Shown here piece after piece: positions 1-32,000 of a stretch of 32,000 nt of DNA. This DNA comes from Halogeometricum borinquense DSM 11551 (lineage in GTDB: Archaea > Halobacteriota > Halobacteria > Halobacteriales > Haloferacaceae), in NCBI RefSeq assembly GCF_000172995.2, contig NC_014729.1, forward strand, positions 510,001 to 542,000, in the 5' to 3' direction. The notes under the pieces are model-generated. The model had not been told where the DNA came from, ran no database searches, and was given only the letters and a program-made list of their open reading frames with translations. Each line of letters starts with the position of its first letter. Within the stretch, counting starts at the first letter, position 1. A program made the position numbers and the translations under genes.

Positions 1-241
1 CCGTCGCGGGGCGGCCGCGACTGCGCGCTGGTTCGAACAGACTCTCTAATGCGTCGGGGTCAACGATGGAACCGACTGGCGGTAGCGTCATTGCATCGTC
101 CGGGTTGCCCGTCCACGCCTCCGCAGCGGCGCGGGCGATAGTAACTGCAAGACAGTCCTCTCCGTTCCAGTCGTGTTGAACGACAACTCTCGACCGCTCC
201 TTTACGTCTCGTCCTGTCCCTTCCGTTGTTGTATCATCCAT
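1..241 (-). CDS. HalOD1 (halobacterial output domain 1)-like protein, C-terminus cut by window edge
   Basis: Hand translation of the minus strand from the ATG at 239-241 gives MDDTTTEGTGRDVKERSRVVVQHDWNGEDCLAVTIARAAAEAWTGNPDDAMTLPPVGSIVDPDALESLFEP... The frame stays open to position 1. The ...PPVGSIVDPDALESLF motif is typical of HalOD1 domains. It is missing from the ORF track because no stop lies inside the window. Confidence 0.6.
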   Translation of the reverse strand, partial: MDDTTTEGTGRDVKERSRVVVQHDWNGEDCLAVTIARAAAEAWTGNPDDAMTLPPVGSIVDPDALESLFEPARSRGRPAT

Positions 242-366
242 GGGTCATCCCGTCGGCCCCCACGCCGACAGACACTACTGGGCGTTCTGGGCTAATAGTC
301 GTCATCTCTACTATCGTATACTGTCTCTCCGTAGACTTTCTATTCGAATAGTATGACAGATATTTG

Positions 367-3300
367 TCAGTCTAAAATGAGTTCGATCAGTTTGCGCTCT
401 GCGGCTCGGAGGTGGTACTGAAAGGTCGGCGAGGAGACATCGAACGCTTCCGAGAGCGTCGAGACGGATGTCTTGCGCGGCCAGTCGTACAGTCCTCCGT
501 GGAGTGCGGCCGAGATTGCTTCTCGCTGTCGTTCGGTCCACACTTCGTCGAGGCGCGCTCGGAAACTCCCGACCGAGTCGGTCGGTTCCGTGAGCGTTCG
601 ACGAGCAGCGAGCGTCGTCCGGGAGTACGTTGCGGCGAATGCGTCCACGACCGACCGCACGCTTACATCCGAAGGAATCGTCAGCGACACTGTACAGACG
701 CCGTTTTCGGCCACCATCTCGCGGAGTCTGCCACGTCCAGCGTACACTGTCTCGAACGGCGTCGTGTCCGCCGGCTGGACCTCATAGAGGTGTTCGTCGT
801 CGTCCTCATCGGTGAGTTCGCGGGCGAGCGTTCCCGGCGGAAGGGCGTCCCGCACGGCGTTCTTCGGCGCGGCAGTTCGGACGAACGTCCGGTAGTCGCC
901 CTCTGCTGTCGGGACGACACCGGTCACCGTCGCCGTCTCGCCGGTTGCCGTCGAGAGACGGACCAAGAAATGCTGGTCGTCTCGAATCTCTAATTCAACT
1001 TCGGTTTGCCGCTCGTCAAGAATCGGCTGTGTCCGCCCGAGACGGTCGATAACTGCTCCTAACGTCTCTCCGAGTTCGACCAGTACGTCGCCGTCCTCTC
1101 CGGCGAACGTGTCCGGGCGCGTGCCGTGAACGACGAGAAGTCGGTCGTTACCTGCGGGGACGACGGCGATGGACCGAAAGCCCTGTGCGAGGGCGTCCCG
1201 GCGATGCGGTTCCCACGCTGGGTCGTCCAATACGTCATTTACGACCGCACGTCGGCCCGTCGAAGCGACTCGTGAGAGCAACTCGGGGAACGGCGATGTC
1301 TGCGCCGCTTCGGTGAGCCGGGCTGCATAGCTGTCTTCGACGCCTGTCGTCGTCATGGGCACCACCCTGTCGTCGCTATTTGCTTCTTCGGGGGCCTCAC
1401 AGAGCCACGCGAACTGGTACGGTTCGGCTTCTACTAACCGTTCACACGCCCGCGCTGTCGCCTCTTCTGTCGTGGTCGCATGGACGACGGAGCGCGTCAC
1501 CTCTCTGACCGTTCGGTTGATACGGTTCAACTGCGTCAGCCGCTCGTTTTGCTGTTCGAGTTGCTGGTCCCTGCTTCGCAGCGCCTGCTTCGTCTCGACG
1601 CTTCCTAGCAACTCTCCCATCGTCGCTGCCAGCAGGCCGAGCATCTCGGCGTCGGTCTCCCGGATTGTCGCACCCGATAGCCGCTCGACAGCGAGGACGC
1701 CGTACTGACCCACTGGCACGAACTGGACCGTTGTTCCCTCCTCAACGCGCACCATTCGCTCCTCGGTGAAAGCAACCCAGCAGGGATCGTTCTCGGACTC
1801 GACAGGGGCGTCGCGGTTCACGCCGTCCGACTGGTACCGCCCTCGGTCTACTTCGTCCGACTGCGGGTGTCGTTCGAGTGTCCGCGTCGTGGCGTCATAG
1901 TCGAAAAAGGCGGCCCGACAGGGATCAAACAAGCTGTGACAGCCTTCGATAGTTCGCGTCACGACGGCGTCGGCGTTGTCGGCCTGCGCCATCTCGCGCG
2001 TCCGTTCGTGGAGCATCGTGAGCGACCGCTCGCGGTGACGTCGCTCGGTCACGTCGCGGGCGACGCCGACAGTGCCGACGAACTGATCCGTCTCTTCGTC
2101 CACAATCGCTGAAAAGTGCGTCTCGATCCACACCTCGGTGCCGTCGGGTAGTTCCGCTTTGAACTCCATCCGCTTTGGCTCGCCTGTTCGTGCGGCCTCC
2201 GCTTGGATGAGGGCGCTTTCGGCAGCGGTGTCTTCGTCGATAAGCTCGGTGGTGTGCATGCCGATGAGCGATTCTTGTTCGCGGCTGAACATCTCCGCGA
2301 ACGCTTGGTTGACCTGCACGATGTGCTGGTCGGAATCCAGTGCGTACACACCGTCATCGGCCGCCTCGACCATCCGCTCGTATCGAAGCAGTTCCATCTC
2401 GCGCTCGGTCCGGTCAGTTATGTCTGCGAAGTAGACCGAAAGCCCCGCCTGCGAGGGGTACGCCTCCACCTCGTACCAGCGGTCGTGCGGTGGGAAGTAC
2501 GACTCGAACGACACCTTTTCGCCGGTCTTGACCGCCTTTTCGTACCGTTCGCGGAACGGTTTGACAGCGTCGCTGTCGAACAGATCCCAGTAGTTCGTCC
2601 CGACGACTTCGCTGGCGGCCGTGTCCAGCAGTCGCTCGGCCTCTGGATTCATGTACGTCACACGCCAGTCGTTGTCCAGACCGATGAGGCCCTGATCCAT
2701 TCGGCTGAACATCTCTTCTAACGTCGTCCGGAGCGTCTCGCGTTCGATGACCGCCGCGATGAGTGCGGCGACGTTTTCGGTGAATCTGGCGTCAGTCTCG
2801 TCGAACGCGCCGCTCTCCGAACTGTGAACTGTAAGCACACCCCATGGTTCGGTGCCACCCCCGACGACGACACTTAACTCGCTGCCGGCATCGAGGTGAG
2901 CAGTCAGTTCTGTCGTCTCGCTCGACAGGTCGTTTTCGACGACTGGCTCTCGGTTCGTGAGTGCCCGTCCCGGCCCGGAGTCGAGTCCGACGGCGACGCC
3001 GCCGACGTAGACTTGCGGCCAGCCTTTGGCGGCGACAATCGACAGGTCACCGTGTTCAGGGCGCGACTGGAGGAGAGCGGCCCGCCCGGCATCGAGCGTT
3101 TCGGTAACGATTTCGACGGTTTCGGCGAACACTTCCTCTCGCGCCGGCCCGGAGAGCGCGAACGCGCCGAGATCTGAAAGCGCTCGCTGTTGTCTGTCGA
3201 GTTGCGCCCGCTTTTTGTCCGTCCGATAGGAGTCAGCGGCCGCCTCCATCCGGTTGGCTAACCACGTCGCCTCCGCATCCACTCCCCGGACGGCGAGATA

Positions 3301-3576
3301 GTCTACGACATCCGTCGAGAGTGCGATTTCTGCGATACTGTCCTCTCTGTCACCGATCAGCAAAACGGGGACAGCGGCGGCCTCAGGATCGAAATCCCCC
3401 GACGAGACGACTTCCATGGTGGCGAGGATACAGTCTGTGGCCTCGAAGACGGTCGAATTTCCCTCGGGTTGTTCGACCCACCTGAGCGTTGCGTCGTCGA
3501 ACGCCGCCTCGAATCGCTCGGTATGGAACCGGGATGGCAACGTGCCGACGACCAAGACGGTGTACGAGTCGGTCAC
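367..3576 (-). CDS. Large Bat-type (HTH-10) transcriptional regulator with a receiver-like N-terminus and multiple PAS/GAF sensor modules
   Basis: 1069-aa ORF. The C-terminus (LTERQREAISAALHGGLYDWPRKTSVSTLSEAFDVSSPTFQYHLRAAERKLIE) matches the bacterio-opsin activator HTH-10 signature. The interior contains PAS-like blocks (LIGLDNDWRVTYMNPEAERLL; GVYALDSDQHIVQVNQAFAEMF) and GAF-like stretches. The composition is acidic. Confidence 0.85.
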   Translation of the reverse strand: MTDSYTVLVVGTLPSRFHTERFEAAFDDATLRWVEQPEGNSTVFEATDCILATMEVVSSGDFDPEAAAVPVLLIGDREDSIAEIALSTDVVDYLAVRGVDAEATWLANRMEAAADSYRTDKKRAQLDRQQRALSDLGAFALSGPAREEVFAETVEIVTETLDAGRAALLQSRPEHGDLSIVAAKGWPQVYVGGVAVGLDSGPGRALTNREPVVENDLSSETTELTAHLDAGSELSVVVGGGTEPWGVLTVHSSESGAFDETDARFTENVAALIAAVIERETLRTTLEEMFSRMDQGLIGLDNDWRVTYMNPEAERLLDTAASEVVGTNYWDLFDSDAVKPFRERYEKAVKTGEKVSFESYFPPHDRWYEVEAYPSQAGLSVYFADITDRTEREMELLRYERMVEAADDGVYALDSDQHIVQVNQAFAEMFSREQESLIGMHTTELIDEDTAAESALIQAEAARTGEPKRMEFKAELPDGTEVWIETHFSAIVDEETDQFVGTVGVARDVTERRHRERSLTMLHERTREMAQADNADAVVTRTIEGCHSLFDPCRAAFFDYDATTRTLERHPQSDEVDRGRYQSDGVNRDAPVESENDPCWVAFTEERMVRVEEGTTVQFVPVGQYGVLAVERLSGATIRETDAEMLGLLAATMGELLGSVETKQALRSRDQQLEQQNERLTQLNRINRTVREVTRSVVHATTTEEATARACERLVEAEPYQFAWLCEAPEEANSDDRVVPMTTTGVEDSYAARLTEAAQTSPFPELLSRVASTGRRAVVNDVLDDPAWEPHRRDALAQGFRSIAVVPAGNDRLLVVHGTRPDTFAGEDGDVLVELGETLGAVIDRLGRTQPILDERQTEVELEIRDDQHFLVRLSTATGETATVTGVVPTAEGDYRTFVRTAAPKNAVRDALPPGTLARELTDEDDDEHLYEVQPADTTPFETVYAGRGRLREMVAENGVCTVSLTIPSDVSVRSVVDAFAATYSRTTLAARRTLTEPTDSVGSFRARLDEVWTERQREAISAALHGGLYDWPRKTSVSTLSEAFDVSSPTFQYHLRAAERKLIELILD

Positions 3577-3618
3577 TGCCGAGTACTGCGACCCCGAGAA
3601 GTATCACCTTATCGCAGG

Positions 3619-4164
3619 TTAGTCCTGCCACGCATCCACGTCGAGAACCATAAGCAGGGCGTCCTCACCATCTGCGTAGTAAGACGGGACTCGTCGCGCG
3701 GGTTCGAAGCCCATCTTACGGTACAGCGACAGCGCCGGTTCGTTGCCGACGCGGACTTCGAGTTTGACGAGCGCGGCCCCGGAGAACGAAAGCGAGACGA
3801 GTCCACGCTGGAGGAGACGGCGGCCGAGACCGATACCGCGCGCCTCCGGCGTGACGGCGATATCTTTGATGTGGCCGAGGTCTCGCCCGTGATTTGGCAT
3901 CACGTCCGCGACGATGTAGCCGACGACGTTCCCCTCGTTGACGGCGACGAGAAAGCCCGGTTCGTCGAGAAATGACTCGAACGCCGTGTAGGGCCACGGC
4001 TCGGTAAAGCAGGTCTTCTCGATACCCAACACTTCGAGCAGGTCGGCACGCTCCGCGCGACGAATCGTCACGTCCGACAACGAGTCGCCCGACTCGGAAC
4101 CGGGTTCGGATTCGCTCGTCTCGTCGTCGGTGTTCACCTCGCGCTCTGGTCCCGGAGAGGTCAC
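3619..4164 (-). CDS. GNAT N-acetyltransferase, RimI/Ard1-like
   Basis: Acetyl-CoA binding motif ...IAVTPEARGIGLGRRLLQ... and GNAT core (VRVGNEPALSLYRKMGFE). The maximal ORF runs to 4233 but begins with TTG, and there is no N-terminal ATG. An in-frame GTG at 4162-4164 (VTSPGPERE...) is my preferred start, but the start remains uncertain. Confidence 0.7.
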   Translation of the reverse strand: MTSPGPEREVNTDDETSESEPGSESGDSLSDVTIRRAERADLLEVLGIEKTCFTEPWPYTAFESFLDEPGFLVAVNEGNVVGYIVADVMPNHGRDLGHIKDIAVTPEARGIGLGRRLLQRGLVSLSFSGAALVKLEVRVGNEPALSLYRKMGFEPARRVPSYYADGEDALLMVLDVDAWQD

Positions 4165-4313
4165 TTTTCGTTGGTACGCCCGGTGCGTGCAAAAGTTCAA
4201 TGGTCGTTCGTGTGCGAAGACGCCGCTTACCAATGCTGCCGCAGTGCCTTCGTGAAGCGCACTGCTATCGCTCGGCGGATCGCGTCGAAAAAACGTAGCG
4301 TGTTGTGTGTCGC

Positions 4314-6293
4314 TTAGTCGTCCGCGGGCGTCGCGCCGCTACTGCCCTCTTGCTCGTACTGCTCTTTCGTGAGGCGGAGCTTGCCACCCGCAGAGAGGAT
4401 ACGACGTTCGCGCTCGGAGGCGTCCAGCTGTGCCGTGGCTTCCCAGTCGTCGTTCACGCGGATGGTGAACTCCTCTTGACCGGATTCGACGGCCGCTGCA
4501 ACGTCCGTGACGACTTCGACGTCGTCGCCCTGCTCGATCTTCTCGTACGTCTCCTCGTCGATTGCGAGGGGGAGAATACCGAAGTTGAACAGGTTCGCCT
4601 TGTGGATGCGGGCGAACGACTGCGCCAGCACAGCCTCGATACCGAGGTACTGCGGGCACATGGCGGCGTGTTCACGCGAGGAACCCTGACCGTAGTTCTC
4701 ACCTGCGACGAGGACACCGCCGTCGGCGTCCATCGAGCGCTGTGCGAACGTATCGTCCACGCGCGAGAGCGTGAACTCGGAGAGCTTCTCGATGTTCGAG
4801 CGGAACTTGAGGATGTCCGACGTGGCCGGAATGATGTGGTCCGTCGTGATGTTGTCGTCCATCTTCAGGAGCGCTTCGCCCTGAATGTCCGCTTCGAGCG
4901 GCTCGCCAATCGGCGCGTTGCCGATGTTCGGACCCTTGATGAGTTCGTCGTCAACGGCCTCATCAGGCGAGATGAGGTCGGCTTTCGAGCCGTCGTACTT
5001 GTCGGGGAGTTCGACGCCGGGCGCTTCGAGGTCGTCGAGTTCGTCGGCGAGGTCGCGCGGATCGACGATTTCGCCTTTGAGCGCCGCGGCAGCGGCGACT
5101 TCCGGCGAGCAGAGATAGACGTTGTCGTCCTCGATACCGGAGCGACCCTCGAAGTTGCGGTTGAACGTCCGCAGAGAGACGGAGTCGGAGGCGGGAACGT
5201 GACCGATGCCGATACAGGCACCACACGTCGCCTCGGAGAAGTTGACACCGGCAGCCATCATTTCGGCAGCCCAGCCCTGACGGGCGAGGATCTCGGAAGC
5301 CTGCTTCGAACCGGGTGCGACGATCATCTCCGTCTTCTTGTTCACTTCGCGGTCTTCGAGCATCTTCGCGGCCGGAAGGATGTCCTCGTAGCCACCGTTC
5401 GTACAGGAACCGACGATAACCTGCTCGACGGACTCGCCCGCAACCTCGCGGACGGGTACGACTTTGTCAGGCATCGACGGGCAGGCGATGAGCGGTTCGA
5501 GATCCGAGAGATCGACGACGATTTCGTCGGCGTACTCGGCGTCCTCGTCGGGCGAGAGTTCGACGTACTCGTCCTCACGACCCTGTCGTGCGAGGTAGTC
5601 TTTGGTCTCCTCGTCCGTCGGGAAGATGGACGAGGTGGCACCGAGTTCCGTACCCATGTTCGTGATCGTCGTTCGCTCGGGGACGGTGAGCGTCTCGACG
5701 CCCGGGCCGGTGTACTCGAACACCTTGCCGACGCCACCCTTCACGGAGAGACGGCGGAGCAGTTCGAGGATGACGTCCTTTGCGGTGGCCCATTCGGGGA
5801 GCTCACCTTCGAGACGGATGTTGACGACTTCCGGCATCTCGACGTAGTATGCGCCGCCACCCATGGCGACGGAGATGTCGAGGCCACCCGCACCGATTGC
5901 GAGTTGACCGAGGCCGCCGGGCGTCGGCGTGTGGGAGTCCGAACCGAGGAGCGTCTTGCCGGGTGCGGCGAAGTTCTCCTTGTGGACGTTGTGACAGATA
6001 CCGTTGCCGGGACGGGAGAAGTGAGCACCGTACGTCCCTGCCGCAGAGCGGAGGAAACGGTGGTCGTCGGTGTTCTTGAAGTCGAACTGGTACGTCTGGT
6101 GGTCGCAGTACTGCGCCGCCAGTTCAGTCTGCACTTCGTCGAGTTCGAGCGCCTCGAACTGCAGCCAGACCATCGTACCGGTTGTGTCCTGTGTGAGGAC
6201 CTGATCGATCTCGATTCCGATCTCCTCTCCGGGTTCGAGTTCCCCTTCGACGAGGTGGTCATCGAGAATTTTTTCCGTGAGCGTCTGTCCCAT
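4314..6293 (-). CDS. acnA: Aconitate hydratase
   Basis: 659-aa ORF with Fe-S aconitase signatures: GSDSHTPTPGGLG, GSCTNGGYED, NRNFEGRSG, and a swivel-domain C-terminus (AGENYGQGSSREHAA). A TATA-like TTATAAAT at 6320-6327 lies about 30 nt upstream of the ATG. Confidence 0.92.
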   Translation of the reverse strand: MGQTLTEKILDDHLVEGELEPGEEIGIEIDQVLTQDTTGTMVWLQFEALELDEVQTELAAQYCDHQTYQFDFKNTDDHRFLRSAAGTYGAHFSRPGNGICHNVHKENFAAPGKTLLGSDSHTPTPGGLGQLAIGAGGLDISVAMGGGAYYVEMPEVVNIRLEGELPEWATAKDVILELLRRLSVKGGVGKVFEYTGPGVETLTVPERTTITNMGTELGATSSIFPTDEETKDYLARQGREDEYVELSPDEDAEYADEIVVDLSDLEPLIACPSMPDKVVPVREVAGESVEQVIVGSCTNGGYEDILPAAKMLEDREVNKKTEMIVAPGSKQASEILARQGWAAEMMAAGVNFSEATCGACIGIGHVPASDSVSLRTFNRNFEGRSGIEDDNVYLCSPEVAAAAALKGEIVDPRDLADELDDLEAPGVELPDKYDGSKADLISPDEAVDDELIKGPNIGNAPIGEPLEADIQGEALLKMDDNITTDHIIPATSDILKFRSNIEKLSEFTLSRVDDTFAQRSMDADGGVLVAGENYGQGSSREHAAMCPQYLGIEAVLAQSFARIHKANLFNFGILPLAIDEETYEKIEQGDDVEVVTDVAAAVESGQEEFTIRVNDDWEATAQLDASERERRILSAGGKLRLTKEQYEQEGSSGATPADD

Positions 6294-6603
6294 AACGTCC
6301 CGATTTCGACTGTCTACGATTATAAATCCCGCGTGTTTGAGGTCAGACGTATGTTCATTATATGCATATTCTGACCTACATGGACAATAGTGAACGTGGA
6401 CGAGGGCAGGCGATTCGTTTTTCGGATCATGTCAAATTACGGATTAGTGTCTCCTTTCTCGGTTGCAGACTCACGGAAGCGACCCGCGAAAATATTCAGA
6501 CGCTTCGGTACTGTTGTGGCATCATCCACCCAAAATCGGCCATTCTGGCTCGACTGTTTGTTGGAACAAAACAAGTATTACGGACAAACGCAACCAGTGT
6601 CTC

Positions 6604-7002
6604 ATGGATGACTCTCTCGTAGCGAGAGTGTGGGGGGACGTCACCGAACGCGTTGGTGACGACCTACGAGCAGTCACACAGTACGAGGCGACATCGTTCG
6701 CGACTCGAATGCGGGAGGATCTTCGAGACGTGTACGATGCCGACGACAACCAGACGATAGTGGACGATACGATCGTCACGCTATTGAGCGGCCGTGACAG
6801 CGAGCGAACGCTCGAAACCGGTGAGTTTCGCGCATTCGTTCGCGTATTCGACGACGCGTGGATTCTCACGTGGGTCGATGGCCTGCCGAAGAAGTCCGGG
6901 TTCCTCATCTCCATCGAACGAGACGGAGAAACGGCGACGATGAACGACGTAGAGTGGTGTATTCAGTATCTGGACGAAGAGATTGAACCGCTGATAGAGT
7001 GA
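6604..7002 (+). CDS. Conserved-looking acidic hypothetical protein
   Basis: The tracked ORF starts at 6463, but its first 47 codons lie in AT-rich promoter DNA and are basic and odd-looking. The internal ATG at 6604 (MDDSLVARVWGDVTERVGDDL...) starts the acidic part with high GC3. No domain recognised. Confidence 0.6.
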   Translation: MDDSLVARVWGDVTERVGDDLRAVTQYEATSFATRMREDLRDVYDADDNQTIVDDTIVTLLSGRDSERTLETGEFRAFVRVFDDAWILTWVDGLPKKSGFLISIERDGETATMNDVEWCIQYLDEEIEPLIE

Positions 7003-7055
7003 CTTCGTCGCGTCCAGAACGATAGCACTTTGCCTTTCCTCGAACCCACTCCGGT

Positions 7056-7538
7056 ATGTTTCGATCCGGTTCGTTCGTTGCCGACCACGTGGAACCGATA
7101 GCTGACTCGCAAGTTCAACCGAACGGCGTCGATCTGACGCTCGACTCGCTTTACGAGCAGGTTTCGCCCGGACGGCTCGGCGTTGACGGCAAAGAAATCG
7201 GCGACAGAGAACCCGTCTCAGCGGATTCGGACGACGGCTCGTACGTCCTCCCGCCCGGTGGGTACATCCTTCAGTACGCCGAGACAATTCACATTCCCGA
7301 GGGCCACGTCGGCTTTCTCTATCCCCGGTCGTCGCTCATGCGCAACTCCTGTATGCTCAACACGGCTGTCTGGGACGCCGGATACGAAGGGAAAGGAGAG
7401 GGTCTGTTGCAGGTTCACCACGACATCGAACTCGAACCCGGCGCGCGAATTGCTCAACTCGTCCTCGCGCGCGGGAACCACGATGATGTGTACGACGGGA
7501 GCTATCAGGGCGAACGAGTCAACTCCCCCGAAAGATAG
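7056..7538 (+). CDS. dut: dUTP diphosphatase / dCTP deaminase-superfamily protein (short archaeal type)
   Basis: 160-aa ORF with QPNGVDLTL, HIPEGHVGFLYPRSSLMRN and GARIAQLVL blocks typical of the trimeric dCTP deaminase/dUTPase fold. The short length favours dUTPase over dCTP deaminase. Confidence 0.75.
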   Translation: MFRSGSFVADHVEPIADSQVQPNGVDLTLDSLYEQVSPGRLGVDGKEIGDREPVSADSDDGSYVLPPGGYILQYAETIHIPEGHVGFLYPRSSLMRNSCMLNTAVWDAGYEGKGEGLLQVHHDIELEPGARIAQLVLARGNHDDVYDGSYQGERVNSPER

Positions 7539-7592
7539 ATTCGGGTTCGGCTCGTTCGTACTCCCAGCTTGTCAGATGGCGGCCGCTACGCA

Positions 7593-8609
7593 ATGACCGA
7601 AACTCCAACAGAGATCTACCGGTCGATCTTCCACGAGACGCCGAATCCGACTGTCATTACGGACGAGTCGTTCTCTATCGTCGATGTCAACGAAGCCTGT
7701 CTGGAGTTTACGGGATACACCCGCGAGGAGATTCTCGGGTCGCCGCCGCTATTTCTCGTGAACGACTCGCAGACGTACGAGGAGATGGTGGACACGTTGG
7801 CCGCCGGGGAACCGTGGGAGGGTGAGATCGAAGCCGTGACCAAGTACGGCGAACGTGTCTTCGGTTACGGTGCAACGTTCCCGCTCATAACCGATGGCGA
7901 ACTCGTCGGTTACGCGGGTATCTTTATCGACCTCTCGGAACGCCGCCGGAGCGAGCAGACCGTCAGCGTCCTTAACCGCGTCCTTCGACACAACATCCGC
8001 AACGACGCGAACGTCATCGGAGGCGTCCTTTCGACGATCAAACATGCCGTTTCGGGCGTCGAACGCGAACTCGTCGAGAAGGCACTGGAGCGAATCGAGC
8101 GACTGCTCGACAGAGCCGAGACCGCCCGTGACCTCCACCAACTTCTCGAACGGTCTTCGACTGCTCTCGTACCACGGGACCTCTGTAACGTGGTCGAAAC
8201 GACCGCCCCGAAACTAGTCGATGAACGGACGACGCTCCATCTCGATGTACCCGACGATCCTGTCTGGATTCTCGCAGACGACGCACTTTCACGCGGTGTC
8301 GCCGCCGTCGTGGAGAATGCGGTCGAGTACAATCAGGACGCTTCTCCAATGATCTGGATTCATGTGGAGACGACGCCGGACGAGGTCGTGTTGACCGTCG
8401 AAGACAACGGTCCCGGTATCGAACCCGAACAGGCTGAGTTCCTGTTCGGTCAATGTGAAGACTCCCAACTTCGGCACGGGCAGGGTCTCAGCTTATTCTT
8501 CGTCGACCGACTGCTCGACTTCTACGGTGGGTCGGTCACGTACCGCCCGCGCAGTCCGACTGGCTCGATCTTCGAGTTGCGGTTCCGCCACGTCTCCCGG
8601 CCGACGTGA
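7593..8609 (+). CDS. PAS-domain sensor histidine kinase
   Basis: N-terminal PAS block (NPTVITDESFSIVDVNEACLEFTGYTREEILG). H-box-like VLRHNIRNDANVI, N-box VENAVEYN, G1 box VEDNGPGIEPE. The ATG at 7593 (MTETP) is preferred over the upstream start at 7569. Confidence 0.8.
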   Translation: MTETPTEIYRSIFHETPNPTVITDESFSIVDVNEACLEFTGYTREEILGSPPLFLVNDSQTYEEMVDTLAAGEPWEGEIEAVTKYGERVFGYGATFPLITDGELVGYAGIFIDLSERRRSEQTVSVLNRVLRHNIRNDANVIGGVLSTIKHAVSGVERELVEKALERIERLLDRAETARDLHQLLERSSTALVPRDLCNVVETTAPKLVDERTTLHLDVPDDPVWILADDALSRGVAAVVENAVEYNQDASPMIWIHVETTPDEVVLTVEDNGPGIEPEQAEFLFGQCEDSQLRHGQGLSLFFVDRLLDFYGGSVTYRPRSPTGSIFELRFRHVSRPT

Positions 8610-8776
8610 TGCTCCCGGCTCCGGGAACGCTATCCGTTCACAATAACTCGGTCAACGACAGGCGTTTCGCCCCCGAGAGAGGCACTCGACGCCGATATCG
8701 TCGTTACTACAGCCGTCACAAAACATTCGGGCTACCCAAAGGCACATTTATGCGCACCTCCAAGCCCCGTTAGCAG

Positions 8777-10006
8777 ATGTCCAGAAGCCCTTCGCTTCCC
8801 GAACGTCCTCGGCTTGACCTCGATCCCGAGATGTCGGATGCCGAGCGCCTGTCTGCACTTCGGCAGCACTTCGAGCGTCTCAGAGAGGTCAACCGAGAAC
8901 TCGACGACCGTCTGACGGAGGCGACAGACCGTCGTGATGATCTCCAGTCTGAAGTCGATCAACTCAAGCGTCGTAACGAGACGTTGAAAACTTCGTCGCT
9001 GTACATTGCGACGGTCGAGGAGGTCACCGACGATGGCGTCGTCATCAAGCAACACGGCAACAACCAAGAGGTCCTGACGGACACGTCGCCTCACCTCGAA
9101 TCGCAGGTCGAAGCGGGCGACAGAGTGGCCATCAACGACTCCTTTGCCATCCAGACCGTCCTTGACGACGAAACGGACGCCCGCGCGCAGGCGATGGAAG
9201 TCGATGCGTCGCCCGACGTGACGTACGACGACATCGGCGGTATCGACGACCAGGTGCGCGAGGTGCGCGAGGCAGTCGAGGACCCGCTCTCGAACCCCGA
9301 GATGTTCGCAAAAGTCGGTGTCGAGCCGCCGTCCGGTGTCCTCTTACACGGACCGCCGGGAACCGGCAAGACGATGTTGGCGAAGGCTGTCGCCAACGAG
9401 ACGGACGCGACGTTCATCAAGATGGCCGGATCCGAACTCGTCCGGAAGTTCATCGGTGAGGGTGCCCGACTCGTCCGCGACCTCTTCGAACTCGCCGCCG
9501 ACCGCGAACCCGCGGTCATCTTTATCGACGAAATCGACGCCGTCGCCTCCAAGCGCACGGACTCGAAGACCTCCGGCGATGCCGAAGTCCAGCGGACGAT
9601 GATGCAGTTGCTCAGTGAGATGGACGGTTTCGACGACCGCGGCGAGATTCGCATCATGGCCGCGACGAACCGCTTCGACATGCTGGACGAGGCTATCCTC
9701 CGTCCGGGCCGGTTCGACCGCCTCATCGAGGTGCCGAACCCCGACCCCGAGGGCATCGTGAAGATTCTCGAAATCCACACGCGCGAGATGAACATCGCCG
9801 ACGACGTGGACTTCGAGGAACTGGCCGAGGAACTCGACGGCCAGTCCGGTGCGGATATCGCCTCGTTGACGACCGAAGCGGGGATGTTCGCCATCCGCGA
9901 CGACCGTACTGAGGTTCGCCGCGTGGACTTCGACGACGCCATCGAGAAGATGCGCGACGCCGAGGACTCGCGCTCGATTCCGGGGCACACCGACTACCAG
10001 TACTAA
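8777..10006 (+). CDS. pan: Proteasome-activating nucleotidase (AAA+ ATPase PAN)
   Basis: 409-aa ORF with an N-terminal coiled coil (LRQHFERLREVNRELDDRL...), OB region, Walker A GPPGTGKT, Walker B IFIDEIDA and second region of homology (ATNRFDMLDEAILRPGRFDR). A TATA-like CATTTATG at 8745-8752 lies about 29 nt upstream. Confidence 0.93.
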   Translation: MSRSPSLPERPRLDLDPEMSDAERLSALRQHFERLREVNRELDDRLTEATDRRDDLQSEVDQLKRRNETLKTSSLYIATVEEVTDDGVVIKQHGNNQEVLTDTSPHLESQVEAGDRVAINDSFAIQTVLDDETDARAQAMEVDASPDVTYDDIGGIDDQVREVREAVEDPLSNPEMFAKVGVEPPSGVLLHGPPGTGKTMLAKAVANETDATFIKMAGSELVRKFIGEGARLVRDLFELAADREPAVIFIDEIDAVASKRTDSKTSGDAEVQRTMMQLLSEMDGFDDRGEIRIMAATNRFDMLDEAILRPGRFDRLIEVPNPDPEGIVKILEIHTREMNIADDVDFEELAEELDGQSGADIASLTTEAGMFAIRDDRTEVRRVDFDDAIEKMRDAEDSRSIPGHTDYQY

Positions 10007-10080
10007 CTGGACATCGACATTCGTCGCTCTCCGACGGTCGTTTCGTAACTCCTTATTCTCCGCGGCGACGTTCTCCGACG

Positions 10081-10551
10081 ATGAACACGATCTACGTCGT
10101 TCGCGGTGTGGGAACCGCCCCTACCGAAATGGCGTCGTACGACGCTGCACTCGCCGCCGCCAACATCCACAACTACAACCTCGTCGCTGTCTCTTCTGTC
10201 ATTCCCGCCGACACCACGGTGGAGGAAGTAGACACCGCACCCGACCTTGGTCCGGCAGGCAACCGCCTCACCGTTGTCGAAGCGCGCGCGACGACGAGCG
10301 ACGCGGGAACCGTTTCGGCCGGACTCGGATGGACGGTCGGTCCCGGCCCGGGACTGTTCTACGAGGCGTCCGGCGCGGACGCCGAGGAGGTCCGTCACGC
10401 TATCGAGGCGGGACTCAGTTCTGGTCGGAACCTCCGAGATTGGCAGTTTGACAACGAACGCGTCACAACGACGACGGCAGACGCCGACGGCGAGGGATAC
10501 ACGACTGCCATTACCGTGGCCGCGTACGGACAGAGCGAACCGATTTTCTGA
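10081..10551 (+). CDS. pdaD: Pyruvoyl-dependent arginine decarboxylase
   Basis: 156-aa ORF. GTAPTEMASYDAALAAANIHNYNLVAVSSVIPAD contains the Ser-Ser self-cleavage site context characteristic of PdaD. Confidence 0.88.
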   Translation: MNTIYVVRGVGTAPTEMASYDAALAAANIHNYNLVAVSSVIPADTTVEEVDTAPDLGPAGNRLTVVEARATTSDAGTVSAGLGWTVGPGPGLFYEASGADAEEVRHAIEAGLSSGRNLRDWQFDNERVTTTTADADGEGYTTAITVAAYGQSEPIF

Positions 10552-10682
10552 GGACGACTAACGGCTTTCTGATTTCGTCTCTCTCGGCTGAGTCCATCGA
10601 CTAGCGACGATTTCGACCGCATTTCTGAAGCTTCCGACGGCTTTATCTGCGGCGTTCCCGTAGGGTTGATGACTCATTCCTC

Positions 10683-11063
10683 ATGAACGGAAACAACCCC
10701 TACGCGGGTGCTCCCGGTGTGGTAGATGCAGGTCGCCCGGAGGAGTCCGAACTTTCCACGGCGCAGGTTCGGCGACTTCGTGAGGCCGTCGCCGGTATCG
10801 TCACGCGGACGCAGACGTACCTCCCAGAAGGCTACGCTGTGGGTTCGGAACTCTCCTACGGGTCCAACGGCCCGCAGGCGACTGTTGCCGTCCACCCGCC
10901 GGTCGGTCGGCCAATCAGCGCCGGATTCACGCCGGACGAGGAGGATCTGGACTCGGGACTCACTGAATCGGACCGCGACGAGGTGGCTCAGGGACTCGCT
11001 GCCTCCGCGGCGTTTCAGGTGATGAACGCTGTCGGCGACGAGTTGACGCCGACCGCTCGGTAA
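10683..11063 (+). CDS. Conserved-looking acidic hypothetical protein
   Basis: 126-aa ORF with high GC3 and acidic composition. No catalytic motif recognised. Confidence 0.6.
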   Translation: MNGNNPYAGAPGVVDAGRPEESELSTAQVRRLREAVAGIVTRTQTYLPEGYAVGSELSYGSNGPQATVAVHPPVGRPISAGFTPDEEDLDSGLTESDRDEVAQGLAASAAFQVMNAVGDELTPTAR

Positions 11064-11111
11064 TCCACGTCTGCTCCGTTTTGGCCGTCACGATAGCCGC
11101 GTCTACAACTT

Positions 11112-11375
11112 TTAATCCGCGTCGTGCAGTCGAGTGTGTGAGGACTCACAGACGCTACTGCCCGATAGCGGCGGATCCACGAACAGGCCGTATACCAACA
11201 TCGCCACCGACGGCAGCCCGCCGAGACTGACGCCGAAAGCGACGCGGATGTCGGTGATTACGGCCACGAGGATGCCGAGAAGCATCGGGAGCGGGAGGAG
11301 TGCCAACAACCAGTCGTACCGCGATTCGACTGCTGGAACGATAGTCTCACCAGTGGGGCGTTTACTGACACTCAT
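11112..11375 (-). CDS. Small membrane protein (two predicted TM helices)
   Basis: 87-aa ORF with hydrophobic segments WLLALLPLPMLLGILVAVI and LGGLPSVAMLVYGLFV. The overlapping 211-aa plus-strand ORF looks like an antisense shadow. Confidence 0.55.
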   Translation of the reverse strand: MSVSKRPTGETIVPAVESRYDWLLALLPLPMLLGILVAVITDIRVAFGVSLGGLPSVAMLVYGLFVDPPLSGSSVCESSHTRLHDAD

Positions 11376-11502
11376 CCGTACTCACCTCGTTCCCGAATAC
11401 GGACGGTTCCGTAGTAAAGATTACGCCGAACCCGCCGGTTCCTTCGGGGAGACGTGTCGATACGTTACGGAAAACCTCCGAGGATTGGACGCCACGCTTC
11501 GT

Positions 11503-11760
11503 TCAGCGGATTCGCTCCGCTACTGTCACCGCGCAGTACTTGCAACGGTACACCCGGTACGGCGTTCGGGAGTACGCCTTGTTCACCTCGCGCACGCCCT
11601 CTCTCGTCTCGCGTTCTTGCACTCTGACGGCGACTTCGTGTTCCCGTTCGCCGCCACACCGGTCGCACTCTCTGACGACCGCTTCGGGGACGCCTGCGTC
11701 GGTGTCGTGACCTTGGTACGCTATGGTGACGTGGCGTACACCGACATGCGTGCTATCCGT
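11503..11760 (-). CDS. Small zinc-ribbon protein (CxxC-N37-CxxC); start codon unresolved, possibly a pseudogene or non-canonical start
   Basis: Hand translation of the minus frame ending at TGA 11503-11505 gives ...TIAYQGHDTDAGVPEAVVRECDRCGGEREHEVAVRVQERETREGVREVNKAYSRTPYRVYRCKYCAVTVAERIR*. The frame is open up to TGA 11887-11889. The first in-frame ATG/GTG/TTG is the GTG at 11620-11622, downstream of the first CxxC. It is absent from the ORF track for that reason. The 5' end given here is arbitrary. Confidence 0.4.
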   Translation of the reverse strand, partial: TDSTHVGVRHVTIAYQGHDTDAGVPEAVVRECDRCGGEREHEVAVRVQERETREGVREVNKAYSRTPYRVYRCKYCAVTVAERIR

Positions 11761-12039
11761 TATCGCTGACGAGGCGAGTGTCAGCGTCCAGTGATAGTTC
11801 CGGGAGATTATGAGAGAGCCGTAGAACGGGGGACCGACCGCTCGCCCGACAGATTTGTGTCGTTCTTTCGCATGTCTTACTGCTTCTCACACCCGAGAGC
11901 TAGTGGCTACCGTGACGCGAGTCGCATACCGACGATCAACTCCAGTTCCGAGTAAATGCGTTTTGTCGATACGAACCGCAACATCAGTGGGTCTAGTTCT
12001 ATCCCGACAACGTGCCTGATTCGGAGTGCTGAGGGGAGA

Positions 12040-12048
12040 TTTTATTAC
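12040..12048 (+). promoter_or_regulatory. TATA-box-like element for the 452-aa island gene (leaderless geometry)
   Basis: TTTTATTAC is centred about 28 nt upstream of the ATG at 12072, the usual spacing for haloarchaeal leaderless transcripts. Confidence 0.45.
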
Positions 12049-12071
12049 TCTCTGACAGTACCGGACGTATT

Positions 12072-13430
12072 ATGTCATCCTCTGACACCGCTCACTGGTC
12101 TGAGACACTGCGTGTGATGTTGAATGCGTCTTCCACGACAGACTCCGAAGTGACCGCCTTTATCGACGAGACGATACCGGATGGAGAGAACAAACTGTAC
12201 GACAACAAGCGCCAAGCGTTCATCCATGCGGATAGCAGTGACCAAGGCAAGGAACGGAATTTCCGATTATTGAAGCACATTTGTGCCCTTGCGAACACCC
12301 GTGGAGAGCAACGGTACAGGTACCTCTTCATCGGATTCGGTGACTCTGGGGGCTTCATCGGTGCCAGTGATTGGGACGCTAACGGCGGGGAGCACGTGGT
12401 TGAAGTCGATGAAGCTCGTGTTCAGGACCTCCTTTCGGATAGTCTTGACCCGGTTCCTGAGGTTGAGCGCACTGTGCTCACTCAAGATGACAACACTGCT
12501 GCGGTACTCTCGGTTCGGAGGTCGGATTCTCCACCAGTATTGTTTGACACCTCGATAACCACGAGTGGGGGTGCGACCACATTAGTGAAGAGCGGAGTTG
12601 GCTACGTGAGGAAGGGCTCACAGTCGCGCCCAATGCGTAATTCGGACTATAGAGTCATCATCGAACGCCGGGAAGACCTCGTGAACGAGAAGATTGAGGA
12701 AGCGCTCGGTGGGTTGCAGAGGATGGTTGGAATCTCCTCGGACCAACTTGAGAATCTGGAGATATCGGCGACATCAAGCGACGAGGGCGTCCCTATCGAC
12801 GAAATTGTGACGACAGAAGGTTACAGTGACCTCAACAAGCGACTATCCCTATCTGTTAAGGAGTGGAATTCAAGCGGCGAGCTCTACTCGTCGCGCGGGG
12901 CTGTGTACACGATGTTGAAGCGACGCGATGAGCTGGAACTGGACAACGAAAGGTGTGAATTCCTTGCGTGGAGTACCTTGAACAACAATTTCCCGCCAAC
13001 TGAGTGGATTATCCACCACGAAAATGACTTAGAGGATAGTTTGCTCAGCTTCTACCAAGCCCAACTGAATGGCCGCATGATATCCGTATTTGAGGCGGTC
13101 AACTATATGTTAGAGAATGAAAGGGTACTACGCGCCATCAGCGACGATGGCAGTATGGATTTCCAGTCATCCAAGGCAGACACCTACCTTGACTCAATAA
13201 CGGACCCGCCGGTGGAAAAGATTGAGGACCTCACGGCAAGACGGAACCTGAATATCACCGGCCACGATTACCCAATTACCGATATCGTCACCTCTGGTGG
13301 CCCAGTCGAAACGGGGCTGGAAGAAGTGGTTGACCGCCTAATCAGCGATGATGAAAGTAATGACAGGAGCATATTACGAGACATCGAATATACTAGGCTG
13401 GCGCAATACGTGAGTTCGGACCCAGAGTAA
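12072..13430 (+). CDS. AlbA_2 / Schlafen-like (divergent AAA) N-terminal domain protein with an uncharacterised C-terminal half
   Basis: 452-aa ORF with AT-rich codon usage. The N-terminal roughly 200 aa carry AlbA_2-type blocks: ...WSETL..., FRLLKHICALANTRGEQRYRYLFIGFGDSGGFIGAS, AAVLSVRRSDSPPVLF, GVGYVRKGSQSRPMRNSDYRVIIERR. Residues from about 220 to 452 show no motif I recognise. Confidence 0.75.
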   Translation: MSSSDTAHWSETLRVMLNASSTTDSEVTAFIDETIPDGENKLYDNKRQAFIHADSSDQGKERNFRLLKHICALANTRGEQRYRYLFIGFGDSGGFIGASDWDANGGEHVVEVDEARVQDLLSDSLDPVPEVERTVLTQDDNTAAVLSVRRSDSPPVLFDTSITTSGGATTLVKSGVGYVRKGSQSRPMRNSDYRVIIERREDLVNEKIEEALGGLQRMVGISSDQLENLEISATSSDEGVPIDEIVTTEGYSDLNKRLSLSVKEWNSSGELYSSRGAVYTMLKRRDELELDNERCEFLAWSTLNNNFPPTEWIIHHENDLEDSLLSFYQAQLNGRMISVFEAVNYMLENERVLRAISDDGSMDFQSSKADTYLDSITDPPVEKIEDLTARRNLNITGHDYPITDIVTSGGPVETGLEEVVDRLISDDESNDRSILRDIEYTRLAQYVSSDPE

Positions 13431-13940
13431 CACGCGTTCTCATCTGTGGATGTCATTCCGAGGGCGGGCAATAGCTCACTTTACACCGGCGATAGGGATA
13501 CACAGTCAGCCGTTTCTATACTGTCCGGGAGGGCGTGCTTCGTAGTTGTTTAACAACTAAGCAGATGGCCACGGCGGTATCGGCTGAAACCGCAGAAAAC
13601 TGCCGTTTGAGTCGCACCCCGGACTCAAAACACAGAAAGACCGAACTAACATCGACACGGAGTGGAAACAGAAGTACGTACGTACTCATTCCACTTCTAT
13701 AACCAGAACGACAACGACAGTGGTGGTTGACTGGCTGACAGGCAACCACTTGGTCATCGGGGCGGGCCGACTATCTCCCGCCCCTCCCGTGTATACCGTA
13801 CTGACGAGTGCGTAGGACAATTGTGGGACGGCTCAAAGCGCGTTTCCGTACTGCGGATAGCGAGGGAGGCCCCGCCGACCGCCTCCTCGGCGGAAAAAGT
13901 AAATATCGCTGGCTGAAATTATCGTTATCACCGTATTCTG

Positions 13941-14138
13941 ATGACCTATACACCACCAGAAAAAATCAAGGAATTAGCAAAAGAAGCACAAAGCAACCCT
14001 CTGAGAGACGCTTCTCTGCTTCTCCCCCCTCTCAGTGCTTTTGCGTTATCCGCTTACCCAAAGTATGGTGTTTGGGGACTTGTTTTGACAGTGTTAATCG
14101 GCTTAGTTTCAGTATCACTTGCCCAGTATTTTAAATAA
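13941..14138 (+). CDS. 65-aa micro-membrane protein (two hydrophobic segments)
   Basis: MTYTPPEKIKELAKEAQSNPLRDASLLLPPLSAFALSAYPKYGVWGLVLTVLIGLVSVSLAQYFK. This is the most AT-rich part of the window. AAATTAT at 13916-13922 lies about 22 nt upstream. The ORF ends in tandem TAA TAA stops followed by T5 at 14142-14146. Confidence 0.45.
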   Translation: MTYTPPEKIKELAKEAQSNPLRDASLLLPPLSAFALSAYPKYGVWGLVLTVLIGLVSVSLAQYFK

Positions 14139-14400
14139 TAATTTTTATCGCGGGTGTCGGGGCGGCCGATATTGCGTGAATTAATCGCCACGCTTCTGGC
14201 GCGGACACCCACCCCCTATCCAGTGAGGAACTGAAAGCCGCCCGCGCCAATTTCGACGGGGGGAGTCGTACCGCCTTCGGATGATTATGGGCGTAGGGAG
14301 AGAGGTAGCGCGCAGAACATATATCAGATTGGTAGAGTAGTATGGCGCGTTCGCTCCGATAGGCCCGCAAATTGTCTACACAATTGGCTACACAAAACAG

Positions 14401-16218
14401 TTACTTCCCCCAGAAGGGGTCACGCTGTCGGTGTTTATCCAAATATCCAGTCAACGCTTCGAGTTCGTCGGCGGGAATCTCGTCGGACAGTTCCTGTTCG
14501 AGAATCTTCGCGTGTTTCTCGGGCAGTTCCGTCCAGAGTTCGTCGCCCTCCTCGATCTGTCGGCCGACCGTGGGGCCGTCGATGGCGACCGAAACGCGGT
14601 TGCCCGCGCGGGCTTCCGAAACGTCCTCGCCCTGCTCTTGGATGCCGGAGAGTTGGCCGACGCGGGTGGTTTCGTTGCCCTCCCACTTCACGACGTTCGC
14701 GTTGTTTTTCAGCGTCCCCGAGAGGACTTCGACGCCGACGACGGCGGGGCTCGACTGTCGGAAGACGTGATCTTCGAGGATGCGGAACCGGCAGGGTCGC
14801 ATGATCTTGTCCAGCACCGTCTCCTGCTGGGCGCGCTTGCGTTCCTCGACGAACTCCTCGTACTCCTCGATGAGTTGGTAGATAACGTCGTCCTTGAACA
14901 GACGCACGTCGCCCGTTTTCTCCAGTTCGTCCTCGGCGTTGGCGAGTACGTCCACGTTGAAGCCGAGGATGACCTTGTTCTCCATCTCGCGGGCTGTCGA
15001 GGCGACGGCCACGTCGCGCGGGGCAACGTCGCCGACTTCTGCGCGGAGAATCGGGACTTCCGCTTCGCGCAGCGCGTTCGCCATCGCCTCCAAACTGCCG
15101 AGGGTGTCCGCCTTCACGACGACACCCTCTTCTTCGGTATCCACTTCGATTTCGGCCAGTTCGGACTCAACCTCGGCGATAACGTCGTCTACAGGCTGGT
15201 CGCGGACGACGCGAATCGGCGCGCCCGCCATCGCATCATCGAGATCCGGAGCGGCAATTTTGATACCCGCGGCGGCGCGTACCTCTTCGACCTTATCGAA
15301 CCGTTTCTCGGTTCGAATCTCGGCGTTCGGCCGCGGTTGCAGGAGGGCCCGAACTTCCGTGACGATAGGGCCGTTGACACCGCCGACGACGATCGTGTCG
15401 CTCTCGCGGACACTCCCGTCGTACAGGACAACGTCTACTGTCGCACCGAACCCGCGCTCTTCTTTCACTTCGAGGACGGTTCCCGCGCCGGGACCGCCCA
15501 CGTCTACGGCCATCTCCTCTTTCATGTATCGTTGGGAGAGACCCATGAGAACCGCGAGCAAGTCAGGAATCCCTTCGCCGGTCATTGCCGACAGCGGGAC
15601 GACGCCGACGTTCTTCTGGAAGTTCTGCACGCGCCAGTAGAGGTCCGCAGAGAAGCCTTCGTCCGAGAGATTACCGATTATCTCGTAGAGGTTCTGGTCC
15701 AGTCGTTGCCGGGCGTTGTCCGACTGGTTCTCGTACGTCTCCTGAATGGGTGATCCGTCGTTCGGGTTCCATCCGGGCGTCGTGTCAATTTTGTTGGCGG
15801 CGACCACGAACGGCGTCCCGGTTCGCTTGAGGATGTCGAGCGCCTCGATGGTCTGCGGTTGGAATCCGTCGTTAACGTCAACGACGACAATGGCGATGTC
15901 GGCCAGTGCGCCACCGCGTGATCGAAGCGTCGAGAACGAGTGATGCCCGGGCGTGTCGATGAACAACAATCCGGGAAGGTCGAAGTCGTCCGGATTGACG
16001 AGACTGCCGGCCATCTGTGAGACCGTATCTAGCGGAACCGCCGTAGCGCCGATGTGTTGTGTGATCGCGCCTGCTTCGCCTTCCGAGACCGCAGAGCCGC
16101 GAATCTTGTCGAGCAGCGTCGTCTTGCCGTGATCGACGTGCCCGAGAACAGCGACGATGGGGGTTCGGAGTGCGTTCGATTCAGTCGTGGAAGGAGCGTC
16201 GGCGTCGGTGTCAGACAT
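14401..16218 (-). CDS. infB: Translation initiation factor aIF5B (IF2-type GTPase)
   Basis: 605-aa ORF with G1 GHVDHGKTT, G3 DTPGH and G4 NKID, plus the domain II-IV layout typical of aIF5B. A TATA-like TCTATATCGATA at 16241-16252 lies about 28 nt upstream of the ATG. Confidence 0.95.
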   Translation of the reverse strand: MSDTDADAPSTTESNALRTPIVAVLGHVDHGKTTLLDKIRGSAVSEGEAGAITQHIGATAVPLDTVSQMAGSLVNPDDFDLPGLLFIDTPGHHSFSTLRSRGGALADIAIVVVDVNDGFQPQTIEALDILKRTGTPFVVAANKIDTTPGWNPNDGSPIQETYENQSDNARQRLDQNLYEIIGNLSDEGFSADLYWRVQNFQKNVGVVPLSAMTGEGIPDLLAVLMGLSQRYMKEEMAVDVGGPGAGTVLEVKEERGFGATVDVVLYDGSVRESDTIVVGGVNGPIVTEVRALLQPRPNAEIRTEKRFDKVEEVRAAAGIKIAAPDLDDAMAGAPIRVVRDQPVDDVIAEVESELAEIEVDTEEEGVVVKADTLGSLEAMANALREAEVPILRAEVGDVAPRDVAVASTAREMENKVILGFNVDVLANAEDELEKTGDVRLFKDDVIYQLIEEYEEFVEERKRAQQETVLDKIMRPCRFRILEDHVFRQSSPAVVGVEVLSGTLKNNANVVKWEGNETTRVGQLSGIQEQGEDVSEARAGNRVSVAIDGPTVGRQIEEGDELWTELPEKHAKILEQELSDEIPADELEALTGYLDKHRQRDPFWGK

Positions 16219-16435
16219 GAAAAATCACTCCGAGAAGTGTTCTATATCGATACGCAGGGGGCACCGAAGTTAAGTCCATCGTCACGTCCGGACAAGCGCC
16301 AGCGCGAGACGTGAGGACGCGCCGGATTTCGGACAAATCGACGGACAGTCCAGTTTTCCAGACTGCCCAATACGCTTTGATTCCTCCGTCTGTCCCTCTC
16401 ATCGATACGTCTCGCCATTGACTCGCGACCTGTAA

Positions 16436-16718
16436 TTACCAATTTACTATTTGGAAGCGACCAACTAAGTACCAATATATCGCTCTCGGACATCACAGAA
16501 TTACCAATATATTACCACTGCCGTTTTCGCCGGGACCAATCTATGACGCCTCGGGACTGTCCCAGTACCAACTTATTGCGACCCGATCACTAGAACATAC
16601 CAAATTATTACCACACTGTCACTCCCTCATTACCGCCTTATTACCAGCTTGCTACCGCTCGTCGGACGGTCGTCGGACGGTCCCCGTGGCACTTATGTTA
16701 CCGTGGTCGAATACCTCT
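16436..16718 (+). repeat. Array of about 13 same-orientation TTACCAA-like motifs (consensus roughly TTACCAAyWTA) phased at multiples of about 10.7 bp
   Basis: The ACCA(A/C/G) or ACCG core starts at 16438, 16460, 16471, 16503, 16514, 16535, 16567, 16599, 16610, 16632, 16643, 16654 and 16700. Successive spacings are 22, 11, 32, 11, 21, 32, 32, 11, 22, 11, 11 and 46. No reverse-complement TGGTA copy occurs in the interval. Confidence 0.7.
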
Positions 16719-16722
16719 CCTC

Positions 16723-16968
16723 ATGGCCGATGTACTCGCCGAGAATCTCTCCGGGAAGGCCGTCATGGGTTCTGACGGGACGGAGCTCGGAATGCTGTAC
16801 AACATCACGATGAATCTGAAGACGGGGAAGCTCCACGATCTGCTCGTCTCGCCGCACGAGGAGATTCATCCGGATCAGTTCTCCTTCCAACAAGACGAGC
16901 AGGGGCGCTTTTGCGTCCCCGTCTCTCGGGTCCAAGCCGTAAAAGACTACATCGTCGTTCAACGATAG
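16723..16968 (+). CDS. PRC-barrel domain protein
   Basis: 81-aa ORF. LSGKAVMGSDGTELGMLYNITMNLKTGKLHDLLV is the typical PRC-barrel core. A TATA-like CTTATGTTA at 16692-16700 lies about 27 nt upstream. Confidence 0.8.
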   Translation: MADVLAENLSGKAVMGSDGTELGMLYNITMNLKTGKLHDLLVSPHEEIHPDQFSFQQDEQGRFCVPVSRVQAVKDYIVVQR

Positions 16969-16986
16969 ACAGGGACAACACTGCCG

Positions 16987-17445
16987 ATGCAGGTTCTCGA
17001 CTCTTCCGCGTTCATCCACGAGTACCACACCGACGACCAGACAGCCTCAATTCCGCTCGTCAGCGACGAGTTGGAGGGAGAGGCTTCCTTCCGCTTCGAC
17101 GCTATGGAAGGGGCGGGGATGCACATCCACATCCCCGCGTCGGGAACCGTCGAGAAAATCCGGCGCGCTGCCGGGGAAACTGGCGACCGAGAGACGCTCT
17201 CGGACACAGACATCCGTCTTCTGGCCGCCGCGTTCGAACTTGACGCGACTCTCGTCACCGACGATTACGCGATGCAGAACGTCGCCGAACGCGTCAACGT
17301 ACACGTAAACGTCATCGCACAGGACGGTATCGAAGAACAGCGCGACTGGCGGTTCCAGTGTCAAGGCTGTGGCCGCGAGTTCGACGAACACAAAGACCGC
17401 TGTCCCATCTGCGGGATGGAACTCGCGCGGAAGAATCCGGCGTAA
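16987..17445 (+). CDS. nob1: Nob1-type endonuclease (PIN domain plus C-terminal zinc ribbon), 16S rRNA 3'-end maturation
   Basis: 152-aa ORF. The N-terminal MQVLDSSAFI and the later LVTDDYAMQNVA are PIN acidic-residue contexts. The C-terminus has CQGCGREF...CPICG. Confidence 0.85.
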   Translation: MQVLDSSAFIHEYHTDDQTASIPLVSDELEGEASFRFDAMEGAGMHIHIPASGTVEKIRRAAGETGDRETLSDTDIRLLAAAFELDATLVTDDYAMQNVAERVNVHVNVIAQDGIEEQRDWRFQCQGCGREFDEHKDRCPICGMELARKNPA

Positions 17446-17511
17446 CGGCTGCGACAGACAGCTCAACGCCATCCGCGCTTTCGGGAAATCCGGTCCACTG
17501 AGCGGTGCGTA

Positions 17512-18261
17512 TCACACTGACCCTACAAGTCCAACCGCCATCGCGTAGGTGGCGGCGAACTGGACGGTGTTGTAGAGCCCGTGCGCGACGACGGGGACGA
17601 CTAGGCTCTCGCTTTTCTCGTAGACGATGCCGAGAACGCCGCCGAGAATCAGGACGACGATGAGCGAGACGACCGCCCCCTCACCGGTAAAGGAGGTGGC
17701 GTGGATCGATGCGAACGTCAGACTCGACCCCGCGATAGCGAACGGGACGCCGTACTCACGCCGGAACAGTCCCTGCACGACCCCACGGAACACCAGTTCC
17801 TCCGTCGGTGCGACGAGGAGCAGCGTCACCGGGATGTAGTACAGCAACAGCACAGGCTGGCCCTCCGCTGTCGCGGCAACTGCGCTGTCACCGCTGTCGA
17901 TTCCCAACGCGGTGAGGCCGACGTTGATGGCCAGATAGAGGACGAGGAGGACGCCGAACCCGGCGGTGATCCACTTCAGATCGCGCAGCGACGGCACGCG
18001 GCGGTACACTAACTCCCACTGGTCAGTCACAGTGAGGTAGCCGACGGCGGCGACGCCGAAGCCAACGAACTGTGACCCACTCCGCAGGGCGATGTAAAGC
18101 GCGCTCCCGCGGTCGATACCGACCGTTCGGAAGATGGCTGTCCCGAAGGAGACGAAGATGCTGGCACAGAGGAGGACGAGGACGACGACGAGAGCAACGC
18201 TCCCGAACGCCCGAACGGGTGCGGGAAGGTCGCTGGTTTGGGAGGACACGTCAGAAGCCAT
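17512..18261 (-). CDS. CPBP-family intramembrane glutamic endopeptidase (CAAX protease-like)
   Basis: Multi-TM 249-aa ORF with the PTEELVFRG, FASIHA and HGLYN motifs. Confidence 0.85.
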   Translation of the reverse strand: MASDVSSQTSDLPAPVRAFGSVALVVVLVLLCASIFVSFGTAIFRTVGIDRGSALYIALRSGSQFVGFGVAAVGYLTVTDQWELVYRRVPSLRDLKWITAGFGVLLVLYLAINVGLTALGIDSGDSAVAATAEGQPVLLLYYIPVTLLLVAPTEELVFRGVVQGLFRREYGVPFAIAGSSLTFASIHATSFTGEGAVVSLIVVLILGGVLGIVYEKSESLVVPVVAHGLYNTVQFAATYAMAVGLVGSV

Positions 18262-18350
18262 GTCGTTGCCGGCCGTAGGATGCGGTGGCGGATAGGAATG
18301 CCGGTCCCGACAGCGGATTCCGTGAGCTGACTATGTGAGGGCGATGCTGG

Positions 18351-19643
18351 TCATTCGACGACCAACTGCGTCTTCTCGGATACTGCGTCGGCCTCCTCGA
18401 AGTCGCCGCCGCCGAGGAGTCCACGCGCGGCGCGCTTGCCCCACTCGACGGCCGGTTGGGTAAACGTCGAGACGCCGGCGAGTTCGCCGTAGAGGACGCA
18501 CGCCGCTTCCATCCCGTAGAGGAGTTCGCCCAGTCCGCGTTCGTCCACGTCGTCGATTTCGACGCGGATGTTCGGCACGCCCGCGGCGGCGAGACTCGCT
18601 TCGGTCGCCTCGAACTCGGCGTCGAGGAGGTCGCCCAGCGACGACCCGCCGAGATAGGAGAGACCCTCTAGGTCCGTCTCGGGAATCGCTCTGTCGTCGC
18701 GTTCGGTCGGTCGAACGAGCGTCACGAGTTTGTCGCGCGGCCCCGCGCGGTACAGTTGCAGTTGGGAGTGCTGGTCGGTCGCGCCGAGCGCGCGCGCGGG
18801 CGTCTGTCCGAGGCCGTCTTTTCCGAGACTCTCGGCCCACAGCTGGGCGAACCACTCTGCGAAGTACTCCAAGTCCTCGCTGTAGGGCATCATCGCGTTC
18901 GTCAGCGCACCGCGGTTGGCGAGTGCGTAGGACGCCGCACCGTACGCGTACGCGGGCGATTCAAACAATGATCCTGAGAGGCGGTCGGCTTCCGCCTGCG
19001 CGCCCGCCAGAAGCGCCTCTAAGTCGTGTCCCTGAATCGCGGCGACCGCGAGCCCGACTGTCGAGAGAGCGGAGAAACGACCGGGGACACCGTCAGGTAC
19101 CGGCAGAGACGGCAGGTCGTGTTTCGCCGCGAGATTTCGGAGATTGCCTTCCTCGCCCGTCGTGACGAACGTGCGCTCGGTCCAATCGACGCCCGCTGAC
19201 TCCATCGCGTCGCGGACGACGAGGAAGTTCGACAGCGTCTCGGCCGTCGTCCCCGACCGGGAGACGACGTTGACAACGGTCTCCGAGAGCGAGAGCGAAT
19301 CGAGAAGACGCGTGACGTGTTCGGGGTCCACGTTGTCGAGGTAGTACGCCTCGGGGTCGTCCGGGCCGGAGAGACCCGCCGAGAGCGTCGCCGCACCGAG
19401 TGCGCTTCCGCCGATGCCGACGGTGACGACGGCTTCGGGTGACTCGAACGGTTCGACGGCAGCACGAATCGCGTCAGGATCAGCCGTTTCTGGGAGGTTC
19501 AACGCAGCGTAGCCGTGTTCGGCGTCTGCGCGCCCCGCTTCGATGGTTTCGTGCGCGGCAGCCACCTGTTCGTCCAACCGTTCGAGTGACGCCTCCGAGA
19601 CACCGGGCGTCGTCGAAAGTATGTTGCCGAGGTCAACTCGCAT
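18351..19643 (-). CDS. pgi: Glucose-6-phosphate isomerase
   Basis: GIGGSALGAATL and VSRSGTTAET motifs of the SIS/PGI family. The ATG at 19641-19643 (MRVDLGN...) is preferred to the upstream start at 19685. Confidence 0.9.
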   Translation of the reverse strand: MRVDLGNILSTTPGVSEASLERLDEQVAAAHETIEAGRADAEHGYAALNLPETADPDAIRAAVEPFESPEAVVTVGIGGSALGAATLSAGLSGPDDPEAYYLDNVDPEHVTRLLDSLSLSETVVNVVSRSGTTAETLSNFLVVRDAMESAGVDWTERTFVTTGEEGNLRNLAAKHDLPSLPVPDGVPGRFSALSTVGLAVAAIQGHDLEALLAGAQAEADRLSGSLFESPAYAYGAASYALANRGALTNAMMPYSEDLEYFAEWFAQLWAESLGKDGLGQTPARALGATDQHSQLQLYRAGPRDKLVTLVRPTERDDRAIPETDLEGLSYLGGSSLGDLLDAEFEATEASLAAAGVPNIRVEIDDVDERGLGELLYGMEAACVLYGELAGVSTFTQPAVEWGKRAARGLLGGGDFEEADAVSEKTQLVVE

Positions 19644-19769
19644 GCGTGAACGCGCGATGGCGGCGGGCAAAAAGGTGGTCGTCATTCGGCCAACGCCGGC
19701 AACCGAACAGCAGCCGAAGCCGAATCACGGACCGGTTCGCTCAAGAGTCGGGGACACCAACATCCGGCG

Positions 19770-20303
19770 ATGGCCTCGGGATACAACGGCGTCTTCGGGG
19801 CGTTCCCCTACGCCTTTCGGCAGAGTCGGTCGCGCCTGTTCAAATCGTACGTCGTCTGCAGTGCACTCGCCGTCGCGTTCATCTCGCTTTTCATCGTTAT
19901 CGCTCTCATCGTTCTCGTCGGGCAGACGGCGGCCATACAAGGCGGACAACTAACGCTCTCGCGGGCGTTTTACATCGTCGTCGGCCTTCTCGTTATCCTT
20001 CCGGCGGTTGCGCCGACGCTCGTCGTCGCCCGCCGACACCGCCGCGGCATCGAGTCGTCGCCACGGTACGAGGTTGCGTTAGCTATCGCTGGGTACCTGT
20101 TCTTGCTCTCGCTGTACCTCGGTGCCGTCGCGTCGATGCCTGAGACGTTCGTCCTCGACGGCGAGACGGTCGCGCGCCCAGCGCCGACGGGATTGTTCGC
20201 CCCCGTGATTTCGCTTCTGTATGCGATTCCACAGGCGTTCTCGTGGTCGGTTCCGCTGGTGGGCGCACTCCTCGTCGCCGCTGCCCACAAACTGTTCGGC
20301 TAA
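19770..20303 (+). CDS. Integral membrane protein, function unknown
   Basis: 177-aa ORF with about 4 hydrophobic helices and high GC3. Confidence 0.7.
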   Translation: MASGYNGVFGAFPYAFRQSRSRLFKSYVVCSALAVAFISLFIVIALIVLVGQTAAIQGGQLTLSRAFYIVVGLLVILPAVAPTLVVARRHRRGIESSPRYEVALAIAGYLFLLSLYLGAVASMPETFVLDGETVARPAPTGLFAPVISLLYAIPQAFSWSVPLVGALLVAAAHKLFG

Positions 20304-20330
20304 CTTTTCTCACAGCCTCGCCGCCGACTG

Positions 20331-21014
20331 CTACGACCCGACTGCGGTGAACCGCTCGCGGGCGGCGTAGATGCTCACCGAGAGCAGAGCGATGACGCTG
20401 AGGATGGCGAGTGCGGTCGTCGTCTGTCCCGCGGCGAACTCGTCGCCGACGAGCGCGACGAGCGCGAACGTTGGGAGACGACCGACGGCAACGAGGGCGA
20501 TGAATGTCCGGTAGCGGAGCGTCGTTATCCCGGCCAACGCGCAGATGGCGTCGTCAGGAAACGTCGGCAGGAGGAAGACGGCGAACAGACCGATAACGCC
20601 GTGTTCGGCGGCGAACGAGTCGAACCGGTCGAGTACGTCGGCGGCGATGACGCGTTCGACGAACGGACGACCGTACCGCCGCGCGAGACAGAACACGACA
20701 GTACTGCCGATGACGACGCCGAGCATGCTGTACGCCGTTCCGGCCACAGTTCCGAACAAATAGCCGCCGACGATACCGAGCGTCTGCCCCGGAATCGGAG
20801 CAAACACCACCTGCGCCGTCTGGACGATGATGAACCCCGGGGCAGCGTACGGTCCGAGTCCGACCACCGTCGCGCGAATCCATGCGGGATCGAAGATGAA
20901 CGACGCATACCGTCGGACGGAGACTGCGCCGATAAAGAGGAGAAGACAGCAGAGGCCGAGTCTGCGGACGGTCGTCCGCCTCGCCGCTGAGGACGCAAAT
21001 AGCCTCGTCCTCAT
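20331..21014 (-). CDS. TVP38/TMEM64 (DedA-related, SNARE-associated) family membrane protein
   Basis: 227-aa multi-TM ORF with the VFAPIPGQTLGIVGGYLFG signature. Its ATG overlaps the stop of the upstream gene (ATGA at 21011-21014). Confidence 0.8.
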   Translation of the reverse strand: MRTRLFASSAARRTTVRRLGLCCLLLFIGAVSVRRYASFIFDPAWIRATVVGLGPYAAPGFIIVQTAQVVFAPIPGQTLGIVGGYLFGTVAGTAYSMLGVVIGSTVVFCLARRYGRPFVERVIAADVLDRFDSFAAEHGVIGLFAVFLLPTFPDDAICALAGITTLRYRTFIALVAVGRLPTFALVALVGDEFAAGQTTTALAILSVIALLSVSIYAARERFTAVGS

Positions 21015-21709
21015 ACGATGCCGAGTTCGAGACCGAGACAGAGAGCGACGGTGACGGCACCACCGACTGCGACGAGGAAATGCGCGTTGTCAGTCTTCGG
21101 TGCTTTGTACTCCGAAGTCATCAGCGGGCAGACGGCGACGATAGTGAGGCCCGCAACCCATCCGTTCCAGAACGGGACGAACTGGAGGAGAAAGTAGTTC
21201 ACGAGGACAACGAGGTGGGTGTGGACCACCGTCGTCCCGTGGTAGTAGCTCGTGTCGCCGTCGCCGACGAAGCCCTCGTCGTTATGTCGAATCAGGCGCA
21301 GGCCGCCGAACATGAGGACGACGAAGCCAACGACGGCGCTGGCAATCCAGTGCGGGCGCATGGCGACGTGGTAGACGAGCGCGGCCGAGACGAGGTAGGT
21401 GAAGATGTCGATAAAGGAGTCGATCTGTCGGCCGAACGACGACGGCGTTCCGTGTTCGCGCGCGTAGTAGCCGTCGAGTTTATCGAAGACGAACCCACCG
21501 AGGACGGCGACGATACCCCAGTTGACCTCGCCTTGGACGAACAACACTGCACCCACCCACGCCCAAAACAGCGCGGCGAGACTCAACCAATCGGCGACGG
21601 TGAGTCGCTGGATCATGTTGTCGCCCGTTGACGACCGCACCACCCGCCGCGCCCGCGTGTCGAGTCGCTCGGTCCACCCGCCGCGTGCTGACCTCCCTTC
21701 GCTTGACAT
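21011..21709 (-). CDS. CDP-alcohol phosphatidyltransferase (archaeal polar-lipid head-group synthase type)
   Basis: DKLDGYYAREHGTPSSFGRQIDSFIDIFTY fits the D-x2-DG-x2-AR-x8-G-x3-D-x3-D motif. The maximal ORF start at 21757 would lie inside the TATA-like TATAAAAT at 21743-21750, so I prefer the ATG at 21709. The ATG at 21616 is also possible. Confidence 0.82.
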   Translation of the reverse strand: MSSEGRSARGGWTERLDTRARRVVRSSTGDNMIQRLTVADWLSLAALFWAWVGAVLFVQGEVNWGIVAVLGGFVFDKLDGYYAREHGTPSSFGRQIDSFIDIFTYLVSAALVYHVAMRPHWIASAVVGFVVLMFGGLRLIRHNDEGFVGDGDTSYYHGTTVVHTHLVVLVNYFLLQFVPFWNGWVAGLTIVAVCPLMTSEYKAPKTDNAHFLVAVGGAVTVALCLGLELGIV

Positions 21710-21780
21710 CGTGGCTCTACTCGGACCACTCGGCGGGAGACGTATAAAATTACGCACCTAAGTACATAATACAAATAAAT

Positions 21781-22389
21781 CTATATACGAATATAGGGAT
21801 ACTGACTGCTCCCTTCCGCTCCCAACTGCTCTATTGACCGGTGGGAGAGGGGGCCGACTCGATAGTAGACGTGTTCGTGTACGGCTTCGAAGCCGTTCGC
21901 CTCGAACAGCCACCGTGATGGTTTGTTGTCGCGGGCGACGAGCGCGTGGGCGGCCGTGGCGTCGCGGTCGGCCGCCCATTCGCGCGCACGAGATACCAGT
22001 GCAGTGGCGATGCCGCGGTTGCGATAGTCGGGTTGGACGAAGACGCGGCGGACGTACCCCCCGTCGAACCGAAGCGTCTCTTCGAGTGGATGAATGCGGT
22101 GTCGGGTGTCCAGACTCACGAACAGGTAGCCGACGATGGTCTCATCGTCCAGGGCGCAAATGACTCGTTCCTCCGGCAAGAGTTCCGCGAACGCTCCGTA
22201 CTCGTTCCCCACGTCCTCGCGCGTTCGCGTCTCGAAGCGGACGCCATCGGCGTCGTTACCGGCACCTCGGCCGTCTGTTGGGTCCGCGATGTACTGGTAC
22301 ATCCGCGTCCCCGTGATACCGACGCGTTTCAGCGTCTCGTACACTCGTCGGGCGTGGTCGGTCCGCGTCAGTCGCCACAGCGCGGGCAT
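21781..22389 (-). CDS. GNAT-family N-acetyltransferase
   Basis: 202-aa ORF with RRVFVQPDYRNRGIATALVSRA (R/Q-x-x-G-x-A acetyl-CoA motif) and NKPSRWLFEANGFE. Confidence 0.8.
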   Translation of the reverse strand: MPALWRLTRTDHARRVYETLKRVGITGTRMYQYIADPTDGRGAGNDADGVRFETRTREDVGNEYGAFAELLPEERVICALDDETIVGYLFVSLDTRHRIHPLEETLRFDGGYVRRVFVQPDYRNRGIATALVSRAREWAADRDATAAHALVARDNKPSRWLFEANGFEAVHEHVYYRVGPLSHRSIEQLGAEGSSQYPYIRI

Positions 22390-22471
22390 GTCGGAGGCGT
22401 CCGTGCCGAACGCGATAACTCCTCGGATGGGGACGAAACCGGGAAAAGGACTCGTGGCCTACTCGTCGGCG

Positions 22472-22948
22472 ATGACCGAGGACGAACGGGTCGAAGGGAC
22501 GTTTCTCGTAACCGCCGCGGACGAGGACTCTGCGGTGCTGAAGAACGTCGAGAGCGGGCAGGTACACACGCTGTCGTCGAATCCCGGCGTCGAACGCCAC
22601 GACGCCGTCGAGGGAGTGGTCGCTCCCGATCCGCCGATGAACGTGACGTACCAACTCATCGAAGTCGAGTCGAAGTGGGGACTCTCTATCGAAGTCTCCG
22701 AGGAGTCACCAACGGCGGATTCACGCGATATCGCGGCCGACCAGCCGGTCGGTGATCTCACTCGAAAGGAACGCGCAGGAATCGGTGAGATTCACGTTAT
22801 CACCGTCCCCGAGGGGGAGACCGAACAGGCCGTGTCGGACGTGGCCGAGGACGAGGAGAACACGCTATCGCGGGCCGCCCGACTCGGCGTGAACCGCGTC
22901 GAGATCCGATCCGATTCGGGCGTCGTCGCCGTTCGGTACATGCCCTGA
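22472..22948 (+). CDS. Conserved-looking acidic hypothetical protein
   Basis: The internal ATG at 22472 (MTEDERVEGTFLVTAADEDSAVLKNVESGQVHTL...) starts the acidic, high-GC3 part. The upstream part of the 270-aa tracked ORF is antisense to the GNAT gene and is basic. Confidence 0.7.
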   Translation: MTEDERVEGTFLVTAADEDSAVLKNVESGQVHTLSSNPGVERHDAVEGVVAPDPPMNVTYQLIEVESKWGLSIEVSEESPTADSRDIAADQPVGDLTRKERAGIGEIHVITVPEGETEQAVSDVAEDEENTLSRAARLGVNRVEIRSDSGVVAVRYMP

Positions 22949-22960
22949 GAAAGGCGACTG

Positions 22961-23875
22961 TTACTCGACAACCTCCACGTCGTACTTGCTCCGCCAGCGA
23001 TAGCGCCGCCCGCCCCAGACGAACGTCCGACGCACGAGACCGTACAGGAACAGCGGCAGTTGGAGCATCATCGCGGGATATCCAAGGAGAGCGGTCCACC
23101 GCCGGACGCCGAAGAAGGCGTAGACGGCAACCGAAAGGAGCGTCGAGAGGACGAAAACCAGAACCGGAGACAGCGCACCCATGACAGTGAACAGGGCGGC
23201 GAGTCCGAGTATCACACCCATCCCTCGCGGTTCGTGCCGATAGACGATCTGCGAAAACCGGACGTGCCGCTCTGCCGATTCGCGGATGCTCCCCCCGACC
23301 GGGACGAGACGCGCCCGGCGCAGCGTGGTCAAATCGAGATGTTCCGAGAGAAGGCCATCGTCACTCACCGTTTGGCAGAGTGCCGCGAGGAACGCCGTTT
23401 CGCCGATATCGTCTCGTTCGAACATCACCGCCCCACCCCACGCCTTGTTGTCCTGGTACGTTCCCAGCGTCCCGCCGATAGCGTACAGCGGTTCTGTCAG
23501 CGTCGAGAGCGGGTCGCGGCCGACGAAGAACGGCACTTCGCTGACCGGACCGTGCCGTTCGTAGTCGGCGTGCAAGGAGTCCAACCAGTCCGGCGGATGC
23601 ACGAAGTCGTCGTCGGTCCACACGATTCTGTCGTGTCGTGCGGCCCCCATCCCGACGGCGATGGCGTTCGCCTTGCCCGAACATCCCTCGGGGTCGCCCG
23701 CTATGACCAGTCGGACCCCCTCGGGGAGGTCGTCCGCGCGGGCCGCCACAGGGTCGGCGTCGTTGTCGCAGACGATGAGGAGTTCGTCGTCGGGTCCGAG
23801 TTGTGACGCCACGTCGTCGCAGGCGTCCGTCCACCGAACGGTGGGGAGGAGAACGCTCGTTGGTGGGGTGCCCAT
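22961..23875 (-). CDS. Family 2 glycosyltransferase with C-terminal TM segments
   Basis: SVLLPTV..., LIVCDND and WTDDDF (DxD-type) motifs, then hydrophobic C-terminal helices. The ATG at 23873-23875 is preferred over 23893. Confidence 0.82.
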   Translation of the reverse strand: MGTPPTSVLLPTVRWTDACDDVASQLGPDDELLIVCDNDADPVAARADDLPEGVRLVIAGDPEGCSGKANAIAVGMGAARHDRIVWTDDDFVHPPDWLDSLHADYERHGPVSEVPFFVGRDPLSTLTEPLYAIGGTLGTYQDNKAWGGAVMFERDDIGETAFLAALCQTVSDDGLLSEHLDLTTLRRARLVPVGGSIRESAERHVRFSQIVYRHEPRGMGVILGLAALFTVMGALSPVLVFVLSTLLSVAVYAFFGVRRWTALLGYPAMMLQLPLFLYGLVRRTFVWGGRRYRWRSKYDVEVVE

Positions 23876-23933
23876 GCGTAGTTCTTCCCACAACAGTACT
23901 GTAAATCAATCGACCTGTCTCGGGCTTCCCTGC

Positions 23934-24320
23934 TTAGCGTTCCTCCCGTGTTTTTCCGGTCGTCGCGTTCGGACCGCCCTCACTCTGCACCTGCCATCCG
24001 CCCGCCATCTCTCCGGGTTCTGTCTCGCGCGTCGTATACTCGATTTCGGTGTCCGAGCCCATCTCTCCCGGTCCATCGACGGACTCGATGCGAAGCGGAA
24101 CATCCAGCGAGTTCCCACAACAGCCAACGTCTACGAACTCTTCCCACGTGTGGCCGAGCGTGAGGTCGTCCAGCACTCGACGGAGATACTTGCGGAACCG
24201 GTCGGTGTCGAGTTGGTCGCGCGCCCACGCGCTGAGTTCGTCCGGGTAGGAGATAACGACACGCTGGGCCTGCTCGCGTTTGTTCGGAGCCGCTGTCGTG
24301 TCTGCCTGTCCATCAGTCAT
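23934..24320 (-). CDS. Hypothetical acidic protein
   Basis: 128-aa ORF with coding-like composition. No motif recognised. Confidence 0.55.
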   Translation of the reverse strand: MTDGQADTTAAPNKREQAQRVVISYPDELSAWARDQLDTDRFRKYLRRVLDDLTLGHTWEEFVDVGCCGNSLDVPLRIESVDGPGEMGSDTEIEYTTRETEPGEMAGGWQVQSEGGPNATTGKTREER

Positions 24321-24467
24321 ACGTTCTTCTACGATTCCTAGTGGTAAAATTTCTCATGGATGCGAGTCTCATGGGGGCACGGCTCTCGGTGTCGCTCCGC
24401 AGTATCTCCGGTCTAATGGTGCGGTCGTATAAGAAGGCTTATTCGGGAGCTATGACCAACGCCACGC

Positions 24468-25358
24468 ATGGTCGAGTTTACGGTACCGGAAGTCGACTAC
24501 ACCCGGTACACGAATCGCCAACTCGCGGCGGTCCCCCTTGCGGTGTTGGCGGTTGCGCTCCTCGTCGTCGCGGGATGGTACGTGGCGACCGGAGCCCCGG
24601 TTAACCAGGGTATCGAGTTCACTGGCGGCACCGAGATACAGGTCGTCGTCGATGACGCCTCGAACCCGCATGCACAGATTAACGACGCGTTCACGGCCGA
24701 ACCCGAATCGATTCAATCCGTCCCTGCGGAGGGGTCACTCTACATCGTCACCTTCCAATCCGAGGACGGCTCGTCGGGAGCGGTCAATTCCAACACGTTG
24801 GAGCAACAAGCCGAGAGTGCGGGCTTTGAGGTTCGCTCTATCTCCTCTGTGTCCGCCAATTTCGGCAGTGACACACAGTGGCTCGCTCTCGGCGGCGTCG
24901 CGGCCGCTTTCCTCGGGATGAGCATCCTCGTCTTCGCTATGTTCAGATCGTTCGTGCCATCTATCGCCGTCGTCATCTCGGCGTTTTCGGACATCGTCAT
25001 CCCCGTTGCCTTGATGAATATCCTCGGCATCGAACTTTCGCTCGGGACGGTGGCAGCCCTCTTGATGCTCATCGGGTATTCGGTGGACTCGGATATCCTG
25101 CTGAACAACCACATCCTCCGACGCTCCGGTGACTTCTATGAGTCCACCTACCGCGCGATGCGGACCGGTGTGACGATGACGCTCACGTCCATCGCGGCGA
25201 TGATCGTGATGACCATCACCGCGACGATCTTCGGTATTCAACTGCTCGCGGCCATCGGGACCGTCCTCGTTTTCGGTCTCGCGGCCGACCTGATGAACAC
25301 GTACATGCTCAATCTTAGCCTGCTTCGCTGGTACAAGTTCGAGGGGGTGAGTCGGTAA
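24468..25358 (+). CDS. secF: Protein-export membrane protein SecF
   Basis: 296-aa ORF with GIEFTGGTEIQV and the six-TM SecDF C-terminal core (ALLMLIGYSVDSDILL). Its stop overlaps the secD start (TAATG at 25356-25360). Confidence 0.9.
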   Translation: MVEFTVPEVDYTRYTNRQLAAVPLAVLAVALLVVAGWYVATGAPVNQGIEFTGGTEIQVVVDDASNPHAQINDAFTAEPESIQSVPAEGSLYIVTFQSEDGSSGAVNSNTLEQQAESAGFEVRSISSVSANFGSDTQWLALGGVAAAFLGMSILVFAMFRSFVPSIAVVISAFSDIVIPVALMNILGIELSLGTVAALLMLIGYSVDSDILLNNHILRRSGDFYESTYRAMRTGVTMTLTSIAAMIVMTITATIFGIQLLAAIGTVLVFGLAADLMNTYMLNLSLLRWYKFEGVSR

Positions 25359-26929
25359 TGGGACGTCTCCGAGACAACTGGCGAGTCCTGCTCCTCGTCG
25401 TCTTCCTCCTCGTCTCGACGTTCGCGCTGTTCTCCCCCACACTGGCGTCCGAGCCCGCCAATGCGGCTCCCGGCAACGCAACCGCTACCGGACCGACGAA
25501 TCTCAAGTTCGGTCTTGAACTCTCCGGCGGGACGCGCATTACCGCGCCGCTCGTCGGACTGACGGCCGAAAATGTCCAGTTCAACGACGATGAACCGCGC
25601 GTCGTCGAACAGAACGTCGCCGCCGAACTCGAAGGCGCAACGTCTTCTGACGTCACTGCGCGACTGTCTGCGAACGCCAGCACAGTCGAAGTAACGGCCG
25701 AGAACATCACGGAACAGGAGTTCCGGTCTGCACTGGATGCGTCGGGCTACCAGTACGAAACGGTCCGAGAGGGCGTCACTGCAGCGACGCGCGAGGAAGT
25801 CGTCGGCGTCCTCAACGACAAGATCAACGAGGCGGGTCTCTCCGGCGGATCGGCCCAACAGGTGACGACGGCAACCGGCCAACACTTCATTCGCGTCGAA
25901 GCGCCGAACCGCGATACCTCCGAGGTCCAGAAACTCGTCTCCGAACGTGGTACCGTCGTCGTCAAAGCGTACTACCCCGTCGAACAGAACGGTAGTACGA
26001 CGTACAAGTCGAAAATTGTCCTCGAACGTGAGGACTTCCAGGACATCGGGACTGCACAGGAGACACAGTCCGGCCCTGCGGTTCCGGTTACTGTCAAAGA
26101 GTCCGTCGCGCCCGAGTTCCAGCAGACGATGGTGGATACCCGCGTCGCCCGTCCCGGTGGGTCGCGGTGTGAGTACGATCAGAATCCCAACAGCACCGAG
26201 TCGTGTCTCCTCGTCGTCGTTGACGGTGAGGTGGTGAACTCCTTCGGTATGGCTGGTCGTCTTGCCGGGAGCATGCAGCGAGGCGAGTGGGCGAAAGACC
26301 CAGGCTTCCAACTGCAGACGCTCAGCATGTCCGAAGCACAGCAGGTTGCGATCAACCTCCGCGCGGGTGCACTCCCGGCGAAACTCGACCTCTCCGGTGA
26401 GGACGGCGGTACGACGTCGTACATCTCGTCGGGTCAAGGTGCGAGTTTCAAAATCGACTCGCTTATTACCGGCATCATCGCCGTGCTCGCGGTCAGCGGT
26501 GTTGTCTTCGTCCGCTACAGCGACGTGAAAGTCGCCGCGCCGATGATCGTCACCGCGCTCTCAGAGGTGGTTATCCTCCTCGGGTTCGCAGCGGCTATCG
26601 GCTATCCGCTCGACCTCTCGGTCATCGCCGGGTTCATCGCCGTCATCGGGACAGGTGTGGACGACCTCATCATCATCGCAGACGAGGTCATGGCAGAAGG
26701 TGAGGTGTCGTCGCGCCGCGTCTTCCAGTCGCGCTTCCGCAAAGCGTTCTGGGTCATTGGTGCGGCCGCCGCCACGACCATCATCGCCATGTCGCCGCTG
26801 GCAGTGTTGTCGCTCGGCGACCTGCAGGGCTTCGCTATCTTCACCATCCTCGGCGTTCTCGTCGGGGTTCTCATCACGCGACCGGCGTACGGTGACATCC
26901 TGCGCGCGCTGACGACGAACGACCGCTAA
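25358..26929 (+). CDS. secD: Protein-export membrane protein SecD
   Basis: 523-aa ORF with an N-terminal TM helix, a large periplasmic-type domain (LKFGLELSGGTRI) and a C-terminal six-TM core (IAVIGTGVDDLIIIADE). Confidence 0.9.
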   Translation: MGRLRDNWRVLLLVVFLLVSTFALFSPTLASEPANAAPGNATATGPTNLKFGLELSGGTRITAPLVGLTAENVQFNDDEPRVVEQNVAAELEGATSSDVTARLSANASTVEVTAENITEQEFRSALDASGYQYETVREGVTAATREEVVGVLNDKINEAGLSGGSAQQVTTATGQHFIRVEAPNRDTSEVQKLVSERGTVVVKAYYPVEQNGSTTYKSKIVLEREDFQDIGTAQETQSGPAVPVTVKESVAPEFQQTMVDTRVARPGGSRCEYDQNPNSTESCLLVVVDGEVVNSFGMAGRLAGSMQRGEWAKDPGFQLQTLSMSEAQQVAINLRAGALPAKLDLSGEDGGTTSYISSGQGASFKIDSLITGIIAVLAVSGVVFVRYSDVKVAAPMIVTALSEVVILLGFAAAIGYPLDLSVIAGFIAVIGTGVDDLIIIADEVMAEGEVSSRRVFQSRFRKAFWVIGAAAATTIIAMSPLAVLSLGDLQGFAIFTILGVLVGVLITRPAYGDILRALTTNDR

Positions 26930-26968
26930 GCACGCCAGCATTCTCGATTCATTCTGACTTCGTCGGGC

Positions 26969-26974
26969 TTTTTT
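26969..26974 (+). terminator. Oligo-T tract downstream of secD
   Basis: A T6 run lies about 40 nt after the secD stop. Archaeal termination commonly uses oligo-T tracts. Confidence 0.4.
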
Positions 26975-27101
26975 CACTCCGAAGACGACCTAACTCTGTA
27001 GGCGATTCATTGAGGTGATGATGCACCTACGAGATGGTGTACAGTGATTCGACTGAGTTGCCCGTCATACGCGGGAAACGACGAAGCTGCCGATATACAC
27101 G

Positions 27102-27311
27102 ATGTCCGCTGATTGCCCCCTGACCAGTAACGCAGGCACCGCCCCGTTTGCAGATCCTCCGACGGAGGCGCTGGTCGCCACAGTTGTCGAGTACGACGAC
27201 GAACCCGACGAGTGTACCATCTATCCCCTCCACGCAGACGAAGACGAACGAGTTACGTCGTGGATTTCCGCGAAGCGTGGCTCGTACGTCCAGTTGGATG
27301 AAATGCGCTGA
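27102..27311 (+). CDS. Small acidic hypothetical protein
   Basis: 69-aa ORF (..VVEYDDEPDECTIYPLHADEDERVTSWISAKRGSYVQLDEMR) with coding-like composition. Confidence 0.5.
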   Translation: MSADCPLTSNAGTAPFADPPTEALVATVVEYDDEPDECTIYPLHADEDERVTSWISAKRGSYVQLDEMR

Positions 27312-27446
27312 CGTCCCGATCTAACCGGGCTTTCGACCCTGTCTGAACGACAGCGAAACGTTTCGTTCGATCCTGGTTTTGGAAATATACAAAATGTTTT
27401 TTCTACATCAGAACATAGTATCGTACGGGAACAGGGGTGAACAGCG

Positions 27447-27815
27447 ATGCTGCCCGAACGTCCCACAAACGCTTGGACACAAGGTCTCGACCTCCCGAGC
27501 AGACTGTTCTCGACCGGTCGTAACGACTACGAACTGTACGAAGAGGACGGCGAGTTCGTCCTGAGCGTAGAGATGCCGGGCTTCGACCCCGAAGAGATCA
27601 CCGTCACGTGGGACGACGCCGTCCTTAACGTCGCGGCTGAACACGAAGACGAGGCACGCGGCCGTCGCAAGACGTACCACCGTCGGTTCCGCTTCCCGAA
27701 AAACGTGGATGACGAGGGGATCGCCGCGACGTACAACAACGGTATCCTACAGGTGACGCTCCCGGTCGCCACAGGAACCACGGCTGCCGGCAAGCAGATC
27801 GAGATCGAGTCCTAA
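27447..27815 (+). CDS. hsp20: Hsp20/alpha-crystallin small heat-shock protein
   Basis: FVLSVEMPGFDPEEITVTWDD..LNVAAEHE...RRFRFPKNVDDEGIAATYNNGILQVTLP is a canonical alpha-crystallin domain. Confidence 0.9.
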   Translation: MLPERPTNAWTQGLDLPSRLFSTGRNDYELYEEDGEFVLSVEMPGFDPEEITVTWDDAVLNVAAEHEDEARGRRKTYHRRFRFPKNVDDEGIAATYNNGILQVTLPVATGTTAAGKQIEIES

Positions 27816-27842
27816 CGGGGAGTACGCGCTCTGCTCCCGATT

Positions 27843-27875
27843 CGCGGATCTGTTTTTTGTACTCAGAAATCCGCG
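27843..27875. terminator. Hairpin with T6 in the loop between convergent hsp20 and rnhB
   Basis: CGCGGAT (27843-27849) pairs with ATCCGCG (27869-27875). The loop contains TTTTTT (27853-27858). The 3' arm overlaps the last codons of rnhB. Confidence 0.35.
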
Positions 27876-28537
27876 AGCGATGACTGCGCCGCCGCGTTGA
27901 GAACATCGTCGCAGGTTGCCCACGACGCTCGCGCGCAGTCCGGTAACTCGCCCGTCTCGCTGACGTACGTGCGCAGGAACTCCCTCGTCGTGGGGTCGCT
28001 GGGATACCCGCTTCCGACCGGTCCGTAGTCCTCGTATCGCTCTCCAATCGTCTCCATGAGCGTGTCACGCCGCACCTTGGCGACGACGCTCGCTGCGCCG
28101 ACGTGTGGATACGTTTCGTCCGCGCGGTGTTCGGAGACAACGGTCACGTCCGTTCCCTCATCGCCCACGCCGGTTCGGACGCGCCTACCGAACCGGGATT
28201 CGTCCACGTCACCCGCATCGGTCACCACCTCGTCTGCATCTTGCGCGACGGCCGCGACCGCCGCGACGTGTGCGGCCACGGTCAGCGAGTTCATGTCCGT
28301 CGTCGGGTCGTCGATACGTACCGGATCGATGGTGGCGACGCCGACGGTCACATCGTCTCGTCCCCGGAGCGTTTGGTCGATTTCTTCGCGCTGCGCCGAC
28401 GTGAGACGCTTCGAATCGTCGATTCCGTCGGGGAGTGCGTCCGCTGGTGCGCGTACCGCCGCGGCCACCATCGGGCCGAGGACGGGTCCCTTGCCCGCCT
28501 CGTCGCTGCCGATGCGGACGGGCGACTGGTCGGTCAT
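27863..28537 (-). CDS. rnhB: Ribonuclease HII
   Basis: GSDEAGKGPVLGPMVAAAV (DEAG catalytic motif), DDSKRL and the ADETYPHVGAASVVAK blocks. Confidence 0.92.
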   Translation of the reverse strand: MTDQSPVRIGSDEAGKGPVLGPMVAAAVRAPADALPDGIDDSKRLTSAQREEIDQTLRGRDDVTVGVATIDPVRIDDPTTDMNSLTVAAHVAAVAAVAQDADEVVTDAGDVDESRFGRRVRTGVGDEGTDVTVVSEHRADETYPHVGAASVVAKVRRDTLMETIGERYEDYGPVGSGYPSDPTTREFLRTYVSETGELPDCARASWATCDDVLNAAAQSSLADF

Positions 28538-28638
28538 GCCTCTCGGAGTGCCCGGCGACGACTAAGCGGTTGCGATGTCGGGAAAGAACGGAGACGGTGG
28601 CGGCGTCGCGCCGGACGGACGCGACGGCGACGCGTCGT

Positions 28639-28803
28639 TCAGTCGTCTGCGACGTGCGGTTCGGCTGGCTCGGGGTCCGGAGACTCCTCTTCGGCCAGTT
28701 CGTGCGGTTCGGCTTCCTCGTCGTCCATTTCCTCCTCCTCGGTACGGAGTTCTTTCTCGACGAGTGCTTCCCACTCGGGACTCGACTCACGGTGATGGCA
28801 CAT
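28639..28803 (-). CDS. Possible 54-aa highly acidic micro-protein
   Basis: Hand translation gives MCHHRESSPEWEALVEKELRTEEEEMDDEEAEPHELAEEESPDPEPAEPHVADD*. It falls below the 60-aa cutoff of the ORF track. It lies in the same orientation between pus10 and rnhB. The tracked 70-aa ORF on the same strand is Arg-rich and looks spurious. Confidence 0.3.
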   Translation of the reverse strand: MCHHRESSPEWEALVEKELRTEEEEMDDEEAEPHELAEEESPDPEPAEPHVADD

Positions 28804-28875
28804 GGTATCCTCCCGCACGAGACGATTGGACTGGAGTGTGCTAAATCTTGGGTGGCGAAAACGGAGGCAGGACGC

Positions 28876-30159
28876 TCAGTCGCGGAAGAATGCTTCGTCT
28901 TCGAACTCCTCGTCAACGCCGTACACGCCGGTTACGTCGAGTGCCGTCACTTCGGCATCGACGCCGAGGATGCCTGCGAGACTCGGATTCGTTCGTCCGT
29001 CGTCACCGGAGACGAGTTCTTTGATGTAGAGACCGCCCGCGCCGTGAATTTCGACAGTCGCGTGGCGTTCGTTCTCCCACTCGCCTGTCGCCTCGAACAC
29101 CTCTCGGGTCCGCGTGAGGGCGGCGCGGCGGTGGTCAACACGGTTCGGCGTGTACTGTTCGATGGTCGCGCCGTCGAGTTCCTCAAGAGCGTCTGTCAGT
29201 TCCGTCTCCGAAACGTCGTCGCCGAATTCGACTTCGGCGCGGTAGCGTTTCGAGGCGTTCAGTTCCTTCACCCGCTCGACCATGTCGTACTCGGCCAGAC
29301 GGAGGCCTTCAACCTCGATTTTGCCCTCCGCGAAGGCGTTGATATCGCCCTCCAAGCGTTCGACATCTACGTTCCGGCGGCGGGGCTCCATCACTTCGAT
29401 GACGAACGGCCGTCCCGTCCCGACCATCAGGGCATCCACGTCTTCGCGGCCCGCACCGTGGAATTTCGCGTCCGTGCCGTCCATCACGTCCATGACGACG
29501 GGCGCGCTCAGTCCCTCGACGCTGTCTTGGTACATGTAGCCCGTGCCGTCGCATTTGTCGCAGGGTTGCTTGCCGAGGTAGCCTGAGCCGTGGCACTTGT
29601 TACACGGCCATTCGGTCTGCGGAATATCGCGTTCGAGTTTGCGATAGCGCCCGTAGACGAACGTCGAGTTCACTTCGACTTCCACCGTGTCGGCGTCGAT
29701 ATCGAGGAGGAACTGCACGTCTGGACGGCCGAACTCCACGTCCGTCTCGGTCAGGCGGCCGAATCGCTTGCCGACCTCGCGGTTGAACTCGGATTTGAAC
29801 AGTTCGCCCGCATCGTCGGGGAGTCCGGCACCCTCGCGCAGGAGGACTTCGTTCTCTTCGACCAACGGCGGCGCGCGCGTCCCGACCTGATACGTGTCGA
29901 ATTCCACGTCTTCGACCGACTCGGCGCACCGTTCGGCCCAGTCGTCGAATCGGGCGCACTCACCCTCGCACACCCAGCAGTCCTCGCGGGCCACGTCCTC
30001 GGGTTCCTCGTCGTCTTCGAGGGCGGCGGCGACGCGGAGGCTCCGGCCGCGTTCGGCGTTCGTCAAGCCGTAACTCTTGTCGGCAAAGACGCGGCCGAGG
30101 CAGGGGTCACAGATGGGTCCCTGTGCGGCGAGTTCGCGCGCGTCCTCCAAGATACTCAT
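28876..30159 (-). CDS. pus10: tRNA pseudouridine(54/55) synthase Pus10
   Basis: 427-aa ORF with an N-terminal zinc-binding CDPCLGR...CWVCEG, a second zinc ribbon CNKCHGSG...CDKCDG, and the catalytic-domain context GAGREDVDALMVGTGRPFVIEV. Confidence 0.9.
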   Translation of the reverse strand: MSILEDARELAAQGPICDPCLGRVFADKSYGLTNAERGRSLRVAAALEDDEEPEDVAREDCWVCEGECARFDDWAERCAESVEDVEFDTYQVGTRAPPLVEENEVLLREGAGLPDDAGELFKSEFNREVGKRFGRLTETDVEFGRPDVQFLLDIDADTVEVEVNSTFVYGRYRKLERDIPQTEWPCNKCHGSGYLGKQPCDKCDGTGYMYQDSVEGLSAPVVMDVMDGTDAKFHGAGREDVDALMVGTGRPFVIEVMEPRRRNVDVERLEGDINAFAEGKIEVEGLRLAEYDMVERVKELNASKRYRAEVEFGDDVSETELTDALEELDGATIEQYTPNRVDHRRAALTRTREVFEATGEWENERHATVEIHGAGGLYIKELVSGDDGRTNPSLAGILGVDAEVTALDVTGVYGVDEEFEDEAFFRD

Positions 30160-30248
30160 ACCGAGTGATACGGTGGCGCGCGTTTCTGTCTTCCCCTTTC
30201 AGACGACGCTTGTACGAGTGTCCGCTGAGTCAGGGAGAAAGGACTGAA

Positions 30249-30290
30249 ATGGGGAAGGACGGGACCGAGATGGGGAAAGGAGGGACCGAG
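30249..30290 (+). repeat. Two tandem copies of a purine-rich 21-mer
   Basis: ATGGGGAAGGACGGGACCGAG (30249-30269) is followed directly by ATGGGGAAAGGAGGGACCGAG (30270-30290), with 18 of 21 positions identical. A partial related stretch GGGAGAAAGGACTGAA lies just before. Confidence 0.8.
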
Positions 30291-30342
30291 GTGAGATGAG
30301 TGGAGGGCCGAAGTCAGGGGTGCATCCGCAAGTGTGAGTCGC

Positions 30343-30654
30343 CTACGCCATCGACACCTCTCGGACCTCCTTCACACCGAACCCGGCTTCGAGAGCGTCG
30401 GCAACGCTTTCGGCGTCGGGTGGGCCGCTGACGCGCAACGCGGCGTCGAGATCCACGCGCATGTCGTTCAGTGCGGGTCGCAAACCGCTCACGTCTACGC
30501 GGTCCACGCTGGCGACGCACTCCACGGCATCGAGGCGGGCGCGGACGCCCTCCTGTAAGTCGCCGTCCGCATCGCGCGTGACGAGGACCGTCAGCGAGGC
30601 GGCAACTGGGTAGTCGTCTTGCTGTGCATTCTGGCTGGGTTGGGTGATTGCCAT
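30343..30654 (-). CDS. Hypothetical acidic protein
   Basis: 103-aa ORF with haloarchaeal-like composition (DADGDLQEGVRARLDAVECVASVDRVDV...). No motif recognised. Confidence 0.55.
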   Translation of the reverse strand: MAITQPSQNAQQDDYPVAASLTVLVTRDADGDLQEGVRARLDAVECVASVDRVDVSGLRPALNDMRVDLDAALRVSGPPDAESVADALEAGFGVKEVREVSMA

Positions 30655-31200
30655 AGGCTCCCGGCGCGAGTCGAACGCGCACCTCGTGTCGTCTGTGACG
30701 ACACGCGACTGCCGACACGGAAGCGGTCCGGTCTGGATGCTCCGTGCTCAGCACGAACACAGGCCGCGCGAGAAAGGGGGAACGAGCCCGATCCGTCTCG
30801 ATTGTGAGTGACACGCGAGAACGGAAACCGGGTACCCGGACCCCGTCCGCGCGGCGCGTGGTTATGCGCCGAGCGCGGACCGGACGCAGAGGGAACTGGG
30901 TTTTCCATTTTCGGAAAAGCCCGTGTAAATGACCCGTACCATCCCCTCACCGGTTGCGGCGGCCGCAGTCGCGGCTGCCCCAAGTGGCGGATGGCGTGTG
31001 ATGGTATTCCGGGTCATCGGTTCCTCTGCCCGCAGGGTCGCGGGACTCAGTTCGGGAGACGACTCCGTTTCACTTAACGTTTGTTCAGGTGTGGGAAAAG
31101 GTAGCAAAGTATACCCGGCGCGAACGCATGAGCTACGATGTTCGCTCGCCGGGCGGTACGTCCGATGCCCACGGAGTACCGGTTTGACGCAATCGCTCGG

Positions 31201-32000
31201 TTAGTCGTCGCTCTCGATGGGGGTGCTCTCCTCTTCGGAGAAGCCCTCGGAGTTCTCGATACGGTTGCGTGCCTCGCCGTCGAACTGCATCTCCGTCTCT
31301 TGGTAATCCGAGACGAAGGAGAGTTCGTGGTGCGATTCGGTCGGGTGGTCGAGGTAGCGTCCTTCCAGGTCGAACTGCGCTTCCTCGTCCGTTTCGGCCA
31401 GCGCGCGGAAGTCCTCGTAGACGCTGTGTGCGCCCGAGTGCAGGCCGAACAGCGTGATGAAGATGTACTCGTAGCCGAGGTCCCCGAGTTCCTCGAACGT
31501 GAGTGGGTCTTCCTCTTTCGACCACGCAAACGACGAGGAGTAGTTGAACGCTAACTTCAGATCCGGATGCGTCTCGTGGATGGTTTCGGCGTAGTTGACC
31601 GCGTCCTCGCGGGACGGGTCGGGCATCTCGGGCCACACCATATCGACACCCGCGTCGGCGTATATCCGGCCGCGTTCGAGATGTTCCTCCCAGTCTCCGT
31701 TCGACGACCCGTATGCGTCAGTCCGGGCGATGATGAACGTATCCTCAGACTGCTTTGCGTCCACAGCCGCCTCGAAGCGCGCGCGGGCCTTGTCGCGGGA
31801 GATAATCTGCTTGCCCGCGATGTGTCCACACCGCTTGGGCGTCGTCTGGTCCTCGATGTGGATGGCGGCGACGCCGGCCTTCTCGTACTCGCGGACGGCA
31901 CGGCGGACGTTGTGGACGCCGCCGTATCCCGTGTCACAGTCTGCGATCACGGGCAGATTCGTCGCCTCGACGATGCGCTTTGCGTTCTCGACCATTTCGG
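31201..32000 (-). CDS. aceA: Isocitrate lyase (PEP mutase/ICL superfamily, haloarchaeal type), N-terminus beyond window
   Basis: CDTGYGG and the ICL signature K-[KR]-C-G-H in [15 protein letters not shown]. The frame stays open to position 32000, so the ATG at 31995 is probably internal. Confidence 0.8.

Follow-up and report, generated by a model that had tools for sequence, protein, structure and literature searches.

We analyzed a 32,000-nucleotide stretch of Halogeometricum borinquense DSM 11551 (NC_014729.1, 510001-542000; hereafter the window, with positions counted from its first letter). Directly 3' of the infB stop codon (14401-14403, - strand) lies a low-GC accessory insert of ~2.9 kb (11492-14400). 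The insert and the spacer on its left comprise the following features:

11376-11491, no strand: native DUF8015-infB spacer ('type A'), kept left of the insert; the 112-nt spacer of the empty H. rufum site (contigs L093/L094/L095) aligns to it at 74-80%
11503-11724, - strand: small zinc-ribbon gene DUF7835, 73 codons (Pfam PF25205, E 1e-11)
11725-12071, no strand: divergent intergenic region with a TATA-like TTTTATTA box (12040-12047) and the left copy of an imperfect repeat (11806-11824)
12072-13430, + strand: predicted prokaryotic Schlafen (pSlfn) gene for a 452-aa protein (Pfam SLFN_AlbA_2, PF04326)
12072-12635, + strand: N-terminal Slfn/AlbA_2 nuclease domain of that protein (residues ~1-188), carrying E39-x4-D44-x-K46
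Residues 189-250 of the same protein, + strand: linker helix and disordered stretch (AF2 model)
12777-13427, + strand: helical C-terminal domain, ~215 aa (residues ~236-452; AF2 model)
13431-13740, + strand: orphan hairpin-rich spacer with perfect hairpins at 13543-13559 and 13606-13629 and further imperfect ones
13741-14266, + strand: independent small-gene unit of 526 nt, 79.6% identical in DNA to positions 289-823 of contig L108 over exactly that span
Within this unit, + strand: conserved ~200-nt 5' region with hairpins at 13759-13784 and 13872-13893 and with CCGTACTG at 13796 and 13846
13941-14138, + strand: 65-aa membrane-protein ORF with a TAATAA stop and a T5 tract (14142-14146), followed by a ~130-nt 3' region
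14267-14400, no strand: right end of the insert, holding the right repeat copy (14283-14308) and, directly next to the infB stop, a stretch of 61 nt (14340-14400)

The GC content is 0.49-0.54 over 11800-14400 and 0.60-0.64 in the flanks, and the lowest-GC 2866-nt segment of the whole 32 kb (0.527; mean 0.609, sd 0.027) begins at 11701. The original prediction, made from the sequence alone, had described a low-GC island from hand counts, and windowed GC verified both the tract and the counts (36.7% at 13921-13980 and 51.7% at 12072-12131). The predicted shift to A/T-ending codons was equally evident, with a GC3 of 0.614 in the 452-aa gene and 0.348 in the 65-aa ORF versus 0.72-0.76 in neighboring genes. 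The insert extends beyond the low-GC tract and takes in the high-GC zinc-ribbon gene.

Comparison with the infB locus of relatives showed that the interval is an insertion, as had been proposed. It is missing in the H. borinquense strains RZHH01 (L104), CP048739 (L103), JAXCMF01 (L102), and L107, in H. pallidum (L098), and in H. rufum metagenomic contigs (L093/L095), and in more than 30 Haloferacaceae merely 65-1300 bp lie between infB and DUF5811. The flanks of the empty site in RZHH01 are 99.7% identical to the type-strain locus; the 950 nt left of 11389 are identical to the window, and 14401-14606 are identical save a single differing position, 14401, within the infB stop codon. Contigs L003 and L004, assembled independently and de novo from the type strain, do contain the insert. 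These empty sites in conspecific strains and sister species support the view that the interval is horizontally acquired accessory DNA. Its left edge lies at ~11492 when the H. rufum spacer is the reference and at 11389 with the closest empty-site H. borinquense strain; the window diverges from the 'type B' spacer of the H. borinquense empty-site strains from 11389 on, and the type A spacer ends in ACCTCCGAGGATTGGAC, which corresponds to the sequence directly next to the infB stop codon of H. rufum. On the right side, we considered whether the junction is homologous to the empty-site spacer, which would make the empty allele a deletion derivative, and rejected this (not significant, P = 0.18).

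The spot directly behind the infB stop is recurrently variable in the genus Halogeometricum. At the equivalent position the H. rufum type strain carries a 336-aa HTH/DUF7347/DUF7351 gene and a 251-aa gene as cargo, and H. limi carries a P450; neither cargo has sequence in common with the H. borinquense insert. As stated in the original prediction, the interval contains no tRNA, integrase, or transposase, and the locus showed none of the features of an integrase-mediated island or provirus (recombinase, tRNA/att target, junction repeats). The imperfect direct repeat GATTATG/AGAGAG/GTAG, which had been suggested to bracket the interval, does exist in two copies, but both are internal to the insert and we rejected it as the insertion junction; no other direct repeats were found at the junctions in the type strain. 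With no recombinase in the islet, its most likely route of transfer would be allelic, with the conserved genes on either side serving for homologous recombination. We infer this mode of transfer also from the spacers, since the alleles differ there too, a pattern that favors homologous recombination over site-specific integration as the means of exchange.

An apparently identical cassette is present in strain CP050274 (L002), with 0 differences in 2866 bp against a background of 2.4%; its junctions cannot be aligned, and a 30-nt direct repeat flanks it. Our first reading was a recent transfer to this strain by homology-facilitated illegitimate recombination, which we dropped in favor of an assembly artefact. 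The flanks of CP050274 are 100.000% identical to CP048739 over 11 kb, while its large-scale structure follows the type strain, with the cassette present and the IS common to CP048739, JAXCMF, and L107 missing. At the junctions the empty-site spacer overwrites type-strain bases from both sides almost one for one (46 nt for 45 and 75 for 62), the two overwrites overlap by 30 nt, and the right junction mixes both sequences in a mosaic. The chromosome is also nearly as long as that of the type strain. The mismatch of flanks and structure, the overwrites, the mosaic junction, and the chromosome length make it rather likely that the cassette is a product of reference-guided assembly, and the 30-nt repeat is probably an artefact as well. 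Hence, the public assembly CP050274.1 should be used with caution, as it seems to hold reference-derived sequence at the infB locus. Our other conclusions are independent of this cassette.

The zinc-ribbon gene belongs to the insert, has a native-like GC3 (0.73), and is missing from the infB locus of all relatives compared; its protein had no plasmid match. Only one of the annotations includes it. Because the annotated start is ATA and the first CxxC precedes any in-frame ATG/GTG/TTG, the gene is possibly a pseudogene. We propose that it is a further passenger of the insert. The divergent intergenic region next to it had no similarity to the DNA upstream of genes homologous to the 452-aa gene. 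Read directly from the sequence, the TTTTATTA box precedes the start codon (ATG) of the 452-aa gene by ~28 nt, and the leaderless promoter geometry proposed for this gene is compatible with that spacing.

We next turn to the 452-aa protein, which had been called AlbA_2-like. Searches with Pfam and Foldseek bore this out: PF04326 matched residues 58-188 (E 2.1e-9), Foldseek found the AlbA_2 domains 3lmm and 2kyy as well as SLFN13 (5yd0) and SLFN11 (7zel), and a sequence profile of the N-terminal domain matched the CbCash Schlafen structure 9ylu (E 9e-4), whereas PADLOC gave no match at E ≤ 0.01. The N-terminal domain carries the motif E39-NKLY-D44-N-K46 (Ex4DxK), and its residues E39, D44, and K46 are invariant in 18/18 family members (25-72% identity). 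The AF2 model has two domains. The C-terminal one is modeled with a pLDDT of 90 and a pTM of 0.85, matched nothing in Pfam, and had no structural neighbor in PDB or BFVD. No HTH, ATPase, or SIR2 domain was found in the protein (Pfam; AF2 model for HTH and ATPase). Residues 214-446 match the SIR2_2 proteins P0145, P0149, P0151, and P0152 (E 2e-22 to 4e-16), and hhalign of the C-terminal domain against these SIR2 fusions gave a probability of 100% (E 1.6e-49). The SIR2 fusion proteins in turn match PADLOC PDC-S25 at about 1e-80. One C-terminal domain is thus found on a Schlafen effector or, in other haloarchaea, on SIR2 NADase-type effectors, an effector-swap pattern typical of defence proteins. 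With a PF04326 domain of >100 aa, an Ex4(E/D)xK motif, and fusion to a second, putative sensor domain, the protein is a pSlfn by sequence criteria. It had been said to match no named system, a statement overtaken by the description of pSlfn defence proteins in 2025-2026 (PMC13056530).

The 452-aa protein belongs to a small family of patchy distribution whose named members are almost all from Halobacteria; no relatives were found in JGI metagenome contigs or IMG/VR. The homologues form low-GC single-gene islets, as in Halonotius, where the gene has a GC content of 0.39 and the rest of the locus 0.64. Only a handful of gene neighborhoods were readable for defence or mobile-element context, and among them the family is associated with both. 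In Halostella salina, BrxHII and PglZ/PglX flank P0132, and KwaA/KwaB and PDC-S26 are close by (a BREX/Kiwa island); P0004 is on a contig with an integrase and phage-type regulators, and P0003 precedes a type II methyltransferase by two genes in a same-strand cluster. Other relatives are megaplasmid-borne, and the SIR2 fusion P0145 adjoins HerA/mad8-like and methyltransferase genes. Within about 10 kb of the H. borinquense copy there are no known defence genes, and the neighbors are housekeeping or conserved; a pSlfn gene need not have defence neighbors to belong to the class. The motif, the C-terminal domain common to SIR2 proteins, and the defence context of relatives are in line with the sensor/effector-like character originally predicted, and a defence protein of sensor/effector type is the best reading of the 452-aa product.

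Downstream of this gene, the hairpin density noted in the original prediction exceeds chance. The 510 nt at 13431-13940 contain 5 perfect hairpins (stem ≥7 bp, loop 3-14 nt), compared with 0.27 ± 0.5 expected and a maximum of 2 in 500 dinucleotide shuffles; other 510-nt windows of the 32-kb sequence have a mean of 0.70, and the next best has 3. This block has minimum free energy (MFE) z-scores between -3.7 and -4.0 (+ strand) and between -1.2 and -1.6 (- strand), but the most extreme control window reached -3.8, so the MFE by itself is not exceptional. For 13431-13740 the z-scores are -2.3 (+ strand) and -0.8 (- strand), and for 13741-13940 they are about 0 on both strands. No Rfam family or tRNA was found in the block. 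Neither blastn nor tblastx found anything similar to the hairpin spacer in plasmids, phages, or 96 other loci, and a search for decayed genes across the non-coding DNA, run with both programs against the 96 loci, plasmids, and phages, was equally negative. The hairpin excess is statistically real and is left unexplained by our best reading; the 310-nt stretch is orphan DNA and is possibly a structured 3' UTR, an intercistronic region, or a recombination scar.

The sequence flanking the match of L108 to 13741-14266 is unrelated on either side, so that the small-gene unit has its own boundaries. Homologues of the 65-aa protein are P0178 (88% identity) and P0179 (58%); the H. borinquense copy is missing from the protein database and is hence unannotated. 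With a dN of 0.063, a dS of 0.31, and a dN/dS of ~0.2, the substitution pattern indicates a real gene under purifying selection. The original prediction of a two-TM peptide gene holds for the ORF, the double stop, and the T5 tract, but the hydropathy profile has only one clearly hydrophobic helix (residues ~43-63), the second being weak. The protein had no match in Pfam, PHROGs, or PADLOC, and no relatives were found in JGI metagenome contigs or IMG/VR or on plasmids.

The original prediction joined the AlbA_2 protein, the structured RNA, and the micro-membrane protein into one jointly acquired module resembling abortive-infection or toxin-antitoxin systems. The three elements are indeed adjacent on one strand of one insert, the block folds better on the + strand than on the - strand, and the hairpin density is significant. 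There is also no run of ≥4 T on the + strand between the 452-aa stop and the 65-aa ORF, the first coming no earlier than 14039, so that co-transcription, and hence some functional coupling in the H. borinquense type strain, is possible. However, the parts do not co-occur across genomes, and for this reason the three-part module is not supported. None of the full-length 452-aa relatives with readable downstream DNA, including those of 72, 62, 59, and ~31% identity, is followed by a hairpin block or a small ORF, and in Halonotius a convergent MatE gene begins 36 bp past the stop of the homologue. Conversely, the small-gene unit with its flanking regions stands alone near a tRNA-Gly gene in L108/L109, away from any AlbA_2/Schlafen gene, and the homology boundary at 13741 divides the non-coding block into two unrelated pieces. 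We thus regard the joint system as very improbable; judged from these homologies, the insert is a mosaic of unrelated pieces rather than one conserved system, with the 65-aa gene adjacent merely by chance. The small gene and its hairpin-bearing 5' region could instead be a type-I-toxin-like or addiction unit that stabilizes the islet independently of the Schlafen gene, which would suit a small hydrophobic protein under purifying selection, a very low GC3 (0.35), a conserved 5' region that retains two hairpins and repeats CCGTACTG, and a second genome in which the unit lies near a tRNA gene. Yet only three homologous sequences are known, the 5' region has an ordinary folding energy on both strands, the antisense RNA and promoter are putative, and the databases named above offered no match, which leaves this reading improbable. 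The hairpins have also been considered as cis-acting recombination sites (IS200/IS605 ends/PATEs or integron attC type) that would use an enzyme in trans to place cassettes behind infB. The hairpin at 13723-13749 straddles the start of the independently conserved unit, the spot holds varied cargo in three species, and other strains have active TnpB elements of the IS200/IS605 type 300 bp from it, but there are no hairpins at the outer insert junctions, the hairpin sequences are mutually unrelated, and blastn of the block found nothing related in the 96 other loci or elsewhere in the window. The H. rufum and H. limi cargo is moreover unlike the insert, and neither TnpA nor an integron integrase was found, making this idea extremely improbable. 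More broadly, the hairpin DNA might be functional either as such sites for recombinase-less cassettes (integron- or PATE-like) behind infB or as a structured RNA that is co-transcribed with the Schlafen gene and, along with the 65-aa membrane protein, controls the nuclease or is recognized by it; we give the two variants jointly a very small chance.

For the 452-aa protein, a competing explanation is a non-immune nucleic-acid-binding regulator in an islet of neutral accessory DNA. Database names such as 'AlbA family DNA-binding' and 'ATP-binding protein' point this way, as do the many PF04326 proteins fused to HTH or histidine-kinase-like domains, the lack of a PADLOC match, and the about 30% of pSlfn genes that have no defence neighbors (PMC13056530). 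Against it, the protein has no HTH or ATPase domain, its Ex4DxK motif is strictly conserved, its C-terminal domain is common to SIR2 effectors of a PADLOC candidate system, one member of the family lies inside a BREX locus beside Kiwa, and the distribution is patchy, low in GC, and strain-specific. We hence consider a regulator unlikely. The reading that we favor, and judge probable, is a strain-specific, mosaic accessory insertion at the recurrent infB spot, with the 452-aa gene as functional core, a candidate for single-gene antiviral defence of the pSlfn type. On the model of RorSlfn5 and human SLFN11/13, detection of a viral cue would lead the C-terminal helical domain, a presumed sensor or regulatory module on account of the architecture, to release the N-terminal Ex4DxK nuclease, which would cut tRNA (or other RNA), stall translation, and limit virus yield. 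The putative tRNase activity and antiviral function rest on homology and gene context. In RorSlfn5, E15A/D20A in the Ex4(E/D)xK motif abolishes defence, and only 2/7 tested pSlfn systems were protective (PMC13056530).

The locus documents a variable spot behind infB in Halogeometricum and an unannotated conserved 65-aa membrane-protein gene, and it indicates a small haloarchaeal clade of Schlafen-type single-gene defence candidates. Antiviral immunity of haloarchaea is poorly charted beyond CRISPR and restriction-modification. Reuse of the C-terminal domain with a SIR2 effector suggests a portable module, presumably for sensing, and the Schlafen and SIR2 pair could be a handle on how haloarchaeal viruses are detected and on whether Schlafen tRNA cleavage operates in Archaea.

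Compared with known systems, the infB locus resembles recurrent hot spots between core genes in that one intergenic position has varied cargo or is empty in close relatives, and in that the cargo is low in GC and strain-specific; unlike integration hot spots, it has no integrase, tRNA target, or att-type repeats. Haloarchaeal members of PDC-S25, which is to our knowledge only a computational candidate, and defence-associated sirtuins (DSR-type) resemble the 452-aa protein in layout: an N-terminal effector is followed by a C-terminal module, and the ~230-aa C-terminal domain is in common. The effector of the 452-aa protein is however a predicted Schlafen nuclease, not a SIR2 NADase, and the protein does not match the PDC-S25 models. 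The human tRNases SLFN11 and SLFN13 have a similar nuclease fold (Foldseek probability 0.57-0.85) and the same type of catalytic motif, but the 452-aa protein has no helicase or linker domain, shares 14% identity, and would respond to a different activation cue. Cash (CbCash 9ylu; PMC13462974), a prokaryotic Schlafen tRNase, was the best profile match among solved structures for the N-terminal domain; it is fused to a Csx15 cA4 sensor and partners with type III CRISPR, whereas the 452-aa locus has no CRISPR genes or nucleotide-sensor domain. From the described pSlfn proteins (RorSlfn5, EcoSlfn7; Perez Taboada et al., Nat Microbiol 2026, PMC13056530) the family differs in being haloarchaeal, known from sequence, and equipped with a helical C-terminal domain instead of an Ig-like, DUF262, or HisKinase one, and the H. 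borinquense gene lies outside a defence island. Like them, it consists of a single gene with N-terminal PF04326 and an Ex4(E/D)xK motif, in the Ex4DxK form of RorSlfn5, joined to a variable C-terminal domain presumed to sense infection, and it has relatives in defence islands and mobile elements.

Windowed GC content was 0.49-0.54 over 11800-14400 and 0.60-0.64 in both flanks, and the lowest-GC 2866-nt window within the 32 kb started at 11701, in agreement with the low-GC island of the original prediction, whose two hand counts were also reproduced (51.7% at 12072-12131 and 36.7% at 13921-13980). GC3 was 0.614 in the 452-aa gene and 0.348 in the 65-aa ORF, compared with 0.72-0.76 in neighbouring genes. 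As had been claimed, no integrase, transposase or tRNA was found at the islet, and searching it for Rfam families gave no match. The window has a second, intergenic low-GC dip (~0.50) at ~6100-6700, which includes 20 differences in 64 nt between the type strain and CP048739 (6423-6486). The divergent infB-PRC intergenic region (16219-16722, ~500 nt) is also low in GC (~0.51), exceeds its ~270-295-nt counterparts in H. rufum and H. pallidum by ~200 nt, and is a hot spot of between-strain differences, many of them at 16299-16624. The features at the islet are:

11503-11724 (-): DUF7835 zinc-ribbon ORF
12072-13430 (+): 452-aa gene, Schlafen/AlbA_2 N-domain and helical C-terminal domain
13431-13740: 310-nt orphan stretch
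13741-14266: unit made up of a conserved 5' region (~200 nt, two hairpins retained), the 65-aa ORF ending in TAATAA-T5, and ~130 nt downstream
13941-14138 (+): 65-aa ORF

The islet is an insertion. More than 30 Haloferacaceae have the gene order PRC-infB-(DUF8015)-DUF5811-PvlArgDC with an infB-DUF5811 gap of only 65-1300 bp, and the 452-aa gene, the small ORF and the zinc-ribbon gene are absent from this interval in all of those compared. The DUF8015-infB spacer is empty (112-124 bp) in H. pallidum and in H. rufum-like metagenomic contigs, and within H. borinquense an empty 135-nt spacer is found in three other assemblies and one metagenomic contig; these empty sites bear out the original view of the island as inserted DNA. 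The flanks of RZHH01 are 99.7% identical to those of the type strain: the 950 nt up to 11388 are identical, and the sole difference over 14401-14606 is at 14401, in the infB stop codon. The type-strain spacer at 11376-11491 is homologous to the entire H. rufum spacer, and the extra DNA relative to an H. rufum-like ancestral state spans ~11492-14400, starting directly after the infB stop. Therefore, the high-GC DUF7835 zinc-ribbon gene belongs to the insert. The direct repeat GATTATG/AGAGAG/GTAG, which was thought to bracket the island, is present, yet it lies inside the insert and away from the edges. Type-strain assemblies and contigs assembled de novo from type-strain sequencing runs encode an identical 452-aa protein. 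The DUF7835 ORF has ATA at the expected start-codon position, its first in-frame ATG/GTG/TTG comes only beyond the first CxxC, and a single annotation includes the ORF; it may be a start-codon mutant or a pseudogene.

Other DNA occupies this neighbourhood in related genomes, including 2.2 kb of unlike cargo at the same point behind infB in the H. rufum type strain:

H. rufum type strain (locus L094), 8801-10699: 336-aa HTH_20/DUF7347/DUF7351 protein and 251-aa protein without a family
H. limi (locus L096), 8501-9823: cytochrome P450 behind infB; DUF8015 missing
H. borinquense CP048739 (locus L103), 7608-8960, also in JAXCMF01 (L102) and H. borinquense locus L107: TnpB (Cas12f1-like_TNB) IS, at about window position 11135-11150

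The IS (~1.5 kb) is inserted between DUF5811 and DUF8015 in the three H. borinquense assemblies, ~300 bp from the variable spot, and its TnpB ORF is split in L102 and L107 (220 + 228 aa).

An apparent second carrier, CP050274.1, was set aside. Its cassette showed no difference across 2866 bp, compared with a 2.4% background, and had odd junctions (~9320-9403 and 12269-12343 of that locus) and a 30-nt flanking repeat. The flanks are 100.000% identical to those of the empty-site strain CP048739, the large-scale structure is that of the type strain, with the cassette present and the IS absent, and at the junctions the empty-site spacer overwrites type-strain bases from both sides. This combination of CP048739 SNPs, type-strain structure and overwritten junctions is characteristic of reference-guided assembly, so the cassette copy is probably an assembly artefact and may not exist in the organism. 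Overall, the islet is best explained as a strain-specific mosaic at a recurrent variable spot behind infB. As there is no recombinase and the alleles differ in the spacer too, the most economical explanation would be that they are exchanged by homologous recombination via the core genes on either side.

The original prediction joined the 452-aa gene, a hairpin-dense block and a small membrane protein into one module. The hairpin density itself was confirmed: 13431-13940 contains five perfect hairpins (stem of at least 7 bp, loop of 3-14 nt), compared with 0.27 +/- 0.5 (maximum 2) in 500 dinucleotide shuffles and a mean of 0.70 (next best 3) in other windows of the 32-kb sequence. The block folded more favourably than its shuffles on the + strand (z between about -3.7 and -4.0) and to a lesser extent on the - strand, but taken alone this measure is unremarkable because a control window elsewhere reached -3.8. 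Upstream of the small ORF the + strand has no run of at least four T, so the 452-aa transcript may continue across the hairpins.

The 65-aa ORF is a genuine gene, missed by genome annotations. Its product has homologues with 88% and 58% identity, and the gene has a dN of 0.063 versus a dS of 0.31. Of the two transmembrane segments proposed for the peptide, one is a clear hydrophobic helix and the second is only possible. At the DNA level, homology to the 88% copy is confined exactly to 13741-14266, and the flanks are unrelated. Hence, the hairpin block is two things, the 5' region of the 65-aa unit and the orphan stretch 13431-13740, for which no similarity was found in all available sequences. 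The conserved stretch 5' of the 65-aa gene contains a 22-nt imperfect direct repeat beginning CCGTACTG (13796-13817 and 13846-13867, 50 nt apart), and because the CCGTACTG core is kept in the homologue on contig L108 this repeat may be a regulator-binding site. In the metagenomic organism with the 88% homologue, the unit is followed ~365 nt downstream by a tRNA-Gly(GCC) gene (contigs L109, 812-882, and L108, 1185-1217). No AlbA_2 gene accompanies the 88% copy in the ~1.3 kb of contig available, and neither the hairpin block nor the small ORF lies beside any of the examined relatives of the 452-aa gene. The three-part module is therefore unsupported.

The assignment of the 452-aa protein to the AlbA_2-like proteins held, with a Pfam SLFN_AlbA_2 match and an AlphaFold model (pLDDT 78) whose alpha/beta N-domain resembles AlbA_2 structures and the nuclease domains of SLFN13 and SLFN11. 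The family profile also matches CbCash, a CRISPR-associated Schlafen tRNase. HMMER, run exhaustively against 1.84 billion representative proteins, found only 54 relatives, about 18 of them full-length (~445-455 aa; 25-59% identity), and nearly all named ones are from Halobacteria (Halonotius, Haladaptatus, Halostella, Natronomonas, Halocatena and Haloplanus). E39, D44 and K46 are invariant in an alignment of 18 sequences and form an Ex4DxK motif. For the C-terminal ~215 residues, a confident model (pLDDT 90, pTM 0.85) shows a helical domain that includes a small hairpin; neither the PDB nor BFVD contained a structural neighbour of this domain. Other haloarchaeal proteins, such as WP_267163640 of Halovenus salina, carry this domain joined to SIR2_2 domains (hhalign probability 100%, E 1.6e-49), and these fusions match the PADLOC candidate system PDC-S25 at ~1e-80; the 452-aa protein itself matched no PADLOC model.

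No defence genes were found near the 452-aa gene within the window. A family member in Halostella salina lies within a BREX locus, between BrxHII and PglZ/PglX and adjoining Kiwa and PDC-S26. This locus (L111, RCIH01000002.1) is a dense defence island at 5538-20159, with the order PDC-S26-like PDDEXK, BrxHII, Schlafen-family gene, PglZ, 143-aa ORF, PglX, KwaA and KwaB; the Schlafen-family gene interrupts the BREX cluster, and a UvrD/PDDEXK pair lies upstream. The contig of a 59% homologue also carries an integrase and phage-type regulators, a 62% homologue belongs to a same-strand cluster in which a type II methyltransferase follows two genes downstream, and two more distant members are on megaplasmids. 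A SIR2 fusion adjoins HerA/mad8-like and methyltransferase genes; at this locus (L100, 654-7399) the fusion, which carries the shared C-terminal domain, is oriented divergently from a neighbouring three-gene operon (HerA/mad8-like ATPase, 455-aa protein without a family, methyltransferase), and together they may form a methylation-associated defence system. Homologues of the 452-aa gene are themselves sharp low-GC islets, as in Halonotius (gene GC 0.39, surroundings 0.64, only 36 bp to the next gene), which argues that the gene alone is the transferable unit.

Single-protein defence systems usually place different effectors on one shared module, as with the Schlafen and SIR2 domains here. By sequence, the functional core of the islet is best interpreted as a single-gene defence candidate of the pSlfn type, the prokaryotic Schlafen defence proteins, in which the C-terminal module would sense and the Ex4DxK nuclease would cut RNA. 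Ex4DxK is the catalytic motif of Schlafen nucleases, and mutating it abolished phage defence by RorSlfn5 (PMC13056530). The 452-aa protein has all sequence-level features of a pSlfn; its novelty is modest and consists of the archaeal host and a new domain common to Schlafen and SIR2 effectors.

What the first reader, a model, noticed from the sequence alone, without database searches (positions are those of the whole stretch)
12072..13430. AlbA_2/Schlafen-like N-domain fused to an unrecognisable, very acidic C-terminal half of about 230 aa
Residues from about 10 to 200 carry the block structure of the AlbA_2 (Schlafen-type, divergent AAA) domain: ...SETL..., LLKHICALANTRGEQ..YLFIGFGDSGGFIG, AAVLSVRRSDSPPVLF and GYVRKGSQSRPMRNSDYRVIIERR. 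Most prokaryotic AlbA_2 proteins I know continue into a HATPase_c_4-like region and a winged HTH. Here the C-terminal half (…ELYSSRGAVYTMLKRRDELELDNERCEFLAWSTLNNNFPPTEWIIHHENDLEDSLL…) shows no Gly-rich nucleotide-binding or HTH-like pattern that I can see. In eukaryotic Schlafens the equivalent fold is a tRNA/rRNA endoribonuclease core. Extending that activity to this protein is pure inference.
Basis: partly seen in the sequence, partly recalled or inferred. Interest (0 to 1): 0.6.

Follow-up and report, generated by a model that had tools for sequence, protein, structure and literature searches.

The report
Haloarchaeal Schlafen nuclease, candidate antiviral gene
This Halogeometricum borinquense gene, carried on a small foreign DNA insert, encodes a Schlafen-type nuclease with an intact catalytic motif fused to an undescribed helical domain that related archaeal proteins attach to a SIR2 enzyme instead, so it is most likely a one-gene antiviral system of a kind first demonstrated in bacteria in 2026.

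Summary
ORF 12072..13430 (+, 452 aa; WP_006055275.1, Halogeometricum borinquense) has a Pfam SLFN_AlbA_2 domain above threshold. Its C-terminal half matches nothing in Pfam, NCBIfam, PADLOC, the PDB (sequence and fold) or BFVD.

The "very acidic" remark is ordinary halophile composition (pI 4.45; neighbours 4.14-4.54).

- **N-domain:** E39-x4-D44-x-K46-R47 matches the E17/D22/K24/R25 catalytic centre of CbCash, a proven prokaryotic Schlafen tRNase. E39, D44 and K46 are invariant in 20 diverse relatives.
- **C-domain:** a confident all-helical model defines a small, almost purely haloarchaeal family (35 clusters among 1.84 billion representatives). Six members carry it behind a SIR2_2 domain with intact TTNYD/KIHGC motifs instead of Schlafen.
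- **Context:** the gene lies on a ~2.9 kb low-GC insertion absent from the same site in 80 related loci. Relatives sit beside BREX, Kiwa and restriction-modification genes or in integrase-bearing elements. No partner gene is conserved.

Best reading: a stand-alone sensor-effector defence protein of the pSlfn kind (two 2026 papers). The tRNA target, the trigger and defence itself are inferred. It is a new member of a known kind whose sensor-like domain is new. Interest is moderate.

The parts
12072..13430 (+). Complete gene for the 452-aa Schlafen/AlbA_2 plus novel C-domain protein (WP_006055275.1 / ADQ66159.1, Halogeometricum borinquense).
   Evidence: ORF list. 100% identical database entry P0001.
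12096..12635 (+). N-terminal module, aa ~9-188: a two-helix extension (aa 9-34) followed by a single Schlafen/AlbA_2 nuclease unit.
   Evidence: Pfam PF04326 at 38-40 bits over aa 58-188. AF2 model with pLDDT mostly 80-92 in this region. Foldseek hits to 3lmm, 2kyy and the SLFN11/13/5 cores. CbCash at E 1.3e-6.
12186..12212 (+). Predicted catalytic motif E39-N-K-L-Y-D44-N-K46-R47 (Ex4DxK-R).
   Evidence: E39, D44 and K46 are invariant in 20 family members. D44/K46/R47 align to CbCash D22/K24/R25, and E39 falls on E17 by contiguous numbering. E17Q, D22N and K24A abolish tRNA cleavage in CbCash (PMC13462974).
12636..12821 (+). Linker, aa ~189-250: a long helix (190-219) followed by an acidic, low-confidence segment that contains a conserved G-VP-x-E-x-x-TT motif.
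   Evidence: AF2 secondary structure, with pLDDT below 50 for aa 214-250. D+E is 24%. Motif conservation is visible in the alignments.
12822..13418 (+). C-terminal all-helical domain, aa ~251-449, with one small beta-hairpin (392-401). It is unannotated in every library searched and is the putative sensor/regulatory module shared with SIR2_2 proteins.
   Evidence: AF2 pLDDT about 86-95. No Pfam/NCBIfam/PADLOC/PDB/BFVD match. A profile built only from Schlafen-fused sequences hits SIR2-fused proteins at E 1e-31 to 6e-23 over about 215-230 residues.
11501..14390 (.). Roughly 2.9 kb low-GC insertion carrying the gene, between the conserved 87-aa membrane ORF (11112..11375, -) and aIF5B (14401..16218, -). 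The boundaries are approximate.
   Evidence: GC is 53.3% against 61.8% for the rest of the window. The DUF5811-to-aIF5B gap is 3,338 bp here, 407 bp in H. pallidum and mostly under 1 kb in the other related loci where aIF5B is adjacent; none of the 80 loci has the gene. Flank alignment with H. pallidum.
12040..12047 (+). TATA-box-like TTTTATTA centred about 28 nt upstream of the ATG, compatible with a leaderless haloarchaeal transcript.
   Evidence: Read directly from the sequence. The interpretation rests on general knowledge of haloarchaeal promoters and is not tested.

Best explanation
The gene encodes a stand-alone, horizontally acquired antiviral (abortive-infection type) protein of the prokaryotic Schlafen (pSlfn) kind. 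The N-terminal single Schlafen/AlbA_2 unit is a metal-dependent endoribonuclease whose active centre is E39/D44/K46, with R47 lining it. Its most likely substrate is tRNA. The C-terminal helical domain (aa ~251-449) is a non-enzymatic sensor/regulatory module that keeps the nuclease off until it detects an infection cue, most likely a viral protein or nucleic-acid product. It then probably drives a change of oligomeric state that assembles competent nuclease interfaces, halting translation in the infected cell. The same module controls a SIR2 NADase in sister proteins, so it acts as an interchangeable switch for two different effectors. Shown here: the domain identities, the conserved catalytic motif, the shared C-domain, the insertion, and the defence or mobile-element neighbourhoods. 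Inferred: RNase activity, the tRNA target, the trigger, the oligomerisation mechanism, and defence itself.
For: (1) Schlafen domain above the Pfam threshold. The fold matches prokaryotic AlbA_2 structures and the SLFN11/13/5 nuclease cores. (2) The Ex4DxK-R motif is invariant in 20 sequences that share only about 35% identity and aligns residue for residue with CbCash D22/K24/R25. In CbCash those residues are required for tRNA cleavage (PMC13462974), and Ex4(E/D)xK is the conserved pSlfn motif (PMC13056530). (3) Effector swap: six relatives carry the same C-domain behind SIR2_2. They keep TTNYD and KIHGC invariant and match the PADLOC defence candidate PDC-S25 at E about 1e-80, plus ThsA, LmuA and Dsr1 more weakly. 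(4) The C-domain's invariant residues are hydrophobic or aromatic (L258, W265, L298, W312), with no conserved catalytic-looking polar cluster, and it diverges faster than the nuclease domain (28.5% against 35.5% mean pairwise identity). Published pSlfn5 sensors show the same pattern. (5) Context: BREX PglZ/PglX plus Kiwa KwaA/KwaB plus SNF2/PDDEXK in Halostella salina. A SIR2_2 gene plus an MmeI-type RM enzyme in Haladaptatus. An Eco57I-type methyltransferase plus an HATPase_c_3 protein in a Methanofastidiosia MAG. Integrase, transposase or DUF7845 elements for the SIR2 forms. A megaplasmid variable region in Halocatena. (6) No homologous neighbour recurs between loci, so the protein is self-contained. 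(7) The gene is a ~2.9 kb insertion absent from the syntenic site in 80 related loci. Family genes are typically 10-25 GC points below their flanks, for example 39% against 64% in Halonotius. (8) The family is rare and patchy: 35 clusters at 50% identity among 1.84 billion representatives.
Against: There is no experimental evidence for any member of this family. In the window itself, and in Halonotius roseus, no known defence gene lies within 10 kb, so the defence-island argument rests on the other loci. About 30% of published pSlfn genes are not defence-associated and may have other roles. The C-domain has no structural or sequence relative, so its sensor role is argued only by analogy and from the effector swap. 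The Foldseek E-values for the Schlafen cores are modest (2e-3 to 0.5), and the inter-domain arrangement is unreliable (pTM 0.47). No haloviral contig or phage record carries the family, and no trigger is known. The substrate could be another RNA, or DNA.
Confidence: 0.62

Rival explanations
1. It is a signal-activated effector of a multi-gene pathway, like Cash (Schlafen-Csx15, activated by cA4) or ThsA (SIR2-SLOG, activated by a TIR-made nucleotide). The C-domain would bind a small-molecule second messenger made by a sensor encoded elsewhere in the genome.
For: The two best-characterised architectures of Schlafen or SIR2 fused to a regulatory domain work this way (PMC13462974). The SIR2 modules of the sister proteins resemble ThsA at E 1e-15 to 1e-21.
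Against: No cyclase, TIR, Cas10 or CRISPR gene lies next to any of the roughly 12 loci examined, and no neighbour is conserved between loci. The window copy sits alone on a 2.9 kb insert. The C-domain model is all-helical rather than Rossmann-like (CARF/SAVED/SLOG/Csx15), and it has no fold match.
Confidence: 0.12
2. It is a non-immune nucleic-acid-binding or regulatory protein, as its database names suggest ('AlbA family DNA-binding', 'ATP-binding protein', 'predicted HTH transcriptional regulator'). It might, for example, be an RNA-processing factor or a regulator for a mobile element.
For: Names given by source databases. About 30% of pSlfn genes lack any defence association. The neighbours in the window and in Halonotius are housekeeping genes.
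Against: There is no HTH, ATPase or kinase-like domain by sequence or fold. The catalytic triad is invariant, which a mere binding protein would not need. The interchangeable partner is a SIR2 NADase with intact catalytic motifs. The distribution is patchy and the low GC looks foreign. Several loci are clear defence islands.
Confidence: 0.1
3. It is a defence nuclease, but it acts on DNA or on non-tRNA RNA, for example cutting invading DNA or sensing restriction products, rather than acting as a tRNase.
For: Many defence-linked Schlafen homologs associate with DNA-targeting systems (RM, BREX, type I CRISPR), and the Cash authors speculate that some sense DNA-cleavage products. This family also neighbours RM and BREX genes.
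Against: Every Schlafen nuclease characterised so far that has this motif cleaves tRNA: SLFN11/13, CbCash and RorSlfn5.
Confidence: 0.12

Closest known systems
CbCash (CRISPR-associated Schlafen; PDB 9ylu/9ylv/9ylx; Weickert, Liu & Strecker, Nat Commun 2026, PMC13462974)
   Same: It has a single-unit prokaryotic Schlafen/AlbA_2 nuclease at the N-terminus and a regulatory domain at the C-terminus. It is the best solved relative by sequence (E 1.3e-6). The catalytic centre is the same type: E-x4-D-x-K-R (E17/D22/K24/R25 against E39/D44/K46/R47). N45, D81 and R144 of CbCash also align with the invariant N75, D113 and R180, by my own count from the alignment.
   Different: Cash's C-domain is Csx15, a Rossmann-like cA4 sensor, and the gene is linked to type III CRISPR. 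Here the C-domain is an unrelated all-helical fold, there is no CRISPR or cyclase linkage, the N-terminus has a two-helix extension, and an 11-residue insert follows the motif. Only the nuclease domains are detectably related.
pSlfn single-gene phage-defence systems, e.g. RorSlfn5 (Schlafen plus Ig-like sensor) and EcoSlfn7 (DUF262-Slfn) (Perez Taboada et al., Nat Microbiol 2026, PMC13056530)
   Same: The logic is the same: a conserved Ex4(E/D)xK Schlafen effector fused to a variable, faster-evolving domain, encoded as a stand-alone gene that is often near other defence genes. That paper reports 1,020 pSlfns with unannotated partner domains in 558 clusters, and this protein may be among them, because H. 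borinquense has a complete RefSeq genome.
   Different: All tested systems are from Enterobacterales, and no archaeal member has been tested. The partner domain here is helical rather than an Ig-like beta-sandwich. Neither paper mentions SIR2, according to a full-text term search. I could not check the supplementary tables because they are not held.
SIR2-effector defence proteins: PADLOC candidate PDC-S25, ThsA (Thoeris), DSR1/DSR2
   Same: The sister proteins (P0017, P0020-22, P0029, P0032) have a PDC-S25-like SIR2 module (E about 1e-80) with invariant TTNYD/KIHGC, followed by a C-terminal regulatory domain. This is the same N-terminal-effector, C-terminal-sensor layout as ThsA and DSR.
   Different: The window protein has no SIR2 domain. 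The shared C-domain is not part of the PDC-S25, ThsA or DSR models: the C-domains alone hit nothing in PADLOC.
Eukaryotic Schlafens (SLFN11, SLFN12, SLFN13, SLFN5)
   Same: They share the AlbA_2-derived fold and the ExxxxExK-type catalytic motif. Foldseek hits 7fex, 5yd0, 7zel and 7cux at probability 0.5-0.98, and there are weak SLFN12 sequence hits.
   Different: [quoted passage not shown] This protein has a single unit, uses Asp instead of the second Glu, and has an unrelated C-terminus.
Canonical prokaryotic AlbA_2-HATPase_c_4-wHTH proteins (e.g. DIP2311, PDB 3lmm)
   Same: The N-terminal AlbA_2 fold; 3lmm is the top Foldseek hit (E 1.8e-3, probability 1.00).
   Different: The histidine-kinase-like ATPase and winged-helix domains that define that architecture are absent here.

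Membership tests
Pfam SLFN_AlbA_2 (PF04326) domain family | Score above the curated gathering threshold of the family HMM. | tested here: met
   38.3 bits for the whole protein and 40.5 bits for the N-half, against a cut-off of 25.3, over residues 58-188. The precomputed PF04326 assignment is also present for the homologs.
Catalytically competent Schlafen nucleases (pSlfn / SLFN11-type) | Conserved Ex4(E/D)xK active-site motif. | tested here: met
   E39-NKLY-D44-N-K46 is invariant in 20 of 20 family members. It aligns to CbCash D22/K24, with E17 matched by contiguous numbering. The motif definition comes from PMC13056530 and PMC13462974.
Catalytically competent Schlafen nucleases (pSlfn / SLFN11-type) | Schlafen/AlbA_2 three-dimensional fold. 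| tested here: met
   The AF2 N-domain has pLDDT about 80-92. The top Foldseek PDB hits are all AlbA_2 or Schlafen structures: 3lmm, 2kyy, 7fex, 5yd0, 7zel and 7cux, at probability 0.5-1.0. The E-values are modest (2e-3 to 0.5).
Catalytically competent Schlafen nucleases (pSlfn / SLFN11-type) | Metal-dependent endonucleolytic cleavage of tRNA. | not testable with these tools
   This requires purified protein and cleavage assays.
pSlfn single-gene phage-defence systems | Schlafen effector fused to a distinct, variable putative sensor domain in one polypeptide. | tested here: met
   Two-domain AF2 model. The C-domain diverges faster than the N-domain. It is modular, being shared with SIR2 proteins.
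pSlfn single-gene phage-defence systems | Genomic association with known defence genes or mobile elements. | tested here: inconclusive
   Met in Halostella (BREX plus Kiwa), Haladaptatus (SIR2 plus RM), the Methanofastidiosia MAG and L002 (methyltransferase). Not met in the window itself or in Halonotius, where the neighbours are housekeeping genes, although both copies are low-GC foreign DNA. The sample is too small for statistics.
pSlfn single-gene phage-defence systems | Protection against virus infection, with a virus-encoded trigger. | not testable with these tools
   This requires halovirus challenge or trigger co-expression experiments.
Cash (CRISPR-associated Schlafen) | Csx15 / Rossmann-like cyclic-oligoadenylate sensor domain fused to the Schlafen domain. 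| tested here: not met
   The CbCash match covers only the nuclease domain (chain residues 18-162). The C-domain is all-helical with no PDB match.
Cash (CRISPR-associated Schlafen) | Linkage to a type III CRISPR-Cas locus. | tested here: not met
   No cas genes appear in the window or in any homolog locus examined.
   There is no such Pfam match at E<=10 for the window protein, nor at E<=1 for any of 26 C-domains. Foldseek aligns 3lmm mainly through the N-domain, and no wHTH or GHKL hit appears for the C-domain.
PADLOC PDC-S25 (SIR2 single-gene defence candidate) | Match to the PDC-S25 HMMs. | tested here: not met
   The window protein has no PDC-S25 hit at E<=10. Only the SIR2-fused sister proteins match, at E about 1e-80 and through their SIR2 module. 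The C-domains alone do not match.

The most novel reading that the evidence does not exclude
The C-terminal ~200-residue helical domain is a previously undescribed, largely haloarchaea-specific virus-sensing module. It directly recognises a halovirus component and can switch on either of two unrelated suicide effectors, a Schlafen tRNase or a SIR2 NADase. That would make this the first archaeal Schlafen immune system and a new sensor fold with a portable activation mechanism.
Probability: 0.4. Interest if true: 0.65.

Novelty: new member of a known kind. Interest (0 to 1): 0.45.

Why it matters
Schlafen tRNases were shown to act in bacterial immunity only in 2026, and no archaeal example has been tested. 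This family offers three things.

- It is a compact, self-contained archaeal candidate in a cultivable organism that has a complete genome.
- It has a partner domain with no relatives in any library searched. The natural swap between Schlafen and SIR2 effectors marks that domain as a regulatory module and gives a built-in experimental control.
- It gives a handle for finding halovirus triggers, which are almost unknown.

It would also correct misleading database names ("ATP-binding protein", "AlbA family DNA-binding", "HTH transcriptional regulator"). If it turns out not to be defensive, it would be a documented case of a catalytically intact Schlafen with a non-immune role.

Tried and rejected
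- **First AF2 run:** only 4 sequences, pLDDT 38, unusable. Replaced by a 20-sequence alignment that gave pLDDT 80.
- **Word-indexed homolog search with the C-domain profile:** only 5 proteins returned. The exhaustive HMM search was needed.
- **The search for related loci with the diverse C-domain alignment:** failed because no stretch was conserved enough.
- **uS15 resemblance:** the C-domain profile gave a borderline PDB hit to ribosomal protein uS15 (E 0.0085). None of the 26 members matches the Pfam S15 model or any recurring family, so I treat it as chance.
- **PDC-S25 containing the C-domain:** rejected, because the C-domains alone hit nothing in PADLOC.
- **Conserved partner gene** (for example the HerA-like DUF87 or the methyltransferase seen in L002 and L095): rejected, because all-against-all BLAST of neighbours found no homology between loci.
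- **Viral carriage:** no hit in IMG/VR or in GenBank phage records.
- **Insertion mechanism:** no tRNA gene, no Rfam match, no convincing att or direct repeats, and no Pfam domain in the small flanking ORFs. How the insert arrived is unknown.
- **"Very acidic" as a functional clue:** rejected as halophile background.
- **Published tables:** supplementary tables of both 2026 papers are not held, so I could not check whether WP_006055275.1 is already listed.
Full report
**1. The observation**

The window comes from the chromosome of the haloarchaeon Halogeometricum borinquense. The ORF product is 100% identical to WP_006055275.1 / ADQ66159.1.

Pfam SLFN_AlbA_2 (PF04326) matches residues 58-188 at 38.3 bits, or 40.5 bits for the N-half alone, against a gathering cut-off of 25.3. 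Residues 221-452 match nothing in Pfam even at E<=10. The whole protein matches nothing in NCBIfam and only noise in PADLOC.

The one descriptor that does not stand is "very acidic". The protein has pI 4.45 and its C-half 4.21, while the neighbouring housekeeping proteins range from 4.14 to 4.54 (aIF5B 4.43, PAN 4.37). This is normal halophile composition.

**2. The N-terminal domain is a Schlafen nuclease unit with an intact active site**

An AlphaFold2 model built on 20 diverse family members reached mean pLDDT 80, with both domains confident. A first attempt with 4 sequences failed at pLDDT 38. Foldseek against the PDB returned only AlbA_2 or Schlafen structures for the N-domain:
- 3lmm (DIP2311) and 2kyy;
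- pig and human SLFN11 (7fex, 7zel);
- SLFN13 (5yd0) and SLFN5 (7cux).

Probabilities were 0.5-1.0 and E-values 2e-3 to 0.5.

By sequence profile, the best solved relative is CbCash (9ylu, E 1.3e-6). CbCash is a prokaryotic Schlafen-Csx15 fusion that cleaves tRNA T-loops when activated by cA4. Its catalytic centre is E17/D22/K24 plus Mg2+, with R25 lining the pocket, and the E17Q, D22N and K24A mutations abolish cleavage (PMC13462974). In the HMM alignment, D44/K46/R47 of the window protein fall on D22/K24/R25, and E39 falls on E17 by contiguous numbering.

E39, D44 and K46 are invariant across 20 family members whose N-domains share only about 35% pairwise identity. So are N75, G97, D113, P127, P129, P155, R180 and S183. 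The motif fits the Ex4(E/D)xK signature reported for 5,930 prokaryotic Schlafens (PMC13056530). Unlike eukaryotic Schlafens, this protein has a single Schlafen unit, as in CbCash, preceded by a two-helix extension (aa 9-34).

**3. The C-terminal half is a real, novel, modular domain**

It is strongly conserved in the three close homologs, at 57-70% identity. Those are Halonotius roseus WP_142443839.1 and two metagenomic proteins.

An exhaustive HMM search of 1.84 billion representative proteins, using a profile built only from the four Schlafen-fused C-halves, found 35 clusters: 26 at E<=1e-10 and 14 at E<=1e-30. Most have the same ~445-aa architecture. Named members come from Haladaptatus, Natronomonas, Halostella, Halonotius and Halocatena, plus one Methanofastidiosia MAG.

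Six proteins carry the domain behind a SIR2_2 domain instead of Schlafen:
- P0017, P0020, P0021 and P0032, from metagenomes;
- P0022, Halovenus salina WP_267163640.1;
- P0029, Halopiger aswanensis WP_120244086.1.

For four of them the match is strong (E 1e-31 to 6e-23) and covers about 215-230 of the 250 profile positions. P0029 (E 3e-12) and P0032 (E 3e-7) match more weakly and over a shorter part of the profile.

These SIR2 modules keep TTNYD and KIHGC invariant. From my own knowledge, those are the catalytic Asn and His motifs of SIR2 defence NADases such as ThsA. They match the PADLOC single-gene defence candidate PDC-S25 at E about 1e-80, and ThsA, LmuA and Dsr1 more weakly. The C-domains alone match nothing in PADLOC, so the shared domain is not part of PDC-S25.

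The model shows the C-domain (aa ~251-449, pLDDT about 86-95) as all-helical with one small beta-hairpin. It is joined to the nuclease by a long helix (190-219) and a low-confidence acidic linker (214-250). It has no credible fold match in the PDB or BFVD and no sequence match in the PDB beyond a borderline uS15 hit. That hit is not reproduced by any of the 26 members in Pfam.

Its invariant positions are hydrophobic or aromatic (L258, W265, L298, W312; nearly invariant L271, L353, Y372, R436, E439). That argues for a structural or binding role rather than catalysis. It also diverges faster than the nuclease domain (28.5% against 35.5%).

**4. Genomic context**

All the window's neighbours are housekeeping genes:
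- a Bat-type regulator, GNAT acetyltransferases, dCTP deaminase and a PAS histidine kinase;
- the PAN proteasomal ATPase, pyruvoyl arginine decarboxylase and DUF5811;
- aIF5B, an Rce1-like protease, PGI, SecD/F and Pus10.

The gene itself lies in a GC trough of 53%, against 62% elsewhere.

I fetched the DUF5811 locus from 80 related Haloferacaceae genomes. Wherever aIF5B is adjacent, the gap between DUF5811 and aIF5B is mostly under 1 kb; it is 407 bp in H. pallidum, where it holds only the conserved 87-aa membrane ORF. In the window the gap is 3,338 bp. None of the 80 loci has the Schlafen gene. Flank alignment places the insertion at roughly 11,501-14,390.

The insertion has no tRNA gene, no Rfam match, no convincing terminal repeats and no recognisable gene remnants, so the insertion mechanism is unknown.

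Family members are usually far below their host's GC content:
- Halonotius: 39% against 64%;
- Halovenus: 39% against 61%;
- Halopiger: 40% against 60%;
- Halostella: 42% against 58%.

The Halocatena megaplasmid copy is the one exception (53% against 51%). This points to recurrent horizontal transfer.

The neighbourhoods elsewhere are as follows.
- **Halostella salina:** PDDEXK/UvrD nucleases, an SNF2 helicase, [the gene], PglZ, a 1,460-aa PglX-like methyltransferase, then KwaA and KwaB. This is a textbook defence island.
- **Haladaptatus sp. W1:** a 284-aa SIR2_2 protein, an MmeI-type RM enzyme and HSDR_N genes.
- **Methanofastidiosia MAG:** an Eco57I-type methyltransferase, an 850-aa HATPase_c_3 protein, RadC and SNase.
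- **L002:** two unknown proteins and an N6_N4 methyltransferase.
- **L003:** PadR and many small ORFs.
- **Halocatena marina:** a megaplasmid variable region.
- **SIR2 forms:** integrase-, transposase- or DUF7845-bearing elements, or next to a HerA-like DUF87 protein and a methyltransferase.

All-against-all BLAST of the neighbours found no gene that travels with the family. The protein therefore appears self-contained.

**5. Mechanism**

The best-supported explanation is a one-protein sensor-effector system. The Schlafen unit is the effector. It is probably a tRNase, because every characterised Schlafen with this motif cleaves tRNA.

The helical C-domain is the switch. The same domain governs a SIR2 NADase in sister proteins, both effector types keep their catalytic residues, and no signal-generating partner gene is ever adjacent. 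The most economical model is therefore direct recognition of a viral component by the C-domain. Recognition would be followed by a change in oligomeric state that forms active nuclease interfaces, which single-unit Schlafens such as CbCash need.

What is shown here: the domain identities, motif conservation, modularity, the insertion and the contexts. What is inferred: the activity, substrate, trigger, oligomerisation and defence phenotype.

The rivals are a second-messenger-activated effector, a non-immune binding or regulatory protein, and a DNA-targeting nuclease. Each is less well supported, for the reasons given in the rival entries.

**6. Comparison with what is known, and novelty**

The kind is known. 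Two 2026 papers established prokaryotic Schlafens as antiviral tRNases fused to diverse sensors. Both explicitly report large sets with unannotated partner domains: 1,020 proteins in 558 clusters in one, and "Cluster 4" in the other. H. borinquense has a complete RefSeq genome, so this protein may already be listed in those tables. I could not check, because the supplements are not held.

It is not a Cash protein, because it has no Csx15 domain and no CRISPR linkage. It is not an AlbA_2-HATPase_c_4-wHTH regulator, and it is not PDC-S25.

What appears new:
- the delineation of the C-domain as a discrete, almost haloarchaea-restricted family;
- its alternative fusion to SIR2, which neither paper mentions (term searches);
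- the archaeal setting, since a full-text search found no paper combining "Schlafen" and "haloarchaea".

I classify it as a new member of a known kind, carrying a novel sensor-like domain.

**7. Verdict**

Interest is moderate at 0.45. A specialist would not be very surprised, given the 2026 literature. Still, the Schlafen/SIR2 swap on a novel domain, sitting on a compact insertion in a cultivable archaeon, is a concrete and testable lead into archaeal antiviral sensing.

Noticed in passing
window 13941-14138 (+): A 65-aa ORF inside the same low-GC insertion, about 510 bp downstream of the Schlafen gene. It has an AT-rich sequence and a hydrophobic C-terminal segment (…GVWGLVLTVLIGLVSVSLAQYFK), and is followed by TAAATAATAATTTTTATC. 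It has no Pfam match and no homolog in the related loci or next to other family members. It may be a small membrane protein or may be spurious.
   Followed up: partly
window 12756-12926 (aa ~229-285 of the protein): The C-domain profile gives borderline PDB sequence hits to ribosomal protein uS15 (best E 0.0085, 18.8 bits) across the most conserved stretch, G-VP-x-E-x-x-TT…L…VK-W. No family member matches Pfam Ribosomal_S15, so this is probably chance, but an S15-like helical RNA-binding hairpin is not excluded.
   Followed up: partly
L093 10214-11068 (Haladaptatus sp. W1): A short 284-aa SIR2_2 protein is encoded immediately downstream of the Schlafen-C-domain gene and is followed by an MmeI-type RM enzyme. 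So SIR2 and Schlafen effectors sit side by side here as separate genes, as well as occurring as alternative fusions elsewhere.
   Followed up: no
L007 8069-9682 and L010 2859-4478: A ~540-aa DUF7845 protein occurs upstream of the SIR2-C-domain gene in both Halovenus salina and Halopiger aswanensis (23% identity, E 1e-25). In Halopiger it is accompanied by an integrase, a D12 methyltransferase, PDDEXK_16 and MazE. The SIR2 forms may ride on a related family of integrative elements.
   Followed up: partly
L009 11476-20159 (Halostella salina): A compact haloarchaeal defence island: PglZ, a 1,460-aa PglX-like methyltransferase (BREX-like), then KwaA and KwaB (Kiwa), preceded by SNF2 and PDDEXK/UvrD genes.
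   Followed up: no
window 16219-17510 and 6000-8500: Two further GC dips (about 55% and 54-59%, against 62%). The first lies between aIF5B and the Rce1-like protease gene and contains overlapping ORFs of 110-152 aa; the one scanned (17047..17472, -) had no Pfam match. It may be another small insertion.
   Followed up: no
window 4305-6374 (+) / 4314-6293 (-): Two long overlapping ORFs on opposite strands (689 and 659 aa). The + strand product has no Pfam match at E<=1e-5, and which strand is coding was not resolved.
   Followed up: no
window 11112-11375 (-): An 87-aa predicted membrane ORF between DUF5811 and the insertion is conserved at 46-65% identity in six of the related loci (H. pallidum, Halopelagius, Halobellus captivus, two Haloquadratum MAGs and Halegenticoccus). 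It marks the ancestral left edge of the insertion site.
   Followed up: partly

Follow-up and report, generated by a model that had tools for sequence, protein, structure and literature searches.

What role, if any, is played by a dense run of short TTACCAA-type motifs that lies between two housekeeping genes of Halogeometricum borinquense DSM 11551, all in one orientation and at seemingly helical spacings, and how could it have arisen there? The window analysed here is the whole stretch of 32,000 nucleotides, and the run lies in its infB/cdpB2 intergenic region, which measures 504 bp (505 bp had been given in the preliminary description) from the infB start at 16218 on the minus strand to the start of a PRC-barrel gene at 16723. 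This is long for a haloarchaeon, relatives usually having 130-300 bp. The intergenic region and the 3 kb downstream of it are identical to GCA_000337855 (DSM 11551), and the PRC-barrel protein has identical coding in several H. borinquense assemblies. The genes and core promoters around the motifs are the following.

14401..16218, minus strand: infB (aIF5B), from the gene table
16240..16248, minus strand: TATA-like element of infB, GATATAGAA, at a putative position about 26 bp 5' of the leaderless start codon
16692..16703, plus strand: TATA-like CTTATGT of cdpB2, then TTACCG (16698-16703), conserved in array-less relatives
16723..16968, plus strand: PRC-barrel gene, cdpB2 orthologue (HVO_1964) by homology and synteny
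16987..17445, plus strand: nob1-type PIN_6 endonuclease gene, from the gene table and a Pfam scan

The gene order infB, PRC barrel, PIN_6/Nob1, Rce1-like gene and PGI is kept in relatives, and the PRC-barrel protein is 77-80% identical to Haloferax proteins of the same synteny. In H. volcanii, HVO_1964, which is divergent to infB, was renamed CdpB2; the protein is found at mid-cell, and cells in which it is deleted show division defects (bioRxiv 10.1101/2023.03.28.534520). Judged from homology and gene order, the PRC-barrel gene is the orthologue of CdpB2 (HVO_1964), and the downstream pair consists of a cell-division gene followed by nob1. The ribosome-maturation context first assigned to the PRC-barrel gene is therefore corrected, its orthologue being a mid-cell cell-division protein and not a demonstrated ribosome-maturation factor (bioRxiv 10.1101/2023.03.28.534520).

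A pattern count reproduced the 13 motif positions originally listed, all on the plus strand: ACC[AG] occurs there exactly 13 times within 16436-16718, the sole further intergenic copy being distant, at 16263, and TGGTA and YGGTA have zero copies on the plus strand of the intergenic region. The copy at 16700 had been counted as a member of the array; it belongs instead to the cdpB2 promoter CACTTATGTnACCGTGG, which is present in array-less relatives. TACCA is found in eight copies on one strand within 210 bp (cluster Poisson P = 5.5e-13), and 42 times on both strands of the whole 32-kb window, against 20 +/- 4 in shuffles. The array itself is built as follows.

16436..16658, plus strand: array of seven 32-33-bp units, each with a 13-bp head and a spacer of about 19 bp, and five half-heads on an 11-bp sub-lattice
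16436..16448, plus strand: head 1, TTACCAATTTACT (PWM 20.4 bits)
16469..16481, plus strand: head 2, GTACCAATATATC (PWM 19.2 bits)
16501..16513, plus strand: head 3, TTACCAATATATT, in which the yW positions differ among strains
16533..16545, plus strand: head 4, GGACCAATCTATG, with ACC changed to ATC in strain L223
16565..16577, plus strand: head 5, GTACCAACTTATT, from autocorrelation and PWM
16597..16609, plus strand: head 6, ATACCAAATTATT, with ACC changed to ACT in L222, L223 and L228
16630..16642, plus strand: head 7, TTACCGCCTTATT, from autocorrelation and PWM
16458..16464, plus strand: half-head CGACCAA, 22 bp after head 1
16512..16518, plus strand: half-head TTACCAC, 11 bp after head 3
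16608..16614, plus strand: half-head TTACCAC, 11 bp after head 6
16641..16647, plus strand: half-head TTACCAG, 11 bp after head 7
16652..16658, plus strand: half-head CTACCGC, 22 bp after head 7, on the junction with the sequence shared by relatives

The head consensus is KTACCAAyWTATT, in which ACC and the later TA are invariant, and successive heads are 33, 32, 32, 32, 32 and 33 bp apart. All five half-heads stand at +11 or +22 from a head, an arrangement with P~0.003 if they were randomly placed within the spacers. Pairwise identity among the heads is 0.65-0.75, independent of the distance between units, whereas the 19-bp spacers are 0.23-0.37 identical, against 0.275 expected from composition; a tandem repeat decaying uniformly would be unlikely to give such a contrast (p=0.004). 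Scored with the head PWM, the 32-kb window has no additional strong site and 5 weak matches, against 5 expected. The array has a GC content of about 46-51%, compared with about 62% for the genome, and its plus strand is G-poor. The heads carry CTTAT, ATATA, ATTAT or TTTAC cores, like the TATA elements at -32 to -25 of the window's leaderless promoters.

Helical phasing, claimed from the spacings alone, held up against randomisation. On a Rayleigh-type statistic the 13 sites have a best period of 10.8 bp (R=0.88) and the eight TACCA copies one of 10.75 bp (R=0.97); none of 5000 random placements matched either R (p<2e-4), and the 11 TACC[AG] sites gave p=0.002. In the autocorrelation, 32 bp is the dominant distance (z=6.9), followed by 11 bp (z=4.5), and multiples of 32 bp also appear. 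The proposed spacing of about 10.7 bp is thus confirmed as a period of 10.75-10.8 bp, with the qualification that the main period is 32 bp and 11 bp is secondary: what had been described as 10.7-bp phasing is a three-turn lattice in which positions one or two turns on are sometimes occupied as well. The further claim, that every copy faces the same side of the helix over 20 turns, is acceptable for neighbouring copies; from end to end it would be true only if the local helical repeat were about 10.75 bp, because, measured against a 10.5-bp helix, a lattice of 10.75-10.8 bp gets out of register by about half a turn in 20 periods, so that the same face is not assured. The array is real, non-random, phased and of a single orientation, and it belongs to a known general kind, that of helically phased direct-repeat arrays beside a promoter.

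The array is confined to one species. The orthologous infB/PRC-barrel intergenic region was compared in 80 GTDB species representatives and five Halogeometricum-related lineages (L081, L082, L083, L084 and L338), and none of these 85 other Halobacteria, the five other Halogeometricum lineages included, has the array. Within 600 bp upstream, TACCR occurs at most three times per strand in the 85 lineages and 11 times in H. borinquense; L338 has one TACCR in an intergenic region of 259 bp. A scan of 84 haloarchaeal loci (about 500 kb) found no cluster of five TACCA within 250 bp. For every Halogeometricum relative, homology ends at about 16338-16350 and restarts at about 16657-16660, and the roughly 310 bp between (16351-16656) are specific to H. 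borinquense, taking the place of a short, GC-rich spacer that is itself unconserved. The left part of this segment contains no motif:

16351..16435, no strand assigned: motif-free left part of the species-specific segment, with an imperfect hairpin at about 16342-16370

The nearest relative is at K(4-fold)=0.32, and the array-less species include ones with 86-90% nucleotide identity in cdpB2/nob1. Conservation of motif and spacing across Halobacteria, whose absence the preliminary description had named as counting against it, is indeed lacking in the 85 other lineages. The array thus looks young and is apparently no conserved control element of haloarchaea; within the species it is kept in all four H. 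borinquense haplotypes. Its absence elsewhere also indicates that it is dispensable for the expression of infB, cdpB2 and nob1 in general. Some other lineages have independent tandem repeats of their own in the same intergenic region, of 25 bp x 5.1 in L004 and shorter in L045 and L053.

Where homology restarts, the array end directly abuts an element of much wider distribution:

16660..16679, no strand assigned: palindromic box CGTCGGACG in two copies with an 11-bp offset, at -63 and -52 of cdpB2, conserved across Halobacteria

With at most one mismatch, CGTCnGACG boxes occur at -110 to -31 in 56 of the 82 orthologous loci, mostly at -50 and -61, compared with 10/82 in a control coding stretch of equal length. 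From this distribution, the pair is likely to be an ancestral, conserved operator of cdpB2. HVO_1964 is not among the 18 CdrS ChIP-seq sites.

Variation among strains offers a second view of how the array is maintained. Four distinct H. borinquense haplotypes all contain it, in an intergenic region of 503-504 bp and with an unchanged number of units. Variable positions out of the total are distributed as follows.

Heads and half-heads: 9/120 (7.5%)
TACCR cores: 4/60 (6.7%)
Spacers: 17/103 (16.5%)
Motif-free unique segment, 16345-16435: 6/91 (6.6%)
Conserved intergenic flanks: 4/190 (2.1%)
4-fold sites of flanking genes: 62/1373 (4.5%)

Within the species the heads show about half the variation of the spacers (p=0.058) and 3.8 times that of the conserved flanks (p=0.037). 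Their variability is no lower than that of the neighbouring motif-free unique segment (7.5% vs 6.6%) or of the 4-fold sites (4.5%); the rate at which the spacers evolve is 3.7 times that of 4-fold sites. Indels account for 2 of the 36 polymorphic columns in the region. The otherwise invariant ACC is lost from head 4 in one strain and from head 6 in three assemblies. Several head variants match another unit: in L224, the sequence of head 3 is that of head 1 across 13 nt, and head 6 agrees with head 5 across 12 nt. Conversion between units and tolerated motif variants both fit. Gene conversion was not adopted as the explanation: suggestive as the patterns are, point changes at the degenerate positions account for them just as well. 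Any constraint that acts on individual boxes today is weak at best, as expected for redundant sites and equally for a drifting relic.

Comparison with described systems places the array close to several and within none. Like the iterons of R6K, pSC101, RK2 and P1 (17-22-bp Rep-binding repeats), it consists of imperfect repeats of the same orientation at whole-turn spacing, with unrelated spacers in AT-rich DNA, and the repeat pattern itself is present: seven same-orientation heads stand 32-33 bp apart with a period of 10.75-10.8 bp (p<2e-4). It differs in being chromosomal and between housekeeping genes, with no adjacent rep or orc1/cdc6 and no unwinding element, and in having boxes that are shorter (13 bp), more degenerate (about 73% identity) and limited to one species. 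No rep, orc1/cdc6 or par gene was found near the array in the gene tables (+/-10 kb) or in a Pfam scan of further large ORFs of the window. Replication-origin iterons were accordingly rejected, no initiator gene being adjacent. Centromeres of the parC/ParR type and other RHH arrays (the 10 x 11-bp R1 parC, omega heptads and MetJ met-boxes), which load many protein copies cooperatively, resemble the array in their lattice of about 11 bp, single orientation and promoter-adjacent position; the array differs from them in standing without par genes and in its main period of 32 bp, where theirs are contiguous units of 7-11 bp. A ParR/parC-type centromere was rejected, because the surveyed ORFs of the window include no parA/parM with parB/parR. 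By analogy, the array would work most like iterons or parC/RHH operator arrays, yet it falls outside both classes.

Operators of OmpR, PhoB and SARP regulators (pho boxes, 11-bp heptamer repeats) are 11-bp direct repeats upstream of a core promoter, bound head-to-tail on one face, and are in this respect like units 3, 6 and 7-9 of the array. They differ in abutting the core promoter and in having 2-6 repeats, whereas the array occupies the stretch 66-287 bp 5' of the start codon, beyond another conserved operator. We know of no regulator family of this type that is linked to a TTACCAA-type motif in archaea. Minisatellites (VNTRs) would share with the array an origin by tandem duplication and a restriction to one lineage; a VNTR in the strict sense was rejected, since only the 13-bp head is conserved, the spacers are at 0.23-0.37 vs 0.275 for random sequence, and copy number does not change in four haplotypes. 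In CRISPR arrays, repeats 24-40 nt long are separated by unique spacers of comparable length, and cas genes usually lie nearby; the degenerate 13-bp heads, the 19-bp spacers and the lack of a cas gene in the surveyed window ORFs do not agree with this. ORB elements are inverted repeats flanking an AT-rich unwinding element beside orc1/cdc6. They were compared by description and were set aside because the array consists entirely of direct repeats with no inverted partner and no orc1/cdc6. Among haloarchaeal elements, the GvpE UAS of gas-vesicle promoters, TGAAACGG-n4-TGAACCAA, has two 8-nt portions with a 12-bp period, abuts the BRE and is gvp-specific (PMC2241852). It is likewise a direct-repeat site with AACCA(A) upstream of the BRE; it was rejected because its consensus is printed as YGAAAYGA, while the array has KTACCAAyWTATT heads at 32/11-bp spacing, no closer than 66 bp to the start codon, and has just ACCA(A) in common with it. 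The matches to TTACCAA found in the archaeal literature seem to be just primers and unrelated sequences. The motif, at first not recognised as a described haloarchaeal element, thus matches nothing described as far as Rfam, the archaeal literature and the GvpE UAS comparison extend.

The reading that we favour, tentatively and at somewhat less than an even chance, is that the array is a set of accessory, iteron-like protein-docking boxes on a three-turn lattice, abutting the CGTCnGACG pair, specific to H. borinquense and non-coding. The anatomy and statistics, the one-species restriction, the polymorphism pattern and the lack of predicted curvature or RNA signals are observed; any protein binding, the direction of any regulatory effect and the origin by duplication are inferred. 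The array probably arose within the lineage by hierarchical tandem duplication, of 11 bp and then of 32 bp, and would have replaced the short GC-rich spacer of the relatives; later the heads and their spacing may have been retained while the spacers diverged to chance-level likeness. Copies of one sequence-specific DNA-binding protein could then bind head-to-tail to neighbouring boxes on the same DNA face, and TBP/TFB may be one candidate, given the TATA-like pentamer present in all heads. The resulting one-sided filament would end against the CGTCnGACG pair and the BRE/TATA of cdpB2-nob1, where it could tune promoter access of the conserved regulator or of TBP/TFB, and possibly insulate the cdpB2-nob1 promoter from the divergent infB promoter. 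Such a role would be accessory and redundant, not essential.

Of the cooperative one-face binding and iteron-like architecture proposed in the preliminary description, the fixed three-turn boxes in unrelated sequence were borne out, and the alternative of intrinsic curvature was not. The 32-33 bp spacing is fixed despite chance-level spacers and indels in 2/36 polymorphic columns; neutral divergence to that extent should have scrambled it. The retention of boxes and spacing points to selection, present or past, which a neutral decayed minisatellite struggles to explain. With the nearest relative at K(4-fold)=0.32 and spacers evolving 3.7 times faster than 4-fold sites, an origin in place is feasible; the timing is compatible with it, and an older imported array fits too. 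Against docking boxes stand the absence of the array from every other species examined, the loss of ACC in heads 4 and 6, and the lack of a second head in the 32 kb.

In a stronger form, the array would be a recent and active nucleoprotein platform, on which 7-12 protein copies line one DNA face against the cdpB2 operator; we consider this doubtful. If true, the platform would be a species-specific control layer on cdpB2-nob1, and perhaps infB, and would give a rare snapshot of an operator array born by 11-bp and then 32-bp duplication and held by selection on boxes and spacing. If the boxes are bound at all, they would offer a natural and tractable case of a cooperative operator array with helical phasing that arose in one archaeal species; the array adjoins cdpB2, which haloarchaea need to divide normally, and in natural strains single boxes are already knocked out. 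If the boxes are unbound, the array calls for caution, as striking phasing may simply reflect the unit length of a tandem duplication, without any function.

This last possibility corresponds to a functionless, decaying tandem repeat, an explanation that we regard as unlikely. Replication slippage in a spacer prone to it would have produced first 11-bp and then 32-bp units, the phasing would be the inherited unit length, and the heads would be alike through short-tract conversion or chance. The array being species-specific and dispensable agrees with this, as do heads that vary at a roughly neutral rate within the species, with two cores lost in some strains, and the independent tandem repeats in the same intergenic region of L004, L045 and L053. 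The variant heads of L224, which take the states of other units, would also fit conversion between units; however, stretches of 13 bp are short substrates for conversion. Uniform decay does not yield heads of 0.73 identity beside chance-level spacers (p=0.004), and it leaves unexplained why the spacing was held at 32-33 bp despite such spacers and a measurable indel rate, and why copy number is not polymorphic in four haplotypes.

Rather unlikely too is that a functional array of foreign or relocated origin, for instance plasmid or viral iterons or a partition site, was captured here before the strains diverged and now drifts as a relic. The AT-rich composition (46-51% GC vs about 62% for the genome) and the architecture of heads and spacers at exact spacing, classic for iterons, would be explained in this way, and the present head variation looks neutral. 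Chance-level spacers, although the nearest relative is only at K(4-fold)=0.32, suggest that the array may predate its residence here; against this, spacers that evolve 3.7 times faster than 4-fold sites make chance-level divergence in place feasible as well. With 16330-16670 as query, blastn found nothing at E<=1 in plasmid and phage collections, and three pattern scans of viral contigs returned only chance matches or unrelated perfect tandem repeats in phage contigs of low or medium GC. A metagenome scan for three TACCAA at 32-33 bp has no bearing on the question, the matches listed being chance, tandem-repeat or unrelated ones, none of them array-like. The absence of phage and plasmid matches, with only unrelated tandem repeats in the viral scans, argues against a relic, as does the lack of a rep, orc1/cdc6, par, integrase or tRNA-linked gene in the surveyed ORFs of the window. 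Furthermore, the segment replaces a spacer and bears no insertion signature.

It is improbable that the heads are cryptic core promoters or TBP/TFB decoys which derive from duplication of the cdpB2 TATA region and drive short ncRNAs or titrate initiation factors locally. Their CTTAT, ATATA, ATTAT and TTTAC cores do resemble the real TATA boxes of the window, the TTAT-TACC of units 3, 6 and 7 resembles the real promoter CTTATGTTACC, and the 32-bp unit would be close to the TATA-to-start distance of leaderless promoters. However, the likeness to the real promoter extends over just 5+5 nt, too little to be statistically compelling; the place where a BRE would lie is taken by ACCAA, whereas real promoters are purine-rich there; and neither strand shows RNA structure. 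An origin of the array from the cdpB2 core promoter was rejected, the match (TTAT then TTACC) being too short for significance.

An sRNA gene, or a protein-sponge RNA with repeated UACCAA (UUGGUA on the other strand), is very improbable. In its favour are an intergenic region of 504 bp, long for a haloarchaeon, and a G-poor plus strand with no predicted structure, a property of sponge RNAs. On the other hand, an Rfam 15 covariance-model search gave no match at gathering thresholds or E<=1, so that Rfam offers no support; the plus-strand RNA folds worse than its own shuffles (z=+1.4) and the minus strand is unremarkable (z=-1.4), scores that speak against a structured RNA; no terminator-like site is present in the region; and conservation is confined to one species. 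Coding capacity is equally lacking: the plus strand of the array holds no ORF of >=20 aa, and the longest minus-strand ORF, 16242-16496, was rejected because it is broken by a 1-bp deletion in L223.

Intrinsically curved DNA, which the periodicity of 10.75-10.8 bp over about 220 bp might suggest and which the preliminary description had offered as an alternative, can scarcely be credited, as a dinucleotide wedge model (with positive and negative control sequences behaving as expected) predicts a near-straight array with an end-to-end/contour ratio of 0.97, less bent than 81% of windows of equal length and 93% of shuffles, and phased A-tract DNA was rejected on the same ratio and for want of any phased A-tracts.

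The CGTCnGACG pair beside the array is a more general lead than the array itself, being a candidate conserved operator of a cell-division gene, and it may merit more attention than the array.

Two palindromic boxes precede the PRC-barrel gene cdpB2 (16723..16968, plus strand), the HVO_1964 orthologue that is transcribed divergently from infB:

16660-16679, palindromic boxes CGTCnGACG x2, 11 bp apart, directly upstream of the cdpB2 BRE/TATA

CGTCnGACG boxes, allowing for no more than one mismatch, were found in 56 of the 82 orthologous haloarchaeal loci, mostly at -50 and -61 from the PRC-barrel start, vs 10 of the 82 in a coding control stretch; besides the window, the loci with boxes include L001, L005-L018, L032-L036 and others. 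The pair is a candidate for a conserved operator controlling cdpB2, a cell-division gene. The published CdrS ChIP-seq targets do not include HVO_1964.

A distal box resembling CGTCnGACG, CGACGGACAGTC, lies at 16337-16349, at the left border of the ~310-bp segment (16351-16656) that is specific to H. borinquense. It was also found in the nearest relative (L081), where it reads CGACGGACGGTC. Box-like sequences thus bracket the variable spacer, and the distance between them is 322 bp in the window vs about 85 bp in L081. An imperfect hairpin, GGACAGTCCAG-TTTT-CCAGACTGCCC, is located at about 16342-16370, within the stretch of the species-specific segment that carries no motif, and on the minus-strand RNA it forms a 12-bp stem, G-U pairs included. 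Upstream of the infB promoter, GAAGTTAAGTCCATCGTCACG...GCGCGAGAC...CCGATTTCGG constitutes a block (16255-16340) that is conserved in Halogeometricum, Halopelagius and the L338 lineage, despite being non-coding.

Among the H. borinquense strains, the most polymorphic sites of the region were the array spacers, the ~19-bp intervals between the seven 13-bp heads (16.5% vs 4.5% at 4-fold sites). This top ranking is due to clusters of adjacent substitutions at 16494-16499 and 16592-16596, immediately before heads 3 and 6, respectively, which suggests that the clusters stem from multi-nucleotide events (e.g., template switching or conversion) rather than from independent point mutations.

Tandem repeats upstream of the PRC-barrel gene were also present in L004 (2802-2928; 5.1 copies of the 25-bp unit CGCCTCACCCCCTCGTCGTCGACCC), L045 and L053; these are young and arose independently in the infB/cdpB2 intergenic region, and the spacer seems prone to repeat expansion. 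Halogeometricum sp. wsp3 (L082) appears to have ~1.1 kb between infB and cdpB2 (about 1900-3000), containing extra, apparently frameshifted ORFs, one of which has, by appearance, a Tat-type signal sequence. Its homology to the window starts only at about 16670, and its infB is broken into several ORFs, suggesting a low-quality assembly.

Directly past the infB 3′ end lies a strain-variable island (12072-14400). In DSM 11551, it contains a Schlafen/AlbA_2-domain gene (452 aa) followed by low-GC DNA (about 46-55% around 14000-14400). Among the other H. borinquense strains, L224 carries neither this gene nor a TnpB-like gene in the island, and L222 and L223 have a TnpB-like (Cas12f1-like_TNB) gene nearby in place of the Schlafen/AlbA_2 gene.
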